The notes beneath the pieces were generated by a model, which was not told the DNA's origin, did not search any database, and saw nothing but the letters and a program-made list of their open reading frames with translations. From positions 141,047 to 205,046 of the forward strand of contig CAZDCG010000002.1 of the NCBI GenBank assembly GCA_964503955.1: 64,000 bases of DNA. Reading direction: 5' to 3'. Both the position numbers and the translations under genes were made by a program. Source of the DNA: an uncultured Gammaproteobacteria bacterium (GTDB lineage Bacteria; Patescibacteriota; Patescibacteriia; VMEV01; CAYQCH01). Below, piece after piece: positions 1 through 64,000 of this stretch. The first letter of the stretch is position 1. Each line of letters opens with the position of its first letter.

Positions 1-3000
1 AAAATGGCAATCCGATTGAAACCCCGGAAGAAATGTTTTACCGCATCGCCAATTTCATGGCGCAAGGAGATAAGAAATTCAATCCCAAAGCGGATGTTAC
101 CGATCTCACCGACAAGTTCTATCAGATGCTCGCCAAGCTTGAATTCGTGCCCGGCGGCCGCGCATTCTTTGAAGCTGGCAATGACCATACCGGACAGATG
201 GCGTCCTGCTTTGTTTTGCCGATTGAAGACAGCCTGGAAGCGATTTTTCAGACCATGAAAGACGCGGCGATCACGCAGCAGAATAATGGCGGAACAGGAT
301 TTAACTTTTCAAAAATCCGTCCAAAAGGAGACAGTGTCAAAGGCGTTCCAGGCGTAGCCGCGGGACCGGTGCATTACTTGCGCAGCTTTGACCAGGCATT
401 CAGCCAATTGCTGCAGGGAGGAAAGCGCCATGGCGGAAACATGGGCGTGCTCAATATTGATCATCCCGACATTGAGGAATTCATCAAGCTGAAGGATTCT
501 GGATCCGGCATCAAGAATTTCAATATCTCCGTTGGCGTAACCGCCAAGTTTATGGAAGCGGTGCGCGCAGACGCGAGCTGGGATCTGATCAATCCCCGCA
601 ATGGCGAAGCCGTGAAAACCGTGCAGGCGCGCTATCTCTTTGACATGATTACCCAGCGCGCCTGGGAATGCGCTGACCCCGGCATGATTTTCCTCGACCA
701 GGTTGCGGCGGGAAATAACAATGCCCATCTGTATGAAATGGTCGCGACCAATCCATGCGGAGAACAGCCGCTTGGCCCGTATGAATCCTGCAATCTTGGT
801 TCGGTTGTGCTTTCAAACCACGTCACACCGGCCGGGGAAGTAGACTGGCCAAAACTAACCCGCACCGCCAAGCTCGCCACACGTTTCATGGACAATATGA
901 TCGAGCTGAACAAATATCCGATTCCGGCGATCGACTATATGGTGCGCCAGACCCGCAAAATCGGCATCGGCGTGATGGGATTTGCCCAGATGCTCTATAA
1001 GCTTGGCATTGGCTATAACTCGGAAGAAGCCGTCAAGCTCATGGAAAAGATCATGAAGCATATCCATACGTCCGTGGAAGAAGAAAGTTCGAAGCTGGCT
1101 GAAGAGCGCGGCGTGTATCCAGCCTGGCAGGGAAGCCGCTGGGAACAGAAAGGCATTCAAATCCGCAACAGCCATTTAACAAGCATCGCGCCGACCGGAA
1201 CCATCTCCATGCTTGCCAATACCTCTTCCGGCATTGAACCCTATTTCAACCTTGTCACCATCCGCCGTTCGTTCTTTAACCAGAGCGGAGACAATTCTGC
1301 TGCCAAAGCGCAGGTGCTTCGCATTGTGGCTGAAGACTTTGAAAAAGTCGCGCGCGAACGTGGATTCTATTCAGACGAACTCATGGACCGCATCGCTGAA
1401 GAAGGAACGCTCCAGGGTTTTGATGAAATCCCGGAAGACGTAAAACGCGTCTTTGTAACCACGCATGATGTTGATTATCAATGGCATGTAAAGATCCAGG
1501 CTGCCGCGCAGAAATGGACCGACGCGGCCGTGTCTAAGACCGTGAATTTGCCGCATAATGCCAAAATCGAAGATGTTCGCAACGCATATATCCTGGCGTA
1601 TGAAACCGGCTGCAAAGGAATCACCATTTACCGTGACGGCTCAAAATCAGGCCAGGTATTAAACCTCGCCGAGAAAAAGGAAGCGAAAAAACCGGAAGCG
1701 GCTCAGCCAAGCCCTGCCGTGCAGATGCCTGTTATTCCCGAACCTGTTTCAGCGCCGGTTGCCGCTTCAGCTCCGCTCATCAAAGGCAGCGACTTAAACT
1801 CAGAAGCGTTTATTACCGACAATGCGTTGACAGTTCTTGAAAAGCGCGCGCTTCGTAAAGACGAACAGGGGAATGTGGTTGAAACCCCAGAAGACCTCTT
1901 CCGCCGCGTGGCAAAATTCGTGGCTGGTCCTGAGGCAGAATACGACGTGCCGGCTCCTCGCATTGCTGAAATCGAAGAACAGTTCTACCAGATGCTTTCC
2001 CGGCTTGAATTCATTGCCGGCCAGCCCTTGCGCAATTCCGACACGAACCTGACCATGTCCGCTTGTCTTGTTCTGCCGATTGAAGATCATATTGAAGGCA
2101 TCATGCAGACGATTTCTGAAAATGTCTTCGCGCATAAGTCAACCTGCGGAACCGGCATCAACTACTCAAAACTCCGCATGAAAGGCAGTGCGGTTGGAGC
2201 CGTCGGGCCGATTGCGGCGGGGCCTGTTCACTTCATGAAAGCGGTTTCCGTAGCGCAGAAGACGATTCAGACCAAGGGCGGACGCAGCCAGGGCAGCATG
2301 GGTATTCTCAATGTGGATCATCCTGACATCGAAGAATTCATCCGCGCCAAAGACAAAGAAGGGGAATTCGACAATATGAATATCTCCGTTGGCGCGACCG
2401 ACGCCTTCATGCGCGCGCTGCAGAATGACCAGGAATACGACATGGTTGATCCGGGTACCGGAAACGTGGCACGCCGCGTGCGCGCGAGAGAGATTTTCGA
2501 CCAGATCGCTGAGCATGCCTGGGTGAGCGGAGATCCGGGATTGATTTTCGTCGACCGCCTTGAAGCAGACAACCCGACGCCGCAGCTTGGCGTGCTGAAC
2601 GCGACCAATCCTTGCGGAGAACAGCCGCTCCTGCCGTATGAAACCTGCAATCTTGGTTCAATCGTGCTTTCCCGTATGGTCAAAGCCGACGCGCAGGGAA
2701 ATCCTGTTATCGACTGGGATCGCTTGGCGCATGTCGTCTACTACAGCGTGCGGTTCCTCGACAACACCATTGACGTAAACAATTTCCCATTGGCCAAAGT
2801 GGAACAGATGTCAAAAGGCACCCGCCGCATTGGACTTGGCGTAATGGGCTTTGCCGATCTGCTCATCAAGCTTGGCGTGCCGTATAACTCGTCTAAAGCC
2901 GTGGAATTGGCTGAAGACCTGATGAAGTTCATTAATGAAAAAGCGCATCAGGCAAGCGAACAGCTTGGAGAGGAAAAAGGATCGTTCCCGTACTTCGATA

Positions 3001-4343
3001 TTTCCGTCTGGCCTGAAAAGGGCGTGAAAGCGCGCCGCAATTCAGCTGTAACTACCATCGCGCCAACGGGGTATACCAGCATTGTGGCCAACTGTTCATC
3101 AGGCATTGAACCGATTTACGCGCTGGCATTCCGCCGCGAGAATTCCATGGGCGGAACCGACCAGTTCGAAACCAATTTCCTCTTCGAGAAAGTGGCGCGC
3201 GAACGCGGATTCTACACGCCTGAAATCATGGAACAGGTGGTTGAGCATGGCACGATCAAAGATATCGCCGGCATCCCGCAAGACGTCAAAGATATCTTTG
3301 TAACGGCCTTTGACACGACTCCTGAATGGCATATCCGTATCCAGGCGGCCTTCCAGAAATATACCGACAATGCCGTCTCCAAAACCATCAATTTCCCGAA
3401 TAACGCGACTGTTGAAGATATCCGCCGCGCGTATATTCTCGCTTATGAACTTGGCTGCAAGGGCGTAACCATTTTCCGCGACGGCAGCCGTGAAGAACAG
3501 GCTTTGCGTCTTGGAAAGAAAGATAAGGAAACACCTGCCGCGGAAATCAGTATCAGCGAAGAGCGCGTGGCCATCACCGAGCCGACCACTATTCATGAAG
3601 CGCGCCAGATTCTTTCCCGCGTGATTGAAAAACGCCCTCGTCCAACCGTTGTCGCCGGCAAAACCTACAAGAAGAAAACCGGCTACGGCGATATGTACGT
3701 GACCGTGAATGACGATATTGAAGGGCATCCATTCGAAGTCTTTGCCACCATCGGCAAAACCGGCGGCGTGTACGCGGCGAAATCTGAATCCATCTGCCGG
3801 CTTGTTTCTCTTGCCTTGCGTTCAGGCATTAAAGTGGAAGACGTGATCCAGCAGCTGCAGGGAATCCGCGGGCCGATGCCGATCTGGGATAATGGCGTGC
3901 AGGTATTCTCTATTGCGGACGCGATCGCGCAGGTCTTGCGCCAGCATGTGCAGGACGGCCAGGCGCAAATGAAGCTGTTTGAAGAGAAAAAAGAACCTGT
4001 CCAGAAAATCAATGTCACTGCTGAAGCAAAACCGCAGACGGAAGCAACTGAAGTTGAAGCCAAGCAGCCAAAGCAGACCTTGATGAACGCGGCAACAAAG
4101 GTGGATGAAAAACCGCGAGAAACCGTGACGGTCAGTATCGCGCAGGTGAAGGAAACCGTAACCGATGTTGTCTCTGCCACAACCAGCGCGCCAACACCGT
4201 CCGCGCAGACAAAGTCCGCAGCTCCAACGCAGAAGTATCAGGAAATGGGGATCTCTACACAATGTCCAGATTGCGGATATGGACTGGAGTTCTCTGAAGG
4301 GTGTCTGCTCTGTCGAGGGTGTGGGTACAGTAAATGTGGGTAG
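1..4343 (+). CDS. nrdJ: Adenosylcobalamin-dependent (class II) ribonucleotide reductase, 5'-partial. It is a fused tandem duplication of two complete NrdJ-like modules plus a Lys/Glu-rich tail and a C-terminal Cys4 zinc ribbon.
   Basis: The N-terminal motif of module 2 (ALTVLEKRALRKDEQGNVVETPEDLFRRVAKFVA) reappears at the window start in frame 3 as NGNPIETPEEMFYRIANFMA, so the gene begins just upstream of the window. Both modules carry the thiyl-radical loop NPCGEQPL and the redox pair (SCNLGS / TCNLGS), PIEDS/PIEDH, and a GPVHY/GPVHF segment. The C-terminal tail is CPDCGYGLEFSEGCLLCRGCGYSKCG. Stop is TAG at 4341-4343. Confidence 0.85.
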   Translation, partial: NGNPIETPEEMFYRIANFMAQGDKKFNPKADVTDLTDKFYQMLAKLEFVPGGRAFFEAGNDHTGQMASCFVLPIEDSLEAIFQTMKDAAITQQNNGGTGFNFSKIRPKGDSVKGVPGVAAGPVHYLRSFDQAFSQLLQGGKRHGGNMGVLNIDHPDIEEFIKLKDSGSGIKNFNISVGVTAKFMEAVRADASWDLINPRNGEAVKTVQARYLFDMITQRAWECADPGMIFLDQVAAGNNNAHLYEMVATNPCGEQPLGPYESCNLGSVVLSNHVTPAGEVDWPKLTRTAKLATRFMDNMIELNKYPIPAIDYMVRQTRKIGIGVMGFAQMLYKLGIGYNSEEAVKLMEKIMKHIHTSVEEESSKLAEERGVYPAWQGSRWEQKGIQIRNSHLTSIAPTGTISMLANTSSGIEPYFNLVTIRRSFFNQSGDNSAAKAQVLRIVAEDFEKVARERGFYSDELMDRIAEEGTLQGFDEIPEDVKRVFVTTHDVDYQWHVKIQAAAQKWTDAAVSKTVNLPHNAKIEDVRNAYILAYETGCKGITIYRDGSKSGQVLNLAEKKEAKKPEAAQPSPAVQMPVIPEPVSAPVAASAPLIKGSDLNSEAFITDNALTVLEKRALRKDEQGNVVETPEDLFRRVAKFVAGPEAEYDVPAPRIAEIEEQFYQMLSRLEFIAGQPLRNSDTNLTMSACLVLPIEDHIEGIMQTISENVFAHKSTCGTGINYSKLRMKGSAVGAVGPIAAGPVHFMKAVSVAQKTIQTKGGRSQGSMGILNVDHPDIEEFIRAKDKEGEFDNMNISVGATDAFMRALQNDQEYDMVDPGTGNVARRVRAREIFDQIAEHAWVSGDPGLIFVDRLEADNPTPQLGVLNATNPCGEQPLLPYETCNLGSIVLSRMVKADAQGNPVIDWDRLAHVVYYSVRFLDNTIDVNNFPLAKVEQMSKGTRRIGLGVMGFADLLIKLGVPYNSSKAVELAEDLMKFINEKAHQASEQLGEEKGSFPYFDISVWPEKGVKARRNSAVTTIAPTGYTSIVANCSSGIEPIYALAFRRENSMGGTDQFETNFLFEKVARERGFYTPEIMEQVVEHGTIKDIAGIPQDVKDIFVTAFDTTPEWHIRIQAAFQKYTDNAVSKTINFPNNATVEDIRRAYILAYELGCKGVTIFRDGSREEQALRLGKKDKETPAAEISISEERVAITEPTTIHEARQILSRVIEKRPRPTVVAGKTYKKKTGYGDMYVTVNDDIEGHPFEVFATIGKTGGVYAAKSESICRLVSLALRSGIKVEDVIQQLQGIRGPMPIWDNGVQVFSIADAIAQVLRQHVQDGQAQMKLFEEKKEPVQKINVTAEAKPQTEATEVEAKQPKQTLMNAATKVDEKPRETVTVSIAQVKETVTDVVSATTSAPTPSAQTKSAAPTQKYQEMGISTQCPDCGYGLEFSEGCLLCRGCGYSKCG

Positions 4344-4353
4344 GGAATAAAAT

Positions 4354-4380
4354 AGAGAGGCCGAAAGGCCTCTCTTGTCA
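4354..4380 (+). terminator. Intrinsic terminator-like hairpin downstream of nrdJ
   Basis: Perfect 9-bp stem agagaggcc-gaaa-ggcctctct immediately after the nrdJ stop. The following U-tract is weak (tgtcaaaa). Confidence 0.55.
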
Positions 4381-4384
4381 AAAT

Positions 4385-5023
4385 ATGTTTAGAAAGCTCA
4401 AAAGGTATGAACTCCCTAGACGATCAATGACCCAGATACAGGGAATGACACGAATCCTCTTTGTTGATGACAAAAGCTTTAGAGTCGTGAATATACTTCA
4501 AAAACAGGGGTGGAGGCATGTAGATAAAGTAAACGATGTAGATAACTTATCAGACGATTTAGTTGTAAACGCTCATATACTTTTCGTCGATATCATGGGG
4601 GTAGGTAAAAGCTTGATGTTTAGGGATGAAGGGCTAGGATTGATTAGAGCTTTGAAAGAAAAATACCCTGAAAAGCGAGTAATTATTTATTCGGCGAATC
4701 CTAACAATAACATTTTTAATGGAGCTATTGATTTAGCCGATGCGCGACTTGATAAAAATGCGGAACCCATTGAATTTATCAACCGAGTTGAACAGTTTGC
4801 CCAGGAGGCGTTTTCTTTCAAGGAATTTTTAGTGCGAATTAAAAGAATCATGTCGGAATATGGCATTGATAAAGAAATGTCTGAGATGGAGAAGGAAATA
4901 GCTCGGATTTGTGCTGATGGCAAAGTGAATGACTCACTGATCCGAAAGTATCTCAAGCCATCTTCTGAGGTGGTATTTTTGCTGCTAAAAGCCTCATTGG
5001 TGGTATTCAATGAAGGAGGTTAA
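4385..5023 (+). CDS. Response-regulator receiver (REC) domain protein with an uncharacterised ~80-aa C-terminal extension. Start codon is uncertain (4385, 4427 or 4445).
   Basis: REC hallmarks are present: TRILFVDD (acidic pair), HILFVDIMG (phospho-acceptor Asp), VIIYSANP (conserved S/T), DARLDKNAEP (Lys). The gene lies in the AT-rich island. Its TAA stop at 5021-5023 is 1 nt before the next gene's ATG. Confidence 0.7.
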   Translation: MFRKLKRYELPRRSMTQIQGMTRILFVDDKSFRVVNILQKQGWRHVDKVNDVDNLSDDLVVNAHILFVDIMGVGKSLMFRDEGLGLIRALKEKYPEKRVIIYSANPNNNIFNGAIDLADARLDKNAEPIEFINRVEQFAQEAFSFKEFLVRIKRIMSEYGIDKEMSEMEKEIARICADGKVNDSLIRKYLKPSSEVVFLLLKASLVVFNEGG

Positions 5024-5024
5024 T

Positions 5025-6035
5025 ATGGGAGATCTACTATTCGTCTGGAACGAAAACGATGAATTGCTGTTCACAAATCAGTCAAGCAGGAATATTTCAA
5101 AAGAACAGGTTTTATCAGGGTGCACTTATCATAGGGATTGCAGAAAATACCAGGAGCGTTCCTCAAAATTTTTGATTTACTTTTGCTCCGACGAAGCTCG
5201 AAAATCCCGTCAATTTTTCTTGAATAAGGTCAATGCGTATCAAGCTGCATTTAAAGAGTTGGAGGAAGTAATTGAAAAAGCTAAAGCTCACGCGCTTGAA
5301 AGCTTTGATTCCCTGAGACATGATTTAAAAACATACAACGGAGTTGCAATTCAAAATTTTTTTGAGTTTATGGGGATAGAAAAGTTGGCTCAAGGGACGG
5401 GCCAACAATTAGAGTTTATAGAACAAAAAATAAAACAGGAACCGAAGAGGGCATCAGAAGTTTTCTTGACGATGTTGAAAGATCAGTTGTTGATGAAAGC
5501 AGAGTTAAATGCGTTCGAAATTCTGCATGAACGAAAAGGGCTTCAAAAAAGTTTTCACGATGTTCATAAATTGCTTTATCAAGGTTTCAATATTTTCAGT
5601 TTGGATTTTCAATCTCGATCGGTCTCTTATGGTTTTTCTGATTATCGGGGTAAAGCTTATATAGACTATCCCTCTGTAAGTGCAGCCATCACCAAAATCG
5701 TAGATAATGTGGTAAAGTTTTCATTGCCAGGTAGCCATGTGAATATTAAATTCAATGAAGATCAGGAGACTGTTCGTGTGGATATAGAAATGACTAGTCT
5801 TTGCGTAAAAGATAAAGAAAGGCTTCTAGTTTTCACAAAAGGATATTCCGGCGAATGTGCTGTGAGATCCTTATTAGCTGGGGATGGTTTAGGTATGTAT
5901 TTAGCAAAGAATTTTTTGATGCTAAACTCGGGAAATCTTCATTTTTATCCTCGCACAGATTCAAAAATTAGAGAGAAATATGACAACCAGTATTATGAGA
6001 AGAATCTTGTTCAAGTAGTGTTGCCCAAAAAATAA
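5025..6035 (+). CDS. Cytoplasmic histidine-kinase-like protein (DHp H-box plus GHKL/HATPase_c domain), with no TM segment and an ~85-aa N-terminal region of unknown function
   Basis: Strong RBS gaaggagg, then 5 nt, then ATG at 5025. H-box DSLRHDLKTY matches the HisKA H-E-L-R-T-P pattern. N-box ITKIVDNVVKFS and G2-box AGDGLGMYLAKNF are present. The G1 box is degenerate. The gene is AT-rich like its neighbour. Confidence 0.7.
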   Translation: MGDLLFVWNENDELLFTNQSSRNISKEQVLSGCTYHRDCRKYQERSSKFLIYFCSDEARKSRQFFLNKVNAYQAAFKELEEVIEKAKAHALESFDSLRHDLKTYNGVAIQNFFEFMGIEKLAQGTGQQLEFIEQKIKQEPKRASEVFLTMLKDQLLMKAELNAFEILHERKGLQKSFHDVHKLLYQGFNIFSLDFQSRSVSYGFSDYRGKAYIDYPSVSAAITKIVDNVVKFSLPGSHVNIKFNEDQETVRVDIEMTSLCVKDKERLLVFTKGYSGECAVRSLLAGDGLGMYLAKNFLMLNSGNLHFYPRTDSKIREKYDNQYYEKNLVQVVLPKK

Positions 6036-6200
6036 GAACTTTTGTGCATGGGGTCCTGTGTAGTAAAGTGAGCTCCCTTAATCCCCTTTCTAATCTAGGT
6101 GGGTAAGGTATGAAAACCAAAGCCCCATTTTCCTAACCACACCCCTATGCCATTCGAACGAATACCAAATAACGAACAGCCAAAACCTCTGAAGGAGCGG

Positions 6201-6824
6201 ATGAGCAGGGGGGAGCTGTCCAAAGAGGAAAAAGAAAGACTCGTGCCCGTGCTTGAGCGCGCGGCGCGGTACGGTTTGCCGCTGCAGCTTCATTCTCCAG
6301 ATCCCAGGCAATTGCCGCGGCTTGATGACGTGGTTGAATGGATGAATAAAACCATCGAAATGCTCGAAAATGATTTGAAACGGGATCATCGCAAACGATT
6401 GCTGGAAAATATGAGCAGGGAGGAACAGGAGCGGCTGCTGGTGCTGTATCAGACCCCGGAGGACGAGCTTGCAAAAATCGGTCTGACAAAAGAAGAAGTC
6501 GACCATATGCTGCCTGAACTCGATCCAAGCAGTCTTGATGAAGCTGAGCTTGAAGATCTGATGACACGCAATGATCATGAGCGCGCAAGGCTTTTGCTGA
6601 AAACCGGCATGATTGATCCTTTCGATACATCGCCTTTGCCTAAACCCGAACAAAAAGACGAATATCTGGCGAAAATTTTTGAATTGGAACAAAAGTTTAC
6701 GGAAGATCGGCACGCGTTTAGCCAGGCGCTGCGTTTGCAAAACGAGCGCGGCCGCTGGTTTGGCCTTGGTCATGAAATGGGCAAGGAGTATTTAGAGCGA
6801 GTGAAAAAAGAGCTTGGAGAGTAG
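6201..6824 (+). CDS. Hypothetical charged (E/K/R/L-rich) protein. The start was chosen at the ATG that follows the RBS ctgaaggagcgg; the ORF extends upstream to 6147.
   Basis: Long ORF with a plausible RBS. No recognisable domain. The antisense ORF 6090..6773 has an implausible composition. Confidence 0.5.
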   Translation: MSRGELSKEEKERLVPVLERAARYGLPLQLHSPDPRQLPRLDDVVEWMNKTIEMLENDLKRDHRKRLLENMSREEQERLLVLYQTPEDELAKIGLTKEEVDHMLPELDPSSLDEAELEDLMTRNDHERARLLLKTGMIDPFDTSPLPKPEQKDEYLAKIFELEQKFTEDRHAFSQALRLQNERGRWFGLGHEMGKEYLERVKKELGE

Positions 6825-6905
6825 GTTTTCTTCGAGGTGAGCTCCTGGATTTTTCCCTGCAGACATACTAAGAATGCTTCGCCATGAACTCGGTAGGAGG
6901 AAACA

Positions 6906-7379
6906 ATGAATAATTTGCAGGATGCCGAAAAGTTCGCGGCACACCTTCGCAAAAAGACCGAAAATCCGGTGCTGGTGGTCAACTACTCGCCGGATATCCC
7001 TCAGCCGGAACATTCCAAGGGGAGAATCCGGTGCCTCGCGTCCACGGGGGAGATCCGCGACTTGAGCGGGTGGACGCTTGAGGTCGTTGAGCTGCATTTG
7101 GTGCGTCTGAAGGACGACTTCACCTATGCGGGGGCTCGACGGCAGATCGAAGCGCTCGATCTGCAGCCTTGCCGCCTTGAGGAATTGATCGCCTTGCGCG
7201 ATCAGTACGCCATGTATCGCAGCGGGCTTTACATCGCCCTTGAGGATGTCTGGTCTTCTGCTGAAGAGAGTTCTTTTGACGAGATCCCCGTCTTGCGGGA
7301 CGGGATGATCGAGTTCAAGACCTTGCACCCCGAGTCCCACTGGACTCCGGTCGCGCTCTTTGGCGCCGTTTGCAGGTGA
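6906..7379 (+). CDS. Hypothetical protein
   Basis: Strong RBS ggtaggaggaaacaATG. No recognisable domain. Confidence 0.55.
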   Translation: MNNLQDAEKFAAHLRKKTENPVLVVNYSPDIPQPEHSKGRIRCLASTGEIRDLSGWTLEVVELHLVRLKDDFTYAGARRQIEALDLQPCRLEELIALRDQYAMYRSGLYIALEDVWSSAEESSFDEIPVLRDGMIEFKTLHPESHWTPVALFGAVCR

Positions 7380-7397
7380 GACAATCCTGCAGATAGA

Positions 7398-7435
7398 GAG
7401 CCCCGGCTGATTCGATCGGCCGGGGTTCCAGACTT
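7398..7435 (+). terminator. Terminator-like hairpin after the 6906..7379 gene
   Basis: ccccggc-tgattcgatcg-gccgggg stem followed by ttcc...ttttg. Confidence 0.4.
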
Positions 7436-7611
7436 TTGAACTAGCTCTGTATTTGATATAATGTGTTTAGAAATCGAAGAACCACACGCCGCGAAGCTGT
7501 GGTTTTTTGTTTAACAATCTTTTTGGTATTAGATACCATCCCCGGCCCCTCCTGCCCGCCTACGGCGGATAAACCGGTAGGCAGACCCTCGGAGGAAAAG
7601 GGGAGTCTTTT

Positions 7612-7678
7612 CATCGTCATCCCCGCGGATTTGTTCGTCCGCCCGCCCAAGGCGTTAAGAGCTTAGCCAGCGGGGATC
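7612..7678. repeat. Palindromic repeat element B, copy 1 (catcgtcatccccgc...gccagcggggatc)
   Basis: A near-identical unit recurs at 8933..8997. Stem gatccccgc/gcggggatc. It is related to the cgtcattcccgcg units at 56420..56560. Confidence 0.6.
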
Positions 7679-7688
7679 TCAACGTTCT

Positions 7689-7979
7689 ATGCATCACCGC
7701 CGTTTTTATGTCTACATCATGACCAATAAGCCGCAAGGAGTTTTGTATATCGGAGTCACAAACGATATCGCGCGGCGGGTTTGGGAGCATCAACAAAAAA
7801 TCCACGATGGATTCACAGCCAGATATAATCTGGATAAGCTGGTGTATTGTGAAGAGATTCCATCTATTGAGGGGGCCATCATGAGAGAAAAGAGGCTGAA
7901 GAGATGGAATCGGGATTGGAAGATCAGCCTGATTGAAGATGTTAATCCAGAGTGGAAGGATCTGTCGAAGGAGTTTTAG
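7689..7979 (+). CDS. GIY-YIG nuclease family protein (small stand-alone URI-domain protein)
   Basis: FYVYIMTNKPQGVLYIGVTNDIARRVWEHQ is the canonical GIY...YIG...R...E core. 96 aa. Flanked by repeat B (upstream) and repeat A (downstream). Confidence 0.8.
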   Translation: MHHRRFYVYIMTNKPQGVLYIGVTNDIARRVWEHQQKIHDGFTARYNLDKLVYCEEIPSIEGAIMREKRLKRWNRDWKISLIEDVNPEWKDLSKEF

Positions 7980-8056
7980 ATTAAGGACTCTCAGACCCCC
8001 GCTGGCCACGCGTTTGCCCTGCTCTGCAAGAAACGGTTCTATTCGCGGGGGTGACG
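7980..8056. repeat. Repeat element A, copy 1 (ttaagga...ctgcaagaaacggttctattcgcgggggtgacg). It starts at the stop codon of the GIY-YIG gene.
   Basis: Second copy at 8793..8866, starting at the cobO stop codon: ttaaggatgagactcccgc...tgcgcaagaaaaggtttatccgcgggggtgacg. The core gcgggggtgacg is roughly the reverse complement of the B core cgtcatccccgc. Confidence 0.6.
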
Positions 8057-8226
8057 AGAGGAAGAAGTATCCTACCCCTCCTCGTAGGAGGGGCAAGGGG
8101 TGGTATCTGGCAGTATGAATCTCTCGACAAGGGGGATGGAATGAGGAACTTTTTTCGTTGTGCGACAAGAAGTGGTACGCAGAGGGGCAAAACGCTATAA
8201 TAAGTCCTCAACATCCAGATAATTCT

Positions 8227-8796
8227 ATGTCCAAAAAAACGATCAACTACGGAGACGGAGCTGAAGCCTGGGGAAAGGTCCAGCTGTATACCGGCAAAGG
8301 GAAAGGGAAGACCACGGCGGCGCTTGGAACAGCTTTGCGCGCGCATGCAAACGGGAAAAAAGTGGCTTTTGTGTATTTTGACAAAGGAGGAACGCATTAT
8401 AGCGAGGCAAAGATTCTTGATGATCTTGGCATCGAGTATTATCGAACCGGTCTTGATCGCATCAATCCTGAAACAGGGCAATTTCGATTCGGTGTAACCG
8501 AAGAAGACAAAGCCGAAGGCAAGAGAGGACTCGACAAAGTCCGCGAGCTCATGGAGCGCGGCGATCTTGATGTGCTTGTTTGCGATGAAATCAATATCAG
8601 CGCGAGCCTTGGCATTATCAGCGAAGAGGACGTGCTTGAGCTGCTCAAGTTGAAAAAGCCCAAACTTGAATTGATCCTTACCGGACGCGACGCGCCGGCT
8701 TCGTTGGAAGAGGCGGCAGACCTCGTGACGGAAATGGCTCTGAAGAAGCATTATTTTTATAAGGGGGATCCCGCACGAGAAGGTTTGGACTATTAA
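8227..8796 (+). CDS. cobO: Cob(I)yrinic acid a,c-diamide / cob(I)alamin adenosyltransferase (CobA/CobO/BtuR family)
   Basis: WGKVQLYTGKGKGKTTAALGTALRAHANGKKVAFVYFDKGG is the P-loop and family signature. Start taken at MSKKT; the ORF extends to 8158. Confidence 0.85.
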   Translation: MSKKTINYGDGAEAWGKVQLYTGKGKGKTTAALGTALRAHANGKKVAFVYFDKGGTHYSEAKILDDLGIEYYRTGLDRINPETGQFRFGVTEEDKAEGKRGLDKVRELMERGDLDVLVCDEINISASLGIISEEDVLELLKLKKPKLELILTGRDAPASLEEAADLVTEMALKKHYFYKGDPAREGLDY

Positions 8797-8997
8797 GGAT
8801 GAGACTCCCGCTTGCTGCGCATCTTCCCTTGCTGCGCAAGAAAAGGTTTATCCGCGGGGGTGACGTGGTGGTGGCGATCCGACGAGGGAGGTTTCCGTTG
8901 AGAGGTTTTCCTACTTTAAAAATCTTCTCACCATCGTCATCCCCGCAAACAGAACTGTTCTGCCAAAGGCAGCTATAAAGCCACGCAAGCGGGGATC
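8793..8997. repeat. Composite repeat: element A copy 2 (8793-8866) plus element B copy 2 (8933-8997), forming a long imperfect hairpin 3' of cobO
   Basis: gcgggggtgacg at 8855-8866 can pair with cgtcatccccgc at 8936-8947. Sequence similarity to copies at 7612-7678 and 7980-8056. Confidence 0.6.
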
Positions 8998-9069
8998 CCA
9001 AAGTCATATAAGCGTTGTTAATAAATGTTCCCCTCCCCGCGTGGGGAGGGGGCTGGGGGAGGGCCAGCT

Positions 9070-9097
9070 TTGACATCCTCTATTTTTCTGCTAAGCT
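9070..9097 (+). promoter_or_regulatory. Sigma-70-like promoter (TTGACA, 16 nt, TAAGCT) upstream of the cobalamin riboswitch
   Basis: ttgaca at 9070-9075 and taagct at 9092-9097. Preceded by the hairpin cccctccccgcgtggggagggg at 9038-9059, which would terminate or insulate the upstream unit. Confidence 0.55.
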
Positions 9098-9109
9098 AGC
9101 TTCACCTTT

Positions 9110-9335
9110 ACAACCAGTCGTTTGGGGGAAGTCCGGTGAAAAACCGGCGCTGACCCGCAACAGTAAAGCCCCGTTTAAGGGGTTAAGCCTGGATACCCAA
9201 GCGATTGAATATGCGCAAACCTTCTTCGCGGAACGAGAAGGGAGCAACTGGTTTGATCTCGCTAGACGGGCATGCGCTCGTCTGACACTGGTCAAATCAC
9301 TTGAACCCCGTCGCTTCCGCGTCGGGGTTCTTTGC
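9110..9335 (+). promoter_or_regulatory. Cobalamin (B12) riboswitch with a terminator-type expression platform
   Basis: GGGAAGTCCGGTGAAAAACCGGCGCTGACCCGCAACAGTAA matches the conserved 5' core of the cobalamin riboswitch (GGGAA..GGUGaAAa.CCgGcGCuGaCCCGCaACaGUaA). A B12-box-like AAGCCTGGATACC lies at 9186-9198. A terminal hairpin aaccccgtcg...cgtcggggtt plus ctttg sits at 9304-9335, directly before the RBS aaaggaaaagccgATG of the lipoprotein gene. Confidence 0.8.
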
Positions 9336-9350
9336 TGAAAGGAAAAGCCG

Positions 9351-9806
9351 ATGGCTGAGCAGGAGAGAGGCGGCCTCAGCCGCCGTTCTGTTCTTCGGGT
9401 TCTGTTCTCGCTGCCCTTCGTTCTCTCGCTCAGCCAGCTCTTCGCCGGCTGCGGCGGAGGCGGCGGCGGCGGGGGTGGTGCTCCTCCGTCGTCTCCTCCG
9501 CCCTCGGGCGGAGGCGGTGGCGGCGGGAACGGAGGCGGTGGTGGCGGCGGAACCGTCCAGACCACGACCGTTGGGGCCGCCACCCGCGCGCAGGGTGCTG
9601 TGATGGCGGATCCGACTTGGCAGGGCGCCTTCGGTGGCGACCTCTTCACCTCCGTTCAGGCGGGGGGCGGCCAGGTCAGCGGTGATCTGAACTATGGTCC
9701 GTTCCAGACGCCGGCAGCGGATCAGGCAACCATCAACAAGAGCAGCACGGTCACCTGGACCGTGGCCGGCACGGGATCTGGTAGTCCCGTGAGCTTTCAG
9801 GCCTAG
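9351..9806 (+). CDS. Tat/lipoprotein-signal surface protein with a long poly-Gly/Pro linker. It is the first gene under the B12 riboswitch and is a candidate cobalamin-binding lipoprotein.
   Basis: SRRSVLRV twin-arginine-like motif. Lipobox LFAGC. Linker GGGGGGGGGAPPSSPPPSGGGGGGGNGGGGGGG encoded by (GGN)n. Confidence 0.65.
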   Translation: MAEQERGGLSRRSVLRVLFSLPFVLSLSQLFAGCGGGGGGGGGAPPSSPPPSGGGGGGGNGGGGGGGTVQTTTVGAATRAQGAVMADPTWQGAFGGDLFTSVQAGGGQVSGDLNYGPFQTPAADQATINKSSTVTWTVAGTGSGSPVSFQA

Positions 9807-9817
9807 AGGAGGGCATC

Positions 9818-10339
9818 ATGTACGCGTGCAAGCATCTGGATGCCTCCCGCGGAGGCAGTCTTGTCGACGATCCGTGCGAGCCCAAGCTGCTCTCCTGCGT
9901 GGGCTGCTGTGCAAGCCTGAGCCGCGAGGAGACGGCGTTCAACCCGGACGCGGATGACATCAACCGCGTCCTGGGTGTCAGCCCGGGCTGGAGCCTGGGC
10001 GACGTGATCACGCCGGCCTGGTGCGAGCAGCACCCTGAGCTTGGCATCATGCCCGGACTCAGCCAGACCGGCATCCCCACGATCTTTCAGGACGGTCAGG
10101 CGGTCGGTTCCATCTACATCGTGCGCTGGACCCACGACGGTCCCACCCTCGTTTTCCCGGGCGCTTCGCGCAGCTGGACAAAGTACGTCATCCACCCGGA
10201 CGACCTCTACGTCCTGCTCGGGCACAAGATCGAGCCGCTGATGTTCCAGAGGGCCGGGACGCTCTGGGACTTCATGACCCGTTCGCTGCAGGGCGGCAAG
10301 CTGGACCTCACGGTCCGCAGCGCGCTGCGTCTGCAGTAG
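9818..10339 (+). CDS. Hypothetical Cys-rich protein (second gene of the riboswitch operon)
   Basis: RBS ctagaggagggcatcATG. N-terminal CEPKLLSCVGCCAS. High GC. The antisense ORF 9803..10387 is rejected as a compositional artefact. Confidence 0.55.
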   Translation: MYACKHLDASRGGSLVDDPCEPKLLSCVGCCASLSREETAFNPDADDINRVLGVSPGWSLGDVITPAWCEQHPELGIMPGLSQTGIPTIFQDGQAVGSIYIVRWTHDGPTLVFPGASRSWTKYVIHPDDLYVLLGHKIEPLMFQRAGTLWDFMTRSLQGGKLDLTVRSALRLQ

Positions 10340-10473
10340 TTCCTTGAACAGGCAAGGGGAGCGCTTCCTTCGCGGAAGCCTCCCCAAGCCTCATCCCTAC
10401 GGTTCGCCGCAAAAGGTTGAATAACGAAAGATGTCCACGAATGGATGTCTGCCGTTTCTTAATCTTTGCGCCT

Positions 10474-12366
10474 ATGAAAAAGATCATCGCTTTGTTCACG
10501 GGAATCGCGGTTTTTGCTGTTGCGATTTCTGCAACCATCGCGCAAACAAATACACAGACGATCAGCTACCTTGAGGGAACGGATCAGTCAAGCCCTTGGA
10601 CATTGATGGCGCTGCGCAGCGCCGGACGCATCCCAAGCGCTTCTTCTATCAACGTGAACACCTCAGACGCGCTTGAAACCGCCAAAACCATTCTGGCGGT
10701 TACGGCGGCAAATCAGGATCCGTCCAATTTCCGCGGTTATAATCTGATCAGTTTGCTCGACAGTCATCGCCGCAATAATCAGATCGGCAACCCTTCGCTC
10801 CTCAATGACGATTTCTGGGGCATTATCGCCTACTATGCGGCTGGTATTTCCGCGTCAGACAGCCGCATCCAGGATGCAAAGAATTTCATTATCAATAATC
10901 AGGCCTCAGGAGGAGGGTGGAGCTATGCGCCCGGCCAGGCCGTTGATAGCAATGATACGGCCATCGCGCTTATCGCTTTGATGCGCGCGGGCGTTTCTCC
11001 TGCGGATACGGCCGTGCAAAACGGGCTCAATTTCTTGCGCAATTCCCAGAACAATGACGGAGGTTTTGCCATCAATCCAGGATTTGAATCAGACGGAGCT
11101 TCTACGGCTTGGACAATCAGCGCTCTGCAGGCAACTGGAATCAATCCGTCAAGCTGGCAGAAAAACGGCAATCAGCCTTTTACATTCCTTGAAAGCTTGC
11201 GGGCCGCCAATGGTTCCTATAAATGGAAAGCGCATGAAGTGACCGGCCAGCCGGCAATTACTTCCTATGCTGTGATCGCGATCAATGGGACAAGCTATCC
11301 TGTCGCGCGTTCATTTGCCTCAAATCCGCAGCCGCAAAACCCTCAGCCGCAGCAGCCGTTGCCAACAAACGGCACACCGGTATCGGTCAGCTTCCGTTTT
11401 GAAGGAAGTTTGGGGCAGTTCTGCCAGGGAACAACCAGCGCGGCTACTCCGCTTGACGTGATCAGACAGGCATCAAGCCTCTGTAATTTCACCTATGAGC
11501 TGCAAAATACAGGCATGGGCGTATATGTTAAACGCGTCGGCTTTGACAGCGCGAGCGGCGTGAACGGCTGGCTGTATCTCATCAATAACCGCCAGCCAAG
11601 TCTTGGCGCTTCACAGTATCAGCTGCGATCAGGTGATGACGTGACCTGGTATTTCGGTGAATTCGACTGGCAGCCGCTGCGCCTGATCAGCATGAATCAG
11701 ACGGAAACAAGTTCAGGCAAGCGCGTGCAGTTGCGCGTGGAAGCGTATAATGGCAGCAATTGGTATCCTGTCAGTCAGGCGACCATCCTCTCTGATCGTA
11801 TCCGCATCAATACGAATACGAACGGGGAAGTGGCATTCGATCTTGGCTCTGGAACGCATAACCTGTACGCGACCAAGCTTGATTACCTGCGCAGTCCGAA
11901 ATTGCAGATTTATGTTGCAGGATCAGCAAGCCAGCCGCCAACCTATCAGGACACAGCCAATCGCCATGTCCCGTTACGCGCGGACGTGAGCCAACCGTAT
12001 TACTACAATCCGCCCGTCTACAATCAGCCTCCAAGCGCGCCGGCAATTTCCTTTGATCTGAAAGTCAGCGGAGCAGAACAGGACCGCATCATCTTTGGCA
12101 ACGTGGCTCCCGGATCTTCAGTAACGAGGGATGTCTACTTAAGAAATACCAGCACCCGCCGTTTGGATTTCTCCGCGACTGTTCAGGGCGACCAGATTTT
12201 TACCGATCATATCCTTATCGATGGCTATAAGTGGTCTTCTTTCTGGCAGCCGGTCTTCCCTGGAAATTCCGTTGATGTATCTGTTGAACTGCGCGTGCCA
12301 AAAACCTATGCCGGAAGCGGTACCAAAACAGGGGAATTGATCTTCTGGGCGAAGGCAGCGAGATAA
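10474..12366 (+). CDS. Secreted or surface protein with prenyltransferase/terpenoid-cyclase-type alpha/alpha-toroid repeats plus a C-terminal DUF4430-like beta domain. This is a transcobalamin/intrinsic-factor-like architecture and a putative B12-binding protein.
   Basis: Signal peptide MKKIIALFTGIAVFAVAISATIAQT. Repeats NNQASGGGWSY and SQNNDGGFAI (QxxDGGF/GGW toroid motifs). C-terminal SGVNGWLYLINNRQPSLGASQYQLRSGDDVTWYF resembles the DUF4430 W.Y.VN...G...Y.L..GD.V.W motif. Confidence 0.6.
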   Translation: MKKIIALFTGIAVFAVAISATIAQTNTQTISYLEGTDQSSPWTLMALRSAGRIPSASSINVNTSDALETAKTILAVTAANQDPSNFRGYNLISLLDSHRRNNQIGNPSLLNDDFWGIIAYYAAGISASDSRIQDAKNFIINNQASGGGWSYAPGQAVDSNDTAIALIALMRAGVSPADTAVQNGLNFLRNSQNNDGGFAINPGFESDGASTAWTISALQATGINPSSWQKNGNQPFTFLESLRAANGSYKWKAHEVTGQPAITSYAVIAINGTSYPVARSFASNPQPQNPQPQQPLPTNGTPVSVSFRFEGSLGQFCQGTTSAATPLDVIRQASSLCNFTYELQNTGMGVYVKRVGFDSASGVNGWLYLINNRQPSLGASQYQLRSGDDVTWYFGEFDWQPLRLISMNQTETSSGKRVQLRVEAYNGSNWYPVSQATILSDRIRINTNTNGEVAFDLGSGTHNLYATKLDYLRSPKLQIYVAGSASQPPTYQDTANRHVPLRADVSQPYYYNPPVYNQPPSAPAISFDLKVSGAEQDRIIFGNVAPGSSVTRDVYLRNTSTRRLDFSATVQGDQIFTDHILIDGYKWSSFWQPVFPGNSVDVSVELRVPKTYAGSGTKTGELIFWAKAAR

Positions 12367-12370
12367 ATAA

Positions 12371-12470
12371 CAGACGTTGCCAAATGTTTGCAAATGCGCC
12401 AAACGTTCCCAAACTGACTTGAACAAGGTCTGATAACAATTGGCAATATCTGGCTCGTTTGGCGCGTTTC
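12371..12470. repeat. Palindromic intergenic element (CCAAATG / GCCAAACG / GGCTCGTTTGGC modules)
   Basis: gacgttgccaaatgtttgcaaatgcgccaaacgttcccaaactgac...ggctcgtttggcgcg. A related element sits at 29038..29134 (ccaaacgagcc ... ggctcgtttggc). Confidence 0.5.
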
Positions 12471-12481
12471 CTATCACAACT

Positions 12482-13474
12482 ATGTTTAAATATCTCATCA
12501 TCTTCATCCTCGTTCTTGCGTCTTTGTTTCCTTCCATGGGACAGGCCGCTGCCATCGGTGTGCATCCTGAAGCATTTGCCGTGCATCAGCAGGCAGACGA
12601 ACGGCTTGAGCTGAGTTTTGTCGTCTACAATACCGGCGAAGAACCGGCCATCTATACCGTTTCCGCGGATGACTATGAGCGGCTGCTGGCCTTTGACCTG
12701 CGTCGTTTCCGTCTTGAACCGGGGGAGCATCGTACGCTTCGTCTTACCACGGGGCCATTTCCTCCAGGAGAGTTTACTACCTTTCTTTCGGTGATGGCCC
12801 AGGACGTCGAAAACCGCGATACGGCAAAGACCGGAGTGAAAGTGCCTGTTCATGTGACTTCACAGGGAGCCAGGGAAGGATTTTTCCAGATTGAAGCGCT
12901 GGTTGTTTCTCTGATCTTTCTAGCCTTATTCCTGCTGATCGGTTCATTCTGGGTGCAAAAGCGGCTTTCTCCCGCGGCGCGTTTGGCAGACGCGGCGGAA
13001 GAAACGCTCTTATCGCATTCGTCATATTCCTGGTTTAAGCATTACCGCAAGCGCCATGTGCTGATTCTTGTCAGCTTCATCGCGATCACGCTTGCGCTCT
13101 TCCTCCTGGTACTTAGCTATGCGATTCCGTATTCATCAACCTTATTGTCGCATCGATCAGAACAGGAAGCAGCCCAGGTGCTGGTGGAAATCCGCACGCC
13201 GGATCAAACGTACGTGGCAAATGCCAAATCGGACCAGCCGCTTAGCGCCTTTACCGCCTTGCAGCAGGTCGCGCAGGAAACCGGAATCGCGCTTCGCTAT
13301 GATCCGCCAAATGAATTCGGTGTTCTTGTCACAGAAGTTGCCGGTTATAAAAACGGACAGGACGGCAAATACTGGGTGTATGAACGAAACGGCAAAAAGG
13401 TGCCTGTGGCCGCTGATAAACAGCAGCTTGAAACAGGCGATCTGCTTCTCTGGAAATTCGTCGTGCCGGAATAA
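12482..13474 (+). CDS. Membrane-anchored protein with an N-terminal Ig-like/DUF916-type ectodomain, two TM helices and a C-terminal DUF4430-like domain (putative B12-binding)
   Basis: Signal peptide MFKYLIIFILVLASLFPSMGQAAA. C-terminal YKNGQDGKYWVYERNGKKVPVAADKQQLETGDLLLWKF fits the DUF4430 motif. Confidence 0.55.
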   Translation: MFKYLIIFILVLASLFPSMGQAAAIGVHPEAFAVHQQADERLELSFVVYNTGEEPAIYTVSADDYERLLAFDLRRFRLEPGEHRTLRLTTGPFPPGEFTTFLSVMAQDVENRDTAKTGVKVPVHVTSQGAREGFFQIEALVVSLIFLALFLLIGSFWVQKRLSPAARLADAAEETLLSHSSYSWFKHYRKRHVLILVSFIAITLALFLLVLSYAIPYSSTLLSHRSEQEAAQVLVEIRTPDQTYVANAKSDQPLSAFTALQQVAQETGIALRYDPPNEFGVLVTEVAGYKNGQDGKYWVYERNGKKVPVAADKQQLETGDLLLWKFVVPE

Positions 13475-13517
13475 AGGCAAGGTTTGCTATAATGTCTCCT
13501 TAACATGGAGAGCCCAT

Positions 13518-13590
13518 TACCCGTTAACTCATCAACCCGTTAACTCATTAACCCATCAACTCGTTAACACGTTAACCCGTAAACAACGTT
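13518..13590. repeat. Tandem array of the palindromic hexamer GTTAAC (about 8-14-bp period) immediately upstream of the 13592 gene
   Basis: cccgttaactcatcaacccgttaactcattaacccatcaactcgttaacacgttaacccgtaaac. Confidence 0.6.
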
Positions 13591-13591
13591 T

Positions 13592-14140
13592 ATGCAGAAC
13601 CGTCTTCCCTTCCTCTTTGCAACGCTCTTTTTCTTCGCGGCCGCGTTTTTATCGCGTTTCGCCGATATTTCACCAAACTTCACGGCTGTTGGAGCGGTCG
13701 CGCTCTTGTCCGGATACTATTTCGCGCGCTCAAAGTACGCTTTTCTGATGCCGCTTGGCATTATGCTGGTGAGCGATCTGATTCTTGGTTTTTATCACTG
13801 GCAGGTGATGGTTGCTGTTTATGCGTCGTTTCTTGTGTACTGGGGAGCGGGGCGCGTTGCGCGTGCTTCAGGCGAACGACTCGCTTTGTTACCCGCCGTG
13901 CTTTTTGGCTCGTTAGCGCACTTTATTATTACAAACTTCGCGGTCTGGGCGTTTACAGGCATGTATGAACCAACAACTGCTGGACTTCTGCAGTCATATC
14001 TGCTTGCGATCCCATTCTATAAATGGGCGCTCTTTGGCGACATGGTTTACTTATCTGTGATCTGTGCTATAGTGGAAGCAACGAGATTTGCGCTCATTAG
14101 CAAGCGCTCTCGTTTTTCTTTTCTGCTTGCTAACTCTTAA
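13592..14140 (+). CDS. Polytopic membrane protein (5-6 TM). Speculatively an ECF-type substrate-capture (S) component for the B12 locus.
   Basis: Hydrophobic segments throughout. Position directly after the DUF4430 genes. No sequence motif I can tie to a family. Confidence 0.35.
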   Translation: MQNRLPFLFATLFFFAAAFLSRFADISPNFTAVGAVALLSGYYFARSKYAFLMPLGIMLVSDLILGFYHWQVMVAVYASFLVYWGAGRVARASGERLALLPAVLFGSLAHFIITNFAVWAFTGMYEPTTAGLLQSYLLAIPFYKWALFGDMVYLSVICAIVEATRFALISKRSRFSFLLANS

Positions 14141-14164
14141 TCCATAGAACCTATGGAAGAGCAA

Positions 14165-14323
14165 ATGATGGGAACATGTGTCGCTTGCGGCATGGAAAAT
14201 GTTGCCTTAAATGAAGAAGGAAAATGCGCAAATTGCGCAGCAACTTCTCAGGAAATGCCTGACCAGGGCGCTGCCGAACAAACACCGGCAGAAGGCGGTT
14301 CAGAAGAACAGCCTCAAGCGTAA
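14165..14323 (+). CDS. Small (52 aa) zinc-ribbon-like protein: CxxC...CxxC plus an acidic tail
   Basis: MMGTCVACGMENVALNEEGKCANCAATSQEM... It is below the ORF-track size cutoff. It is followed by a perfect terminator hairpin gagcctcgg-aattgtt-ccgaggctc-tttt at 14343-14372. Confidence 0.4.
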   Translation: MMGTCVACGMENVALNEEGKCANCAATSQEMPDQGAAEQTPAEGGSEEQPQA

Positions 14324-14342
14324 CCCGCGCAAACAGACAGAT

Positions 14343-14372
14343 AGAGCCTCGGAATTGTTCCGAGGCTCTTTT
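14343..14372 (+). terminator. Intrinsic terminator
   Basis: 9-bp perfect stem gagcctcgg/ccgaggctc followed by tttt. Confidence 0.6.
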
Positions 14373-14384
14373 GTAGGAAATACT

Positions 14385-14636
14385 ATGAAAGCATTATTTC
14401 ACACGTCCGGCTACTATCGCGTGAAAGTCATTCCAAATCAGCCGCAAGCGGAATTTCGCGGAACTATGGGTGACGGCACGATAAAAATCGCTCTTACCGA
14501 GGCGCCGGAGAAGGGGAAAGCGAATAAAGAACTGATTGCGTTTCTGGCTGATCAGCTTGGAATTCGTAAAGAATCGATCACAATCTCAAGCGGTCTGACG
14601 AGCAGGATCAAGATTCTTTCCGTATCTTTGGAGTAA
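14385..14636 (+). CDS. DUF167 / YggU family protein
   Basis: MKALFHTSGYYRVKVIPNQPQAEFRGTMGDGTIKIALTEAPEKGKANKELIAFLADQLGIRKESITISSG is typical of the YggU family. RBS gtaggaaatactATG. Confidence 0.7.
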   Translation: MKALFHTSGYYRVKVIPNQPQAEFRGTMGDGTIKIALTEAPEKGKANKELIAFLADQLGIRKESITISSGLTSRIKILSVSLE

Positions 14637-14823
14637 GGAGTGTTCTTTTTTGACTGCACTTTGCTATTGAAGCCGATGCACCCGGGGTCCGGGGCGATCG
14701 TTCTTCTGAGAACGAGTCGAACGGTAGGTGCTCGCAAGAAGGAGTCGATCGCCCCGGCGGTTTAGGCGCCACCCTTTGCCGACAAAGGGTGGCAGAGAAT
14801 ACTGATCACAACAAAGAGGTTGA

Positions 14824-15336
14824 ATGCAGTTACTTCTGCCACTTTTGATCACCCAAAAGTGGCGCAAAAGGCGCTGGGGGCAACACCTTGATTTGCTGTT
14901 CTGCTGTCCAAGAAGAGGAGCTGTTCAAGGTTATCCACTAGAAAAAAATGATGATTTGTGGTTAAATTACTTTGTATCACTATCTATGTTTGAAGTGCCC
15001 GATGATAAAATCAACAGGGCTGAAGTATTGAAATGGGGAGTTTTTGCCGGCTTCCTTGAAGGCTTGTTCATTGCAACTGCGGCCATCATCTACTTCAAGC
15101 AGCCTTGGCATGTATTGGCAGGTACCTGGGAATTAGGCGCCAGTATGCTGCTTATGGCGCTTGTGGTGCTTGGCGGAATCATTACAACCGTGGTTGTGTT
15201 TGCTCATCCGATCTATTGCCTGATCCGACGCCACTTCAAAGATGCGTTCCTAACGGTGCTTGTTTCAATCTTAACGATCTCAGCGATGACGGCCTTTGTG
15301 TTCTGGTCATCACCATGGCTGATGAATACGTACTGA
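14824..15336 (+). CDS. Hypothetical membrane protein (start uncertain; possibly the internal Met at about 14990)
   Basis: Several hydrophobic helices. Lies immediately upstream of, and 1 nt from, the SPFH gene. Confidence 0.45.
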   Translation: MQLLLPLLITQKWRKRRWGQHLDLLFCCPRRGAVQGYPLEKNDDLWLNYFVSLSMFEVPDDKINRAEVLKWGVFAGFLEGLFIATAAIIYFKQPWHVLAGTWELGASMLLMALVVLGGIITTVVVFAHPIYCLIRRHFKDAFLTVLVSILTISAMTAFVFWSSPWLMNTY

Positions 15337-15337
15337 T

Positions 15338-16084
15338 ATGTGGGTTATCGCAATCGTGGTTCTGATTATTCTGCTGATCAGCATTCGCCAGGTCAATCAG
15401 TATGAGCGTGGCGTGAAATTCCGCCTGGGAAGATATGTTGGAACCAAAAACCCGGGGTGGAGAATTGTTCTGCCAATTATCGAATCGATGATGAAGGTTG
15501 ATATGCGCGTCAAAGCTGTTGACGTTCCGGAGCAAAAATCGATCACAAAGGATAATGTTTCCGTGCTGGTTAATGCCGTGATCTACTATCGTGTTGGCGA
15601 CGCGGCGAAAGCTGTTATCGAAGTAGAGAATTTCTTTCATGCCGTCTCCCAGCTTGCGCAAACAACCATGCGCAATCTCGTGGGCGAAGTAACCCTGGAT
15701 CAGCTCTTAAGCGAGCGGGATCAGATTTCTCAGCGCATCAAGGAAATTGTTGATAAAGATACCGATCCTTGGGGCATTGTGGTTCAGAGCGTGGATCTAA
15801 AAGACATCATTCTTTCTACGGAAATGGAACGTACCATGGCAAAACAGGCCGAAGCTGAACGCGAGCGGCGCGCGGTTATCATTAAGGCTGAAGGGGAAGT
15901 GGCGGCAGCTGAGAATATGTCCAAAGCCGCAAACATGCTGGCCAGCGCGGACGGGGCGTTGCATTTGCGAACGCTTCAGTCGATCAATGACCTTAGCTCC
16001 GATCAATCAAATACCGTTATTTTTGCGGTTCCGCTTGAGATTCTAAGAGCATTTGAATCCTTCAATAAAAAGAATCAGCCATAG
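15338..16084 (+). CDS. SPFH / band-7 (stomatin-prohibitin-like) family protein
   Basis: N-terminal TM, then YERGVKFRLGRYVG...VSVLVNAVIYYRV...AQTTMRNLVGEVTLDQLLSERDQISQRI, and an Ala/Glu-rich coiled coil. Confidence 0.8.
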   Translation: MWVIAIVVLIILLISIRQVNQYERGVKFRLGRYVGTKNPGWRIVLPIIESMMKVDMRVKAVDVPEQKSITKDNVSVLVNAVIYYRVGDAAKAVIEVENFFHAVSQLAQTTMRNLVGEVTLDQLLSERDQISQRIKEIVDKDTDPWGIVVQSVDLKDIILSTEMERTMAKQAEAERERRAVIIKAEGEVAAAENMSKAANMLASADGALHLRTLQSINDLSSDQSNTVIFAVPLEILRAFESFNKKNQP

Positions 16085-16107
16085 CCGACTGATCGAGGGA
16101 AGAGGAT

Positions 16108-19080
16108 ATGCCGGTGAAAAAAACAACGTCAAAAAAAACCAAAGCAGCAAAACCGAAAAAATCATCCGCCACAAAGAAGCGGAAGATTTCTGCTGTGAAA
16201 CCGGCGTCAAAGAAAACAACTGCCAAGAAAGCACCGGTCAAAAAGAAGACCAAACCTGCTGCAAAGAAAGCCGCGCTTGCTCGCAAAGAATCGATCAAAC
16301 CGCGCGAGATCAAGCATGCGCATGCGTTTGACGTGCATCAAAAACAGCAAGGCTATCAACGCTCCATTCCCGCTGCCAAACCAGGTGAAGCATTTGAAAT
16401 CGTCAAGAAATTTTCGTTTCCAACCGCGCTTTCCCAGGTTCGCAGCCGCGTTGAACGAGAGCAGCCTTCCGCAACCATGCCGGCCGAGCCATCGCATCGC
16501 ATTGTTGCTCAGCAGATGCCGGAACGGAAACTTTCTCCGTATGTTTTAGATCTCAAACGCGGATTAACCATCATCCAGGCGCACCCGTCTTCGCAAACGG
16601 CAAAGAAACAGCCTCCAAAACTTCAGGAACCGTTTGATCTATTTCGCGAGCAGCCAACCACCTTTGCTCAGAGAATGCGGGCACGGCTCAGTTCGCTGAT
16701 GGCACCGCTGCGCAGGCAAAAGCAAATCAACTTTGTGCCCCTTGACCACAAGTATTTGCCGGGAAGCGCGCTAAAACGGCAGGTGCGTATGTTGAAATGG
16801 AGGGGGACCGGCCTTATTCGTCCGCTTTTTGCTCCATTGCATAAATTGCAGGAAAATAGGCGACAGAAAACGTTGCGATTGCCGTCAAGCTATGGCCAGC
16901 GTTCCATTCAGCCGATCATGAAAACGACACGGTCCGGCCAGCCGATCGCGGTTCGCCATCTTTCAGCAACGCTCGCATCACTGCGCAAAAAACGCGAGCA
17001 GTCCATTATCAACTCCGTTACGGAGCTTTCTTCCGTGATTGCCAAGCCGGCGCGCGCGCCATTATTCAGCCAGCTTTCTTTTGCTAAGGCCGCGGTCCCA
17101 TTCGCCGCATTGGCTATGGTTGTCGCTCTTCCTTTCGGTCTATCATCCATTTCCGAAGCGTTGACCCAGGCGCAGGGTGAAGTATTCGGGGCGACAAATT
17201 CGGCCGTGCGAACCTTGCAGCAGGCGGGGGCAAATGCCCGTTCCATGAATTTTTTGGCGGCAAGCAGCAAATTCTCAGAAGCGGGACAGGCATTCTCCGC
17301 GGCTGGCGCGCTCGTGCAAAATCAGTACGGTAAAACAGCCAAGGTGCTTTCTGTGATGCCGGTGATTGGCAAGAAACTTGATGCCGCGCAGGATTTGCTC
17401 GATGCCGGCAGCCTGCTTTCTTCCGCGGCAAATTTATTATCGCAAGGAGTGGCGTCCTTTACCGATGGCCAGCACTTTTTAAGCGAACAGGCTGCCACCT
17501 ATAAGCTTGAATACCTCTTTGTGCGTCTTCAGGAAGCAAAACCGGCTATCAAACAGGCCGCAGGGTTGCTTGCCGGGATTGATCCGTCTATCTTGCCCGA
17601 TGAAATGCGTCCTGATGTTGAGCGGCTGCAGCAGGCCCTTCCGGAGGTGAATCGCCAGTTTGACCAATTCGAATCTTTGGCGGCTCCTCTCCTTGCATTC
17701 CTTGGGCATGACCGCATGGAGCGGCATTTGATTCTATTCCAGAATAATACGGAATTGCGCGCGACCGGAGGATTCATGGGGTCCCTTGCGCTTGTCGATA
17801 TTGACCGGGGAGAAATTAAAAATATCGAAATCCCTGGAGGCGGGCCATATGATTTTCAAGGATCTCTCTTTGAAAATATCAAAGCGCCGCGCGCCTTGCA
17901 GCTCATCAACCCGCGGCTTGAATTGCAGGACGCAAATTGGTTTTTTGACTGGCCTACAAGCGCGCGAAAAGTAATGTCGCTTTACGAAAAGGCCGGCGGC
18001 CCAAGCGTTGATTCTGTGATTGCCATCAACACCAATGTTTTGGCTGCTTTGCTTGAATTCGTCGGTCCGGTCTATCTTGCTGACTATGAAAAAGAAATCA
18101 CTGCTGAAAACTTCCGTGAGATCCTGCAAACGCATGTTGAATTTGAATACGACAAACAGCTGAATCAGCCAAAAAAGATCATCGCCGATTTAACGCCGGT
18201 TCTGCTTGAGCGTGTCAAAGAACTTGAAACAGAAAAATACCTCGAGCTTGCGGGCGTGCTTTCAAAGCTTCTGGCACAGCGCGATGTTTTGATCTACCAC
18301 ATGGATGAGGAAGTTCAGGCTGCATTTTCTCAGTATGGCTGGGCTGGTGAAGTGGTTGATGCCGATACGGATTACCTGGCCGTGGTTCATACCAATCTTG
18401 CGGGCGGAAAAACCGACGGCGTGATCAACGACCGCTTCAACTTATCTGTCCATGTCTCCGCAAACGGCATGCTCAAGCATACCTTGACCATTGAACGCGA
18501 ACATACCGGCGTGAAGGGAACGCCGCTTGTGGGGGTGCGTAATGTCGATTATCTGCGCGTTTACGTTCCATACGGCAGCCAATTGATCTCAGCGGAAGGT
18601 TTTGAAACTCCACCAGCGGAATTGTTTGAATTGCCCGGCATTGATTGGAAAGAGGATCCCGATTTGGCCGCTTCCGAGCAGGCGTATCAGCCGCATCCGT
18701 CCGGAGCGGAAATCTATACGGAGTCAGGAAAAACGGTCTTTGCCCATTGGCTTCAGGTTGATCCGGGAACAACCGGCCGCGCCGTACTTGTTTATGAAAC
18801 GCCAAAGCTGATCAGTGACATTGAAATTCCACAGAAGGAGGCTTCCTGGACAGACTGGGTTATCGGGACAGAAAGAGAAACACGCCGAATCCGCCCATAT
18901 CAACTGTATTGGCAAAAACAGCCGGGTGCCTGGGATCCGGAATTGAATATTACGCTGAATTTCCCGCAGCAATGGCAGCTGCAAGCGTCAAGCGAATATA
19001 TGGCTCAGCAGGGAACAGGAACCTGGAAAACATCGGCTGTCATGAAAGGAGATGCTTTGTTCAGCTTCCTCTTCTATTGA
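16108..19080 (+). CDS. DUF4012-family large membrane-anchored protein with a Lys/Ala/Pro-rich histone-H1-like N-terminal tail
   Basis: First ~75 aa are KKTTSKKTKAAKPKKSSATKKRK... One TM follows, then LILFQNNTELRATGGFMGSLALVDIDRGEI (DUF4012-like). Confidence 0.6.
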   Translation: MPVKKTTSKKTKAAKPKKSSATKKRKISAVKPASKKTTAKKAPVKKKTKPAAKKAALARKESIKPREIKHAHAFDVHQKQQGYQRSIPAAKPGEAFEIVKKFSFPTALSQVRSRVEREQPSATMPAEPSHRIVAQQMPERKLSPYVLDLKRGLTIIQAHPSSQTAKKQPPKLQEPFDLFREQPTTFAQRMRARLSSLMAPLRRQKQINFVPLDHKYLPGSALKRQVRMLKWRGTGLIRPLFAPLHKLQENRRQKTLRLPSSYGQRSIQPIMKTTRSGQPIAVRHLSATLASLRKKREQSIINSVTELSSVIAKPARAPLFSQLSFAKAAVPFAALAMVVALPFGLSSISEALTQAQGEVFGATNSAVRTLQQAGANARSMNFLAASSKFSEAGQAFSAAGALVQNQYGKTAKVLSVMPVIGKKLDAAQDLLDAGSLLSSAANLLSQGVASFTDGQHFLSEQAATYKLEYLFVRLQEAKPAIKQAAGLLAGIDPSILPDEMRPDVERLQQALPEVNRQFDQFESLAAPLLAFLGHDRMERHLILFQNNTELRATGGFMGSLALVDIDRGEIKNIEIPGGGPYDFQGSLFENIKAPRALQLINPRLELQDANWFFDWPTSARKVMSLYEKAGGPSVDSVIAINTNVLAALLEFVGPVYLADYEKEITAENFREILQTHVEFEYDKQLNQPKKIIADLTPVLLERVKELETEKYLELAGVLSKLLAQRDVLIYHMDEEVQAAFSQYGWAGEVVDADTDYLAVVHTNLAGGKTDGVINDRFNLSVHVSANGMLKHTLTIEREHTGVKGTPLVGVRNVDYLRVYVPYGSQLISAEGFETPPAELFELPGIDWKEDPDLAASEQAYQPHPSGAEIYTESGKTVFAHWLQVDPGTTGRAVLVYETPKLISDIEIPQKEASWTDWVIGTERETRRIRPYQLYWQKQPGAWDPELNITLNFPQQWQLQASSEYMAQQGTGTWKTSAVMKGDALFSFLFY

Positions 19081-19096
19081 TCTTTACTCCGTATCT

Positions 19097-21145
19097 ATGA
19101 GCAAGAAAAAGAAAAAACAAAATCTTCCTGAAGAATCCATTGAAGTGACGAATGAATCAGTTGAGGAGTCTGAAAACGAGCTTGATGCACTGCTTGCTGA
19201 AGAAGAGCCGGAAACGAAAAAAGAGGAGCAGCCTCAGCCTCAAGCAAAACGCAAACCGCGCAAAGGGCTTGGCGAGGAGCTGATCGAAGTCTATGAAGCA
19301 ACCGGAGACGATCTGGGATCAATTACCATGCTTGAGCATAAACGGCGGACCTGGAAACGCATGCTGGTTTGGATTCTCTTGTTTCTTTTGGCTGTTTTTA
19401 TCGGTGTTGCTGCCGTTTCCTGGTTTATCTGGGGCGGAAGGCAGGCCTTTACCGGCGAACAGGTTTTGTTTGAATTGAATGCCCCTGCTGAGCTGGCATC
19501 AGGCTCAAGCGTGGAATTAGCGCTGCATTACGCGAACAGGGAAGATATCAGCTTTCGAAAAGCGGAAGTCGAATTGCGGCTGCCTCCAGGATTCATCTTT
19601 GAATCAGCCGAACCGCAGCCGACGAGCTCGAACAACCTTTGGGATCTCGGAACCGTACCAAGCGGACAGGAAGGAGACATCCTTGTGCGCGGGCGGCTTG
19701 TCGGACGTCCGGAAATGGGCACGACCATTTCAGGATTGTTCCGTTATTGGCCTGCAAATTTCAGCTCGGAATTTGCCGAAATCGCCTCTGCGGAAATCAA
19801 AGTCCTTCCCGTAAAGGCGGAATTCCGCCTGGAGGCTCCTGATCAGGTGCTTGTGGGCCAGAAAACATCGCTTTCCGCTATCCTTGCAAATCCTACCGAA
19901 GAACCAATGCATAATTTGCGCATCGAACCTATTTATCCGGAAAACTTCATTATTGAATCGTCAAATCCGGAGCTTGATGAAAAGGGATTGTGGATCATCC
20001 CTGAGGTAAAGGCAAATGAAGAACGCGAATTTCAGATCGATGGATACTTTTCTTCGGCTGAAATGGGAGAAACAGAATTGATTGTTCTGCTTGCACAGCA
20101 AGGCCGCGACCAGGATTATTTCCAGCAAAAAGAGCAGCGCCAGGAAGTCCGGCTAATTCAAGGAGATCTCTTGGCGCAATTGATTGTCAACGGCGCGAGC
20201 AAGGACAGTACGATCCAATGGGGGGAAACACTCAATGGCAGCATCAATTTCAGGAATAACAGCAAAACAACGTTGGGAGATATTACGGCCGTTGTGACCA
20301 TTGAGTCACGCTATCGTTCCCAGGACGCAGAGAGAGCCAGCGCGGGAGCCGTCGATTTTTCCACGTTGGTTGATGCGGCCCGCGGAAGCGTCAAACAGCT
20401 TGAAGCGGTTGATACCAAGACATTGCATCGGCGCTCCATTACCTGGACAGGAGACGACGTGGCCACGCTTGCATTGCTTGAGCCGGATGAAGAAGGCGAG
20501 CTGAATTTTCAGGTGGCTTTATTAGATGCCCAGCGGGCGATTGACCGGCTTGCTCATCCTGAAGACGTGGAAATTGTGATGCAGGTGCAGATGATTGTCG
20601 CAAAAACAGGCGATATCAAAGAAGAGTTAACCGTTTCGGCCAATCCAATTACATTCAAGCTGAATACGGACCTGGTTTTTGACGCGCATGTCCGTTATTA
20701 CGCGGATAATGGCGAACAGCTTGGTTATGGCCCGCTGCCTCCAAAAGTAGGAGAGGAAACCGTCTATCACGTTGTCTGGCGGCTTGAAAACAGTATTCAT
20801 GAAGTGGAACATATTGTCGCCAGCGTCCAGCTGCCAAGCGGGGTTTCGTGGAAGAATGTCTATGAAGTGAGCGCCGGCGAGGTGAAATTCTCCGCGTCCA
20901 CCAATGAACTGACCTGGACGCTGAACCGCTTGCCGGTCGACGTGCCTAGCGCCACGCTTGAATTCGAGCTTGGACTGCGGCCAACCGCAAGTCAGATCGG
21001 TGAAATTGCAAGCCTTACGAAGAAAATTACCATGACCGCCAAAGACAGCGTCACGGGCGGCAGTATCATTCAAACCGCCTTGCCGCTTACCACCGGCGTT
21101 GATCGCGACAAAGAGGCTTCGGACAAAGGCATTGTCGTGGAATAA
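19097..21145 (+). CDS. Large single-pass membrane or surface protein with repeated beta-rich domains (hypothetical)
   Basis: Acidic N-terminus, TM MLVWILLFLLAVFIGVAAVSWFIWGG, long ectodomain. Start taken at MSKKKKK. Confidence 0.55.
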   Translation: MSKKKKKQNLPEESIEVTNESVEESENELDALLAEEEPETKKEEQPQPQAKRKPRKGLGEELIEVYEATGDDLGSITMLEHKRRTWKRMLVWILLFLLAVFIGVAAVSWFIWGGRQAFTGEQVLFELNAPAELASGSSVELALHYANREDISFRKAEVELRLPPGFIFESAEPQPTSSNNLWDLGTVPSGQEGDILVRGRLVGRPEMGTTISGLFRYWPANFSSEFAEIASAEIKVLPVKAEFRLEAPDQVLVGQKTSLSAILANPTEEPMHNLRIEPIYPENFIIESSNPELDEKGLWIIPEVKANEEREFQIDGYFSSAEMGETELIVLLAQQGRDQDYFQQKEQRQEVRLIQGDLLAQLIVNGASKDSTIQWGETLNGSINFRNNSKTTLGDITAVVTIESRYRSQDAERASAGAVDFSTLVDAARGSVKQLEAVDTKTLHRRSITWTGDDVATLALLEPDEEGELNFQVALLDAQRAIDRLAHPEDVEIVMQVQMIVAKTGDIKEELTVSANPITFKLNTDLVFDAHVRYYADNGEQLGYGPLPPKVGEETVYHVVWRLENSIHEVEHIVASVQLPSGVSWKNVYEVSAGEVKFSASTNELTWTLNRLPVDVPSATLEFELGLRPTASQIGEIASLTKKITMTAKDSVTGGSIIQTALPLTTGVDRDKEASDKGIVVE

Positions 21146-21170
21146 GGCAAAAATGCATACGGCATGAGAG

Positions 21171-21202
21171 GCTCACAGAGAAATATCTGTGAGTCTTTTG
21201 CG
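21171..21202 (+). terminator. Intrinsic terminator
   Basis: gaggctcacaga-gaaatat-ctgtgagtc-tttt. Confidence 0.55.
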
Positions 21203-21284
21203 TAAACCGTCTCCTTTACCGCTGCTCTGGCAAGGGCTGGAAATGCCTTGCCTGCCGGCAGGCAGGTCTGATAACATCTGGTAA

Positions 21285-22415
<1,131 letters not shown>

Positions 22416-22416
22416 T

Positions 22417-23109
22417 ATGGCGCAAAAAGAGATTTGGGAAAATGAGTATAAACAAGCCAAGCTTGTGTCGCTTGATGACAAACCTCAGGCGTTTTTAAGC
22501 CGGTATTTGCGCAAATACCGTTTCAAATCCGGCTTGGAATTTTCGGAATGGACGGTTCTTGATCTTGGCTGCGGAACAGGAAGAAATGCCAATTACCTCG
22601 CGTCTAAAGGAGCGAACGTGACCGGTATTGAGATCTCCTCGGAGGCTTTGCGTTTGGCCAAAGAACGCGCCAAAGAAAAAGGCGTGCAAGTGCGCTATCT
22701 TGAGCAAAGCATTGGCGAGCCATATCCGGTTGAAGACGAAAGCGTGGACGTGATTCTTGATATTACCTCGTCAAACTCGCTGAATGAAGCAGAGCGCGAT
22801 ATTTATCTGAAAGAATGCCATAGGGTCTTAAAACCTGCCGGCGTGCTCTTCGTCCGCGGCCTTTGCCTTGAGGGTGATAAAAACGCCAAGAATCTTTTAA
22901 AGCTCTTTCCTGGCCCCGAGCCGATGACCTATGTCATGCCCAAAACCGGCATTGTTGAGCGGGTATTTACCGAGCATGATCTGCGCAAGCGCTATGGGCA
23001 ATTTTTTTATGTGAAATCGTTTGACAAGGCGGTCACCTATACACCGTTTGAGGGCCAGCCGTATAAACGCTGTTTTTTCTTTGCCTGGCTAACCAAAAAG
23101 GAGCTTTGA
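22417..23109 (+). CDS. Class I SAM-dependent methyltransferase
   Basis: VLDLGCGTGRNANYLASKGANVTGIEIS (motif I). Confidence 0.75.
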   Translation: MAQKEIWENEYKQAKLVSLDDKPQAFLSRYLRKYRFKSGLEFSEWTVLDLGCGTGRNANYLASKGANVTGIEISSEALRLAKERAKEKGVQVRYLEQSIGEPYPVEDESVDVILDITSSNSLNEAERDIYLKECHRVLKPAGVLFVRGLCLEGDKNAKNLLKLFPGPEPMTYVMPKTGIVERVFTEHDLRKRYGQFFYVKSFDKAVTYTPFEGQPYKRCFFFAWLTKKEL

Positions 23110-23120
23110 TGCTATACTGA

Positions 23121-24401
23121 TTGTCTATGGATCAGACAATCCCAATCTTTTCCGTCACGCAATTCAATGAAATGGTCAATTCCGTTTTGACGGAAATGCG
23201 CGTATGGGTGAAGGGGGAAATCAGCGGATATCGCGTCAGCCAGGGCAAATGGGTGACATTCGATCTCAAAGACGAGGGGAGCAAGGTCAATTGTTTCATG
23301 ACCACTTACCAGCTTGACCAGCAGCTTGAAGACGGCATGGAGGTGAAAGTCTTTGGTAATCCCCGCATTTACGTTCCCTACGGCAAATACAGCTTCACCG
23401 TTCAGCGTGTAGAGCCTGTGGGGGAAGGGGCGCTCATGCGTGCCTTTCTCTTGACCAAGGCGAAACTTGAAGAGGAGGGGATTTTTTCGCCCGAGCATAA
23501 AAAGCCGATTCCTCGTTTTCCTGAGACCATCGGAATTGTGACTTCCCAAGAGGCGGCCGCCTATACGGATTTTCTGCGTATTTTAAACAACCGCTGGGGA
23601 GGCGTAAGCGTCACCTTGCGGCCAGTGCTTGTGCAGGGGAATAATGCGCCCGGCGAGATTGTGGAAGCCATTGAGTGGTTCAACAAATACCACCCGGTAG
23701 ACGTTCTTGTGGTAACAAGAGGAGGCGGATCGCTTGAAGACTTGCAGGCCTTTAACAGCGAATCTGTTTGCCGAGCAATTTTTGCTTCAAAGATTCCCGT
23801 TGTCTGCGGAGTAGGGCATGAGCGCGATACGACCCTCGCCGAACTTGCCGCCGACGTGCGTGCTTCAACGCCGTCGAATGCGGCCGAACGCGTGGTTCCT
23901 GACAGACAGGAAATTCTTTGGCAGCTTGAGCAGGCGCAAAAGTCCATGAATGACTGTCTTGTCTCAAAGACAAGCGAGCATCATTGGAATCTGGATCATT
24001 TCCTTTCAAGAATGGAGCATACGCTGCAGATCCGTTTCCGCAATTTCGCGCAGCTTGAGCATGAATTGCATCTGGCCTTTCAAGGCCATCGCCGCAAGCT
24101 TGACTTGCTGGCAGAACGATTGCAGATTGTCCGGGAGAGGCTGGAGCAAAGGATGGGCTCGCTTTTGTCTGGCTATAGACAGCAGCTTAGGCATCATACG
24201 CAGCTTCTAAGCACGCTAAGCCCAAAAGAGGTGGTAAAACGCGGCTATAGCATCACCCGCCTGGCCAATGGCAAAGTTCTGTCTTCGGTGAAGCAGATTC
24301 AGTCTGGCCAGACAATCCAAACTGAACTGGCTGACGGATCCGTCTTCTCTGAGGTACAATCTAAGGGTAAAAAGCCCATTGAGAATGGAAGACTATTTTG
24401 A
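23121..24401 (+). CDS. xseA: Exodeoxyribonuclease VII large subunit
   Basis: OB-fold N-terminus, VWVKGEISGYRVSQGKWVTFDLKD, catalytic core, C-terminal coiled coil. Adjacent xseB. Confidence 0.85.
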   Translation: MSMDQTIPIFSVTQFNEMVNSVLTEMRVWVKGEISGYRVSQGKWVTFDLKDEGSKVNCFMTTYQLDQQLEDGMEVKVFGNPRIYVPYGKYSFTVQRVEPVGEGALMRAFLLTKAKLEEEGIFSPEHKKPIPRFPETIGIVTSQEAAAYTDFLRILNNRWGGVSVTLRPVLVQGNNAPGEIVEAIEWFNKYHPVDVLVVTRGGGSLEDLQAFNSESVCRAIFASKIPVVCGVGHERDTTLAELAADVRASTPSNAAERVVPDRQEILWQLEQAQKSMNDCLVSKTSEHHWNLDHFLSRMEHTLQIRFRNFAQLEHELHLAFQGHRRKLDLLAERLQIVRERLEQRMGSLLSGYRQQLRHHTQLLSTLSPKEVVKRGYSITRLANGKVLSSVKQIQSGQTIQTELADGSVFSEVQSKGKKPIENGRLF

Positions 24402-24470
24402 TTTAGGTTATAGGCTCTCGTTTGCAGGTGAACGTTCGGCCTATAAACGACAACCTACAAACTAAAACCT
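24399..24470. repeat. Cargo-less mini inverted-repeat element of the G(T)TTTAG heptad family (xseA-xseB intergenic)
   Basis: gatttaggttataggc...gcctataaacgacaacctacaaactaaaacct. The 16-mer ctacaaactaaaacct is the exact reverse complement of 63131-63146. Confidence 0.55.
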
Positions 24471-24476
24471 TGTATT

Positions 24477-24692
24477 ATGGCTAAACCTAAATTTCAATTC
24501 GGACAAGCATTCGACCGCCTTGGCAAAATCGTTGAGCGGCTGGAATCCGGCAATGTGGATCTTGATGAAGCATTGAAAGAGTATGAAGAGGGGCTCAAGC
24601 TCGTTCAGCAATGTAAAAAGCAGCTTGCCGAAGTTGAAAATAAAGTGAAGGTTATTCGTGATAAATACATCGGAGAAGACGAAGAAGCATAA
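24477..24692 (+). CDS. xseB: Exodeoxyribonuclease VII small subunit
   Basis: FEQAFDRLGKIVERLESGNVDLDEALKEYEEGLKLVQQCKKQL. Confidence 0.85.
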   Translation: MAKPKFQFGQAFDRLGKIVERLESGNVDLDEALKEYEEGLKLVQQCKKQLAEVENKVKVIRDKYIGEDEEA

Positions 24693-24695
24693 GCT

Positions 24696-25775
24696 ATGTC
24701 GTTCACGCTGATCTCGCTCACCGCCTTTTTTTTCACGTTCGCGGCAACGCATTTTGTCCGCCGATTTGCGATCAGCGCCCAAATCATTGACGATCCGAAG
24801 GGAAATAGCCGGAAAGTACATAAAGAGCCGGTTGCTTTGCTTGGGGGCGTGGCCGTCTATTTGGGATTTGTTGTAACGGTAGCGGTAGCTATTCTTGCCG
24901 GTTTGTTGCCGGCCGGTTCCATTTTGCTCAAACATTTGATCGGCCTTTTGCTTGGCGGAGGATGGCTTGTGATCGGTGGTTTTCTGGATGACCGCGATGT
25001 CTTATCTCCGCGCAAACAAATTATCTGGCCGATTTTAGCCGTTTTGACCGTCATCGTCGCGGGTATTGGCATTGAAAGCTTTACGAACCCTTTTGGTGGG
25101 CAATGGTTTTTAAACTCCGTTCAGATTCCGCTTTTTTCGCTTAACGGAATTCCCTACAAAATTACTTTGCTGGCTGATGTCTTTACCTTCATTTGGCTGA
25201 TGGGGCTGATCTACGCGACCAAGTTTTTTGACGGTCTGGACGGGCTTGTTTCAGGCATTACCATTGTCGGGGGGCTGGTTGTCTACTTCACAAGCCTTTT
25301 GCCTAAAATCAATCAGCCCGAAACAGCCATGGTTGCCATTATCGTTGCCGCCTGCTTTGCGGGCTTTCTCGTTTGGAATTTCAACCCGGCCCGTATTTTT
25401 CTTGGCGAATCCGGCAGCACCTTGGCCGGATTTCTCATCGGTTCATTGGCGATTATTGCCGAAAGCAAAGTTATTACCACCTTTGTGGTATTGGCTCTGC
25501 CTATTCTTGATCTAATCTGGGTGGTTTCACGGCGTCTGTTTTGGGAGAAAACCTCTCCGGTGCTGGCCGACCGCAAACATATTCATCATCGGCTGCTTGA
25601 CGCGGGCTTTAGCCATCGCGGAGCGGTTTTGCTGCTCTACGCGTGGACGGTGGTTTTAGGTATTGCCGCGTGGATTTATCAAATTCATCAGCAGCCGCTT
25701 ATTTTAGCCGGAGCGCTGCTCTCAATCATCGCGTTCGCGGTTTATATAGTAAGGGCCGCCCGCAAACAGGTATGA
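24696..25775 (+). CDS. Polyprenyl-phosphate N-acetylhexosamine-1-phosphate transferase (MraY/WecA family, GT4)
   Basis: Multiple TM helices; KFFDGLDGL; HIHHRL. Confidence 0.8.
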   Translation: MSFTLISLTAFFFTFAATHFVRRFAISAQIIDDPKGNSRKVHKEPVALLGGVAVYLGFVVTVAVAILAGLLPAGSILLKHLIGLLLGGGWLVIGGFLDDRDVLSPRKQIIWPILAVLTVIVAGIGIESFTNPFGGQWFLNSVQIPLFSLNGIPYKITLLADVFTFIWLMGLIYATKFFDGLDGLVSGITIVGGLVVYFTSLLPKINQPETAMVAIIVAACFAGFLVWNFNPARIFLGESGSTLAGFLIGSLAIIAESKVITTFVVLALPILDLIWVVSRRLFWEKTSPVLADRKHIHHRLLDAGFSHRGAVLLLYAWTVVLGIAAWIYQIHQQPLILAGALLSIIAFAVYIVRAARKQV

Positions 25776-26233
25776 AATGGTTTACCATCGGCTTGTTGAT
25801 TGTCTGTCTCATCATCGCGGCTGTTTTTCTCTATCAGCGTCATCTGGCCGCGCAGAGCGAAAAATCTTTGCTTATCAGCGTGGGGGCGAAAGCAGTGTAC
25901 AGAGTGGAGGTCCGCGATACTATTCTTGGCCGCGCGCAGGGATTGTCCGGCAGGCCGGAATTGGCGCAAGACGCTGCCATGCTCTTTATTTTCGATCAGC
26001 CGACCGCGCAGTCATTCTGGATGAAGGATATGCAATTTCCTCTTGATATTCTCTGGATCCGCAATTTCGAGGTGATCGGCTATGAGGAACATATTCCGCA
26101 CCCGGCTGCGAATAATGGTGAAATTGCGAGAATGTATTCTCGTGAACCGGCGGATATGGTTTTAGAGATCAATGCGGGGGAAATCGCGCGGACCGGGATC
26201 AAGATCGGGGATAGGGTGGAATTAACTCGCTAG
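25772..26233 (+). CDS. DUF192 family protein
   Basis: ATGA overlap with the upstream stop. Signal/TM anchor, then FWMKDMQFPLDILWIRNFEVIGYEE...MVLEINAGE. Confidence 0.65.
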   Translation: MKWFTIGLLIVCLIIAAVFLYQRHLAAQSEKSLLISVGAKAVYRVEVRDTILGRAQGLSGRPELAQDAAMLFIFDQPTAQSFWMKDMQFPLDILWIRNFEVIGYEEHIPHPAANNGEIARMYSREPADMVLEINAGEIARTGIKIGDRVELTR

Positions 26234-26254
26234 ACTAAACGAACTGACATAATT

Positions 26255-26296
26255 TGTTAACGTGTTAACGGGTTCACGAGTTAACGTGTTTACGAC
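26255..26296. repeat. GTTAACGN octamer tandem array
   Basis: gttaacgt gttaacgg gttcacga gttaacgt gtttacga. Confidence 0.6.
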
Positions 26297-26392
26297 CTCC
26301 ATGAAGTACGAGAGAGCGAGTTTTAACATAACATGATTTCTGCTATACTTTGTGAAAAGCGCCGTCGTTTTACCGAGGCGCTTTATTTTTTG

Positions 26393-26897
26393 GATCTCAC
26401 CCCCTGGCCCCCTCTCTTCGGAAGAGAGGGGGAGGGAGCATCTTATGGAGGATATGCATAATCCTAAAAAGTTCTACTACCGCCGTTCTGATGCAAAAGG
26501 ACGGTTCTTACCCAATGATGAAAAGTTTAAGTATCAGATCCGCTTATTGAGGCAGAATCAAACGAAAGCAGAATTAATGCTCTGGAAGAGGTTAAGAGGG
26601 AAACAGCTCGGTGGATATAAATTCTATCGCCAATTTCCTGTTAATGGGTATGTCTTAGATTTCTTCTGCCGCGGCAAAGATCTGGGAGTCGAGATCGATG
26701 GCTCAATCCATGATTTAAAGGAAGTACAGCAGAAAGACGAATATCGACAAAAATCTCTGGAAGAACTTGGAATCATGGTCGTGCGATTCAGTGATGCTGA
26801 TGTTTATGAGCGCATTGATGAAGTCCTTCAAAAAATCCTAGAAACGCTAGAAATGCGTTAACCCCTCCCTTTTGAAGGGAGGGGAAGGGGTGAGATC
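26393..26897. mobile_element. MITE-like cassette: roughly 45-bp imperfect terminal inverted repeats (gatctcaccccct...ccctctcttcggaagagaggg // ccctcccttttgaagggaggg...aggggtgagatc) enclosing a DUF559 gene
   Basis: The reverse complement of the right end (gatctcaccccttcccctccc) matches the left end (gatctcaccccctggccccctc). Each arm also has an internal perfect hairpin. Coordinates are good to within about 2 nt. Confidence 0.55.
26445..26861 (+). CDS. DUF559 (Vsr-like PD-(D/E)xK endonuclease-fold) domain protein
   Basis: QTKAELMLWKRLRGKQLGGYKFYRQFPVNGYVLDFFCRGKDLGVEIDGSIH is the DUF559 signature. Confidence 0.75.
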   Translation: MEDMHNPKKFYYRRSDAKGRFLPNDEKFKYQIRLLRQNQTKAELMLWKRLRGKQLGGYKFYRQFPVNGYVLDFFCRGKDLGVEIDGSIHDLKEVQQKDEYRQKSLEELGIMVVRFSDADVYERIDEVLQKILETLEMR

Positions 26898-27009
26898 TTC
26901 TCCGCTTGACATTTCCCTCTCAATCCAGTATTCTAATCACACTTAATCGACCTTGTGCGGGCAGCCAAGCCTTTCTTAAGAAAGCGCCTGCAGAAGTCTT
27001 TTTGTTTCT

Positions 27010-27333
27010 ATGAGCAAAATTGCTGTCATCAAAACCGGAGGAAAGCAGTACAAAGTAAAAGAAAACGATGTACTCAAGATTGAAAAACTGAATGTGGAAG
27101 AAGGGAAAGACGTGTCTTTTGACCAGGTTCTGCTTGTGGCCGATGAAAACGGAACAAGCGCAACCGTTGGAACACCGCTTGTTGAGAAGGCAAAGGTTTC
27201 TGCGACCGTTGTTGAACAGGGAAGAGCGGAAAAGATCAACGTCATCAAATATAAGGCAAAAACCCGCTACGCGAAGAAATACGGCCATCGCCAGCCGTAC
27301 ACAAAGGTGAAGATCACCAAAATTGCGGCATAA
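27010..27333 (+). CDS. rplU: 50S ribosomal protein L21
   Basis: MSKIAVIKTGGKQYKVKENDVLKIEKL...NVIKYKAKTRYAKKYGHRQPYTKVKI. Confidence 0.9.
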   Translation: MSKIAVIKTGGKQYKVKENDVLKIEKLNVEEGKDVSFDQVLLVADENGTSATVGTPLVEKAKVSATVVEQGRAEKINVIKYKAKTRYAKKYGHRQPYTKVKITKIAA

Positions 27334-27628
27334 TCGTGCACGCATAAATCGGCTCCCGGTCCTCCCGGGAGCTTTTTCATTGCTGGGTTTGTCAAAGCAA
27401 GGGCTCTGGGCTATGCTTGCTCTGGGCGAACAGGAGGGGTTCATGAGCCCGGTTGAACCGTACGATGCGGGTGTGATCGTTTTCGGATTCGGTCTGGTAT
27501 TTCTCGGCTTCATCATTGTCGTGGTCTGTCCGGTCGCGATCAAGATCCTTCGGGAATGGTCGGACATAGACATTCACTACGGCAAGCCGCAGGCCCAGAT
27601 CAAGAGCGACACCTACAACTTCAAGTGA
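27323..27628 (+). CDS. Hypothetical small membrane protein (occupies the slot where rpmA/L27 usually sits)
   Basis: One hydrophobic helix (VIVFGFGLVFLGFIIVVVCPVAI). No L27 signature. Confidence 0.35.
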   Translation: MRHNRARINRLPVLPGAFSLLGLSKQGLWAMLALGEQEGFMSPVEPYDAGVIVFGFGLVFLGFIIVVVCPVAIKILREWSDIDIHYGKPQAQIKSDTYNFK

Positions 27629-27789
27629 GGTATGGCGTGCGAACGCTCTGCTTCAAGCTCCCATCATTGCCAAAGGAAGGCTCTCCTAAAGAAGATTGAG
27701 CCAAACCGCGCAGGATGGGAGCTTCGCTTTACCTTGACAGAAGCATGGCTCTGTCATAGTTTGAGACCGCCGAGAAAGGAGCAGGCTTC

Positions 27790-28095
27790 ATGGCTGTTGA
27801 AATGAAGACGCTGCTCACGATCGGGCAGCAAAATTACTTTCTTCGTGTTCTTTTTACGGTTCGCGATGATCTCAAGACCTCGGTCTGCTACCACTGCGAG
27901 GGAGAGAACGGCGCTCTGCTGCTGGCCACGGTTGAGGCCCTTTGGTTTGAAGGGCGCAGGCAGGAGCTAACCTCGGAAGCTTTTCAAATAGTGGACGAAG
28001 AATTGTACCGTCTTGGTTGGAGCTGGGTGCATATCTGCATCCACTGCTATGACGAGTGCATGGGGCGGATCAAACAGAAAGAGACGCTGCGCTAG
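27790..28095 (+). CDS. Hypothetical protein (Cys/His-rich C-terminus)
   Basis: ORF with CYHCEGENG ... HICIHCYDEC. Higher GC than its neighbours. Confidence 0.45.
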   Translation: MAVEMKTLLTIGQQNYFLRVLFTVRDDLKTSVCYHCEGENGALLLATVEALWFEGRRQELTSEAFQIVDEELYRLGWSWVHICIHCYDECMGRIKQKETLR

Positions 28096-28103
28096 GAGGA
28101 CGC

Positions 28104-28388
28104 ATGGAAATCCACCGCGATGGAAAGTTTTCCATTCCCGCCGAGGTTCGCACCGCCGGATCGACCTACCATTTGCGCGTACAACTTCGGCTTAACTCGC
28201 GATTGAGCGGGCAGTGCGCCAAGTGCTCGGAGATAGGCGTCGGCCAGATCCTGGTCGAATCATTCGCACCGGAGGGGAAAGCCCCCCGTTACCACACGGC
28301 GCAGAATATTCTCCGTACGCTGCGCGAGCGGTATTATCACCAGCAGATTCTTTGCCAGCTCTGTCTGGAGGTGATGCCATCAACCTGA
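28104..28388 (+). CDS. Hypothetical protein
   Basis: Strong RBS ctaggaggacgcATG. Cys pairs CAKC ... CQLC. Confidence 0.5.
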   Translation: MEIHRDGKFSIPAEVRTAGSTYHLRVQLRLNSRLSGQCAKCSEIGVGQILVESFAPEGKAPRYHTAQNILRTLRERYYHQQILCQLCLEVMPST

Positions 28389-28435
28389 AACAGGAGGACT
28401 CTCCCACAAGGCCACGGTTTTGTGGGAGTTGTCGT

Positions 28436-29035
28436 TTAAAGCTCGGTTCGGCCTTTAATCGCTTTTGCAAGTGTCACCTCGTCCGCATATTCCACCACAG
28501 ATCCCATTGGCAATCCCTGGGCCAGGCGTGAAAGTTTTACCGGGTGATGTTTGAATAATTTTTGCAAATAGAGAACAGTGGCCTCGCCTTCATAATCAGA
28601 GTCAAAGGCCAGAATAAGTTCGTTGACGCGTCCTTGCTCAACGCGGTCAGCCAGCTGCTTGATATTGAGCAAGTCCGGGGTAATCCCCTCAAGAGGATTG
28701 AGCGTCCCGCCAAGCACATGGTAAACGCCGCTAAACTCGCCGCTATGTTCAATGGCTGCTAAATCATGGTTTTCAGAAACAATACAAATGACCGAGGTGT
28801 CGCGCTCCGGATTTCTGCAGATTTCACAGAGTTCCTGCTGCGTGAAATTCTGGCAGATGCGGCAGAAACGGAGGGTATCATGCAATTCCAGCAATGCTTC
28901 GCTAAAACCCTTGAGGTATTCTTTCTGTTGTTTCAGCAGGAAAAAGACCAGTTTCTCAGCGGTTTTTGGGCCGATACCGGGAAGCCGGTCGAAATAGTCA
29001 ATGAGGGTTTTTATGGCATCAGGGAAGCGTAGCAT
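28436..29035 (-). CDS. recR: Recombination protein RecR
   Basis: RLPGIGPKTAEKLVFFLL (HhH), zinc finger CRICQNFTQQELCEIC, Toprim domain. Confidence 0.9.
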   Translation of the reverse strand: MLRFPDAIKTLIDYFDRLPGIGPKTAEKLVFFLLKQQKEYLKGFSEALLELHDTLRFCRICQNFTQQELCEICRNPERDTSVICIVSENHDLAAIEHSGEFSGVYHVLGGTLNPLEGITPDLLNIKQLADRVEQGRVNELILAFDSDYEGEATVLYLQKLFKHHPVKLSRLAQGLPMGSVVEYADEVTLAKAIKGRTEL

Positions 29036-29037
29036 AA

Positions 29038-29134
29038 AGAAACGTTACCAAATGCACCAAACGAGCCAAATGTTGCCAGATCCTGCAAAGAAGATTGTTT
29101 GGTAACATTTGTTCTATTCGGCTCGTTTGGCAAC
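29038..29134. repeat. About 95-bp imperfect palindromic element between ybaB and recR, of the CCAAACGAGCC family
   Basis: aaacgttaccaaatgcaccaaacgagccaaatgttgcc ... ggtaacatttgttctattcggctcgtttggcaacgcttt. The arms are reverse-complementary and share modules with 12371..12470. Confidence 0.55.
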
Positions 29135-29137
29135 GCT

Positions 29138-29434
29138 TTAAGACAAGCCGGGTAAATCAAAATCACCCATTTTCTGAAGCTTCATTGCCATGGCTTTTTG
29201 CGCCTTCTTGATGGTTTCATTGATGGCATCGGCAATAGCTTGTTCAAGCTTGGTTTTGTTCTCCAGGGCATTGTCTGAAATCATCACCGCATGCACTTTC
29301 TGGTTGCCGTCCATTTTAATCGTCACGCCGCCTGAGGTGTGCTCGATCATTTCTTCAGCCAGTTTTGACTGGATTTCTTTTGCTTTGTCTCGGAGGTCTT
29401 TGATCTGCTTCAATTTATTGAACATAATCCTCAT
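29138..29434 (-). CDS. ybaB: Nucleoid-associated protein YbaB/EbfC
   Basis: MFNKLKQIKDLRDKAKEIQSKLAEEMIEHTSGGVTIKMDGNQKVHAVMISD. Confidence 0.9.
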   Translation of the reverse strand: MRIMFNKLKQIKDLRDKAKEIQSKLAEEMIEHTSGGVTIKMDGNQKVHAVMISDNALENKTKLEQAIADAINETIKKAQKAMAMKLQKMGDFDLPGLS

Positions 29435-29512
29435 GTTAACGAGTTAACGTGTTAAAGCGTTAACGGGCTGGGTTGCAACTCGTTAACGCGTGAACTCGTT
29501 AGCACATTAACT
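29435..29512. repeat. GTTAACGN octamer tandem array filling the dnaB-ybaB intergenic region and abutting the ybaB start codon
   Basis: gttaacga gttaacgt gttaaagc gttaacgg ... gttaacgc gtgaactc gttagcac attaacta. Confidence 0.6.
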
Positions 29513-30923
29513 AAAATTTCGGCAGATCAATCGCTGGTCCTGCTGCAGGCGGCAGAGGAGGTGGAGCAGGAGCTTCAAGGTGGCGCTTTTCAAGATTGCG
29601 GAAGCTAACGCGTGCGCCGTCGAAAAACACCTTTACCACGCCGGTCGGACCGTTTCGATGCTTGGACACGTGGATTTCACCAAGATTCTTTTCTTCTGGT
29701 GTAAGCTCTTCAGGGCGGTAATTGCGGTCGGCCGCTTTGCGGTAAATGAACATCACAATATCCGCGTCTTGTTCAATGGAACCTGATTCACGCAAATGAG
29801 AAAGCTTTGGAATAGCCGGCTTTGTCTGCTCCACGGCGCGGGAGAGCTGGGATAGGGCGATAATAGGAATATTCAGCTCGCGGGCGATTTGCTTGAGCGC
29901 GCGGCTGATTTCAGAGATTTCCTGCGTACGGTTCTCTTTGCTGCGGCCTTCCATAAGCTGCAGGTAATCGACAATCAGCAATCCAAGGCCATGCTCAGTT
30001 TGCAGGCGTCGAGCCTTCGTGCGGATTTCCATGATATTGGCCGAAGCATTGTCGTCGATAAAGATCGGCGCCTCAGAGAGGATTCCCATGGCATTGCCAA
30101 GCCTCGGGAAGTCGTCCGAATCCGGGCGGTCTGAAAGTTTGCCGGTGCGCATGCGCCACAGATCAATGCCCGCCTCAGAGCAGAGAAGGCGGTCTACCAA
30201 TTGTTCCTTACTCATTTCAAGGCTGAAAATTCCAACAGGTATTTTTTCTTTTACCGCGATATGGCGGGCAAAATCGAGCGCGATGGTTGTTTTTCCAACG
30301 GAAGGGCGGGCGGCAAGGATAATAAGATCGGATTTTTGAAAACCGGCCAGCAGGTTATCAAGGTCTTTAAACCCGGTTGGCACGCCGCGAACCTTGCCGC
30401 CTTCGCGGTGCAGCAAGTCGATCCGTTCAAAAGCTTCATGGAGAATCTCCTTTACGGGAGAAAAGTTTTGCTTAAGGTAGTTTTGTGAAACCGCGAAAAT
30501 GGATTGTTCCGCTTTATCGAGCAATTCGTCAACATCGCCGTCTTCCTGGAAGGAGAGCTCGCTGATTTCGGCTGCCGCGGCTTGCAGGCGGCGCAGGCTT
30601 GCTTTCTTCTGGATAATATCTGCGTAGTGTTTGACATGCCCGGAAGAGGGGACCATGCCCGCCAGCCCCGAAAGAAAAGCGCGCCCGCCGATTTTTTCCA
30701 GCTTTCCTCGTTCCTCCAATTTGTTTGAGAGGGTAAGCAGGTCGATGGGTTCCTGGTCAGCGTAAAGGTCAAGCATGGCTTCATAGACTTCGCCATGCTG
30801 GGGCCGGTAAAAGTCTTCCGAGCGCAAAGAATCGGCAACTTTAATCATCGCGTTTTTGTCGATAAGCAAAGCGCCCAAAATGGATTCTTCGGCTTCCAGA
30901 TTATGTGGGGGAACACGGTTCAT
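29511..30923 (-). CDS. dnaB: Replicative DNA helicase DnaB
   Basis: N-terminal MNRVPPHNLEAEESILGALLID; Walker A GARPSVGKTT; RecA-like core. Confidence 0.9.
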   Translation of the reverse strand: MNRVPPHNLEAEESILGALLIDKNAMIKVADSLRSEDFYRPQHGEVYEAMLDLYADQEPIDLLTLSNKLEERGKLEKIGGRAFLSGLAGMVPSSGHVKHYADIIQKKASLRRLQAAAAEISELSFQEDGDVDELLDKAEQSIFAVSQNYLKQNFSPVKEILHEAFERIDLLHREGGKVRGVPTGFKDLDNLLAGFQKSDLIILAARPSVGKTTIALDFARHIAVKEKIPVGIFSLEMSKEQLVDRLLCSEAGIDLWRMRTGKLSDRPDSDDFPRLGNAMGILSEAPIFIDDNASANIMEIRTKARRLQTEHGLGLLIVDYLQLMEGRSKENRTQEISEISRALKQIARELNIPIIALSQLSRAVEQTKPAIPKLSHLRESGSIEQDADIVMFIYRKAADRNYRPEELTPEEKNLGEIHVSKHRNGPTGVVKVFFDGARVSFRNLEKRHLEAPAPPPLPPAAGPAIDLPKF

Positions 30924-31096
30924 AAGTTCGTAAACGGCCCAAATGTACCAGATGGTATCAAACGTTGCCAGACAGTGATTGGATCGTTATTTTAGCGCAA
31001 TGGCAAGAGGAATTCAATGCTGATATTGATCACAGGAAATGCACAATTTTACGTAGCGACGTAATGCATTACGCCGCTATGTATTGGAATTCTGCT

Positions 31097-31159
31097 TGTT
31101 CCATGCAAAAAGCCTTCAACGTTGTGAAGGCTTCTTACATGGTGGGTCGGCTGGGGATC
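31097..31159. repeat. 63-bp direct repeat copy 1: a partial tRNA-Lys 3' end (22 nt) plus its terminator hairpin. It is duplicated 196 bp from the intact copy at 31293..31355.
   Basis: tgttccatgcaaaaagccttcaacgttgtgaaggcttcttacatggtgggtcggctggggatc occurs twice. Copy 2 continues into the full tRNA. The hairpin aagccttca/tgaaggctt is the tRNA terminator on the minus strand. Confidence 0.7.
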
Positions 31160-31336
31160 TCACGCGCCCTGGCGGGTTTTCCATAGGGCTTCCGCCCTCT
31201 GGCGCTCCTCATTTCATTCGTCGCTGTCACCCCGAATCTGGGGGAATGCTTCCCCCAACACCCCCTGGTTCGATCTCTGGAGGGATGATGCCTGTTCCAT
31301 GCAAAAAGCCTTCAACGTTGTGAAGGCTTCTTACAT

Positions 31337-31411
31337 GGTGGGTCGGCTGGGGATCGAACCCAGGACCATCAGCTTAAAAGGCTGCTGCTCTACCGACTGA
31401 GCTACCGACCC
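31337..31411 (-). tRNA. tRNA-Lys(UUU)
   Basis: Minus-strand sequence gggtcggtagctcagtcggtagagcagcagccttttaagctgatggtcctgggttcgatccccagccgacccacca. Anticodon loop cUUUUaa. T-loop GGTTCGATC. CCA is encoded. Confidence 0.85.
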
Positions 31412-31642
31412 TTGATGAAACCATATCTTCAGCACATTGCTTTATCTGAGGCAGGAACTTCTGCTTTTCGCGCAAGATGCATGATAGGCGATTTGGAGGA
31501 GAAAGAATCAGTCAAAAAAACGACGCTATGCTGGAGAAGCAAAGCGTGTATATACGGTAACAAAAAAAGCCTTCTTTTGCAAGCTCGGCTGCGCCGGCGG
31601 GACATTCATGTATAATGCCTCTTAACAGGAAAAGGAGGATTT

Positions 31643-31873
31643 GTGAGCATTGTTTTTGATCGCATGCATGTGGTCCTTCATCTGCTGTTTACTAAGCCGC
31701 TGACGGCAGACATGCTCATTCATCGCGGCGTTGAGGGTGCGGAACTGTCTTTGCTGCTTGATCGCATGGAGGGGGAACAGCTCATCCGTTCATTTCCGCA
31801 GCAAGGAGAAATCTTCTGGACGCTGACAAGAACCGGCCGGGCAATTGTCCATGGCCTGCAGGTACCATACTGA
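31643..31873 (+). CDS. Small hypothetical protein (possible winged-helix regulator)
   Basis: RBS acaggaaaaggaggatttGTG/ATG. 76 aa. Confidence 0.4.
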   Translation: MSIVFDRMHVVLHLLFTKPLTADMLIHRGVEGAELSLLLDRMEGEQLIRSFPQQGEIFWTLTRTGRAIVHGLQVPY

Positions 31874-31945
31874 GGGAGGCGGTGTGGTACTTTTCGTTTG
31901 CAAAGATCAAATATGATCTGGACCATGTGCTACAATAAAAAAGCT

Positions 31946-34654
31946 ATGTCCGAACAGAATAAACAAAAATGGTATCAGCTCGATACCGAGGATGTGCTTG
32001 AGCGGCTTGGATCCCGTCTTGAGGGTTTGTCTTCGGCCGAGGTAGAGGAACGAAGGCAGGTACATGGATTTAATATGCTGCCTGAGCAGCCGCCGGTTCC
32101 CTTGATCAAGCTGCTTGCCAACCAGGTGAAAAGCCCTCTGGTGTATATTTTGCTGGTTGCAGCTGCAATCAGTTTATTTGTCGGAGAAATGGTGGATGTG
32201 ATTGTTATTTTAGCTGCGGTCATTTTGAACACGGTTATCGGGCTTTGGCAGGAATATAAGGCGGACAGAGCTATTCACCGCCTACGAGCTCTTGTGCAGC
32301 ATCAAGTGACGGTTCTGCGCGATGGCAGGGAGCAGCGCATTTTGGCAAAACAGCTGGTTCCAGGCGATATTCTGCTTTTTGAAGCAGGCGATAAAATCAG
32401 CGCCGATGGAAGGATTCTTGAGGAAAAGAATTTGAAAATGAACGAAGCCAGTCTGACGGGAGAATCATTTCCTGTTGATAAATCCGTCAATTCTTTGCCT
32501 TCGGAGCATAGCGTGGGAGACCGGGCAAATATGGTGCATACCGGAACGACGGTGGCATCGGGCAGGGGAATGGCTATTGTGACGAAAACAGGCTTGAACA
32601 CGGAAATTGGACAAATCGCTTCTCTTGTTAAAGATACGATTGATGAGAAGACTCCTTTGCAGATCCAGCTCCTCAATGTTTCTAAATTGCTTACGATCAC
32701 GGTATTGATTGCCGCTGGGATCGTATTTTTGATTGAACTGTTTAGCGGGCTTGAATTGGCTGAGATTTTAGTCACAACCGCGGCTTTGGCGGTCGCAGCG
32801 ATTCCTGAGAGTCTTTTGGTTGCCATGACCCTGGTTCTGGTTGTTGGTATGCAGCGCATTCTGAAGCGGCGAGCGCTTGTTCGCAAGCTGATCGCCGCGG
32901 AAACCCTTGGCTCTGTATCAATCGTGTGTTCAGACAAAACAGGTACGATTACTGAAGGGAAAATGGCGGTTGATCAGCTGCTTGTTGGGGGGAAATTACA
33001 TGACATGAAAGCCGGGCATGGGCATTTGTCTGCCGAAGATGAAGCCCATCATCTCCTGGCGATTAAGACCATGGCCTTATGCAATAATGCGTATATCAAG
33101 AATCCTGAAGACAAGCTTAAGGAATGGGAGATCATCGGTGATTCCACGGATGTCGCTCTGCTTATTGCCGCCGAACAAGCGGGGTTTGAAAAAGAAAAAT
33201 TGCTCCAGGTGTACAGAAGAGTCGGTGAAGTGCCATTCGACGAGGTCTATAAATTCCAGGCTACCCTCTATGAAAAACCAGAAGGCGGTTCCCAGCTTTT
33301 CGTCAAAGGAGCGCCGGAAAATGTGTTATCCATGTGCAATCGTTTTTTGCGTGCAGGCAGGCGATTTTCTATTGATGAGAGACGCAGAAAAGAGCTGCTT
33401 GAAGAATATGAATCCATGACAAGAAAAGGGTTGCGCGTTCTTGCCCTGGCTACGTCCGAGTATCAGAAAAAAACCGCAGTCCGCATGGAGGATTTGCTTG
33501 CCGAATCGAATCCTCCCGCATTTGATGACCTGGTTTTCATCGGCTGGGTGGGGCTGAAAGATCCGGTTCGTTCTGATGCCGCTGAGGCGTTTCAAACCAT
33601 GCGCGGAGCCGGAATCCGCACTGTTATCATCACGGGAGACCATAAATATACGGTGCAGGCCATTGTGCGCGAGCTTGGTATGACGGTCCCGGATGAACGG
33701 ATCCTTACCGGCAGAGCTATTGAAACCATGTCGGACGATGAACTTGAGGCCCGAGTGCAAAGCATTGATATTTTCGCCCGCGTGGAGCCAAAGCATAAAT
33801 TGAGAATCGTGCAGGCGTGGAGAAAACAAGGAGAGGTCGTGGCCATGCTTGGCGACGGTGTGAATGATGCTCCTGCGCTTAAAGCCGCGGACATAGGGAT
33901 TGCCGTGGGGGATGCCACGGACGTCGCGAAAGAAACCTCGGACATGATCCTGCTCAATGGAAATTTTTCTGTCATTGAAGCGGCCATTCGCGAAGGGCGC
34001 GTCATGTTCGACAATATCCGCAAAATTTTTCTGTATCTGATGTCTGATAGTTTCACCGAAATCATTTTAATAACCTTGGCTCTGCTTCTTGGCTATCCGC
34101 TGCCTTTGGTAGCCGTGCAAATTCTTTGGATCAATTTGATCTCAGACGGCCTTCCAAACCTCGCTTTGACGCTTGAACCGGCTGAACGCGATGTGATGAG
34201 CTATCCGCCGCGAAGAAAAGAGGAGCGCATCGTCAACAAAGAAATCTTGTTCATGATCGGGCTGATCACTGCCATGGCGGTCACGGCTGCTCTGAGTCTC
34301 TTCATCCTTTACTTAGCAAAAACAGGCGATCTTCTTTATGCAAGGACCATGGTATTCTGCATGTTCGCGGTGGACTCGATTATCTACGTATTCAGCATCA
34401 AAACACTCCGCCAGCCGATCTGGAAAAGCAACCTCCTTTCTAACAAGCTTCTTCTGGCGGCTGTCGGCTTCTCATTGTCAGCACAAATCTTCTTTGTGCA
34501 AACGCCTGTGCTTGGCAATTTCTTGAAAACCATTCCGCTGCGATGGGAAGACTGGGCGCTGATCTTCGCAATCGGCTTAACGGAATTGATGGTCCGCGAA
34601 ATCGTCAAATGGCTTTACTGGCATAATCGTACGCGCCGCGCGCAATTTGCTTGA
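31946..34654 (+). CDS. Cation-transporting P-type ATPase (P2-type, Ca2+/Mg2+-like)
   Basis: CSDKTGTITEG phosphorylation motif, TGES-equivalent SLTGES, MLGDGVNDAPALKAADIGIAVG hinge, 10 TM. Confidence 0.9.
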   Translation: MSEQNKQKWYQLDTEDVLERLGSRLEGLSSAEVEERRQVHGFNMLPEQPPVPLIKLLANQVKSPLVYILLVAAAISLFVGEMVDVIVILAAVILNTVIGLWQEYKADRAIHRLRALVQHQVTVLRDGREQRILAKQLVPGDILLFEAGDKISADGRILEEKNLKMNEASLTGESFPVDKSVNSLPSEHSVGDRANMVHTGTTVASGRGMAIVTKTGLNTEIGQIASLVKDTIDEKTPLQIQLLNVSKLLTITVLIAAGIVFLIELFSGLELAEILVTTAALAVAAIPESLLVAMTLVLVVGMQRILKRRALVRKLIAAETLGSVSIVCSDKTGTITEGKMAVDQLLVGGKLHDMKAGHGHLSAEDEAHHLLAIKTMALCNNAYIKNPEDKLKEWEIIGDSTDVALLIAAEQAGFEKEKLLQVYRRVGEVPFDEVYKFQATLYEKPEGGSQLFVKGAPENVLSMCNRFLRAGRRFSIDERRRKELLEEYESMTRKGLRVLALATSEYQKKTAVRMEDLLAESNPPAFDDLVFIGWVGLKDPVRSDAAEAFQTMRGAGIRTVIITGDHKYTVQAIVRELGMTVPDERILTGRAIETMSDDELEARVQSIDIFARVEPKHKLRIVQAWRKQGEVVAMLGDGVNDAPALKAADIGIAVGDATDVAKETSDMILLNGNFSVIEAAIREGRVMFDNIRKIFLYLMSDSFTEIILITLALLLGYPLPLVAVQILWINLISDGLPNLALTLEPAERDVMSYPPRRKEERIVNKEILFMIGLITAMAVTAALSLFILYLAKTGDLLYARTMVFCMFAVDSIIYVFSIKTLRQPIWKSNLLSNKLLLAAVGFSLSAQIFFVQTPVLGNFLKTIPLRWEDWALIFAIGLTELMVREIVKWLYWHNRTRRAQFA

Positions 34655-34656
34655 GT

Positions 34657-35673
34657 ATGGCACTGATTTCAAAAAAATTGATGGAGGTAACGGCCTTGTT
34701 TCCGTTGAATACTGCCGGGCATGACATGATTACGGATATTCCGGTTTTTGAAATCCACTCCAAAGCCGGTGAAGTAAAGGAATATATTTTGGATAAGGCC
34801 AGGAATTACCGAACATTGAATTATGTGTATATCGTGGATGGAGAAGGCCGGCTTGCGGGCGTGCTTTCGATGAAGGAATTGCTTCAGGCGAAATCCAGCT
34901 CCTCTGTGCGCTCAATCATGCAAACGGACCTGGTTTCCGTCACCCCGCTTGATACGATCGCCCGCGTTGCTCTTTTGGCTCTCAAGCATAATGTGAAGAT
35001 GCTTCCGATCGTGGATCATAAAAACCATCTGCTTGGGGCATTTGGGACCGATCAGATTCTTGAAATTCTCAACAAAGAATTCAGCAATGACCTCCTGCGC
35101 CTCTCCGGTGTGACGGTTCCGAAAAAACATTTTTCCTTCCATCGCTGGAAAATCGTGTCGTCCCGGCTTCCATGGATGCTTGTGGGCATGTTCGGAGGGC
35201 TTGCGACAGGGATGATCATCAATGCGTTCAAATCCTCGATTCAGGCCATTATTCTGCTTGCCGTTTTTATCCCTGTCATTATGAGCACGGGAGCAACCTC
35301 AGCCAATCAGTCAGCCATGATTTTCATCCGAAATCTGTTCCATGGAGATATTCATCATCGGACACGCTATCTGCTCAATGAGTTGAAAGTCTCCGGTTTG
35401 CTCGGCCTCATTCTTGGCAGCATGTTATTTCTGCTATTGCTTATCTATCCGGGAGATTACGCCTTATCATTTGCCGTAAGCCTTTCTCTTTCCTTGACCA
35501 TTGTGGCAGGGGCGATTATCGGGGTTCTTACCCCCATGGCATTAAATCGTTTAAAGCTTGATCCATCAATCGGGGCGGGGCCATTTCTGACCATTATCAA
35601 GGATCTGATTGCCATGTCCATTTACTTTGCCGTATCCACGCTCCTGCTATCGCTCTTCGATGTCATTGTATGA
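34657..35673 (+). CDS. mgtE: Magnesium transporter MgtE (short form: CBS pair plus TM domain)
   Basis: CBS-like VYIVDGEGRLAGVLSMKELL / LPIVDHKNHLLGAFGTDQILE. Five C-terminal TM helices. Confidence 0.75.
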   Translation: MALISKKLMEVTALFPLNTAGHDMITDIPVFEIHSKAGEVKEYILDKARNYRTLNYVYIVDGEGRLAGVLSMKELLQAKSSSSVRSIMQTDLVSVTPLDTIARVALLALKHNVKMLPIVDHKNHLLGAFGTDQILEILNKEFSNDLLRLSGVTVPKKHFSFHRWKIVSSRLPWMLVGMFGGLATGMIINAFKSSIQAIILLAVFIPVIMSTGATSANQSAMIFIRNLFHGDIHHRTRYLLNELKVSGLLGLILGSMLFLLLLIYPGDYALSFAVSLSLSLTIVAGAIIGVLTPMALNRLKLDPSIGAGPFLTIIKDLIAMSIYFAVSTLLLSLFDVIV

Positions 35674-36335
35674 AACGCTTTACGCTCAACAAACTTGGGA
35701 GGCTGGCCGGCAAGGATTTGGCCCAGGTCGTAGCGCTGCTCAGGCGGGGAGAAGCCGTGGTGCTGCCAACTGATACAAGCTATGGTTTGGCCGTGCGGGT
35801 TGATCGGCCGGGCGCACTAAAGAACGCCTTTTCTCTGAAAGGGAGAGCGCGAGCAAAAACCGTATCCATGGCAGTGCGCAGCAAAGCGCAGGCGAATGCG
35901 TATGGCCGCTTCTCAAAAGAGGTTGAGACACTCTGGAAAACGTTTCTTCCCGGACCGTTAACATTGGTACTGCCGTCACGCAAACGCCGTTTTCCCTATG
36001 TGCGAAGGGAAGACGGTACCATCGCGATCCGATATCTGCCCACGCCTTGTGTAAAACAAATCCTCACAAAATTGCCTGTACCGATCTCCATTACCTCCGC
36101 GAACAAATCTGGTATGCAGGACATTTACTCGCATGAGCAATTCCTCAGACAGTATCAACGTGGTAAGCTACCTGCAGCATTTGTGGATGCCGGCCGGCTG
36201 CCAAAGCGCAACCCCTCCACCGTGGTTGCCGTCGCGGGCGGTCGAGTTCAGGTCCTGCGCAAAGGACCGGTCAGCGAGACAGAGATCAACAGAATGCTGC
36301 GAAATTTAACATCTGAAGAAAAGCTCAGAAACTGA
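35670..36335 (+). CDS. tsaC: L-threonylcarbamoyladenylate synthase (TsaC/YrdC/Sua5 family)
   Basis: VLPTDTSYGLAV ... ITSANKSG. Confidence 0.85.
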   Translation: MKRFTLNKLGRLAGKDLAQVVALLRRGEAVVLPTDTSYGLAVRVDRPGALKNAFSLKGRARAKTVSMAVRSKAQANAYGRFSKEVETLWKTFLPGPLTLVLPSRKRRFPYVRREDGTIAIRYLPTPCVKQILTKLPVPISITSANKSGMQDIYSHEQFLRQYQRGKLPAAFVDAGRLPKRNPSTVVAVAGGRVQVLRKGPVSETEINRMLRNLTSEEKLRN

Positions 36336-36482
36336 AAAATGGAAACGCCTGCTTTCACAGCAAACCCTCAAAATCAAAAAAGATAAAAAGCGAAGAAATG
36401 GAAAACCGATGCACAATCAAATCATCTTTTCACCTTTTTCGCTTTTCAGCTTTTTAAGTTCTTGCGTTTTCCGAATCATTGT

Positions 36483-38072
36483 ATGTCTTCCAAACACAAA
36501 CCTGTCGTACTTATTTCATTGGATGGCTGGGGAGCCAGCGGAATCATTGACGGCAATGCCATTGAGCAGGCGAATACTCCCGTCATGGACGGACTGTACC
36601 AGAAGTATCCTTTCACTTTTGTAGAAGCATCCGGCATCTCCGTAGGGCTGCCCTGGGGAGAGGTGGGAAACTCGGAAGTCGGCCATTTGAATCTTGGAGC
36701 CGGGCAGGTGGTTTATCAGAATCTCCCGCGCATTCAGATTGCCATTCAGGACGGAAGTTTCCACAAAAATGAACATTTCCTCGGGGCGATTCAACATGCC
36801 AAAGACAATGATTCAGACCTGCACTTGGTTGGAATTCTCTCAAACGGAGGCGTGCACGGGCATATGGATCATTGTTTTGAGCTGCTGAAAATCTGCAAAG
36901 CGCAGAAATTCAAAAAACGCGTTTTTGTCCACGCGATCACGGACGGACGCGATACGCCGCCGGCCGTGGCGGACCAATTTATCAAGCAGCTGCTTGATGT
37001 GATGAAAAAGCTGAAAGTCGGCCAGCTTGTGAGCATGGTCGGCCGGTACTATGCCATGGATCGAAACAATAACTGGGATCGCACCAAGCTTGCTTATGAA
37101 CTGATGACCAAGGGGCTTGGGCTCCAATTCCGCGATCCGCAGGAAGCAATAAAAGAGCTCTATAGCCGTGACATGAAAGATGAAGAATTGCAGCCGACCG
37201 TCATCACCGACCGCAAACAGAATCCGTTGGCGGTCATTAAAGACAATGACGCGGTGATTTTCTGGAATTATCGCCCCGACCGCGCCCGCCAATTGACCCA
37301 GGCCTTTGTTTTAGATGATTTCAGCGGTTTTGAACGCGCAAAATTGCAGAATCTCAAATTCGTCACCATGATGGAATATGAAGCCGGTCTGCCTGTGGAT
37401 GTGGCCTTTCCTCCGCAGATTATCCGCGAGCCGGTCGGCCGCATTGTCGCGGATGCGGGGCTGAAGCAGCTGCGCCTGGCTGAAACGGAAAAATACGCGC
37501 ATGTCACGTATTTCTTCAATGGCGGATCGGAAGAAGAGTTAAAGAATGAAGACCGCGTTCTGATCCCGTCGCCCAATGTTGCGACGTACGATCTCCAGCC
37601 TGAAATGAGTGCGCCTGAAATCGGCGACCGCGCGGTAAAGGAAATCAAATCTGGCAAGTATGATTTCATTCTGATAAATTTCGCGAATGCGGATATGGTA
37701 GGCCATACGGGAAAATTTGAACCTGCAAAAAAGGGGATAGAGGCCGTGGACACAGCAATCGGTAAAATCGTTGACGCGGCTTTGGCAGAAGGCGGAGCGG
37801 TGGTCATCACGGCTGATCATGGCAATGCCGAACTGATGAAAGATCCATTGAAAGGAAGCGAAGTTAAGGAGCATTCAACCGGCGTGGTTCCCGTGATTGT
37901 TGTTGAGCAGTCCCGGGCACGCGAGCTTGATCCTCAAAGCGCTCAAACGCTTCGCCGGCAGCCAAATCCCGTCGGCATTCTCGCCGATGTCGGGCCGACT
38001 GTCCTTGAACTGCTTGGTTTGCAACCTTCAGAAGAAATGACGGGAAGAAGTTTATTAAACGATCTGATGTGA
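36483..38072 (+). CDS. gpmI: 2,3-bisphosphoglycerate-independent phosphoglycerate mutase
   Basis: VLISLDGWG, SEVGHLNLGAGQVVYQ, NADMVGHTG, ITADHGN, PTVLELLGL. Confidence 0.9.
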   Translation: MSSKHKPVVLISLDGWGASGIIDGNAIEQANTPVMDGLYQKYPFTFVEASGISVGLPWGEVGNSEVGHLNLGAGQVVYQNLPRIQIAIQDGSFHKNEHFLGAIQHAKDNDSDLHLVGILSNGGVHGHMDHCFELLKICKAQKFKKRVFVHAITDGRDTPPAVADQFIKQLLDVMKKLKVGQLVSMVGRYYAMDRNNNWDRTKLAYELMTKGLGLQFRDPQEAIKELYSRDMKDEELQPTVITDRKQNPLAVIKDNDAVIFWNYRPDRARQLTQAFVLDDFSGFERAKLQNLKFVTMMEYEAGLPVDVAFPPQIIREPVGRIVADAGLKQLRLAETEKYAHVTYFFNGGSEEELKNEDRVLIPSPNVATYDLQPEMSAPEIGDRAVKEIKSGKYDFILINFANADMVGHTGKFEPAKKGIEAVDTAIGKIVDAALAEGGAVVITADHGNAELMKDPLKGSEVKEHSTGVVPVIVVEQSRARELDPQSAQTLRRQPNPVGILADVGPTVLELLGLQPSEEMTGRSLLNDLM

Positions 38073-38092
38073 AGCATCTTTTAAGCAAAATC

Positions 38093-39397
38093 ATGCCAAA
38101 ATCGATCAAACGCCTGTACCATTTTGGCTGGGCTATTCTTGGCATGCTCAGGTATGGGCGTCCGTCTCGAAAAATGATTGTCATCGGCGTAACCGGAACC
38201 GACGGCAAAACCACGACCACAACCTTTTTGTACGAAATCCTCAAAAAGATGGGATTGCGCGTGGCCATGATCAACGGACTGCGCTTTGTTTTGCCCTCAA
38301 AAGAGTGGAAAAACCACTCCGATAATTCCACGCCGGGAAAAACGATCATTCGCCGTTTTTTGCGACAGGCGCTCAAAGAACAATGCCAGGTGGTTATCCT
38401 TGAAGTAACATCATGGGGGATTGAACAGCATCGCGTGCTTGGCATTGCCTTTGACGTGGCCGTGATCACAAATCTGACCTATGAGCATGTCGATTTGCAC
38501 GGCAGCCTTGACCGTTACCGAGAAATGAAAGGAGCCTTGTTCAAGGGGCTTTCGTCGCGCAGAAAACCTGGCCAGGAAAAAACATCGGTCTTGAACCTGG
38601 ACGACGATGACTACCAGTATTTCGCCGATATCCAGGCGGACCGGCAAATCCGCTACTCATCGCAACACCCTGCTGACCTTTACGCCACGCAAATCGATGA
38701 CTCGGACGGTCTTCGATTCCGGCTTCATCGGGGAGCAAAAACGAAAGATATTCAGCTGCATCTGCGCGGGGTATTTAACGTGTCCAACGCCCTTGCGGCT
38801 GCGGGGGCTGCCGTTGCTGTCGGAGCTGATTTGGAAGACATCAAACAAGGGTTGGAATCCGTCACCAAGGTACCCGGCCGCATGGAATTCGTGAACATGG
38901 GCCAGCCGTTCAAGGTGATTGTTGACTTTGCGCATACGCCAAACGGATTTAAAAACCTCTTCCACGCCGCTCGAAAGATGATGAACGGCAAAGGGCGGCT
39001 TATTGCCGTTTATGGAGCCACCGGAGACCGTGACCGCGGACGAAGGCCCATGGTAGGCCGCCTGGCCGCCGAGCTGGTCGATTTCAGCATTCTTACCACC
39101 GAAGATCCGCATACCGAGGATCCGCGAGCGATCGCGGAAGAGATCGAAGCCGGATTGAAGGAGAAGGGCAAAATCATGGGACCTGATTATACCTATATCG
39201 AAGATCGCAAAGATGCGATTAAACAAGCCTGCCAGATGGCTCAGCGGGATGACATTGTTTTGCTCTGCAGCATGGGGGACTATGATGTGATGTATGTCGG
39301 CCATGGAAAGATCCCATGGAGCGACCGGGAAGTCGCCAAATCAGCGCTGAGTGATTTGCGATACGGCGGGCCTGTCAAACCCAAAATGAAAACATAA
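38093..39397 (+). CDS. Mur ligase family protein (MurE/MurF-like). An alternative GTG start at 38069 overlaps the gpmI stop.
   Basis: VIGVTGTDGKTTTTTFLYEIL (P-loop), ITNLTYEHVDLHGS, DFAHTP. Confidence 0.75.
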   Translation: MPKSIKRLYHFGWAILGMLRYGRPSRKMIVIGVTGTDGKTTTTTFLYEILKKMGLRVAMINGLRFVLPSKEWKNHSDNSTPGKTIIRRFLRQALKEQCQVVILEVTSWGIEQHRVLGIAFDVAVITNLTYEHVDLHGSLDRYREMKGALFKGLSSRRKPGQEKTSVLNLDDDDYQYFADIQADRQIRYSSQHPADLYATQIDDSDGLRFRLHRGAKTKDIQLHLRGVFNVSNALAAAGAAVAVGADLEDIKQGLESVTKVPGRMEFVNMGQPFKVIVDFAHTPNGFKNLFHAARKMMNGKGRLIAVYGATGDRDRGRRPMVGRLAAELVDFSILTTEDPHTEDPRAIAEEIEAGLKEKGKIMGPDYTYIEDRKDAIKQACQMAQRDDIVLLCSMGDYDVMYVGHGKIPWSDREVAKSALSDLRYGGPVKPKMKT

Positions 39398-39413
39398 CTA
39401 TGCTTTTAAAGGT

Positions 39414-39926
39414 ATGTTGATTATCAATCTTGCGGTTCTGCTGTATTTTTATTTCTTCTCCGTATTGGTGACGCGCTTTATTATCCGTCTTTCAGATCTG
39501 TTCGTGCTCAACGTCAGCTATCATCGCGCGCTCAGCGAGTTCAATGTTGAACCGCATTATCCTTGGCATCTTGCGGTGATCAGACATCTGCTCACATTAG
39601 GCATTGTCTGGTTTTTTCTGGCTCAGCTGCATATTACGACCATCAGCTTCGCGTTCTTTGTCGACCTGCTCTTGTTTACGGCAGTCGTTGTCTTTAGCGG
39701 TGTTGTAGCCGCTTTCTTCTGGCATGTCACAAGCTACCGCATCGACAAGCGTTTTCACGCGCAGGCGGCCAAGCAAATTGACCGCAAAAAAGTCTGCGTG
39801 ATAAGAACGCATAAGCCGGTCAGTTCAGAGCGTTTCAAGCTTGTTCAGCAATTGCTTTATCTCTTTGCTTTTGTGCTTCTTGTGCTTGGTCTCTACGTCT
39901 GGCTTGATAATTTCGCCTTGCTTTGA
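39414..39926 (+). CDS. Hypothetical membrane protein
   Basis: Four hydrophobic helices. No motif recognised. Confidence 0.45.
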   Translation: MLIINLAVLLYFYFFSVLVTRFIIRLSDLFVLNVSYHRALSEFNVEPHYPWHLAVIRHLLTLGIVWFFLAQLHITTISFAFFVDLLLFTAVVVFSGVVAAFFWHVTSYRIDKRFHAQAAKQIDRKKVCVIRTHKPVSSERFKLVQQLLYLFAFVLLVLGLYVWLDNFALL

Positions 39927-39972
39927 CGGCATGCCTTGCCGGCGATATACTGGGGCAACCTTATCAATCTTT

Positions 39973-41214
39973 ATGAACAAAATAAGTCCGTTCGCGTCAG
40001 CCATGAAGCAGCTTGATCAGGCTGCTAAATATCTGGAGGGATACAAGGAATTCATCGACGTTTTGCGTATTCCGCAACGGCAAGTGCAAATTTCCATTCC
40101 CGTGCGCATGGATTCCGGGGAAATCAGAATTTTTGAAGGCTACCGGGTTCAATACGACAATCATCGTGGACCGTATAAAGGCGGCATCCGTTTTCATGCG
40201 GAAACAGACCTTGATGAAGTAAAGGCGCTCGCATTCTGGATGACCATTAAGTGCGGCGTTGTCGATATTCCTTATGGCGGGGGCAAAGGGGGCGTGACGG
40301 TTGATCCAAAACAGCTCAGCGAAGCGGAACTGGAACGGCTTACCCGCGGGTGGACGCATGCCATGCGCCATGTCATCGGCCCCAAAACGGATATTCCCGC
40401 GCCGGACGTGAATACGAACGCGCAGGTGATGGCTTGGATTGCCGACGAATACGGCCGCACCGACGGCGGCTTTGCTCCTGCTGTTGTAACAGGAAAGCCG
40501 CTGCAGATCGGAGGCAGCCGGGGACGTGAATCCGCCACCGCGCAGGGCGCTTTCTATTGTCTTGAAGATCTGGTTGAACATCTTTCATTTGAGCCTGGCA
40601 AAACACGCATTGCGATTCAGGGATTTGGCAATGCCGGTGCGCATTTCGCGCATCTTGCTCATCAAGCCGGGTTCATCGTTATCGCTGTATCGGATTCGCG
40701 AGGAGCGGTTTATTCCGACTCCGGCCTTGATCCAATGGCCGTGATGCGCCACAAAAAGGAAACAGGCAGTGTTGTTGGTGCTCCTGGCACTACGGCGATT
40801 AAAAGCGAAGAACTATTCGCGCTTGATTGTGAAGTACTCGCGCCGGCCGCCTTGGAAAACGCGATCACCGCGGAGAATGCCGATCAGATCAAAGCAAAAG
40901 CAATCCTTGAGCTTGCCAATGGTCCGACCACTCCCGAAGCGGAAGCCATTCTCCTTGAAAAAGGCGTTTTGATTGTTCCTGACGTACTGGCTAATGCCGG
41001 CGGCGTGACTGTGAGCTATTTTGAATGGGTGCAGAATAATCAAGGGTATTACTGGTCTGAAGAAGAGGTGCTTGAAAAACTCAAGTCTATTATGAAACGG
41101 TCATTCCGCAATGTCTGGGAGAAGAAGAGCGATTTGCATGTTGACATGCGAACGGCTGCGTTCGTTCTCGCTATTGAACGCATCGTGCAAACCATGAAAA
41201 TGCGCGGTGTCTAA
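39973..41214 (+). CDS. gdhA: Glutamate dehydrogenase (Glu/Leu/Phe/Val dehydrogenase family)
   Basis: YGGGKGGV, catalytic-Lys region, Rossmann motif GFGNAGAH. Confidence 0.85.
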   Translation: MNKISPFASAMKQLDQAAKYLEGYKEFIDVLRIPQRQVQISIPVRMDSGEIRIFEGYRVQYDNHRGPYKGGIRFHAETDLDEVKALAFWMTIKCGVVDIPYGGGKGGVTVDPKQLSEAELERLTRGWTHAMRHVIGPKTDIPAPDVNTNAQVMAWIADEYGRTDGGFAPAVVTGKPLQIGGSRGRESATAQGAFYCLEDLVEHLSFEPGKTRIAIQGFGNAGAHFAHLAHQAGFIVIAVSDSRGAVYSDSGLDPMAVMRHKKETGSVVGAPGTTAIKSEELFALDCEVLAPAALENAITAENADQIKAKAILELANGPTTPEAEAILLEKGVLIVPDVLANAGGVTVSYFEWVQNNQGYYWSEEEVLEKLKSIMKRSFRNVWEKKSDLHVDMRTAAFVLAIERIVQTMKMRGV

Positions 41215-41219
41215 TAAAC

Positions 41220-43418
41220 ATGAAACAACCACTTTCCATCATCCTCGCTTCATTGCTGATCTTCGCCTCATTTCCACTGCCATCAGCGCAAAGCGTGACG
41301 GTCTCAGCCGCCGCTTTTAACGGGGCGCGCCCAGGCGAGCTGCTCGTGCGCAAAATCGGGGAACAGTACGCGGTAAAACATACCTATGCAAGCAATGAAG
41401 AAGCGGCCTGGCATTATGCTCGCTTTCTTGCCGACCCGGAGGTGGTTTCCGTTCAGCCGAATTTCGTCTACCAGGCTTCAGCCACGACCAATGATCCTTT
41501 GCTTTCTTCTCAGGATTATCTGGCCGCTATCAATATTGAACCCGCCTGGGAAATCCAGCCAAATGCCAAAGATGTAGTTGTGGCCGTGATCGACAGCGGG
41601 GTAGATCTTTCGCATCCGGACTTGGCGGAGAATATTTGGGTCAATCCAGGAGAAGTACTCAATGGAAAAGATGATGACCAGAACGGCTATATCGATGATT
41701 TGCATGGCTGGGATTTTCTCGCCGAGCAGCCTGATCCAAGCCCCAAATATCCGGTTGGTTTTCCTGAAAATGCCATTGGCGTGCAGCATGGCACCGTTGT
41801 GGCGGGAATTATTGCCGCACAGGGGGATAATGGAATCGGGATTGCCGGCGTGGCGCAAAAAGTCCAACTGATGCCGCTTCGCGTGCTCAATGAACTTGGC
41901 ACGGGAACGTCCGAAACGGTTACCCGCGCATTTCAGTATGCCATGGCGCAGGAAGTCGATATCATCAACTTAAGTTTGGTGGGCACTGACTATGACCCCT
42001 TGCTTGTTGAGCTGCTTGACGAGGCCTACAAGAAAGGAATTCTCGTGGTCGCGGCTGCTGGAAATAGCGGGGCAAACTTGAACGCGACTGGTACGTATCC
42101 GGTCTGTTATACGCATCTTGGAGCCGCGACCGTCATCGGCGTTGGATCGATCGAGCTTGATTTTTCCCGGCCGGATTTTTCCAATTATGGTTCTGACTGC
42201 GTTGACATTGTGGCTCCGGGAGTAGATATCTTTTCCACCCGCCATGTCGGTCCGAGATTTCAGTCCAAGGATCAATACAAAGCATTGTTCAGCGGGACAT
42301 CGTTTTCCGCGCCTCAGGTGACGGGCGTGCTTGCTTTGCTCAAACAGATCAGGCCGTCATTGCAGGCGGATGAAGCATTACGGATCCTGCAGCAAGGCGC
42401 CAAGCCGATCGGAGCTTTGCATGCTTCAGGCATAGGATTTGACTATGCGCTTAATGCCGGCGGGGCCGTTGCTCTGGCGGAGCAGGGAAGAGAACCTGTT
42501 CAGGAAGAAGAAACGGCAGAAGCTGTTGTTTCGGGTTTTCTGGCTTATCCGCGATCCTCGTTTGAGGGGCTGCCGTATCTGTATCAATTCCCAGGTCCTA
42601 CGGCGATGACACCGATTGTCTTTGAAGCAGGTGATTTTCATTCAGGAATGCAATTTGTCCGCCAGACAAGCCTCTCTGCCATTGTGCACGCGAAAGGAGA
42701 GCAGATCCGCAAAGTGTACAGCTACAATTTTTTTACGTCGCAGCTTTCATTGATTCTTGATCTTCCCATAGACGATGAACAGACGGTCGGATCAGTAGCC
42801 GTTGGCAATGTTGATGGAGATCCTGAAGACGATCTGGTGGTTGTTTCCGGGCAAGGGCAGCTTCCGCTCTTGAGCATTTACGATTTTAAAGGAACATTAA
42901 AGTACAGGTTCAGGCCATTTGAGAACAATATCGTTGGAGGACTGTCCGTCGCTCTCATCGATACAAATGGAGATGGGATCCAGGAAATGGCCGTGGTGCC
43001 TGAACGCCAGACCGACGGCCTGGTTCGTATCTTTGAATATACTGGTCTTCTGCATCATGAATTCGTCTCCTATGAACGTTTCGGCGGAGGAGCAACCATA
43101 ACTTCAGCGGATATCAATGGAGACGGACAAAGCGAGTTGATTCTTGGTCCTGGTGAGTCCGGCGGACCACATATCAAAATTTTCCACCCGGACGGGCAGC
43201 TGGTTCTGGAATTTTTTGCGGGCGATGTGATCGACGGAGGAGGAGCGCATGTGGAATTTCTTGATGTCAACCGCGACGAAAGAAAAGAATTCGTCGTCTC
43301 CTATAAAACGACCCATACGCCGGTCTTTCGCATGTACTCTCCAGAAGGAGCCTTTGAGCAGGAATGGGGCGTTTTAGACGGAGATTACCGCGGCGGTGTG
43401 GGCTTTTACCCATTGTGA
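41220..43418 (+). CDS. Secreted subtilisin-like (S8) serine protease with C-terminal FG-GAP/VCBS-type repeats
   Basis: VAVIDSGVD (Asp), HGTVVAG (His), GTSFSAPQVTG (Ser). Repeats VGNVDGDPEDDLVV / DTNGDGIQEMAVV / DINGDGQSELILG. Confidence 0.85.
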   Translation: MKQPLSIILASLLIFASFPLPSAQSVTVSAAAFNGARPGELLVRKIGEQYAVKHTYASNEEAAWHYARFLADPEVVSVQPNFVYQASATTNDPLLSSQDYLAAINIEPAWEIQPNAKDVVVAVIDSGVDLSHPDLAENIWVNPGEVLNGKDDDQNGYIDDLHGWDFLAEQPDPSPKYPVGFPENAIGVQHGTVVAGIIAAQGDNGIGIAGVAQKVQLMPLRVLNELGTGTSETVTRAFQYAMAQEVDIINLSLVGTDYDPLLVELLDEAYKKGILVVAAAGNSGANLNATGTYPVCYTHLGAATVIGVGSIELDFSRPDFSNYGSDCVDIVAPGVDIFSTRHVGPRFQSKDQYKALFSGTSFSAPQVTGVLALLKQIRPSLQADEALRILQQGAKPIGALHASGIGFDYALNAGGAVALAEQGREPVQEEETAEAVVSGFLAYPRSSFEGLPYLYQFPGPTAMTPIVFEAGDFHSGMQFVRQTSLSAIVHAKGEQIRKVYSYNFFTSQLSLILDLPIDDEQTVGSVAVGNVDGDPEDDLVVVSGQGQLPLLSIYDFKGTLKYRFRPFENNIVGGLSVALIDTNGDGIQEMAVVPERQTDGLVRIFEYTGLLHHEFVSYERFGGGATITSADINGDGQSELILGPGESGGPHIKIFHPDGQLVLEFFAGDVIDGGGAHVEFLDVNRDERKEFVVSYKTTHTPVFRMYSPEGAFEQEWGVLDGDYRGGVGFYPL

Positions 43419-43463
43419 TACAATAAAACAAACGTTTCCAAACGAGGAATGTTTTTCATCTCT

Positions 43464-44480
43464 ATGGCCAAACAAGCGATTTTTGAACAAAAGAATATTC
43501 TTGTCACAGGAGGAGCAGGCTTTATCGGCTCGCACCTTTGCGATCAACTGGTGACGCGCGCAAAGGTTATTTGCGTTGACAGTTTCGTGAGCAGCTCGCC
43601 TGCCAATATCAGCCATCTTTTGCAGCATCCGAACTTTGTTTTCATTAACCACGATATCACAAAGCCGCTTGATCTGAACGCCTTTCCCGAACTTGAACGG
43701 TTCCGCGTGGAATTTCAGGGCGTGCAGGAAATCTATAATCTTGCCTGCCCGACATCTCCCAAGCATTTTGAGGAAATGACCATTGAGACAATGGACGCGA
43801 ATACCATGGGCATGAAATACCTGCTTGAAATGGCCAAGCAGTATAATGCACGGTTTTTGCAGGCTTCTTCATCGGTTGTCTACGGGCCGCGCAACCAGGA
43901 AAATCCGCTTGTGCATGAAGAGGTGGTTGGGATACTCGATCAGAAAAGTCCCCGGGCTGTTTATGATCTTGGTAAGAAATTCGCCGAAACCATGGTTCTG
44001 GCATATCACGCGAAACATCAGGTACGCACGCGCATTGCGAGAATTTTTCGCACCTATGGACCGCGCATGATGCTTAATGACGGGAGCATGGTTCCGGATT
44101 TTGTCGTGCGCGCCATGGCGGGGGAGGAAATGGTTATCTATGGTACGGAAGACTTCAGCACGTCGCTTTGCTATGTTTCAGATATTGTTGATGGACTGAT
44201 CCGTCTCATGGAAACGCCGCAGGATCATCTCACTGTCAATCTTGGAAGCGACCAGGATCTCCCGCTTGTCGAGGTGGCTAAAAAGGTGATAGAAATGACA
44301 AACTCGTCTTCTACGATCCGCTTTGAACCTCCGCTCCTATTCATGACCCCGCTTGGTTTGCCGGATATTACCCGCGCAAAAGACGAATTTGGCTGGATCC
44401 CGATTGTCACACTTGAAACGGGCTTAAAGCGCACTATTGACTACGCGCGGGCGGAACGGTCCAAAATTTCACCTATCTAA
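43464..44480 (+). CDS. NAD-dependent epimerase/dehydratase (UDP-sugar decarboxylase/epimerase-like SDR)
   Basis: ILVTGGAGFIGSHLCDQL; YxxxK region. Confidence 0.8.
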   Translation: MAKQAIFEQKNILVTGGAGFIGSHLCDQLVTRAKVICVDSFVSSSPANISHLLQHPNFVFINHDITKPLDLNAFPELERFRVEFQGVQEIYNLACPTSPKHFEEMTIETMDANTMGMKYLLEMAKQYNARFLQASSSVVYGPRNQENPLVHEEVVGILDQKSPRAVYDLGKKFAETMVLAYHAKHQVRTRIARIFRTYGPRMMLNDGSMVPDFVVRAMAGEEMVIYGTEDFSTSLCYVSDIVDGLIRLMETPQDHLTVNLGSDQDLPLVEVAKKVIEMTNSSSTIRFEPPLLFMTPLGLPDITRAKDEFGWIPIVTLETGLKRTIDYARAERSKISPI

Positions 44481-44522
44481 GCGTTACTTGTCGCGAGAAA
44501 ACTCGCACCCTGACCACCGAGT

Positions 44523-45188
44523 ATGCTCATCGCTGTCATTCCGGCCTACAATGAAGAGAGAATGATTGCAGAAGTCGTCGCATCCGTACGGCCTCATGTA
44601 GATGAGGTCGTTCTTGTAGATGACGGATCAGCCGATAAGACGGCTGAAATCGGGCATCGGCATGGGGCAATCGTCGTGCGCCACCCGATCAACCGGGGGC
44701 AGGGAGCGGCTTTGCAGACAGGCATGCAGTTTGCGCTTCGCCGGGGCGCGGATATCATCATTCATTTCGATTCAGACGGCCAGCATCCAGCGCATCAGAT
44801 CCCTGATCTGATCGCACCTATTCGAGAAGGGGAGGCGGATATTGTTTTAGGTTCGCGGTTTCTTGATGATACCTCCAATGTCCCGTCGGCCAGACGGAAA
44901 TTGCTGCGAACGGCGGCATTGTTTACGAGGCTTTTAAGCGGCCTTTCTATTACCGACCCTCATAGCGGATTTCGCGCGCTCAGCAGGCCGTCAGCCGAAA
45001 AAATACAGCTTCGACAGGATCGAATGGCGCATGCGTCTGAATTGCTTCAGTTGGTTGCCCGCCATAAGCTGCGCTACAAAGAAATCCCGGTAACCATCAG
45101 CTATACGGATTATTCCATGTCCAAGGGACAAAGCGGGTGGAATGCTATCAAAATTGTTCTTGACCTGATAAAGGGATCGATTCTTTAA
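44523..45188 (+). CDS. Family-2 glycosyltransferase (polyprenyl-phosphate sugar synthase-like)
   Basis: IAVIPAYNEE ... VVLVDDGSADKT ... DSDGQH. Confidence 0.8.
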   Translation: MLIAVIPAYNEERMIAEVVASVRPHVDEVVLVDDGSADKTAEIGHRHGAIVVRHPINRGQGAALQTGMQFALRRGADIIIHFDSDGQHPAHQIPDLIAPIREGEADIVLGSRFLDDTSNVPSARRKLLRTAALFTRLLSGLSITDPHSGFRALSRPSAEKIQLRQDRMAHASELLQLVARHKLRYKEIPVTISYTDYSMSKGQSGWNAIKIVLDLIKGSIL

Positions 45189-45240
45189 AGACGTAATGAA
45201 TCAATAGATGCATAGGCCAATAGACAGATGAAAAGCTCTA

Positions 45241-45642
45241 TTGGTCTATAGATCTAACCTGTCTATTGGACTTGTATCTATGTTTCTCTTCCAAATCATC
45301 GCCACCATTTACATCCTTCTGGTCATCTTGCGCGTTATCGGGCGCTATAAGGCCGGGCGCATTCCAAAAAGCGAAATGCTTCTCTGGCTTGCTTTCTGGC
45401 TTTTGCTTGACGGGGCCGTCTGGTGGCCGCGCGGAACCGATCTTGTCGCCAATGCTTTGGGGATTTCTCGGGGGTATGAGCTGATCGTGGCGGCAGCACT
45501 GGCGGCGCTATTTTATCTTACCTTCCAGCTCTTTTCGCAGGTGCACCATCTTGAGCATGAGCTGACCAGGCTCGTGCGCAGCCTGGCTTTGTCCCAAAGC
45601 AGGGAGGCTGCCAAATCCGATGATGACAAGCCGGTTTTATGA
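45241..45642 (+). CDS. DUF2304-type small membrane protein (start uncertain)
   Basis: Three TM segments plus a charged tail. This is the typical partner of the preceding GT2 gene. Confidence 0.5.
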   Translation: MVYRSNLSIGLVSMFLFQIIATIYILLVILRVIGRYKAGRIPKSEMLLWLAFWLLLDGAVWWPRGTDLVANALGISRGYELIVAAALAALFYLTFQLFSQVHHLEHELTRLVRSLALSQSREAAKSDDDKPVL

Positions 45643-46715
45643 AAACCCTGAAGGTCTATACCGTCGTTGTTTCCTACAATGCCTATAAAGGCGGCTTTTT
45701 CCCGCGATGCCTGGACCACCTTGCGGCCATCCAACTGGAAAATGATCAGTATCACCTTGAACATACTGTCTTCGTGGTAGACAGTCATTCCGGAGATCAA
45801 ACCCCGGCACTTGTCAGGGAAGCCTTTCCCAATATGCGGGTGGTCGCAAGCGATGAAAATCTCGGCTATGCCGGGGGGAATAATGCCGGTATCAGCGAGG
45901 GGCTCAAAGCAGGAGCTGATTATATCGCCGTCGTCACACAGGACGTTTATGTGGAGCCCAGCTGGCTTTTAGAGGCGGTGGATGCCATTGAGAAAGACCG
46001 GCAAATCGGCGTTGTCCAGCCGCTTCTGCTTCTCTGGCCCGATCAGGACAGGATCAACTCCACAGGCAACCAGATCCACTATCTTGGATACGGCTACGCG
46101 GGGGATTACAGGCTGCCCCTGTCTCAGTTTGAGAAGAAAACACCTCAGAATATCGCCTATTTCAGCGGAGCCGTATGCCTTTTTCAGTCTGCTGCTTTGC
46201 GTAAAACCGGATTATTCGATGAGCGGCTCTGGATGTATAACGAGGACCAGGATTTAGGCTGGCGGCTCTGGCTGAATGGATATCGCAATGTCATGGTACC
46301 GGCCAGCCGTGCATATCATCAATACGAATTCAGCCGCAGCATCAGCAAAATCTACTTTATGGATCGAAACAGGCTGATTGTGCTGCTGCAAAACTATCAT
46401 TGGCTGACATTGGTGATGCTAACTCCCTTTTTACTCGCAAATGAACTTGGAAGCGCGGTTTTAAGCATGAGAGCCGGCTGGTGGAAAGAAAAGCGCCGTG
46501 TCTGGGCCTATTTTGCCAATCCAAAGCATCTGGCTGAGATTTTGCGGGTCCGAAAGCTCAGGCAGGGAAGCCGAACGGTCAAAGAATCGGCTATTGTCAA
46601 AAGGTTTACAGGCAAAATCCTGTTTCAGGATCTGCAAACATCATTTATCAGCAAGATCGTAAATCCGGTGCTGCATCTGATTTGGGAGATTTGCCGCAAA
46701 TTGATCATTTGGTAG
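45639..46715 (+). CDS. Family-2 glycosyltransferase
   Basis: VVVSYN ... YAGGNNAG ... DQD. Confidence 0.7.
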   Translation: MKTLKVYTVVVSYNAYKGGFFPRCLDHLAAIQLENDQYHLEHTVFVVDSHSGDQTPALVREAFPNMRVVASDENLGYAGGNNAGISEGLKAGADYIAVVTQDVYVEPSWLLEAVDAIEKDRQIGVVQPLLLLWPDQDRINSTGNQIHYLGYGYAGDYRLPLSQFEKKTPQNIAYFSGAVCLFQSAALRKTGLFDERLWMYNEDQDLGWRLWLNGYRNVMVPASRAYHQYEFSRSISKIYFMDRNRLIVLLQNYHWLTLVMLTPFLLANELGSAVLSMRAGWWKEKRRVWAYFANPKHLAEILRVRKLRQGSRTVKESAIVKRFTGKILFQDLQTSFISKIVNPVLHLIWEICRKLIIW

Positions 46716-46746
46716 ACTGAATAATTATTTTGTTCAGTAAAATTGC

Positions 46747-47862
46747 ATGGTGAACAATAATGCTATTCAAGTCGCTCAAGTTGTTTCCACCTATCCTCCG
46801 TACCGGGGCGGCATGGGGAATATTGCCTATGCCTATACCGATAAACTGCGCCAGAAAGGCCATAACGTGATGGTTTATACGCCTGACTATGGAGCCTCTG
46901 CGGCCGGGCAGGATCATGTCAGGTGTCTAAAACCATTGATACGGTACGGAAACGCGGCCTTTTTACCGCAGCTTCCTTTGCATCTGAAACAGGCAGATAT
47001 CATCCACCTGCATTTGCCATTCTTCGGCGGAGCGGAATGGCTTGCTCTCACAAAACCAAAGGCACCTTTGGTGATCAGCTACCATATGGACGTACAGGGA
47101 TCCGGTTTTTTGAAACCTGTCTTTAAGACGCATCGCAAACTCTTTTTCAAGAAGATGCTAAACAAAGCGGATAAGATACTCGTTTCTACCAGAGACTATG
47201 CTGACCATAGCTGGTTGGCGGCATATCCGGAATTTCAAAACAGGATCGAGATTCTTCCTTTTGGGGTTGATGAAGCGTTTTTGCCGGCGCAAAACCGAGA
47301 GGAAGACGAATCTTGCAGATTTCTATTCGTGGCTGGATTGGATAAAGCGCATTATTTCAAGGGGCTGGATGTCCTCCTTGAGGCCTTGGCGCGTATAAAG
47401 GATCTTCATTGGTCATTAGAGGTAGTAGGCAGCGGCGATTTGCGCCCTGATTATGAACGGACTGCTGCTAATCTTTTGATCCGCGACAGAGTACGCTTCC
47501 TTGGCGGCCTTTCACGACAGGAGCTTATCGCGGCTTACCAGCGAAGCAACGCGACGGTTTTGCCATCTATTGACCGTTCTGAATCATTCGGGCTGGTCCT
47601 GATTGAATCCATGGCCTGCGGCACACCAGTGATTGCATCCGATCTTCCCGGCGTTCGCTCCGTGCTTGTTCCTGGTTCAACAGGCTTTTTGGCAAAAACG
47701 GGAGATGCCTATGACTTGGCTGAAACACTGAAAAAAATGATTGCTTTAGACAAACCTGCGTATCAGCGCATGCGCGAGGCTTCAGCGCGGCTGGTTGATC
47801 AAACCTACAGATGGCCGCGCATTATCAGCCGTCTTGAGGAAATCTACCGCGAGCTTGTATGA
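46747..47862 (+). CDS. Family-4 (GT-B) glycosyltransferase
   Basis: ESFGLVLIESMACGTPVIASDLPG. Confidence 0.8.
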   Translation: MVNNNAIQVAQVVSTYPPYRGGMGNIAYAYTDKLRQKGHNVMVYTPDYGASAAGQDHVRCLKPLIRYGNAAFLPQLPLHLKQADIIHLHLPFFGGAEWLALTKPKAPLVISYHMDVQGSGFLKPVFKTHRKLFFKKMLNKADKILVSTRDYADHSWLAAYPEFQNRIEILPFGVDEAFLPAQNREEDESCRFLFVAGLDKAHYFKGLDVLLEALARIKDLHWSLEVVGSGDLRPDYERTAANLLIRDRVRFLGGLSRQELIAAYQRSNATVLPSIDRSESFGLVLIESMACGTPVIASDLPGVRSVLVPGSTGFLAKTGDAYDLAETLKKMIALDKPAYQRMREASARLVDQTYRWPRIISRLEEIYRELV

Positions 47863-49043
47863 AGATTCTTGTGATTTCCAACCTGTATGAGCCGTATGCC
47901 CGCGGGGGAGCCGAGGTTATCGTCAAGCGTACGATTGAGGAAATGATCAGACAAGGGCATCAGGTCACTCTGATAACGGCAAAACCCTTTTCGGGTTTTT
48001 CATCGCTGAGACCGCAAATGGAATCTCAAGACAGCCTTCGCATCTGGCGTTTTTATCCGCTTAATGTGTTTTTCTACGCGCATGACGGCAAATGGCCTCT
48101 TCCTTTGCGTCTGATCTGGCATGCTTTTGATTTGTTTAACCTTCATTCCGCCTTCCTGGCTGCAAAGCTTCTTAAGCAGGAGCAACCAGACCTTGTCATC
48201 ACGCATAATCTCATGGGGCTTGGATATGTCATGGTGCCGTTGATCCTCAAAAGCAAGGTCCGCCATATCCATATTCTTCATGACATTCAGCTTGCGGTGC
48301 GAAGCGGTTTGATGAAACGGGGAGAGGAAGGGGCTTGGTTTGTCAGCGGTCTCACCGCCAGAATCTATCAGCGGATGGTAAAAAAATTCTTTGGGTCTCC
48401 GGACCGGGTCATTTCTCCTTCAGCCTTTTTGAAGAATTTTTACGCACAAAGGGGGTATTTCCCAAGCACTAAGATGGAAGTACTTAGAAATCCGATTGAC
48501 CCTCGTTTTTTTCAAACAATGCTTGAACATCAGGCTACAGAAGAGATTCGATTCGCTTATGTCGGGCAATTGGCCGAACATAAAGGCATCAAAACGCTCT
48601 TGGCCGCCTTTGAGAGCATGGCGGGAGCTTCTTTACACATTGCGGGCGACGGTCCTTGTCGTAAGCTCGTGGAAGCGGCCGCGTCAAAGAACGCAAATGT
48701 GGTCTATCATGGCAGGTTGCCCAATGAAGCGCTGCCGGCGTTCTTTGAAGAGATAGATGCCACGATTTTGCCGACGGAAACGTATGAGAACTCACCAACC
48801 GTGGTGTTTGAATCGCTTGCTTGCGGCCGGCCGGTGATTGTTAGCCGTATTGGCGGAGCGGCCGAGCCTGTCAAAGAAGGGGAAAATGGGTTTACCTTTG
48901 AGCCGGGGAATATTGACGAATTGAAGAAAAAAATAACAGAAATGATGGGGAAGCATCATTTGATGCGAGAAGCAGCTCGTCAATCCGTTCAGCCCTATCA
49001 GCAAAGCGAATATGTGCGCAAGCTTCTCAGTTTAGAAACCTAA
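47859..49043 (+). CDS. Family-4 (GT-B) glycosyltransferase
   Basis: ARGGAEVIV ... ENSPTVVFESLACGRPVIVSRIGG. Confidence 0.8.
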   Translation: MKILVISNLYEPYARGGAEVIVKRTIEEMIRQGHQVTLITAKPFSGFSSLRPQMESQDSLRIWRFYPLNVFFYAHDGKWPLPLRLIWHAFDLFNLHSAFLAAKLLKQEQPDLVITHNLMGLGYVMVPLILKSKVRHIHILHDIQLAVRSGLMKRGEEGAWFVSGLTARIYQRMVKKFFGSPDRVISPSAFLKNFYAQRGYFPSTKMEVLRNPIDPRFFQTMLEHQATEEIRFAYVGQLAEHKGIKTLLAAFESMAGASLHIAGDGPCRKLVEAAASKNANVVYHGRLPNEALPAFFEEIDATILPTETYENSPTVVFESLACGRPVIVSRIGGAAEPVKEGENGFTFEPGNIDELKKKITEMMGKHHLMREAARQSVQPYQQSEYVRKLLSLET

Positions 49044-51164
49044 TTCCTCGAGAGAAAATCGATAGGTAAAAATCATGTTTTTCCCGCCCTCGGTTTCGCG
49101 CCGCTCATCGGCTTCATTAGAGGCGATTTGAGCCAGCTGTTCGGCATTATGCCAGTAGTCGCTGAGAATGAAGTGGACCGTTGAGACGCCAGCCTGTTTG
49201 GCGGCTTCAAGCGCCTTGTCGCGCGTCGGTGATCCGTAGACCATGTCTAAATAGAGGCCGTACAAAGTTCCCGAGGTAGGGACTGAGTAAAAAAAGGCTT
49301 CTTCTCCGTTCTGCAGACTGTAGTAGCGGGCAAAGCCGAATTCCTGAATAGCCGCCGCTGAAAGACTCTGATTTGCCAGCACAACGAAATCCTGATCAGG
49401 AGGCAAGAGGCGCACCGTTTGCGTGTCGGCCGCGCGGACATTGTATTGCCGCCCGATCTCGTGCCGGCTATTGCGCGGATAGGAAACGAATAAGGTCGAG
49501 CAAAATACAAGCGGCAAAAACAGGATGAGGAAGAGGGAAAACGATTTAGGTGCTTTATGCAGCTTTTGTTTAAGCCAGATCATGCCAAGCATGAGAATAG
49601 GAAGCAGGGTAAGCAGCGCCAGATAAAAAACCCGCCGCGGATAATCGAGCTGCTCGTAGCCGATCACGGATGGAAAAGGGGAGAAGCCCGCAAGCAGGAC
49701 GGCCCCAAAAGCCAGAGCGAGGGCAAATCCGCCGTAGAAAGAGGCAATTGAGCGCTCTCCTCGATCAAGCAGCCAGATTAACGTGATCAGAGCAAGCAGA
49801 ATGGCAAGCAGAATGCTGCTTTGCCCCAGCAAATAGCCAAACTGGGAAAAGAGATCTCTTGCGGGTGCAAGCCATTGGCCTGGCCAGACCGGCAGCCAAT
49901 GAAGGCTTTCTGCAATGGAATTGAATTTCCAGGCAATAGGTGCTTCTGCGGTTCGTAACCGCTGATCAATCAGAAATGCCGCAGGAATGGCCAGAGAAGA
50001 GATAAGACTATAGAGCAAAATGAAAAACATTCGAACAGGGCGGTCCCATGTGCGGATGGCATTGCGCGCTGACAAGGCAAAGGCAATGAGCATGCTTGGG
50101 ATGCCGGCCAAAGGATGCGTAAACAGCGCAAGAATCGCGCAGGACCAGATAAGCGCAAGCGTCTTTTTCGTGGAAACTTGCTGCCGCAAGAGAGGGAAGG
50201 CGAGCAGCAAGATTGTCAGAAAGAAGAGATCGGCCAAAGCCTGCGGGGTGCTTGAGATAAAAACTCCGTACGGCATGGCCAAAACAAAGATCGCAAGCCA
50301 GAGAGGCGTTCGTTTCGCATCAAAGAAGAAAAGAAGGAGGGGCAAAGCAAACGAGAAAAGGACCGGCACAAGCCAGCGGTCTATTGTCTGCACCGCAATA
50401 CCAAGAAGATGGTGCAAGCCGACCACGATACTATACTGGCCAAGATAATACGGTGTTTTAGGAAGGATTGCTCCTTCTTTGACGATAGCCAACTCAGCCG
50501 CCTGATGCAGGAAAGGATCAAAGCCGTATCCAAGCTTATAGATAATAACTGCAATAGACGTACTGAGAAGCAGGTGGCCGGCTGTCATGAAATAAACAAG
50601 CAAACCAGGCTGCAGAATTCTTGCGCCCGCCAAAACCATGGCGGAAAGGATGAAGTAGAGGATCCAAAAATCAGCTCCAAGGTGATTCCAGGGAGAGAGC
50701 AGAATATCGGTTGTCGATGCTTTTCCGAGCTGAACAAAAAGAGTACTCAGGGTGAAAATGAAGAGGGAAAACAAGACGATCTGACGACGTGATAGCGACT
50801 TCAAGTTGAAATGGATGTCCAAGGGTTCAGCTTCCTCAGCTCCAAGTTTATTGCGCAAAATTGCCAGAATAACCGGCAAAAGCAGGAAAATACCGGCCTG
50901 AAACGGCTTTGAAAGGCCAAAGGCGAGATAGGTGATGAGCTGGAGCAAAGAGAAAAGCAGGAAGAGGATGCCTGCGCCTCCAAGAACCCGCACCCAAGCC
51001 GGATAGCCCTTAAACGCCTGCGCGAGAAAAAGCGATTGAACAACCACAAAAATACCTCCTGAAATCATGCCGACAACCGGATGTTGCCAGATGAACAAAT
51101 TCAGCAAAACAGGAAGCGCCAGAAAAAAGGATGCTGTGATATACTGAAAACTGTTGAGCGTCAT
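49032..51164 (-). CDS. Large polytopic membrane protein (putative GT-C-type glycosyltransferase or polymerase)
   Basis: More than 14 predicted TM helices, then a C-terminal soluble domain. Convergent with the GT operon. Confidence 0.5.
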   Translation of the reverse strand: MTLNSFQYITASFFLALPVLLNLFIWQHPVVGMISGGIFVVVQSLFLAQAFKGYPAWVRVLGGAGILFLLFSLLQLITYLAFGLSKPFQAGIFLLLPVILAILRNKLGAEEAEPLDIHFNLKSLSRRQIVLFSLFIFTLSTLFVQLGKASTTDILLSPWNHLGADFWILYFILSAMVLAGARILQPGLLVYFMTAGHLLLSTSIAVIIYKLGYGFDPFLHQAAELAIVKEGAILPKTPYYLGQYSIVVGLHHLLGIAVQTIDRWLVPVLFSFALPLLLFFFDAKRTPLWLAIFVLAMPYGVFISSTPQALADLFFLTILLLAFPLLRQQVSTKKTLALIWSCAILALFTHPLAGIPSMLIAFALSARNAIRTWDRPVRMFFILLYSLISSLAIPAAFLIDQRLRTAEAPIAWKFNSIAESLHWLPVWPGQWLAPARDLFSQFGYLLGQSSILLAILLALITLIWLLDRGERSIASFYGGFALALAFGAVLLAGFSPFPSVIGYEQLDYPRRVFYLALLTLLPILMLGMIWLKQKLHKAPKSFSLFLILFLPLVFCSTLFVSYPRNSRHEIGRQYNVRAADTQTVRLLPPDQDFVVLANQSLSAAAIQEFGFARYYSLQNGEEAFFYSVPTSGTLYGLYLDMVYGSPTRDKALEAAKQAGVSTVHFILSDYWHNAEQLAQIASNEADERRETEGGKNMIFTYRFSLEELGF

Positions 51165-51208
51165 AGAATGCTTGATTTTTTAAGTATAGCACAGCTATCC
51201 GCTTCATT

Positions 51209-51778
51209 ATGCAGACCTCGCTGGTCAAACCGCATGACCGCTTCCTGGCAAAGACCTTGCTTCGCCTGATTCCGGGGTGGGTTCAGCCAAATCATTTGAC
51301 CATCGCCCGCTTTGTCACCACGCCGCTTGTCATGTGGATTACCATTCAAAAACAATATGCTTTGGCAATTCCGGTATTTCTGCTGATCGCCTTTACCGAT
51401 GTGCTTGACGGATCCCTGGCCCGCGTTCGTTCACGCGTGACTTCATGGGGGAAAATCTACGATCCCGTGGCTGACAAACTCTTGATCGGCTCGCTCGTGG
51501 CTATTCTTGTGATTCAACACCTCGGCTTTTATCTGGGGCTTGCCATTCTGCTTATCGAATCTTCTTTTATCGCATTGGGGTGGTGGAAATTACTAAACGG
51601 GCATCAGGTGCAGGCAAATAGATGGGGGAAGGTAAAAATGTTTCTTGAAGTGCTGGCCGTTACCTTGCTGCTCATCGGATTGGCTACGGGAGTACAGGAA
51701 TTATTCGGTATCTCGGCCACAACGCTGTATCTGGCCATATTCTTTGCGGTCATCAGCTTATTTACGAGCGGAATATGA
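51209..51778 (+). CDS. CDP-alcohol phosphatidyltransferase family protein
   Basis: DVLDGSLARVRSRVTSWGKIYDPVADK (D-G-x2-AR...G...D-x3-D). Confidence 0.8.
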   Translation: MQTSLVKPHDRFLAKTLLRLIPGWVQPNHLTIARFVTTPLVMWITIQKQYALAIPVFLLIAFTDVLDGSLARVRSRVTSWGKIYDPVADKLLIGSLVAILVIQHLGFYLGLAILLIESSFIALGWWKLLNGHQVQANRWGKVKMFLEVLAVTLLLIGLATGVQELFGISATTLYLAIFFAVISLFTSGI

Positions 51779-52317
51779 TCCTGCTGCTAAAATCGCTTTT
51801 CTTTGCGCTGCCGATCTTTGCGGGAAATATCGCCCCCGTTCTTGTGAAACGGGTTCGTTTTCTTTCCGCTCCCATCGATGGCGGAAGGTTCTTTCGCGGG
51901 CAGCGGATTCTAGGCGATCATAAAACATGGAGAGGGCTGATTTCAGGTGTTTTGCTTGGGGCTTTTACCGGACTCATACAGGCGGTCTTGTTTGCCCGCT
52001 TTGAGGTGATCAGAGAAATCAGCGTGGTTGAATATCATCTGTCGTTTGCGGTGATACTGGGAGCCATCATGGGGTTTGGCGCGCTTGCGGGCGACGCGGT
52101 CAAAAGTTTCTTCAAGCGCCGCGCAGGCCTGCCATCCGGATCCTCCTGGCCTTTGTATGACCAGCTTGATTTCATTATCGGCGGTCTGCTCTTTGCGGCA
52201 CTGCTGGTCAATCCTGGGCTTGATGTCATATTAATCCTCTTCTTTGTCACCCCGTTTTTGCATTTGTTCACCAATATGCTTTCCTATGCTATTGGCCTTA
52301 AAGAGGTACCCTGGTAG
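51775..52317 (+). CDS. CDP-archaeol synthase-like (CarS / DUF46 family) membrane protein
   Basis: PIFAGNIAPVLVKR ... PIDGGRFFRGQRILGDHKTWRG resembles the archaeal CarS core (...GKxFRGKRIxGDGKTWRG). Confidence 0.6.
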   Translation: MILLLKSLFFALPIFAGNIAPVLVKRVRFLSAPIDGGRFFRGQRILGDHKTWRGLISGVLLGAFTGLIQAVLFARFEVIREISVVEYHLSFAVILGAIMGFGALAGDAVKSFFKRRAGLPSGSSWPLYDQLDFIIGGLLFAALLVNPGLDVILILFFVTPFLHLFTNMLSYAIGLKEVPW

Positions 52318-52319
52318 GT

Positions 52320-52925
52320 ATGGATCTTGATCTCATCAATAAAAGAGGACAGCAATTGCGGGCAAAGCTTTTTGCCCCGATTTTCCCGATTCTGACAAAG
52401 CTTGGCTTTACCCCCATGCGTTTGACCTGCCTGCGATTGATCGGCGGAGTGGTATTTGTCTTTATGCTTCCAAAAGCACCAAAGACGGCTTTTATCATTC
52501 TCATGCTCGCGGCTTTGCTAGACTGGATAGACGGCGGACTTGCCAGGTATCAGCAGGTCGCGTCTGACCGCGGAAAATTCTGGGACGTGCTTGTGGACCA
52601 TACAAACTATGTTCTGGCCGTCTTCGCGTTTATCAGGCTTGGCGTTTTTTCGCCCGTGATCCTTTCATACCACCTTGTCATCGTTCCCATTCTCTACCTC
52701 CTGGCGACAATCAAAGAAAGCGAGCACCGTAAAACTGATTGGATCATCTATCCGTTCTATGCAATCGTCTACTTCAAGCCAGTCGGTATTCTCGTGGCAT
52801 TTCTGTATATCTGGTTTGAGATCAATCAGGTGAATCTGGTGATTGCTCTGCTCAATGCGGTTATGACGCTTTTTGCCGTAAGGTTTGCGATAGAGTTGCA
52901 TCAGCGGTGGAAAAAACAATCATGA
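52320..52925 (+). CDS. CDP-alcohol phosphatidyltransferase family protein (second copy)
   Basis: LDWIDGGLARYQQVASDRGKFWDVLVDH. Confidence 0.75.
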   Translation: MDLDLINKRGQQLRAKLFAPIFPILTKLGFTPMRLTCLRLIGGVVFVFMLPKAPKTAFIILMLAALLDWIDGGLARYQQVASDRGKFWDVLVDHTNYVLAVFAFIRLGVFSPVILSYHLVIVPILYLLATIKESEHRKTDWIIYPFYAIVYFKPVGILVAFLYIWFEINQVNLVIALLNAVMTLFAVRFAIELHQRWKKQS

Positions 52926-54511
52926 GTTTACTCAAACGATTTCGGAAATTTCTGCTTGATCAACCGGCGGCTGCGCTGGTTCTTTTGGCTCTGCCATTTG
53001 TCTTCATCTACGGAAGCTTTTATCTTGGATCTGGCCAGATCTATAATTCTCCTGATGAAACCGCCAATGCCGTTTTTTTACAGCGATACGCACAGGAACA
53101 AACATTTTTTTACCCGATTGAAAGCGATTTGCCCGAACAGGTAATGCCTCGAAGTGTACAGCGCAGGGGAGCATATCTGGTTCCCACAGGATTTTTGGGC
53201 TTGCCGTTGTTTTACGGCCTGCTTGTGGCAGTGCTTGGTGTATGGATCATGCCATTTCTTACACCCCTTTTTGCAGCCGGTGCGTCGGTCGCGTTTTTCT
53301 TCATTTTGCGGCGGGTTTTTGATGAGAAAACCGCCTTTCTCTCGGCGGTCTTTTTGCTTTTTCTGCCGCAATGGTGGCATTTTGCCGCCAAAGGGTTTTT
53401 GCCCAATGTCCCTTTCTTTGCCTGTTTTCTGATTGGCCTGTCTCTGCTCATTGCCGCGCATGATGCGCTTGTGCGAACAAAGCAGGCGGGGCTTGGCTTG
53501 ATGGGAGGCGTTTTCGTTGCTGCCGCTTTGCTGATTCGGCCGGCGGAAATGTGGTGGTTCATTTTTGTGTTCATGGTTCTTGGAGTTGTTTATCGCAACC
53601 GGATTCGCCTGGCGGCTTTGATTGGCATGGCAGCGGGAGGGGGGCTTATGCTGCTTGTATGGATGCCTGTTCAGGTACAGACATATGGCTCGCTTTTTGC
53701 CAGCGGATACGGAACGGGGCAGGCCATAACCGGAGAATCGGCCGCGGCTTTTTCATCTGTGTTCTTTCCCTTTGGAATCGATTTGTTCAGGGTTTTCGCT
53801 TCCATGTTCTCATTTATTGTTCAACTGTTTTGGTGGCAGATTTTACTTGCCTGTGCGGGGATGATTTTTCTTTGGAAAGGCGGACAATCTCTTTCTCATC
53901 ATCAACGGGTCTATGTTGGGATCAGCATAGCGGTGGCCGTTTACCTCTTTTTGCTCTATGGTTCCTGGCCGATTCAGGATGATCTTGATCCGGATCGGGT
54001 GAGCATCGGTATTTCCTATGTCCGGTACTGGCTTCCTGTTTTTGTCGCGCTCATTCCGTTCATGGTGATAGGCATAGACCGGCTGGCAAATATGATCATG
54101 CCAAAGGCGAAGAAGGCAGGCGCCGTCTTCTTTGTTGCCGTCCTGCTCGCTCATACGGTCTTTGTCCATGCCGCCGGCGACGATCATCTTTCTGCGCTCA
54201 GGAAAAATATTGTACACTACCAGCAGCTGCGCGAGCTTGCTTCCACTTTGCCGGAATCATCAATCATTTTAAGCGAGCGCATGGACAAAGTCTTTTGGCC
54301 TGAGCGCAAGGTGATTGAAATCAGGGGAGACAGATTCACCATTCTTGATGATCTTGCCCCGACGCAAGAACGCCTCTTCTGGTTTACCATCCTGCCGGCT
54401 GATCATGTGGGCGTGCTTGAGCAGCGCGAATTTCTGCCCCGCGGATACCGGCTAAACAAGGCCTTTTCGCATGAGGCCGGCACCATGTATCAGCTCATTC
54501 CTCGACTATGA
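52922..54511 (+). CDS. Polytopic membrane protein (putative GT-C fold glycosyltransferase)
   Basis: ATGA overlap with the upstream stop. About 12 TM helices plus a C-terminal soluble domain. Confidence 0.5.
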   Translation: MSLLKRFRKFLLDQPAAALVLLALPFVFIYGSFYLGSGQIYNSPDETANAVFLQRYAQEQTFFYPIESDLPEQVMPRSVQRRGAYLVPTGFLGLPLFYGLLVAVLGVWIMPFLTPLFAAGASVAFFFILRRVFDEKTAFLSAVFLLFLPQWWHFAAKGFLPNVPFFACFLIGLSLLIAAHDALVRTKQAGLGLMGGVFVAAALLIRPAEMWWFIFVFMVLGVVYRNRIRLAALIGMAAGGGLMLLVWMPVQVQTYGSLFASGYGTGQAITGESAAAFSSVFFPFGIDLFRVFASMFSFIVQLFWWQILLACAGMIFLWKGGQSLSHHQRVYVGISIAVAVYLFLLYGSWPIQDDLDPDRVSIGISYVRYWLPVFVALIPFMVIGIDRLANMIMPKAKKAGAVFFVAVLLAHTVFVHAAGDDHLSALRKNIVHYQQLRELASTLPESSIILSERMDKVFWPERKVIEIRGDRFTILDDLAPTQERLFWFTILPADHVGVLEQREFLPRGYRLNKAFSHEAGTMYQLIPRL

Positions 54512-56010
54512 CCGCTTATTCTTACCAACGGATTTTGCTTGCGGTACGGATTCTCCTCATCCTGAGCTTTATCGGGATTTTTGGCTTTCTTGTTTCCAGA
54601 GATTTGGTTCTATCCGGCAAGATCAGCTATACATTCGATTTTTTGCGTTCAACTCCGTTCTTTTCAGAAGCCGTGCCGCTTGACCGCACAGAAAAGACGA
54701 GCGCGGGCGTGCGTATCATTGATGAGCCGGTCTATGTTTCATTGTTTTATCCGCGTCCGTTTCAGCAGGTTGACGTGCAAGTGGAATTTTCAAACCCGGA
54801 TCTGCTTTTTCTAGAAATGGGGCCGTTGACAGGAATCCCTGAAACCTATGACAGGCAGGCGCTCTATCATCCTCAGCTTGAACAATTAACTGTTTCATCT
54901 GACTGGCTGCTGTCTGACAATGATCTTTTCCAGCGGCAGAGTGCTGATTACCGGTACGCGTCTGCCGACCAGCTTTTTGACCAGCCGGCCGCTCAGCAGC
55001 TTGTCGGTTATTACGGTTTTGACTGGCCAACCCCGTACCTGCCTGAATTCACGTCGCAAAGAGAAGCATCGATTCTGTATCCATTGCATGGGCCGCATAA
55101 AACGCTTATTGCACTTAATCAGGATCAACTTGATTTGCGCCTCACCGTAAGCAGCTATCATGATCTGGCCGGCGACGATCATGTCACCGTCCGCCTGCGC
55201 GACTGGCAGGGGAATGAGCTTGCCGTGCGTAGAATCGATCAGGAGGAAAGGCCGCTTGGCGTGACGGGAAATAAGCTCACGGAAGAGTTGCAATTTACGG
55301 GCCTGACGTATCCAGCCGTCTATCGTCTCGACATTGAAACAACAAACGATACGGTGATCCATGAGCTTGAAGTAAATACGCCGTATCTTGTTTTTGACGG
55401 GTCCATCCGTCTGGCCGGCGGCCCGCAATATGAAGAGGCGTACGGTTCGCTTGATATCAGCGGTTCGTCCTTGATTTCAGGTGCGCGATCCTGGCATGCA
55501 GTTACGGAGTCTTTTGATTCTTTGCAGACCTTGCGCATGGCGGATGCCTCCGTGACATTGGCTCGGCCGCTTGAGGCTGTGCGATTTTCTCCGGCCAGGT
55601 CTTTCCGTTTTCTCATCAATCGCGGGTATGAAATTTATCTTCAAAAAGGCGATGTGATGCTGCAGGGCAAAGGAGTTTTTGCAATGACGCAAAACGCGTA
55701 CTTCAACCCGTATCCGTGGTTTGTGGACGGTTCGCTTGATCCGGACCTGCTTGGAATCGACTATGTTGCCGTCCAGTACCGTCCGGTTGAACGTGATGGC
55801 AGCCGGTTCAGGCAAACCATCAACGTCGATTTGGCCAAGGCTTTTGCTCCTGAAAAGCAGCTGCGCATGCAGATTGCCGCTCCGCGCATGTTTGAAGGCC
55901 AGTCATTTGAACTGCATCGTCTGGAGGCTCATTTCTCCTCTGAACCTGTAACGTTCTCTAATGCCAAAGAAAAGTTTATACGCTTCTTTAAGCGGGAAAT
56001 TCTTCGCTGA
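54508..56010 (+). CDS. Hypothetical membrane-anchored protein
   Basis: ATGA overlap. N-terminal TM. No motif recognised. Confidence 0.5.
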   Translation: MTAYSYQRILLAVRILLILSFIGIFGFLVSRDLVLSGKISYTFDFLRSTPFFSEAVPLDRTEKTSAGVRIIDEPVYVSLFYPRPFQQVDVQVEFSNPDLLFLEMGPLTGIPETYDRQALYHPQLEQLTVSSDWLLSDNDLFQRQSADYRYASADQLFDQPAAQQLVGYYGFDWPTPYLPEFTSQREASILYPLHGPHKTLIALNQDQLDLRLTVSSYHDLAGDDHVTVRLRDWQGNELAVRRIDQEERPLGVTGNKLTEELQFTGLTYPAVYRLDIETTNDTVIHELEVNTPYLVFDGSIRLAGGPQYEEAYGSLDISGSSLISGARSWHAVTESFDSLQTLRMADASVTLARPLEAVRFSPARSFRFLINRGYEIYLQKGDVMLQGKGVFAMTQNAYFNPYPWFVDGSLDPDLLGIDYVAVQYRPVERDGSRFRQTINVDLAKAFAPEKQLRMQIAAPRMFEGQSFELHRLEAHFSSEPVTFSNAKEKFIRFFKREILR

Positions 56011-56011
56011 T

Positions 56012-56398
56012 ATGCCTGACCACCATTCCATTCATCGCCTGTTTTGGCTGAAGCTCACTCGAGACATTTTTTCCTACTCGTTTGTTTTCTGGCTGCTTTT
56101 GCTGGTGATGGAAATCATCAAAAAAGGAATCGTGTCCAACTATCTTTCATTGCCGCATTTTGCACTGCTGATTGGTCTTGCCGCGCTCGTGCATCTTGCT
56201 ATCCGTCCTGCAGATACGCTCGCGGAGCAAAAGCCTTCCCGATTTAAGCCATGGCAAATCAATACATTTCTTTCCGTGCTGGCGGCCGTGTTGATTTTGA
56301 TCACGGTTGAAGCATCCGCGGCGTTAACCATTCTTCTCGTCCTTGTTTCCACAGCCACGATTTGGGTGGTGATGGATGTGGTGGGGGAAAAGCCGTGA
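56012..56398 (+). CDS. Hypothetical small membrane protein
   Basis: ATG 1 nt after the upstream stop. Three or four TM segments. Confidence 0.45.
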   Translation: MPDHHSIHRLFWLKLTRDIFSYSFVFWLLLLVMEIIKKGIVSNYLSLPHFALLIGLAALVHLAIRPADTLAEQKPSRFKPWQINTFLSVLAAVLILITVEASAALTILLVLVSTATIWVVMDVVGEKP

Positions 56399-56419
56399 TG
56401 AAGCTTGCGGCAGGCCGAC

Positions 56420-56560
56420 GGCATCCCGAGCGAAATGAATAACTTATATGTAGCTCCCTGTCGTCATTCCCGCGCACGGGTAGGCACGGTATCCCGAGCG
56501 GAATGATCAGTCTTTAAGCAGCTCTCTTTCGTCATTCCCGCGCAGGCGGGAATGACGGGA
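56420..56560. repeat. Two tandem REP-like palindromic units (cgtcattcccgcgc...gcgggaatgacg) immediately 3' of the 56012..56398 gene
   Basis: atcccgagcgaaatga...cgtcattcccgcgcacggg then atcccgagcggaatga...cgtcattcccgcgcaggcgggaatgacgg. The second unit is a perfect 12-bp hairpin. Confidence 0.6.
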
Positions 56561-56571
56561 ACATTAAATTA

Positions 56572-56662
56572 AAAAAAGCCCGGTTGGTGGGGCTTTTTTA
56601 TTATACCGGATGTCTTCTTAAAAAACACGACCCGCGGAGCGGAGGTGGCTCACCGCGGGTCG
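56572..56662. terminator. Convergent terminator pair
   Basis: aaaaaaagcccggttggtggggctttttt (A-tract, hairpin, T-tract). Also gacccgcgg-agcggaggtggctca-ccgcgggtc, which lies 3' of the minus-strand gene 56679..57053. Confidence 0.55.
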
Positions 56663-56678
56663 GGGAGAATGGGCTGAG

Positions 56679-57053
56679 TCAGTTCTCCTGAGCGCTGTTC
56701 CGGAGAAACTCATCGGCAGCGTTCGCGAGGTCTTGACGAAACTCATCGGTGTCTAGAGCCTCGACGAGTTCATCGATGCACTCCTCATCCTCGTTCTCTT
56801 TCTCGATGCGATCCCACTCTTCATTGATGTACGCGAGCTGCTTCAGCATGTACTTCCTGTGTTCCTCTGAGCAGGCTGCGCACCTGTTTTCCTTGATGTG
56901 CGTGACAAGACATCGTCTGCTGTCAGCTAGGGCCTGACATATCTTTTGATCGCGCTCGTTCGTGTGAGGTAGATTGCCGAGCCGATTTACCTCAGCACGT
57001 GCGTCTGAGACGATGCGGGAACCTTCCTCACAATATCCTTTTTGACTCGACAT
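56679..57053 (-). CDS. Hypothetical Cys-rich acidic protein
   Basis: Start chosen at the ATG preceded by the RBS aagaaggagtgctgcATG. The ORF extends to a TTG at 57080. Confidence 0.5.
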   Translation of the reverse strand: MSSQKGYCEEGSRIVSDARAEVNRLGNLPHTNERDQKICQALADSRRCLVTHIKENRCAACSEEHRKYMLKQLAYINEEWDRIEKENEDEECIDELVEALDTDEFRQDLANAADEFLRNSAQEN

Positions 57054-57358
57054 GCAGCACTCCTTCTTAGCCAGGTTCAATGATGTTTATCACGAATTTA
57101 CTAGTTTGTCAATGTTATGTTTGATCTTTGCCTACAAAAAAGGCAATATGAAAAAGCTGGACTCCCCGAAAGAGTCCATTTTGCTATAGACCTCTGTCGG
57201 TCGCAGGCTCTGTCTGCGACCGTGACGACGAGGCTTTCTCGACGGGCGGGGACAGAGCCCCACGCCCGACAAGGGTCCATTTGCTATATACTAGCTGAGT
57301 AACCAGACAAAAACAGTCCTGGTCTCGCTAATCTGCCTCAGTCTAATGATCACCCCAC

Positions 57359-58180
57359 ATGAAATACCTTATCTTTGGAAACGGCTACTTGGCCAATAAA
57401 TTCAAAAACTCGCTTGAGAATGCCGTCATTGATCTTGCCCGAATCGATAATGCTGACCAGGTTCGTGAGGCAATCAAGAAACATCAGCCCGATGTGGTGG
57501 TCAATTGCGCCGCGCGCACGGGAACCCCAAATATCGACTGGTGTGAAGATCATAAGCTTGAGACGCTCGACAGCAATTTGCGCGGACCGCTGACATTGCT
57601 TTCTGTCTGCACCGAACTGAATCAATACTGGGTGCAAATCGGCAGCGGATGTATCTATCAAGGAGACAATAACGGCAAAGGCTGGTCTGAAGAAGACGCG
57701 CCAAATTTCACCGGCAGCTACTACAGCAAGGTGAAGGCGTGGATGAATGATATTCTCAAAGACTATCCGGTGCTGCAGCTTCGTCTGCGTATGCCGCTTG
57801 ATTCAGAACCAAGTCCGCGTAATTTCATTACCAAAATTGCCAATTACGAGAAAGTCATCAGCATGCCTAATTCCATTACTGTGATTGATGATCTTGTCGA
57901 GGCGCTTAGGCTGCTCACGGAGAAAAAGAAAACCGGAATTTATAATGTGACCAATCCCGGTGCGATTGATCATAAAGAGATTTTAGAAGCGTATAAGGAA
58001 ATCGTAGATCCTAACCATAAAGCCGAATATATCTCCATAGAAGAATTAGCGAAATTGACCAAAGCACCTCGCTCCAACTGCATCTTAACGACCGCGAAGC
58101 TGGAGGCTGAAGGCATCCTTTTGCCGCCGATCCGCGAGCGGCTGCCTGAAATTTTGAAAGCCTACAAAGAGAAATTATGA
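57359..58180 (+). CDS. RmlD-like sugar-nucleotide reductase (dTDP-4-dehydrorhamnose reductase family SDR)
   Basis: VVVNCAARTGTPNIDWCEDHK ... SGCIYQGDN ... YSKVKAWMNDIL (YxxxK). Confidence 0.65.
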   Translation: MKYLIFGNGYLANKFKNSLENAVIDLARIDNADQVREAIKKHQPDVVVNCAARTGTPNIDWCEDHKLETLDSNLRGPLTLLSVCTELNQYWVQIGSGCIYQGDNNGKGWSEEDAPNFTGSYYSKVKAWMNDILKDYPVLQLRLRMPLDSEPSPRNFITKIANYEKVISMPNSITVIDDLVEALRLLTEKKKTGIYNVTNPGAIDHKEILEAYKEIVDPNHKAEYISIEELAKLTKAPRSNCILTTAKLEAEGILLPPIRERLPEILKAYKEKL

Positions 58181-58941
58181 ATGTTCCCGGCTTAGTTGTG
58201 CTCTTCATTGGGGGGTGGACCGTCGAAAACGGGGAGGTTGCGCCTTCCGAACAATTTTTACACGAAATCGTCAGCTGCTACCCGGCTGAATTGATCGACG
58301 GGAAAGGGAAAAACCTGACAGGTCAGTACGCTGATATCGGGCACTTGGATGCAACAACCTCGCTTGCGTCCATGCTTGAGGAAAACAAAATCCAGCAGAT
58401 TGCGGTGGGCGATCAAAGCCGCTATGGGTTGTTAAATCAGATTCAGGGAACATCGTCTCAAGCCAAGCAGCGGAATCGCTATATCGTTACGCCGCCTATG
58501 CGGACCTTGGCCGAAGATCCGGCTGCGACCGCGTCTGCGATCACGCAGGCTGTCATTGATGAGCTGCGCCGCACGCCCACCGATACCCTTGTTTGGGCGG
58601 CGCTGGGGTCAATTGCCATTGCTCAGGCCTATGGCAATCCTCAGCTTATTTCAGGCGCGGCAAGCGAAGTCGAGCGAGCCGTGGAAAAGCTCATCGCGAA
58701 TCTGCTTGAATTAAAAGCGCGCTTGCTCCTTGTGGGCGAAGCGCCGGCCAAAGGCCTTGCTCCGGTCGTTTTTGTGGACGGCCGCTGCGAGGGGTTGCAA
58801 TCCCATGCCGATTTATCATCCGGCCACTTCAAGGCTTCCGGCGCAACCGAGGATTTTGCGCCTACGGTGTTTTCTCTTTTGCAAATTCCGGTGCCAAAAA
58901 CCATGCCTGGAAATCTCCTCTTTCCTCGCATTATCGCATAG
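58177..58941 (+). CDS. Short alkaline-phosphatase-superfamily (iPGM-like metalloenzyme) protein, possibly degenerate
   Basis: N-terminal LVVLFIGGW resembles the iPGM VVLISLDGWG. The C-terminal FAPTVFSLLQIPVPKTMPGNLLFP parallels the gpmI tail GPTVLELLGLQPSEEMTGRSLL. It is only 254 aa. Confidence 0.4.
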   Translation: MNVPGLVVLFIGGWTVENGEVAPSEQFLHEIVSCYPAELIDGKGKNLTGQYADIGHLDATTSLASMLEENKIQQIAVGDQSRYGLLNQIQGTSSQAKQRNRYIVTPPMRTLAEDPAATASAITQAVIDELRRTPTDTLVWAALGSIAIAQAYGNPQLISGAASEVERAVEKLIANLLELKARLLLVGEAPAKGLAPVVFVDGRCEGLQSHADLSSGHFKASGATEDFAPTVFSLLQIPVPKTMPGNLLFPRIIA

Positions 58942-58945
58942 CCAT

Positions 58946-59311
58946 ATGACTCAATTAAGCGGTACCATCCAGAAAGGCGCGGGGCAGGCAGGCGAGCTTG
59001 GCGCGCCAACCATCAACCTCGTCATTGATCTGCCCGAAGAAATCGCTTCAGGGGTTTATGCCGCGACTGCCGAGCTTGAGGATACGGCACATAACGGTGT
59101 TTGTTTTATCGGGCGCGCCCATTTGCTTGAAGGGGCTCCGCTGCGCGTGGAAATGCATTTATTCAACTTTTCGGGCGGCGATTTGACGGGCAAGCCTGTA
59201 ACGATCAAACTGCAAAAACACCTGCGTGATGAAATTCCATTTACAAGCAATGAACAGGCGCAGCAAATCATCACAAAGGATTTAGAAACAGCAAGGAACT
59301 ATTTTAACTGA
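58946..59311 (+). CDS. ribK: Riboflavin kinase (stand-alone RibF C-terminal-type domain)
   Basis: SGTIQKGAGQAGELGAPTINL ... GVYAA ... HNGVCFIGRAHLL ... RVEMHLFNFSGDLTGKPV. Confidence 0.75.
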   Translation: MTQLSGTIQKGAGQAGELGAPTINLVIDLPEEIASGVYAATAELEDTAHNGVCFIGRAHLLEGAPLRVEMHLFNFSGGDLTGKPVTIKLQKHLRDEIPFTSNEQAQQIITKDLETARNYFN

Positions 59312-59313
59312 TT

Positions 59314-59910
59314 ATGTTTACCGGAATTATTGAACATCTTGGAAGGGTAAAAGCCAGAGAGGAACTTGGATCTGAGCAAAAGCTCGTCATTCATGCGGAG
59401 GGAACTTTTTCCGATGTCAAAAACGGGGAAAGCATCGCGGTAAACGGCGTTTGTCTAACCGTTGTGTCGTTTACGCCGGACGAGGCTGTTTTCATGCTGG
59501 GGCCTGAAACCATCAAGCGAAGCAATCTTGGTTTTCTTAAACCTGATGATACAGTGAATCTGGAATTTTCTTTGCGCATGAATGACCGTCTGGGAGGACA
59601 TTTTGTGCAGGGGCATGTGGATGATACAGCTGAAATCGTCCACCTTGAGACGGAAGGGACAACCATGTGGATGACAGTTCGTCTGCCTGAATCGGCTCGC
59701 CCGTATCTGGCGGCAAAAGGCTCGATTGCCATTAACGGCGTAAGCCTGACGATTGCGAAGAAGGACGAGCTTGATATTTCCATCATGCTGATGGATTACA
59801 CCTTGGTTAAAACCAATCTTTCCGAGGTGAAACTTGGAGACAGGCTGAACGTGGAATATGATTTTCTCGCCAAGCTCGTCCATGAACAACTTAAACAGGC
59901 ACAACAATGA
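59314..59910 (+). CDS. ribE: Riboflavin synthase alpha subunit
   Basis: MFTGIIEHLGRV ... duplicated lumazine-binding half-domains. Confidence 0.85.
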   Translation: MFTGIIEHLGRVKAREELGSEQKLVIHAEGTFSDVKNGESIAVNGVCLTVVSFTPDEAVFMLGPETIKRSNLGFLKPDDTVNLEFSLRMNDRLGGHFVQGHVDDTAEIVHLETEGTTMWMTVRLPESARPYLAAKGSIAINGVSLTIAKKDELDISIMLMDYTLVKTNLSEVKLGDRLNVEYDFLAKLVHEQLKQAQQ

Positions 59911-60371
59911 AAACCAATACATTTACTGAACGGCAAAGCGTGAAAGGGGCGCGCATTGCGATTGTTCGAGCCCGATTCAACGAAACCGTTACCCAGCGCA
60001 TGCTCTACGGCTGCTTGCAAACGCTTGAAGACGCGGGTATGAAGGAAGCGGATATCAAAACCGTGGAAGTGCCGGGTGCGTTTGAAATTCCGTTTGCCGT
60101 CAACAAGCTTGCCCAAAGCGGTGACTACCATGCCGTCATCACGATCGGCTGCGTTTTGCGTGGCGAAACACCGCATGACGTGTATATCAGCAATGCGGTA
60201 ATTCCTGAACTGCAAAAAATCAGTCTCGCCCATAACGTGCCTGTCTTGCTTGGGATCATCACGCCCGTTAATCAAGAACAAGCCGAAGCTCGTTCATCCG
60301 GAGAAGGGAATAAGGGCATTGAAGTCGCGAAAGCGGCCCTGGAGATGATCGATCTTGTTAGGAGTTTATAG
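59907..60371 (+). CDS. ribH: 6,7-dimethyl-8-ribityllumazine synthase
   Basis: RIAIVRARFNETVTQRML ... VPGAFEIPFAVNKLAQSGDYHAVITIGCVLRGETPH. Confidence 0.85.
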   Translation: MKTNTFTERQSVKGARIAIVRARFNETVTQRMLYGCLQTLEDAGMKEADIKTVEVPGAFEIPFAVNKLAQSGDYHAVITIGCVLRGETPHDVYISNAVIPELQKISLAHNVPVLLGIITPVNQEQAEARSSGEGNKGIEVAKAALEMIDLVRSL

Positions 60372-60479
60372 TTTGTGAATCTGTCGGGCGAGGGGCTCCG
60401 TCCTCGCCCGGATCACCGAATTTCTCATAGGCGGAGATAGAACCTCCGCCCGACAGGTATCCGTAACCTATAATCGCGT

Positions 60480-61550
60480 ATGAACGCCGTGATCCTCGCT
60501 GGTGGACAAGGCACGAGGCTCTGGCCCATGTCCCGGCGGAACAAACCCAAGCAATTTTTCGAGCTGCTCTCCGAGCATCCTTTGATCGTGGACGCGTATC
60601 ATCGTTTGCGGCCGCGCTTTGAGCCGTCGCAAATCCATATCGCGACCATTCCGGAATTCGCTGAGATGATCGCCAAGCTTCTGCCCGAAATTCCACAGGA
60701 AAACTATTTCATCGAACCGCATAAACGCGACAGCGGTCCTGCCATGGCTTTTGCGGCGTTCTCGCTCAAGAAGCTTGGCAAAGGGGATGAGCCCGTTGTG
60801 TTCATTCCAACCGATCACTTCATCGCTCAGGAGAACAAGTTTCTTGACGCTCTGGCTGTGGGGGAGCAGCTCATACAAGAGACCGGAAAAATGCTTGATA
60901 TTGCCATTCTTCCTCGGTTTGCAAGCACCGAACTGGGTTATACCCAGATCGGGGCGTCCTACGGGAAATACGGAGACGTGGAAGTCTTTCAGTTTGCAAG
61001 CCACAAAGAAAAACCGGATCGAAAAACCGCCCTTGGCTATATCCAGTCCGGATCCTATCTCTGGCATGCAAACTACTATATGTGGACGCCGTCGCTGCTG
61101 CTTGAAGCCTACGGAAAGTACGCGCCGGAAATCGCCAGCTTGCTTGAGGAGATCAGCGCAGAGCCCGACCATCTCGAAGAAATCTATGGCCGCATGCCGG
61201 TACGATCGATCGATTACGCCGTGACGGAAAAGATGGATCCGTTCCAGGTTCTGATCATTCGAGGTGATTTCGGCTGGAGCGACATTGGAACCTGGAACGT
61301 TTTATACGACAGGCTTTCAGAATTGAACGGTGAAGACGGAAACGTGGTAAAAGGAAAAACCGTCACTATCGATTCGAATCGGAATTTGATTTACGGCAGC
61401 AATGAGAAGCTGATCGCGACCATCGGGATCCATGATATGATTATTGTCGATACCAAAGACGGGCTGCTCATCTGCCCGCAATCAAGAGCCAGCGAAGTAA
61501 AAACGCTGCTCGCTAAAGTTGAGCACGAGGGGTTAGAAGATTATCTATGA
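60480..61550 (+). CDS. Mannose-1-phosphate guanylyltransferase-like nucleotidyltransferase
   Basis: MNAVILAGGQGTRLWPMSRRNKPKQFFEL. Confidence 0.8.
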   Translation: MNAVILAGGQGTRLWPMSRRNKPKQFFELLSEHPLIVDAYHRLRPRFEPSQIHIATIPEFAEMIAKLLPEIPQENYFIEPHKRDSGPAMAFAAFSLKKLGKGDEPVVFIPTDHFIAQENKFLDALAVGEQLIQETGKMLDIAILPRFASTELGYTQIGASYGKYGDVEVFQFASHKEKPDRKTALGYIQSGSYLWHANYYMWTPSLLLEAYGKYAPEIASLLEEISAEPDHLEEIYGRMPVRSIDYAVTEKMDPFQVLIIRGDFGWSDIGTWNVLYDRLSELNGEDGNVVKGKTVTIDSNRNLIYGSNEKLIATIGIHDMIIVDTKDGLLICPQSRASEVKTLLAKVEHEGLEDYL

Positions 61551-62560
61551 AAAAACTTTTTTTGATCGTTTTGCTTATTGTCATTGCGGCTGGAGGTTTC
61601 TGGTATGCCGGTCTTCGTTCAAGTTTCAAAAAGAATCTGAATCTTTCTGAAGAGCAGGACTATGTCGTCACGCAGGGGAGCACGCTGTATTCCGTCGCAA
61701 GGGATTTGGATGAAAAAGGCATTATCGAAGATGCAGACACCTTGATCTGGCTGCATCGTTTGGAAAAAGGCGGAACAATCTTTGCCGGCACCTATCTGCT
61801 TGCTCCCTCCATGACCGTTAACGATCTCTATGGCGTGCTGACGTCGGGGGAAACTCAGTCCGACGAGGTGACCGTAAAAGTCATCGAAGGCTGGACGCTT
61901 GTTCAGATCGCCGACGCGCTTGTAGAAGCGGGGTTGGCGCAAGATTCGGATGCATTTCTTGAGCTTGCTTCAGACGCGGGCCCTTTCAAGCAGGAATTCT
62001 CCATACTAGCCGATATCCCCGCGGGCCAGGGGCTTGAGGGATATCTTTTCCCGGACACCTATCGTTTCTTTGCGGACGCTTCTCTGGATGATGTCATCAG
62101 AAAAATGGTTGACCACCTTGAAACCCAGGTGACAAGCGAGATGCGCGCGGCCGCAGAAGCAAGAGGAATGGACTTGCATGAGCTGATGATTTTGGCGAGC
62201 ATCGTCGAAAAAGAAGTCCGTTCAGAAGACGAAATGCGCACGGTGGCGGGAATCTTCACCAATCGGCTTGAGATCGGCATGGCATTGCAGGCGGATTCAA
62301 CCGTAAACTACATCACAAGCAGCGGCCGCGCGCGATCAACCTTAGAGGATTTGCAAATTGACTCGCCGTATAATACCTATAAGCACGCCGGCCTCACGCC
62401 GGGGCCGATCAGCAATCCCGGCTTGCGCGCGATCCAGGCGGCAGTCAACCCTGCAGACACAGAATATCTCTATTTCCTCACCGACCTCTCCGGCGATGTC
62501 TACTATGCCTCAACCCATGACCAGCATCTCTATAATCGCCGGTATCTTGACCAGGAATAG
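61547..62560 (+). CDS. mltG: Endolytic murein transglycosylase MltG (YceG-like)
   Basis: N-terminal TM, then the YceG core with the catalytic-Glu region ILASIVEKEVRSEDEMRTVAGIFTNRL. Confidence 0.8.
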   Translation: MKKLFLIVLLIVIAAGGFWYAGLRSSFKKNLNLSEEQDYVVTQGSTLYSVARDLDEKGIIEDADTLIWLHRLEKGGTIFAGTYLLAPSMTVNDLYGVLTSGETQSDEVTVKVIEGWTLVQIADALVEAGLAQDSDAFLELASDAGPFKQEFSILADIPAGQGLEGYLFPDTYRFFADASLDDVIRKMVDHLETQVTSEMRAAAEARGMDLHELMILASIVEKEVRSEDEMRTVAGIFTNRLEIGMALQADSTVNYITSSGRARSTLEDLQIDSPYNTYKHAGLTPGPISNPGLRAIQAAVNPADTEYLYFLTDLSGDVYYASTHDQHLYNRRYLDQE

Positions 62561-62699
62561 GTTAGTTTTTAGGAAGTGGTAAGGAAATTGCACATTCATA
62601 CCAAGTTCCTATCGTTTGATGAGGTCGAGCAGCTTGTTTTCCGTTATTTGCTGTGTTATCATTGCACCGATTTACAGGCCGATTCTCGTCTGTACCTTC

Positions 62700-63125
62700 A
62701 TGTTGAAAATCACCATTCTTCAAGTCGCCAAAACCAAGTCTCCGGAGCTACAGGCTCTGATCCGGGAATATCACAAACGCCTCGGGGGTTCTGCCATTCT
62801 TGAAGAAATCACCGTTAAGAAAGAGAGCGAGCTTTGGGAGAAAGCGCCTGAGAGCGCGTATACCATTCTTCTCGACAATACAGGCAAGCCGTTTGATTCT
62901 CAGCAATTGGCACAATTCATTGAAGAACGAAAAAATCAGGGAGATTCTCACCTGATTTTTTTTATTGGCCCCGCAGACGGATTCACGGATATTCAGATTA
63001 AACCCAATCTCAAGCTGTCCCTTTCCGCCATGACCTTCTCGCATCAGACGGTTAGACTTCTCCTCGCTGAGCAATTGTATAGAGCGTTTTGTGTGTTGGA
63101 AGGAAAACCATTCTCTAAGCATTAG
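62700..63125 (+). CDS. rlmH: 23S rRNA (pseudouridine1915-N3)-methyltransferase RlmH
   Basis: MLKITILQVAKTKSPE ... SHLIFFIGPADGF ... SLSAMTFSHQ (SPOUT). Confidence 0.8.
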   Translation: MLKITILQVAKTKSPELQALIREYHKRLGGSAILEEITVKKESELWEKAPESAYTILLDNTGKPFDSQQLAQFIEERKNQGDSHLIFFIGPADGFTDIQIKPNLKLSLSAMTFSHQTVRLLLAEQLYRAFCVLEGKPFSKH

Positions 63126-63572
63126 TTTTTAGGTTTTAGTTTGTAGTTTTTAGTGATATGCCGAGTAACACAATAACCTCTTATCAAGATCTGATTGTCT
63201 GGCAGAAAAGCATGGTATTAGTGAAATCCATTTATCGGTTAACAAAGGATTTACCTGATGAAGAGAAGTTTGGTCTGGTTAGTCAGATGCGCAGATGTTC
63301 GATCTCAATACCATCTAACATTGCTGAGGGGACAAGGCGCTCTTCTAGAAAAGACTATCGAAGTTTTTTGAGAATCGGGTATGGATCTATCGCCGAGCTT
63401 GAAACGCAGTTGATTCTATGCAAAGAACTGGGGTTTCTTTCAGCAGATGCTTTGGCAGAACCAATGAATTTGCTGACGGAAGTATCAAAAATGTTGAATA
63501 CAATGATTGCTAACTTGTCGGTTTAGGTGAAGAGAAGAAACTAATACCTAACACCTAAAACCTAAAAACTAT
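63123..63572. mobile_element. MITE-like cassette: 16-17-bp perfect terminal inverted repeats made of tandem G(T)TTTAG heptads (agtttttaggttttag // cctaaaacctaaaaact) enclosing a four-helix-bundle gene, inserted exactly between the rlmH stop and the pyrH start
   Basis: Left end agtttttag gttttag tttgtag tttttag. Right end reverse complement agtttttag gttttag gtgttag gtattag. Half-site gttagtttttagg also at 62560-62575. Cargo-less relative at 24399-24470. Confidence 0.6.
63158..63526 (+). CDS. Four-helix-bundle protein (23S rRNA intervening-sequence protein family)
   Basis: YQDLIVWQKSMVLVKSIYRLTKDLPDEEKFGLVSQMRRCSISIPSNIAEG ... GSIAELETQLIL matches the family signature. Confidence 0.8.
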   Translation: MPSNTITSYQDLIVWQKSMVLVKSIYRLTKDLPDEEKFGLVSQMRRCSISIPSNIAEGTRRSSRKDYRSFLRIGYGSIAELETQLILCKELGFLSADALAEPMNLLTEVSKMLNTMIANLSV

Positions 63573-64000
63573 GAAAGTCATTTTCTCCCTCGGAGGATCC
63601 CTGATCGTTCCGGATCAAATCGACGCTGATTTCTTGCGCGAATTCAAACAGATCGTTACCGATAATCTCGAAGAGTACCAGCAATTCATCATCGTGACAG
63701 GGGGAGGGAAGACGGCTCGGCGGTATCAGCAGGCGGCCAAAGACGTAAATGACCCGGTTGAAGAAGATCTCGACTGGCTCGGCATTCATTCATCCCGCCT
63801 GAACGGGCATTTGATGCGTACCATCTTTAAAAAGCATGCCGATCCTGAAATGATCACTTCGCCGGATAAGATGACGCCCAGAGAAGCAAAAATTTTGATC
63901 GGCGCGGGGTACCGGCCCGGCAATTCCACAGACTACGTCGCCACGCTTTTTGCTCAGGCCTACGGCATCAAAACGATCGTAAACCTGTCTAATATCGATC
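63571..64000 (+). CDS. pyrH: UMP kinase (3'-partial; runs off the window end, so it is not in the ORF track)
   Basis: MKVIFSLGGSLIVPD ... FIIVTGGGKTARRY ... DWLGIHSSRLNG. Confidence 0.75.
   Translation, partial: MKVIFSLGGSLIVPDQIDADFLREFKQIVTDNLEEYQQFIIVTGGGKTARRYQQAAKDVNDPVEEDLDWLGIHSSRLNGHLMRTIFKKHADPEMITSPDKMTPREAKILIGAGYRPGNSTDYVATLFAQAYGIKTIVNLSNID

Follow-up and report, generated by a model that had tools for sequence, protein, structure and literature searches.

A run of genes in a Patescibacteria (CPR) bacterium, a host with a Gram-positive-type envelope, is probably an operon for the acquisition of corrinoids (vitamin B12) that is repressed by adenosylcobalamin (AdoCbl). Within the window, the whole 64-kb stretch of DNA that was analysed, an AdoCbl-class riboswitch and a terminator-like hairpin precede five genes on the same strand (9351-14140, +), and the observation behind the original prediction, a riboswitch heading a run of genes for surface proteins, is confirmed. 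These surface proteins most likely serve to scavenge B12 that the cell cannot make.

The third gene of the run (10474-12366, +) encodes a secreted protein of 630 aa with a signal peptide (residues 1-23), an alpha/alpha toroid (about 25-283), an SLBB/DUF4430 domain (about 300-398), a beta domain (about 399-482), and an Ig-like domain of the ASH/PapD type (about 525-630). Pfam and profile searches recovered both toroid repeats and DUF4430 in this one protein, as had been proposed (Prenyltrans, 27.3 bits against a cutoff of 26.5; DUF4430, 34.3 bits against 23.8). When its AF2 model (pLDDT 82) was compared with the PDB by Foldseek, the top 15 matches were transcobalamin, intrinsic factor, or haptocorrin (E 5e-13 to 9e-10; PDB 2BB5, 4ZRP, 2PMV, and 4KKI), aligned over about 430 columns that cover both the toroid and the beta domain, and in terms of predicted structure the suggestion of a full bacterial transcobalamin analogue stands. 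The claimed kinship of DUF4430 and the transcobalamin beta domain was also recovered, by a family profile match with an E value of 1.2e-5. The toroid, in contrast, resembles transcobalamin by predicted fold but not by sequence: the family profile places it closest to squalene-hopene cyclase repeats (E 1e-26), and neither the transcobalamin alpha domain nor Pfam PF01122 was matched by its sequence. Because homology by sequence is confined to the beta domain, we call the protein an analogue rather than an orthologue. Counting against a close match, the model superposes on transcobalamin with an rmsd of about 10 A, which means that its domains are oriented differently. Unlike the mammalian carriers, the bacterial protein carries two additional beta domains at its C-terminus and is regulated by a riboswitch, and membrane partners take the place of the CD320 or cubilin receptors; B12 binding is predicted here. 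The family, aligned as A1, has 218 relatives in GTDB species genomes.

Control by AdoCbl is indicated by an RF01482 match at 9100-9249 (+; 53.6 bits, above the gathering score of 50, with E 5e-7), a member of the cobalamin clan, which upholds the proposed cobalamin riboswitch core; the aptamer includes a 3' CUUCUUCG...CGAGAAGG hairpin. This is the only riboswitch that Rfam finds in the window, and R1, a covariance model built for this analysis, scores 84.8 bits at 9111-9212 with no other match anywhere in the 64 kb. The core GGUGAAAAnCC...GCUGACCCGCAACAGUAA...AAGCCUGG is kept in relatives. Behind it lies an expression platform (9250-9350, +) that comprises, besides the ribosome-binding site AAAGGAAAAG, one long hairpin and one that resembles a terminator. 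The terminator-like element at 9303-9337, a GAACCCCGUCGC-UUCC-GCGUCGGGGUUC stem-loop (9303-9330) with a UUUGCUG tail, forms part of the minimum free energy fold of 9100-9352 (-104.5 kcal/mol, z = -5.5), and L001, the closest relative, carries a textbook strong terminator at the equivalent place. The predicted terminator is thereby upheld in part: the hairpin is present, but its U-tract is weak and a terminator scan flags it only partially. The riboswitch's own promoter is less well supported. A possible sigma-70-type promoter can be read at 9070-9098 (+; TTGACA, 17 nt, TAAGCT), and the TTGACA-N17-TAAnCT layout recurs in L001, but its -10 box matches at only 3 of 6 positions. Support is not above chance, because the promoter scan did not report this candidate and its three promoters over 8700-14800 equal the 2.9 expected from shuffled sequence.

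Comparison with 80 related Patescibacteria loci showed that this arrangement is a recurrent one, which strengthens the original interpretation considerably. A riboswitch core (R1, E <= 2e-5, on the strand of the transcobalamin-like gene) lies just upstream in 69 of them, with a median distance to the ORF start of about 120 nt; 4 of the 11 negative loci have no upstream DNA, and Rfam, with scores that reach its threshold or fall slightly short of it, confirmed several R1 sites. In 78 loci the next gene encodes a membrane-anchored partner with an Ig-like domain, and a small tethered SLBB/DUF4430 protein is found in 39. In 28 of the 80, the gene adjoins NrdJ, CobO, or NrdR (17, 17, and 10 loci, respectively, with CobO either beside or inside the operon).

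The window itself shows the same company. An AdoCbl-dependent ribonucleotide reductase, NrdJ, a consumer of B12, is encoded at 33-4343 (+; NCBIfam NF006417, 1,722 bits; TIGR02504, 1,267 bits; Pfam), with two NrdJ units fused in a single ORF, and a CobO/BtuR-type ATP:corrinoid adenosyltransferase at 8158-8796 (+; Pfam PF02572, 170.9 bits). CobO is functionally linked, but because its gene lies upstream of the riboswitch it is outside riboswitch control here. Both genes had been named in the original prediction, as had the lack of visible corrin biosynthesis genes; among window ORFs of at least 120 aa we found no cob/cbi, ECF, or Btu genes.

This conservation bears on whether the captured ligand is cobalamin. 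One alternative is that they bind a different tetrapyrrole or a precursor of corrinoids, such as haem, cobinamide, or other cobamides. Haem has been modelled into split transcobalamin-like alpha/beta proteins from an ECF operon of Lactobacillus sakei and proposed as their ligand instead of B12 (bioRxiv 10.1101/864751), cobinamide is also transported by ECF-CbrT, and Burroughs et al. pointed out that the archaeal proteins may be scavengers of some other metabolite (PMC1796856). We consider this alternative unlikely, as the AdoCbl-class riboswitch found in 69 of 80 loci and the synteny with NrdJ/CobO connect the operon with corrinoids rather than haem, and cobinamide or another cobamide as ligand would still amount to corrinoid scavenging.

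Two genes for membrane proteins close the run. The fourth gene (12482-13474, +) encodes a 330-aa protein with a signal peptide, an Ig-like ectodomain, a transmembrane hairpin (about 134-160 and 192-220), and an extracellular SLBB/DUF4430 domain (about 255-328; Pfam DUF4430, 36.4 bits; hydropathy profile). It had been described as a second membrane-anchored DUF4430 protein, and both the domain and the membrane segments are there, but it is a fusion of two usually separate genes: its Ig-TM and SLBB halves have a gene each in 36 related loci, whereas L001, L028, and L029 carry the fusion. The polytopic membrane protein predicted to end the run was recovered as a 182-aa DUF6580 protein (13592-14140, +; Pfam, 127.7 bits) with six helices in its AF2 model (pLDDT 92.5), and is a candidate corrinoid translocator.

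An alternative to uptake is that the surface proteins keep B12 bound outside the cell or serve in contact with a host cell, with DUF6580 as an anchor or processing factor and not a transporter. Patescibacteria are often episymbionts, DUF6580 occurs in only 27 of the 80 loci (each time behind a small SLBB gene and never without one), and the 64-kb window contains no ATPase or ECF module. In other phyla, two kinds of context connect DUF6580 with B12 and so favour the uptake reading: a DUF4430 gene followed by DUF6580 in L083 and L091, and operons in L086 and L092 in which an RF00174 riboswitch is followed by a TonB receptor and, at the operon end, DUF6580; as BtuCD-like genes coexist with it in the latter two, DUF6580 need not be the translocator. 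A B12 link was absent from 4 of the 9 DUF6580 contexts outside Patescibacteria. We nevertheless regard sequestration or host contact as improbable. NrdJ needs B12 inside the cell and CobO is present, feedback repression by AdoCbl is the usual logic of uptake genes, and the operon encodes no polytopic membrane protein other than DUF6580. The association of DUF6580 with B12 seems to be new.

The first two genes form an accessory cassette that follows the riboswitch in three lineages only and sits in an island of 64-72% GC, against about 50% elsewhere. The first (9351-9806, +) encodes a 151-aa lipoprotein in which the predicted twin-arginine signal (SRRSVL), lipobox (FAGC), and Gly/Pro tether can all be read, followed by a domain of about 70 aa with a GDLNYxPFQ motif; it matches no Pfam family, and its own family has about 10 representatives among 1.8 billion proteins. 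The second gene (9818-10339, +), always paired with the first, encodes a protein of 173 aa, and coding in this frame is supported by a GC content of 0.87 at codon position 3 against 0.47 at position 2. Its description as Cys-rich fared less well, as the cysteine richness is not kept in homologues. We found no signal peptide, transmembrane or hydrophobic segment, no Pfam family, and no database homologue beyond L001 and L096, where it holds the same position and where homologues of the lipoprotein also stand behind the riboswitch.

Genes of the run are separated by gaps of 115-135 nt, and a scan flagged a weak terminator-like hairpin at 10429-10450, in the 134-nt gap ahead of the 630-aa gene; transcription as one unit is thus unproven. 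It is conceivable that the riboswitch governs only the cassette, whose GC content looks foreign, and that the transcobalamin-like genes are transcribed separately, making the operon a juxtaposition. We judge this to be quite unlikely: in about 60 cassette-free relatives the riboswitch directly precedes the transcobalamin-like gene (median about 120 nt), the order of riboswitch, cassette, and gene is identical in L001, and a promoter scan of the 10340-10473 gap found none. That the 630-aa protein works outside the cell as an enzyme, a terpenoid cyclase or one of the prenyltransferase type, as its squalene-hopene cyclase-like repeats and a Prenyltrans score just over cutoff might suggest, is highly improbable, given NCBIfam cyclase models far under their cutoffs (e.g., 30.8 against 851), a single toroid of about 260 residues joined to an SLBB domain, a fold search that favours B12 carriers over the best prenyltransferase or cyclase (E about 1e-6) by six orders of magnitude, and the riboswitch and NrdJ/CobO context.

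The analysis shows the RNA family, the domain content, the fold match, and the gene order, together with their conservation. For a corrinoid acquisition operon, we infer ligand binding, docking between Ig-like domains, the order of hand-off, and transport by DUF6580 as follows. At low intracellular AdoCbl, the riboswitch would permit read-through of the terminator. The toroid and SLBB domains of the secreted 630-aa protein would clamp a corrinoid in the manner of transcobalamin. The same protein would be kept at the cell surface by its C-terminal Ig-like domain, for which the Ig-like ectodomain of the membrane-anchored 330-aa protein is the probable docking site. The second SLBB domain, on its short tether, could then bring the ligand to the membrane for the six-helix DUF6580 protein to pass across. 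The Tat-type lipoprotein and its soluble 173-aa partner may be extra components in this lineage only. Inside the cell, CobO would adenosylate the corrinoid, and the resulting AdoCbl would serve NrdJ and then shut the operon off.

Functional analogues exist in Bacteroides, where the surface lipoproteins BtuG and BtuH capture corrinoids with high affinity and are encoded in riboswitch-controlled loci; their folds are unrelated (beta-propeller and others), and they act on the outer membrane with BtuB. BtuM, a solitary B12 transporter resembling an ECF S-component, is, like DUF6580, a small six-helix membrane protein whose gene lies in B12-regulated loci that lack an ECF module, sometimes next to a TonB-dependent receptor (PMC6072759). 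However, the two have no detectable sequence relation, DUF6580 lacks a conserved Cys or His that might act as axial ligand, and its likeness to S-components is weak: a Foldseek search against solved transporters returned nothing significant (E > 1), with a best TM-score of 0.53 to the ECF S-component RibU. The gene logic is shared with the nrdJ-cbrS-cbrT-pduO cluster and ECF-CbrT of Lactobacillus delbrueckii, where a B12-dependent ribonucleotide reductase and an adenosyltransferase occur together with a small membrane protein that binds the substrate and with an accessory gene (PMC5997447), and in L. rhamnosus a DUF4430 protein adjoins the B12-dependent reductase gene rtpR. In contrast to ECF-CbrT, no ECF module was seen here, and a DUF6580 profile matched no PDB sequence, CbrT included.

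The nearest precedent is the work of Burroughs, Balaji, Iyer, and Aravind, who in 2007 predicted B12 scavenging for bacterial surface proteins that combine SLBB and toroid domains (PMC1796856). Their proteins share a signal peptide, the SLBB-toroid fusion (with the toroid N-terminal in some members), and extra Ig-fold domains, and their operons share a second paralogous SLBB gene and predicted scavenging in hosts that lack B12 synthesis (PMC1796856). Binding and transport in bacterial members of this architecture have so far been predicted, which we counted against the B12-capture reading. The 2007 operons came from Firmicutes, planctomycetes, and archaea and carried CbiO/CbiQ (ECF) genes (PMC1796856), whereas the present one belongs to a Patescibacteria host, has no ECF/ABC genes nearby, and adds a conserved Ig-like transmembrane partner, DUF6580, and riboswitch control documented over 69 loci. 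The operon introduces no new principle; it is a well-supported new example of an idea first proposed for other bacteria.

An AdoCbl riboswitch at 9100-9249 on the plus strand precedes the operon. It matches RF01482 (clan CL00101) over the full length of the model (positions 1-149) at 53.6 bits, above the gathering score of 50 (E = 5e-7), is the sole Rfam riboswitch in the window, and bears out the cobalamin riboswitch proposed in the original prediction. The terminator claimed with it held up in part: a hairpin at 9303-9330, GAACCCCGUCGC/UUCC/GCGUCGGGGUUC, with UUUGCUG directly after it, forms in the MFE fold of 9100-9352 (z = -5.5), and the terminator scan flagged the terminator-like hairpin spanning 9303-9337 only in part. 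A purine-rich ribosome-binding site and then the ATG at 9351 lie 3' of the hairpin. Support was not found for a promoter belonging to the riboswitch itself, as the perfect TTGACA at 9070 is paired with a poor -10 and marks a possible promoter only, the promoter scan did not report it, and the number of promoters called in the region was no higher than shuffling predicts. An expression-platform stretch, GACACUGGUCAA(A)UCAC, is common to window positions 9281-9300 and to positions 384-404 of the related locus L001, with diverged flanks on either side. Because this stretch is complementary to part of the P1 5' strand (ACCAGUC), it may be the switching element.

Since most of the patescibacterial riboswitches escaped Rfam at its gathering score, we located cores with a fuzzy pattern, aligned 15 of them, and built a covariance model, R1. 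Among 80 loci carrying relatives of the gene for the 630-aa protein, R1 recovered the core on the gene's strand in 69 (E <= 2e-5); all 72 of the R1 sites listed for those loci lie on that strand, with a median of about 120 nt between site and ORF start, and 4 of the 11 R1-negative loci have no upstream DNA. In 93 kb of unrelated loci the model found only two sites, both of them true, and Rfam searches at E-value thresholds placed sub-threshold cobalamin matches at the R1 coordinates in three loci (L064, L012, and L036). The conserved core and the B12-box are visible in the alignment of 15 sequences, which come from independent homologues and occupy the same genomic position. The riboswitch of L001 scores 50.8 bits with R1 yet has no Rfam match at E <= 1; in it, an insertion replaces the GGUGAAAAnCC hairpin. 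Predicted riboswitch control is a near-universal trait of this operon family. The sole minus-strand match of R1, at 6524-6641 of locus L037, is a second riboswitch there and faces a divergent stand-alone SLBB gene. Two riboswitches per locus were also seen in L004, L029, and L070, and R1 gave no second match in the 64-kb window.

The protein at the center of the operon, 630 aa long and encoded at 10474-12366 (+), begins with a hydrophobic signal and carries both a Prenyltrans match (27.3 bits; cutoff, 26.5) and a DUF4430, or SLBB, match (34.3 bits; cutoff, 23.8), so the predicted union of an alpha/alpha toroid with DUF4430 in one secreted protein is real at the level of Pfam. We found 218 relatives in GTDB species genomes; every database relative belongs to Patescibacteria and has no annotation beyond "DUF4430 domain-containing protein." An AF2 model made from a 21-sequence family alignment (mean pLDDT, 82) shows a 12-helix toroid at residues ~25-283, a disordered linker, a beta-grasp domain at ~300-398, and two further beta domains. 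When this model was compared by Foldseek with all solved structures, the best 15 matches were transcobalamin, intrinsic factor, and haptocorrin (E = 5e-13 to 9e-10), aligned over about 430 columns that include both domains, with a TM-score of ~0.5 normalized on the target, and prenyltransferase beta subunits and squalene-hopene cyclase ranked next at 1e-6 or worse.

Sequence comparison divides the protein differently. The family profile matches squalene-hopene cyclase repeats at 1e-26 and matches transcobalamin only through the beta domain (1.2e-5). We rejected an identity as a terpene cyclase or prenyltransferase enzyme, as the similarity is confined to repeats with no full-length family match; NCBIfam cyclase models score 23 to 31 bits against cutoffs of 323 to 851. 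Compared with the mammalian B12 carriers, the protein has the same two-domain architecture with no alpha-domain sequence match and no PF01122 match at E <= 0.1. Because the fold matches the B12 carriers but the sequence matches only the beta domain, we describe the modeled protein as having transcobalamin architecture (an alpha/alpha toroid, then a beta-grasp domain) and a homologous beta domain, and the present evidence does not allow its toroid to be classed as orthologous to the transcobalamin alpha domain. The earlier description of the protein as a transcobalamin analogue therefore stands for architecture, best PDB matches, and beta homology, and gives way for the toroid, which is cyclase-like by sequence.

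Gene order around this protein was surveyed by calling and clustering ORFs in the 80 loci and mapping domains with HMMs derived from the proteins of the window, with domain-level HMMs used to tell the Ig-like TM partner from DUF4430 proteins. In 78 of 80 loci, the transcobalamin-like gene is followed by one for a small TM-anchored protein whose ectodomain is Ig-like. An SLBB/DUF4430 protein of ~140 to 160 aa, also TM-anchored, occurs in 39 loci, and DUF6580 occurs in 27, never without that small SLBB protein. The window shares with L001, L028, and L029 a fusion of the Ig-like/TM gene to the TM/SLBB gene, which yields one protein of ~330 aa and accounts for the TM hairpin in its middle. The window's fusion protein (330 aa; 12482-13474, +), which has a signal peptide, a C-terminal DUF4430 domain at 36.4 bits, and two TM segments between them, is the second membrane-anchored DUF4430 protein that had been anticipated.

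The polytopic membrane protein that had been predicted to close the operon is a 182-aa member of DUF6580 (13592-14140, +; Pfam, 127.7 bits) whose AF2 model is a six-helix bundle (pLDDT, 92.5). Literature searches returned no publication mentioning DUF6580, and one member carries the NCBI name "DUF6580 family putative transport protein." Foldseek of the model against solved structures gave no significant match; the sole PDB match with a TM-score above 0.5 was the ECF S-component RibU (TM, 0.53 to 0.56; E = 4.4), and Pfam ECF_trnsprt (PF12822) touched 1 of 41 members at E = 1e-3. By sequence or profile, DUF6580 has no similarity to the solved CbrT or BtuM: neither the single sequence nor the family profile matched any PDB sequence, a set that includes both of these proteins (profile E <= 10). 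A DUF167/YggU-family gene at 14211-14636 (+) begins 70 nt after DUF6580 and is kept there only in the closest relatives, L001 and L028.

Contexts outside Patescibacteria, of which nine were sampled, speak to the role of DUF6580. DUF4430 is followed by DUF6580 in two (L083 and L091); in L086/87 and L092, an RF00174 riboswitch is followed by a TonB-dependent receptor, a PP-loop protein, and DUF6580, adjoining FecCD/ABC genes; in L094, DUF6580 lies 1 to 4 kb from a riboswitch-TonB-receptor operon whose riboswitch scores 113 bits; and 4 of the 9 have no visible B12 link. The PP-loop protein is ATPase-like (Pfam Diphthami_syn_2) and is encoded at 4312-5004 in L086 and at 4315-5004 in L092. That DUF6580 has a B12-related role is well supported. 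We further infer that it could be the translocator, a proposal made weaker by the BtuCD-like genes that accompany it in L086 and L092. A fuller version, in which DUF6580 is an unrecognized family of six-helix, S-component-like corrinoid transporters that works with no dedicated ECF module and forms an obligate pair with a tethered SLBB/DUF4430 receptor, is tentative, and we rate it as possible rather than probable.

Other genes for B12 use lie close by, as predicted. CobO (8158-8796, +) sits just upstream of the riboswitch, and NrdJ (33-4343, +) is a 1,436-aa ORF. Among the 80 loci, NrdJ flanks the operon in 17, CobO in 17, and NrdR in 10, with at least one of the three in 28, and in several loci CobO is inserted between operon genes. 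In window ORFs of 120 aa or longer, Pfam scans detected no Btu or ECF genes and no cob/cbi genes, in agreement with the predicted lack of corrin biosynthesis across the 64 kb. Within the NrdJ ORF, two complete units of adenosylcobalamin-dependent ribonucleotide reductase lie one after the other. The first (residues 1-556) matches TIGR02504, the second (residues 591-1436) matches NF006417 and includes a C-terminal TSCPD domain, and a Pro/Ala-rich linker with no stop codon joins them. NrdJ proteins in related loci are 770 to 1,160 aa long. The window also encodes a 990-aa DUF4012 protein (16108-19080) and a GIY-YIG nuclease (7689-7979), which, taken with the names that databases give the homologues, are consistent with the window coming from Patescibacteria.

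The first two genes behind the riboswitch form a cassette of another kind, an island of 64 to 72% GC (9300-10350) in a region of about 50% GC. An assembly chimera was rejected as its cause because two independent assemblies contain it, and antisense ORFs within it were rejected because GC3 and homologues mark the plus-strand genes as real. The first gene (9351-9806, +) encodes the predicted Tat/lipobox lipoprotein, which is 151 aa long and combines an RR signal with a FAGC lipobox and a Gly/Pro tether. Its family is small: 1.8 billion proteins yielded about 10 representatives, each with an RR signal, lipobox, Gly-rich tether, and GDLNYxPFQ domain. The product of the second gene (9818-10339, +) is 173 aa long and lacks any hydrophobic segment. 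A word-indexed database search returned only the protein itself, and homologues were obtained by locus comparison; its coding status is supported by a GC3 of 0.87, and the cysteine richness earlier ascribed to it is not conserved among the homologues.

This pair stands in the same order behind the riboswitch in L001 (400-1500; 56 to 60% GC against flanks of 36 to 40%) and in L096 (547-1387; 65 to 70% against 53 to 57%). Across the three diverged genomes, cassette GC exceeds that of the flanks by 10 to 20 points, and the proteins are only ~35 to 50% identical. Because high GC persists at such low identity, a simple old transfer followed by amelioration does not explain it. Elsewhere the first operon position holds other small RR-signal proteins, some with lipoboxes, or a stand-alone toroid of ~330 aa with its own riboswitch, as seen in ORFs between the riboswitch and the main gene in L056, L065, L066, L071, L073, and L076, and in L011 (6289-6861), L004 (5667-6665), and L029 (2728-3717). 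First-position genes are accessories to the B12 regulon that vary by lineage, and that RR signals recur among them suggests Tat export of folded proteins.

Systems of this kind have been foreseen. The SLBB superfamily was defined by Burroughs, Balaji, Iyer, and Aravind (2007; PMC1796856), who reported surface proteins of bacteria in which an SLBB domain is joined to an alpha/alpha toroid and accompanied by additional Ig domains, with paralogous SLBB genes elsewhere in the operon. They pointed to CbiO/CbiQ neighbors and to a lack of B12 synthesis, predicted a role in scavenging B12, and suggested Gram-positive bacteria as the source from which animals gained their transcobalamin-like proteins. 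Because that paper already proposed B12 scavenging, the original prediction rediscovers a published one. The present operon shares with those proteins a signal peptide and DUF4430-toroid fusion (the 630-aa protein) and a second SLBB gene (the 330-aa protein). Unlike theirs, it has no ABC/ECF genes, whether a CbiO-like ATPase or a CbiQ-like protein, in the window or among the recurrent neighbors of the 80 loci. The same gene logic underlies the nrdJ-cbrS-cbrT-pduO cluster of L. delbrueckii (PMC5997447), and in L. rhamnosus a DUF4430 gene lies beside rtpR. For L. sakei homologues, a preprint favors haem rather than B12 (bioRxiv 10.1101/864751). The operon thus belongs to a kind already predicted; what is added here is the setting in Patescibacteria, near-universal predicted riboswitch control, a conserved Ig-like TM partner, the high-GC cassette, and, instead of an ECF module, SLBB and DUF6580 proteins that form an obligate pair.

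Our analyses establish the RNA family, the domains, the fold, and the gene order, along with their conservation. The strongest argument that the module handles B12 combines the riboswitch, present in 69 of 80 loci, with the transcobalamin fold match, and both support the original overall interpretation of putative cobalamin scavenging. We consider it probable that the operon serves corrinoid acquisition and is repressed by AdoCbl, and we are much less confident of the individual steps. When AdoCbl is low, the terminator would be read through, and the secreted toroid-SLBB protein would capture a corrinoid. Its C-terminal Ig-like domain could then dock with its Ig-like counterpart in the ectodomain of the membrane partner, whose tethered SLBB domain would carry the ligand to the membrane, where DUF6580 may transfer it across. 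CobO would adenosylate the corrinoid inside, and the AdoCbl would feed NrdJ and shut the riboswitch.

Patescibacteria have minimal genomes and obtain cofactors from others. Literature searches found no description of how they get B12 for class II ribonucleotide reductase and no paper combining Patescibacteria, cobalamin, and riboswitch. This locus and its 218 relatives offer a concrete, testable answer in the form of a putative transcobalamin-like capture protein under riboswitch control, and would be the first tractable bacterial toroid-plus-SLBB set for testing the bacterial origin of animal B12 carriers proposed in 2007. If DUF6580 is indeed the transporter, the operon would be a complete relay from carrier to tethered receptor to transporter, analogous to the handover between transcobalamin and its receptor in mammals, and the high-GC lipoprotein/173-aa cassette would be a further, mobile module of the B12 regulon. 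By assigning a testable function to DUF6580 and to bacterial DUF4430 proteins, the case is useful both for the physiology of Patescibacteria and for DUF6580 itself.
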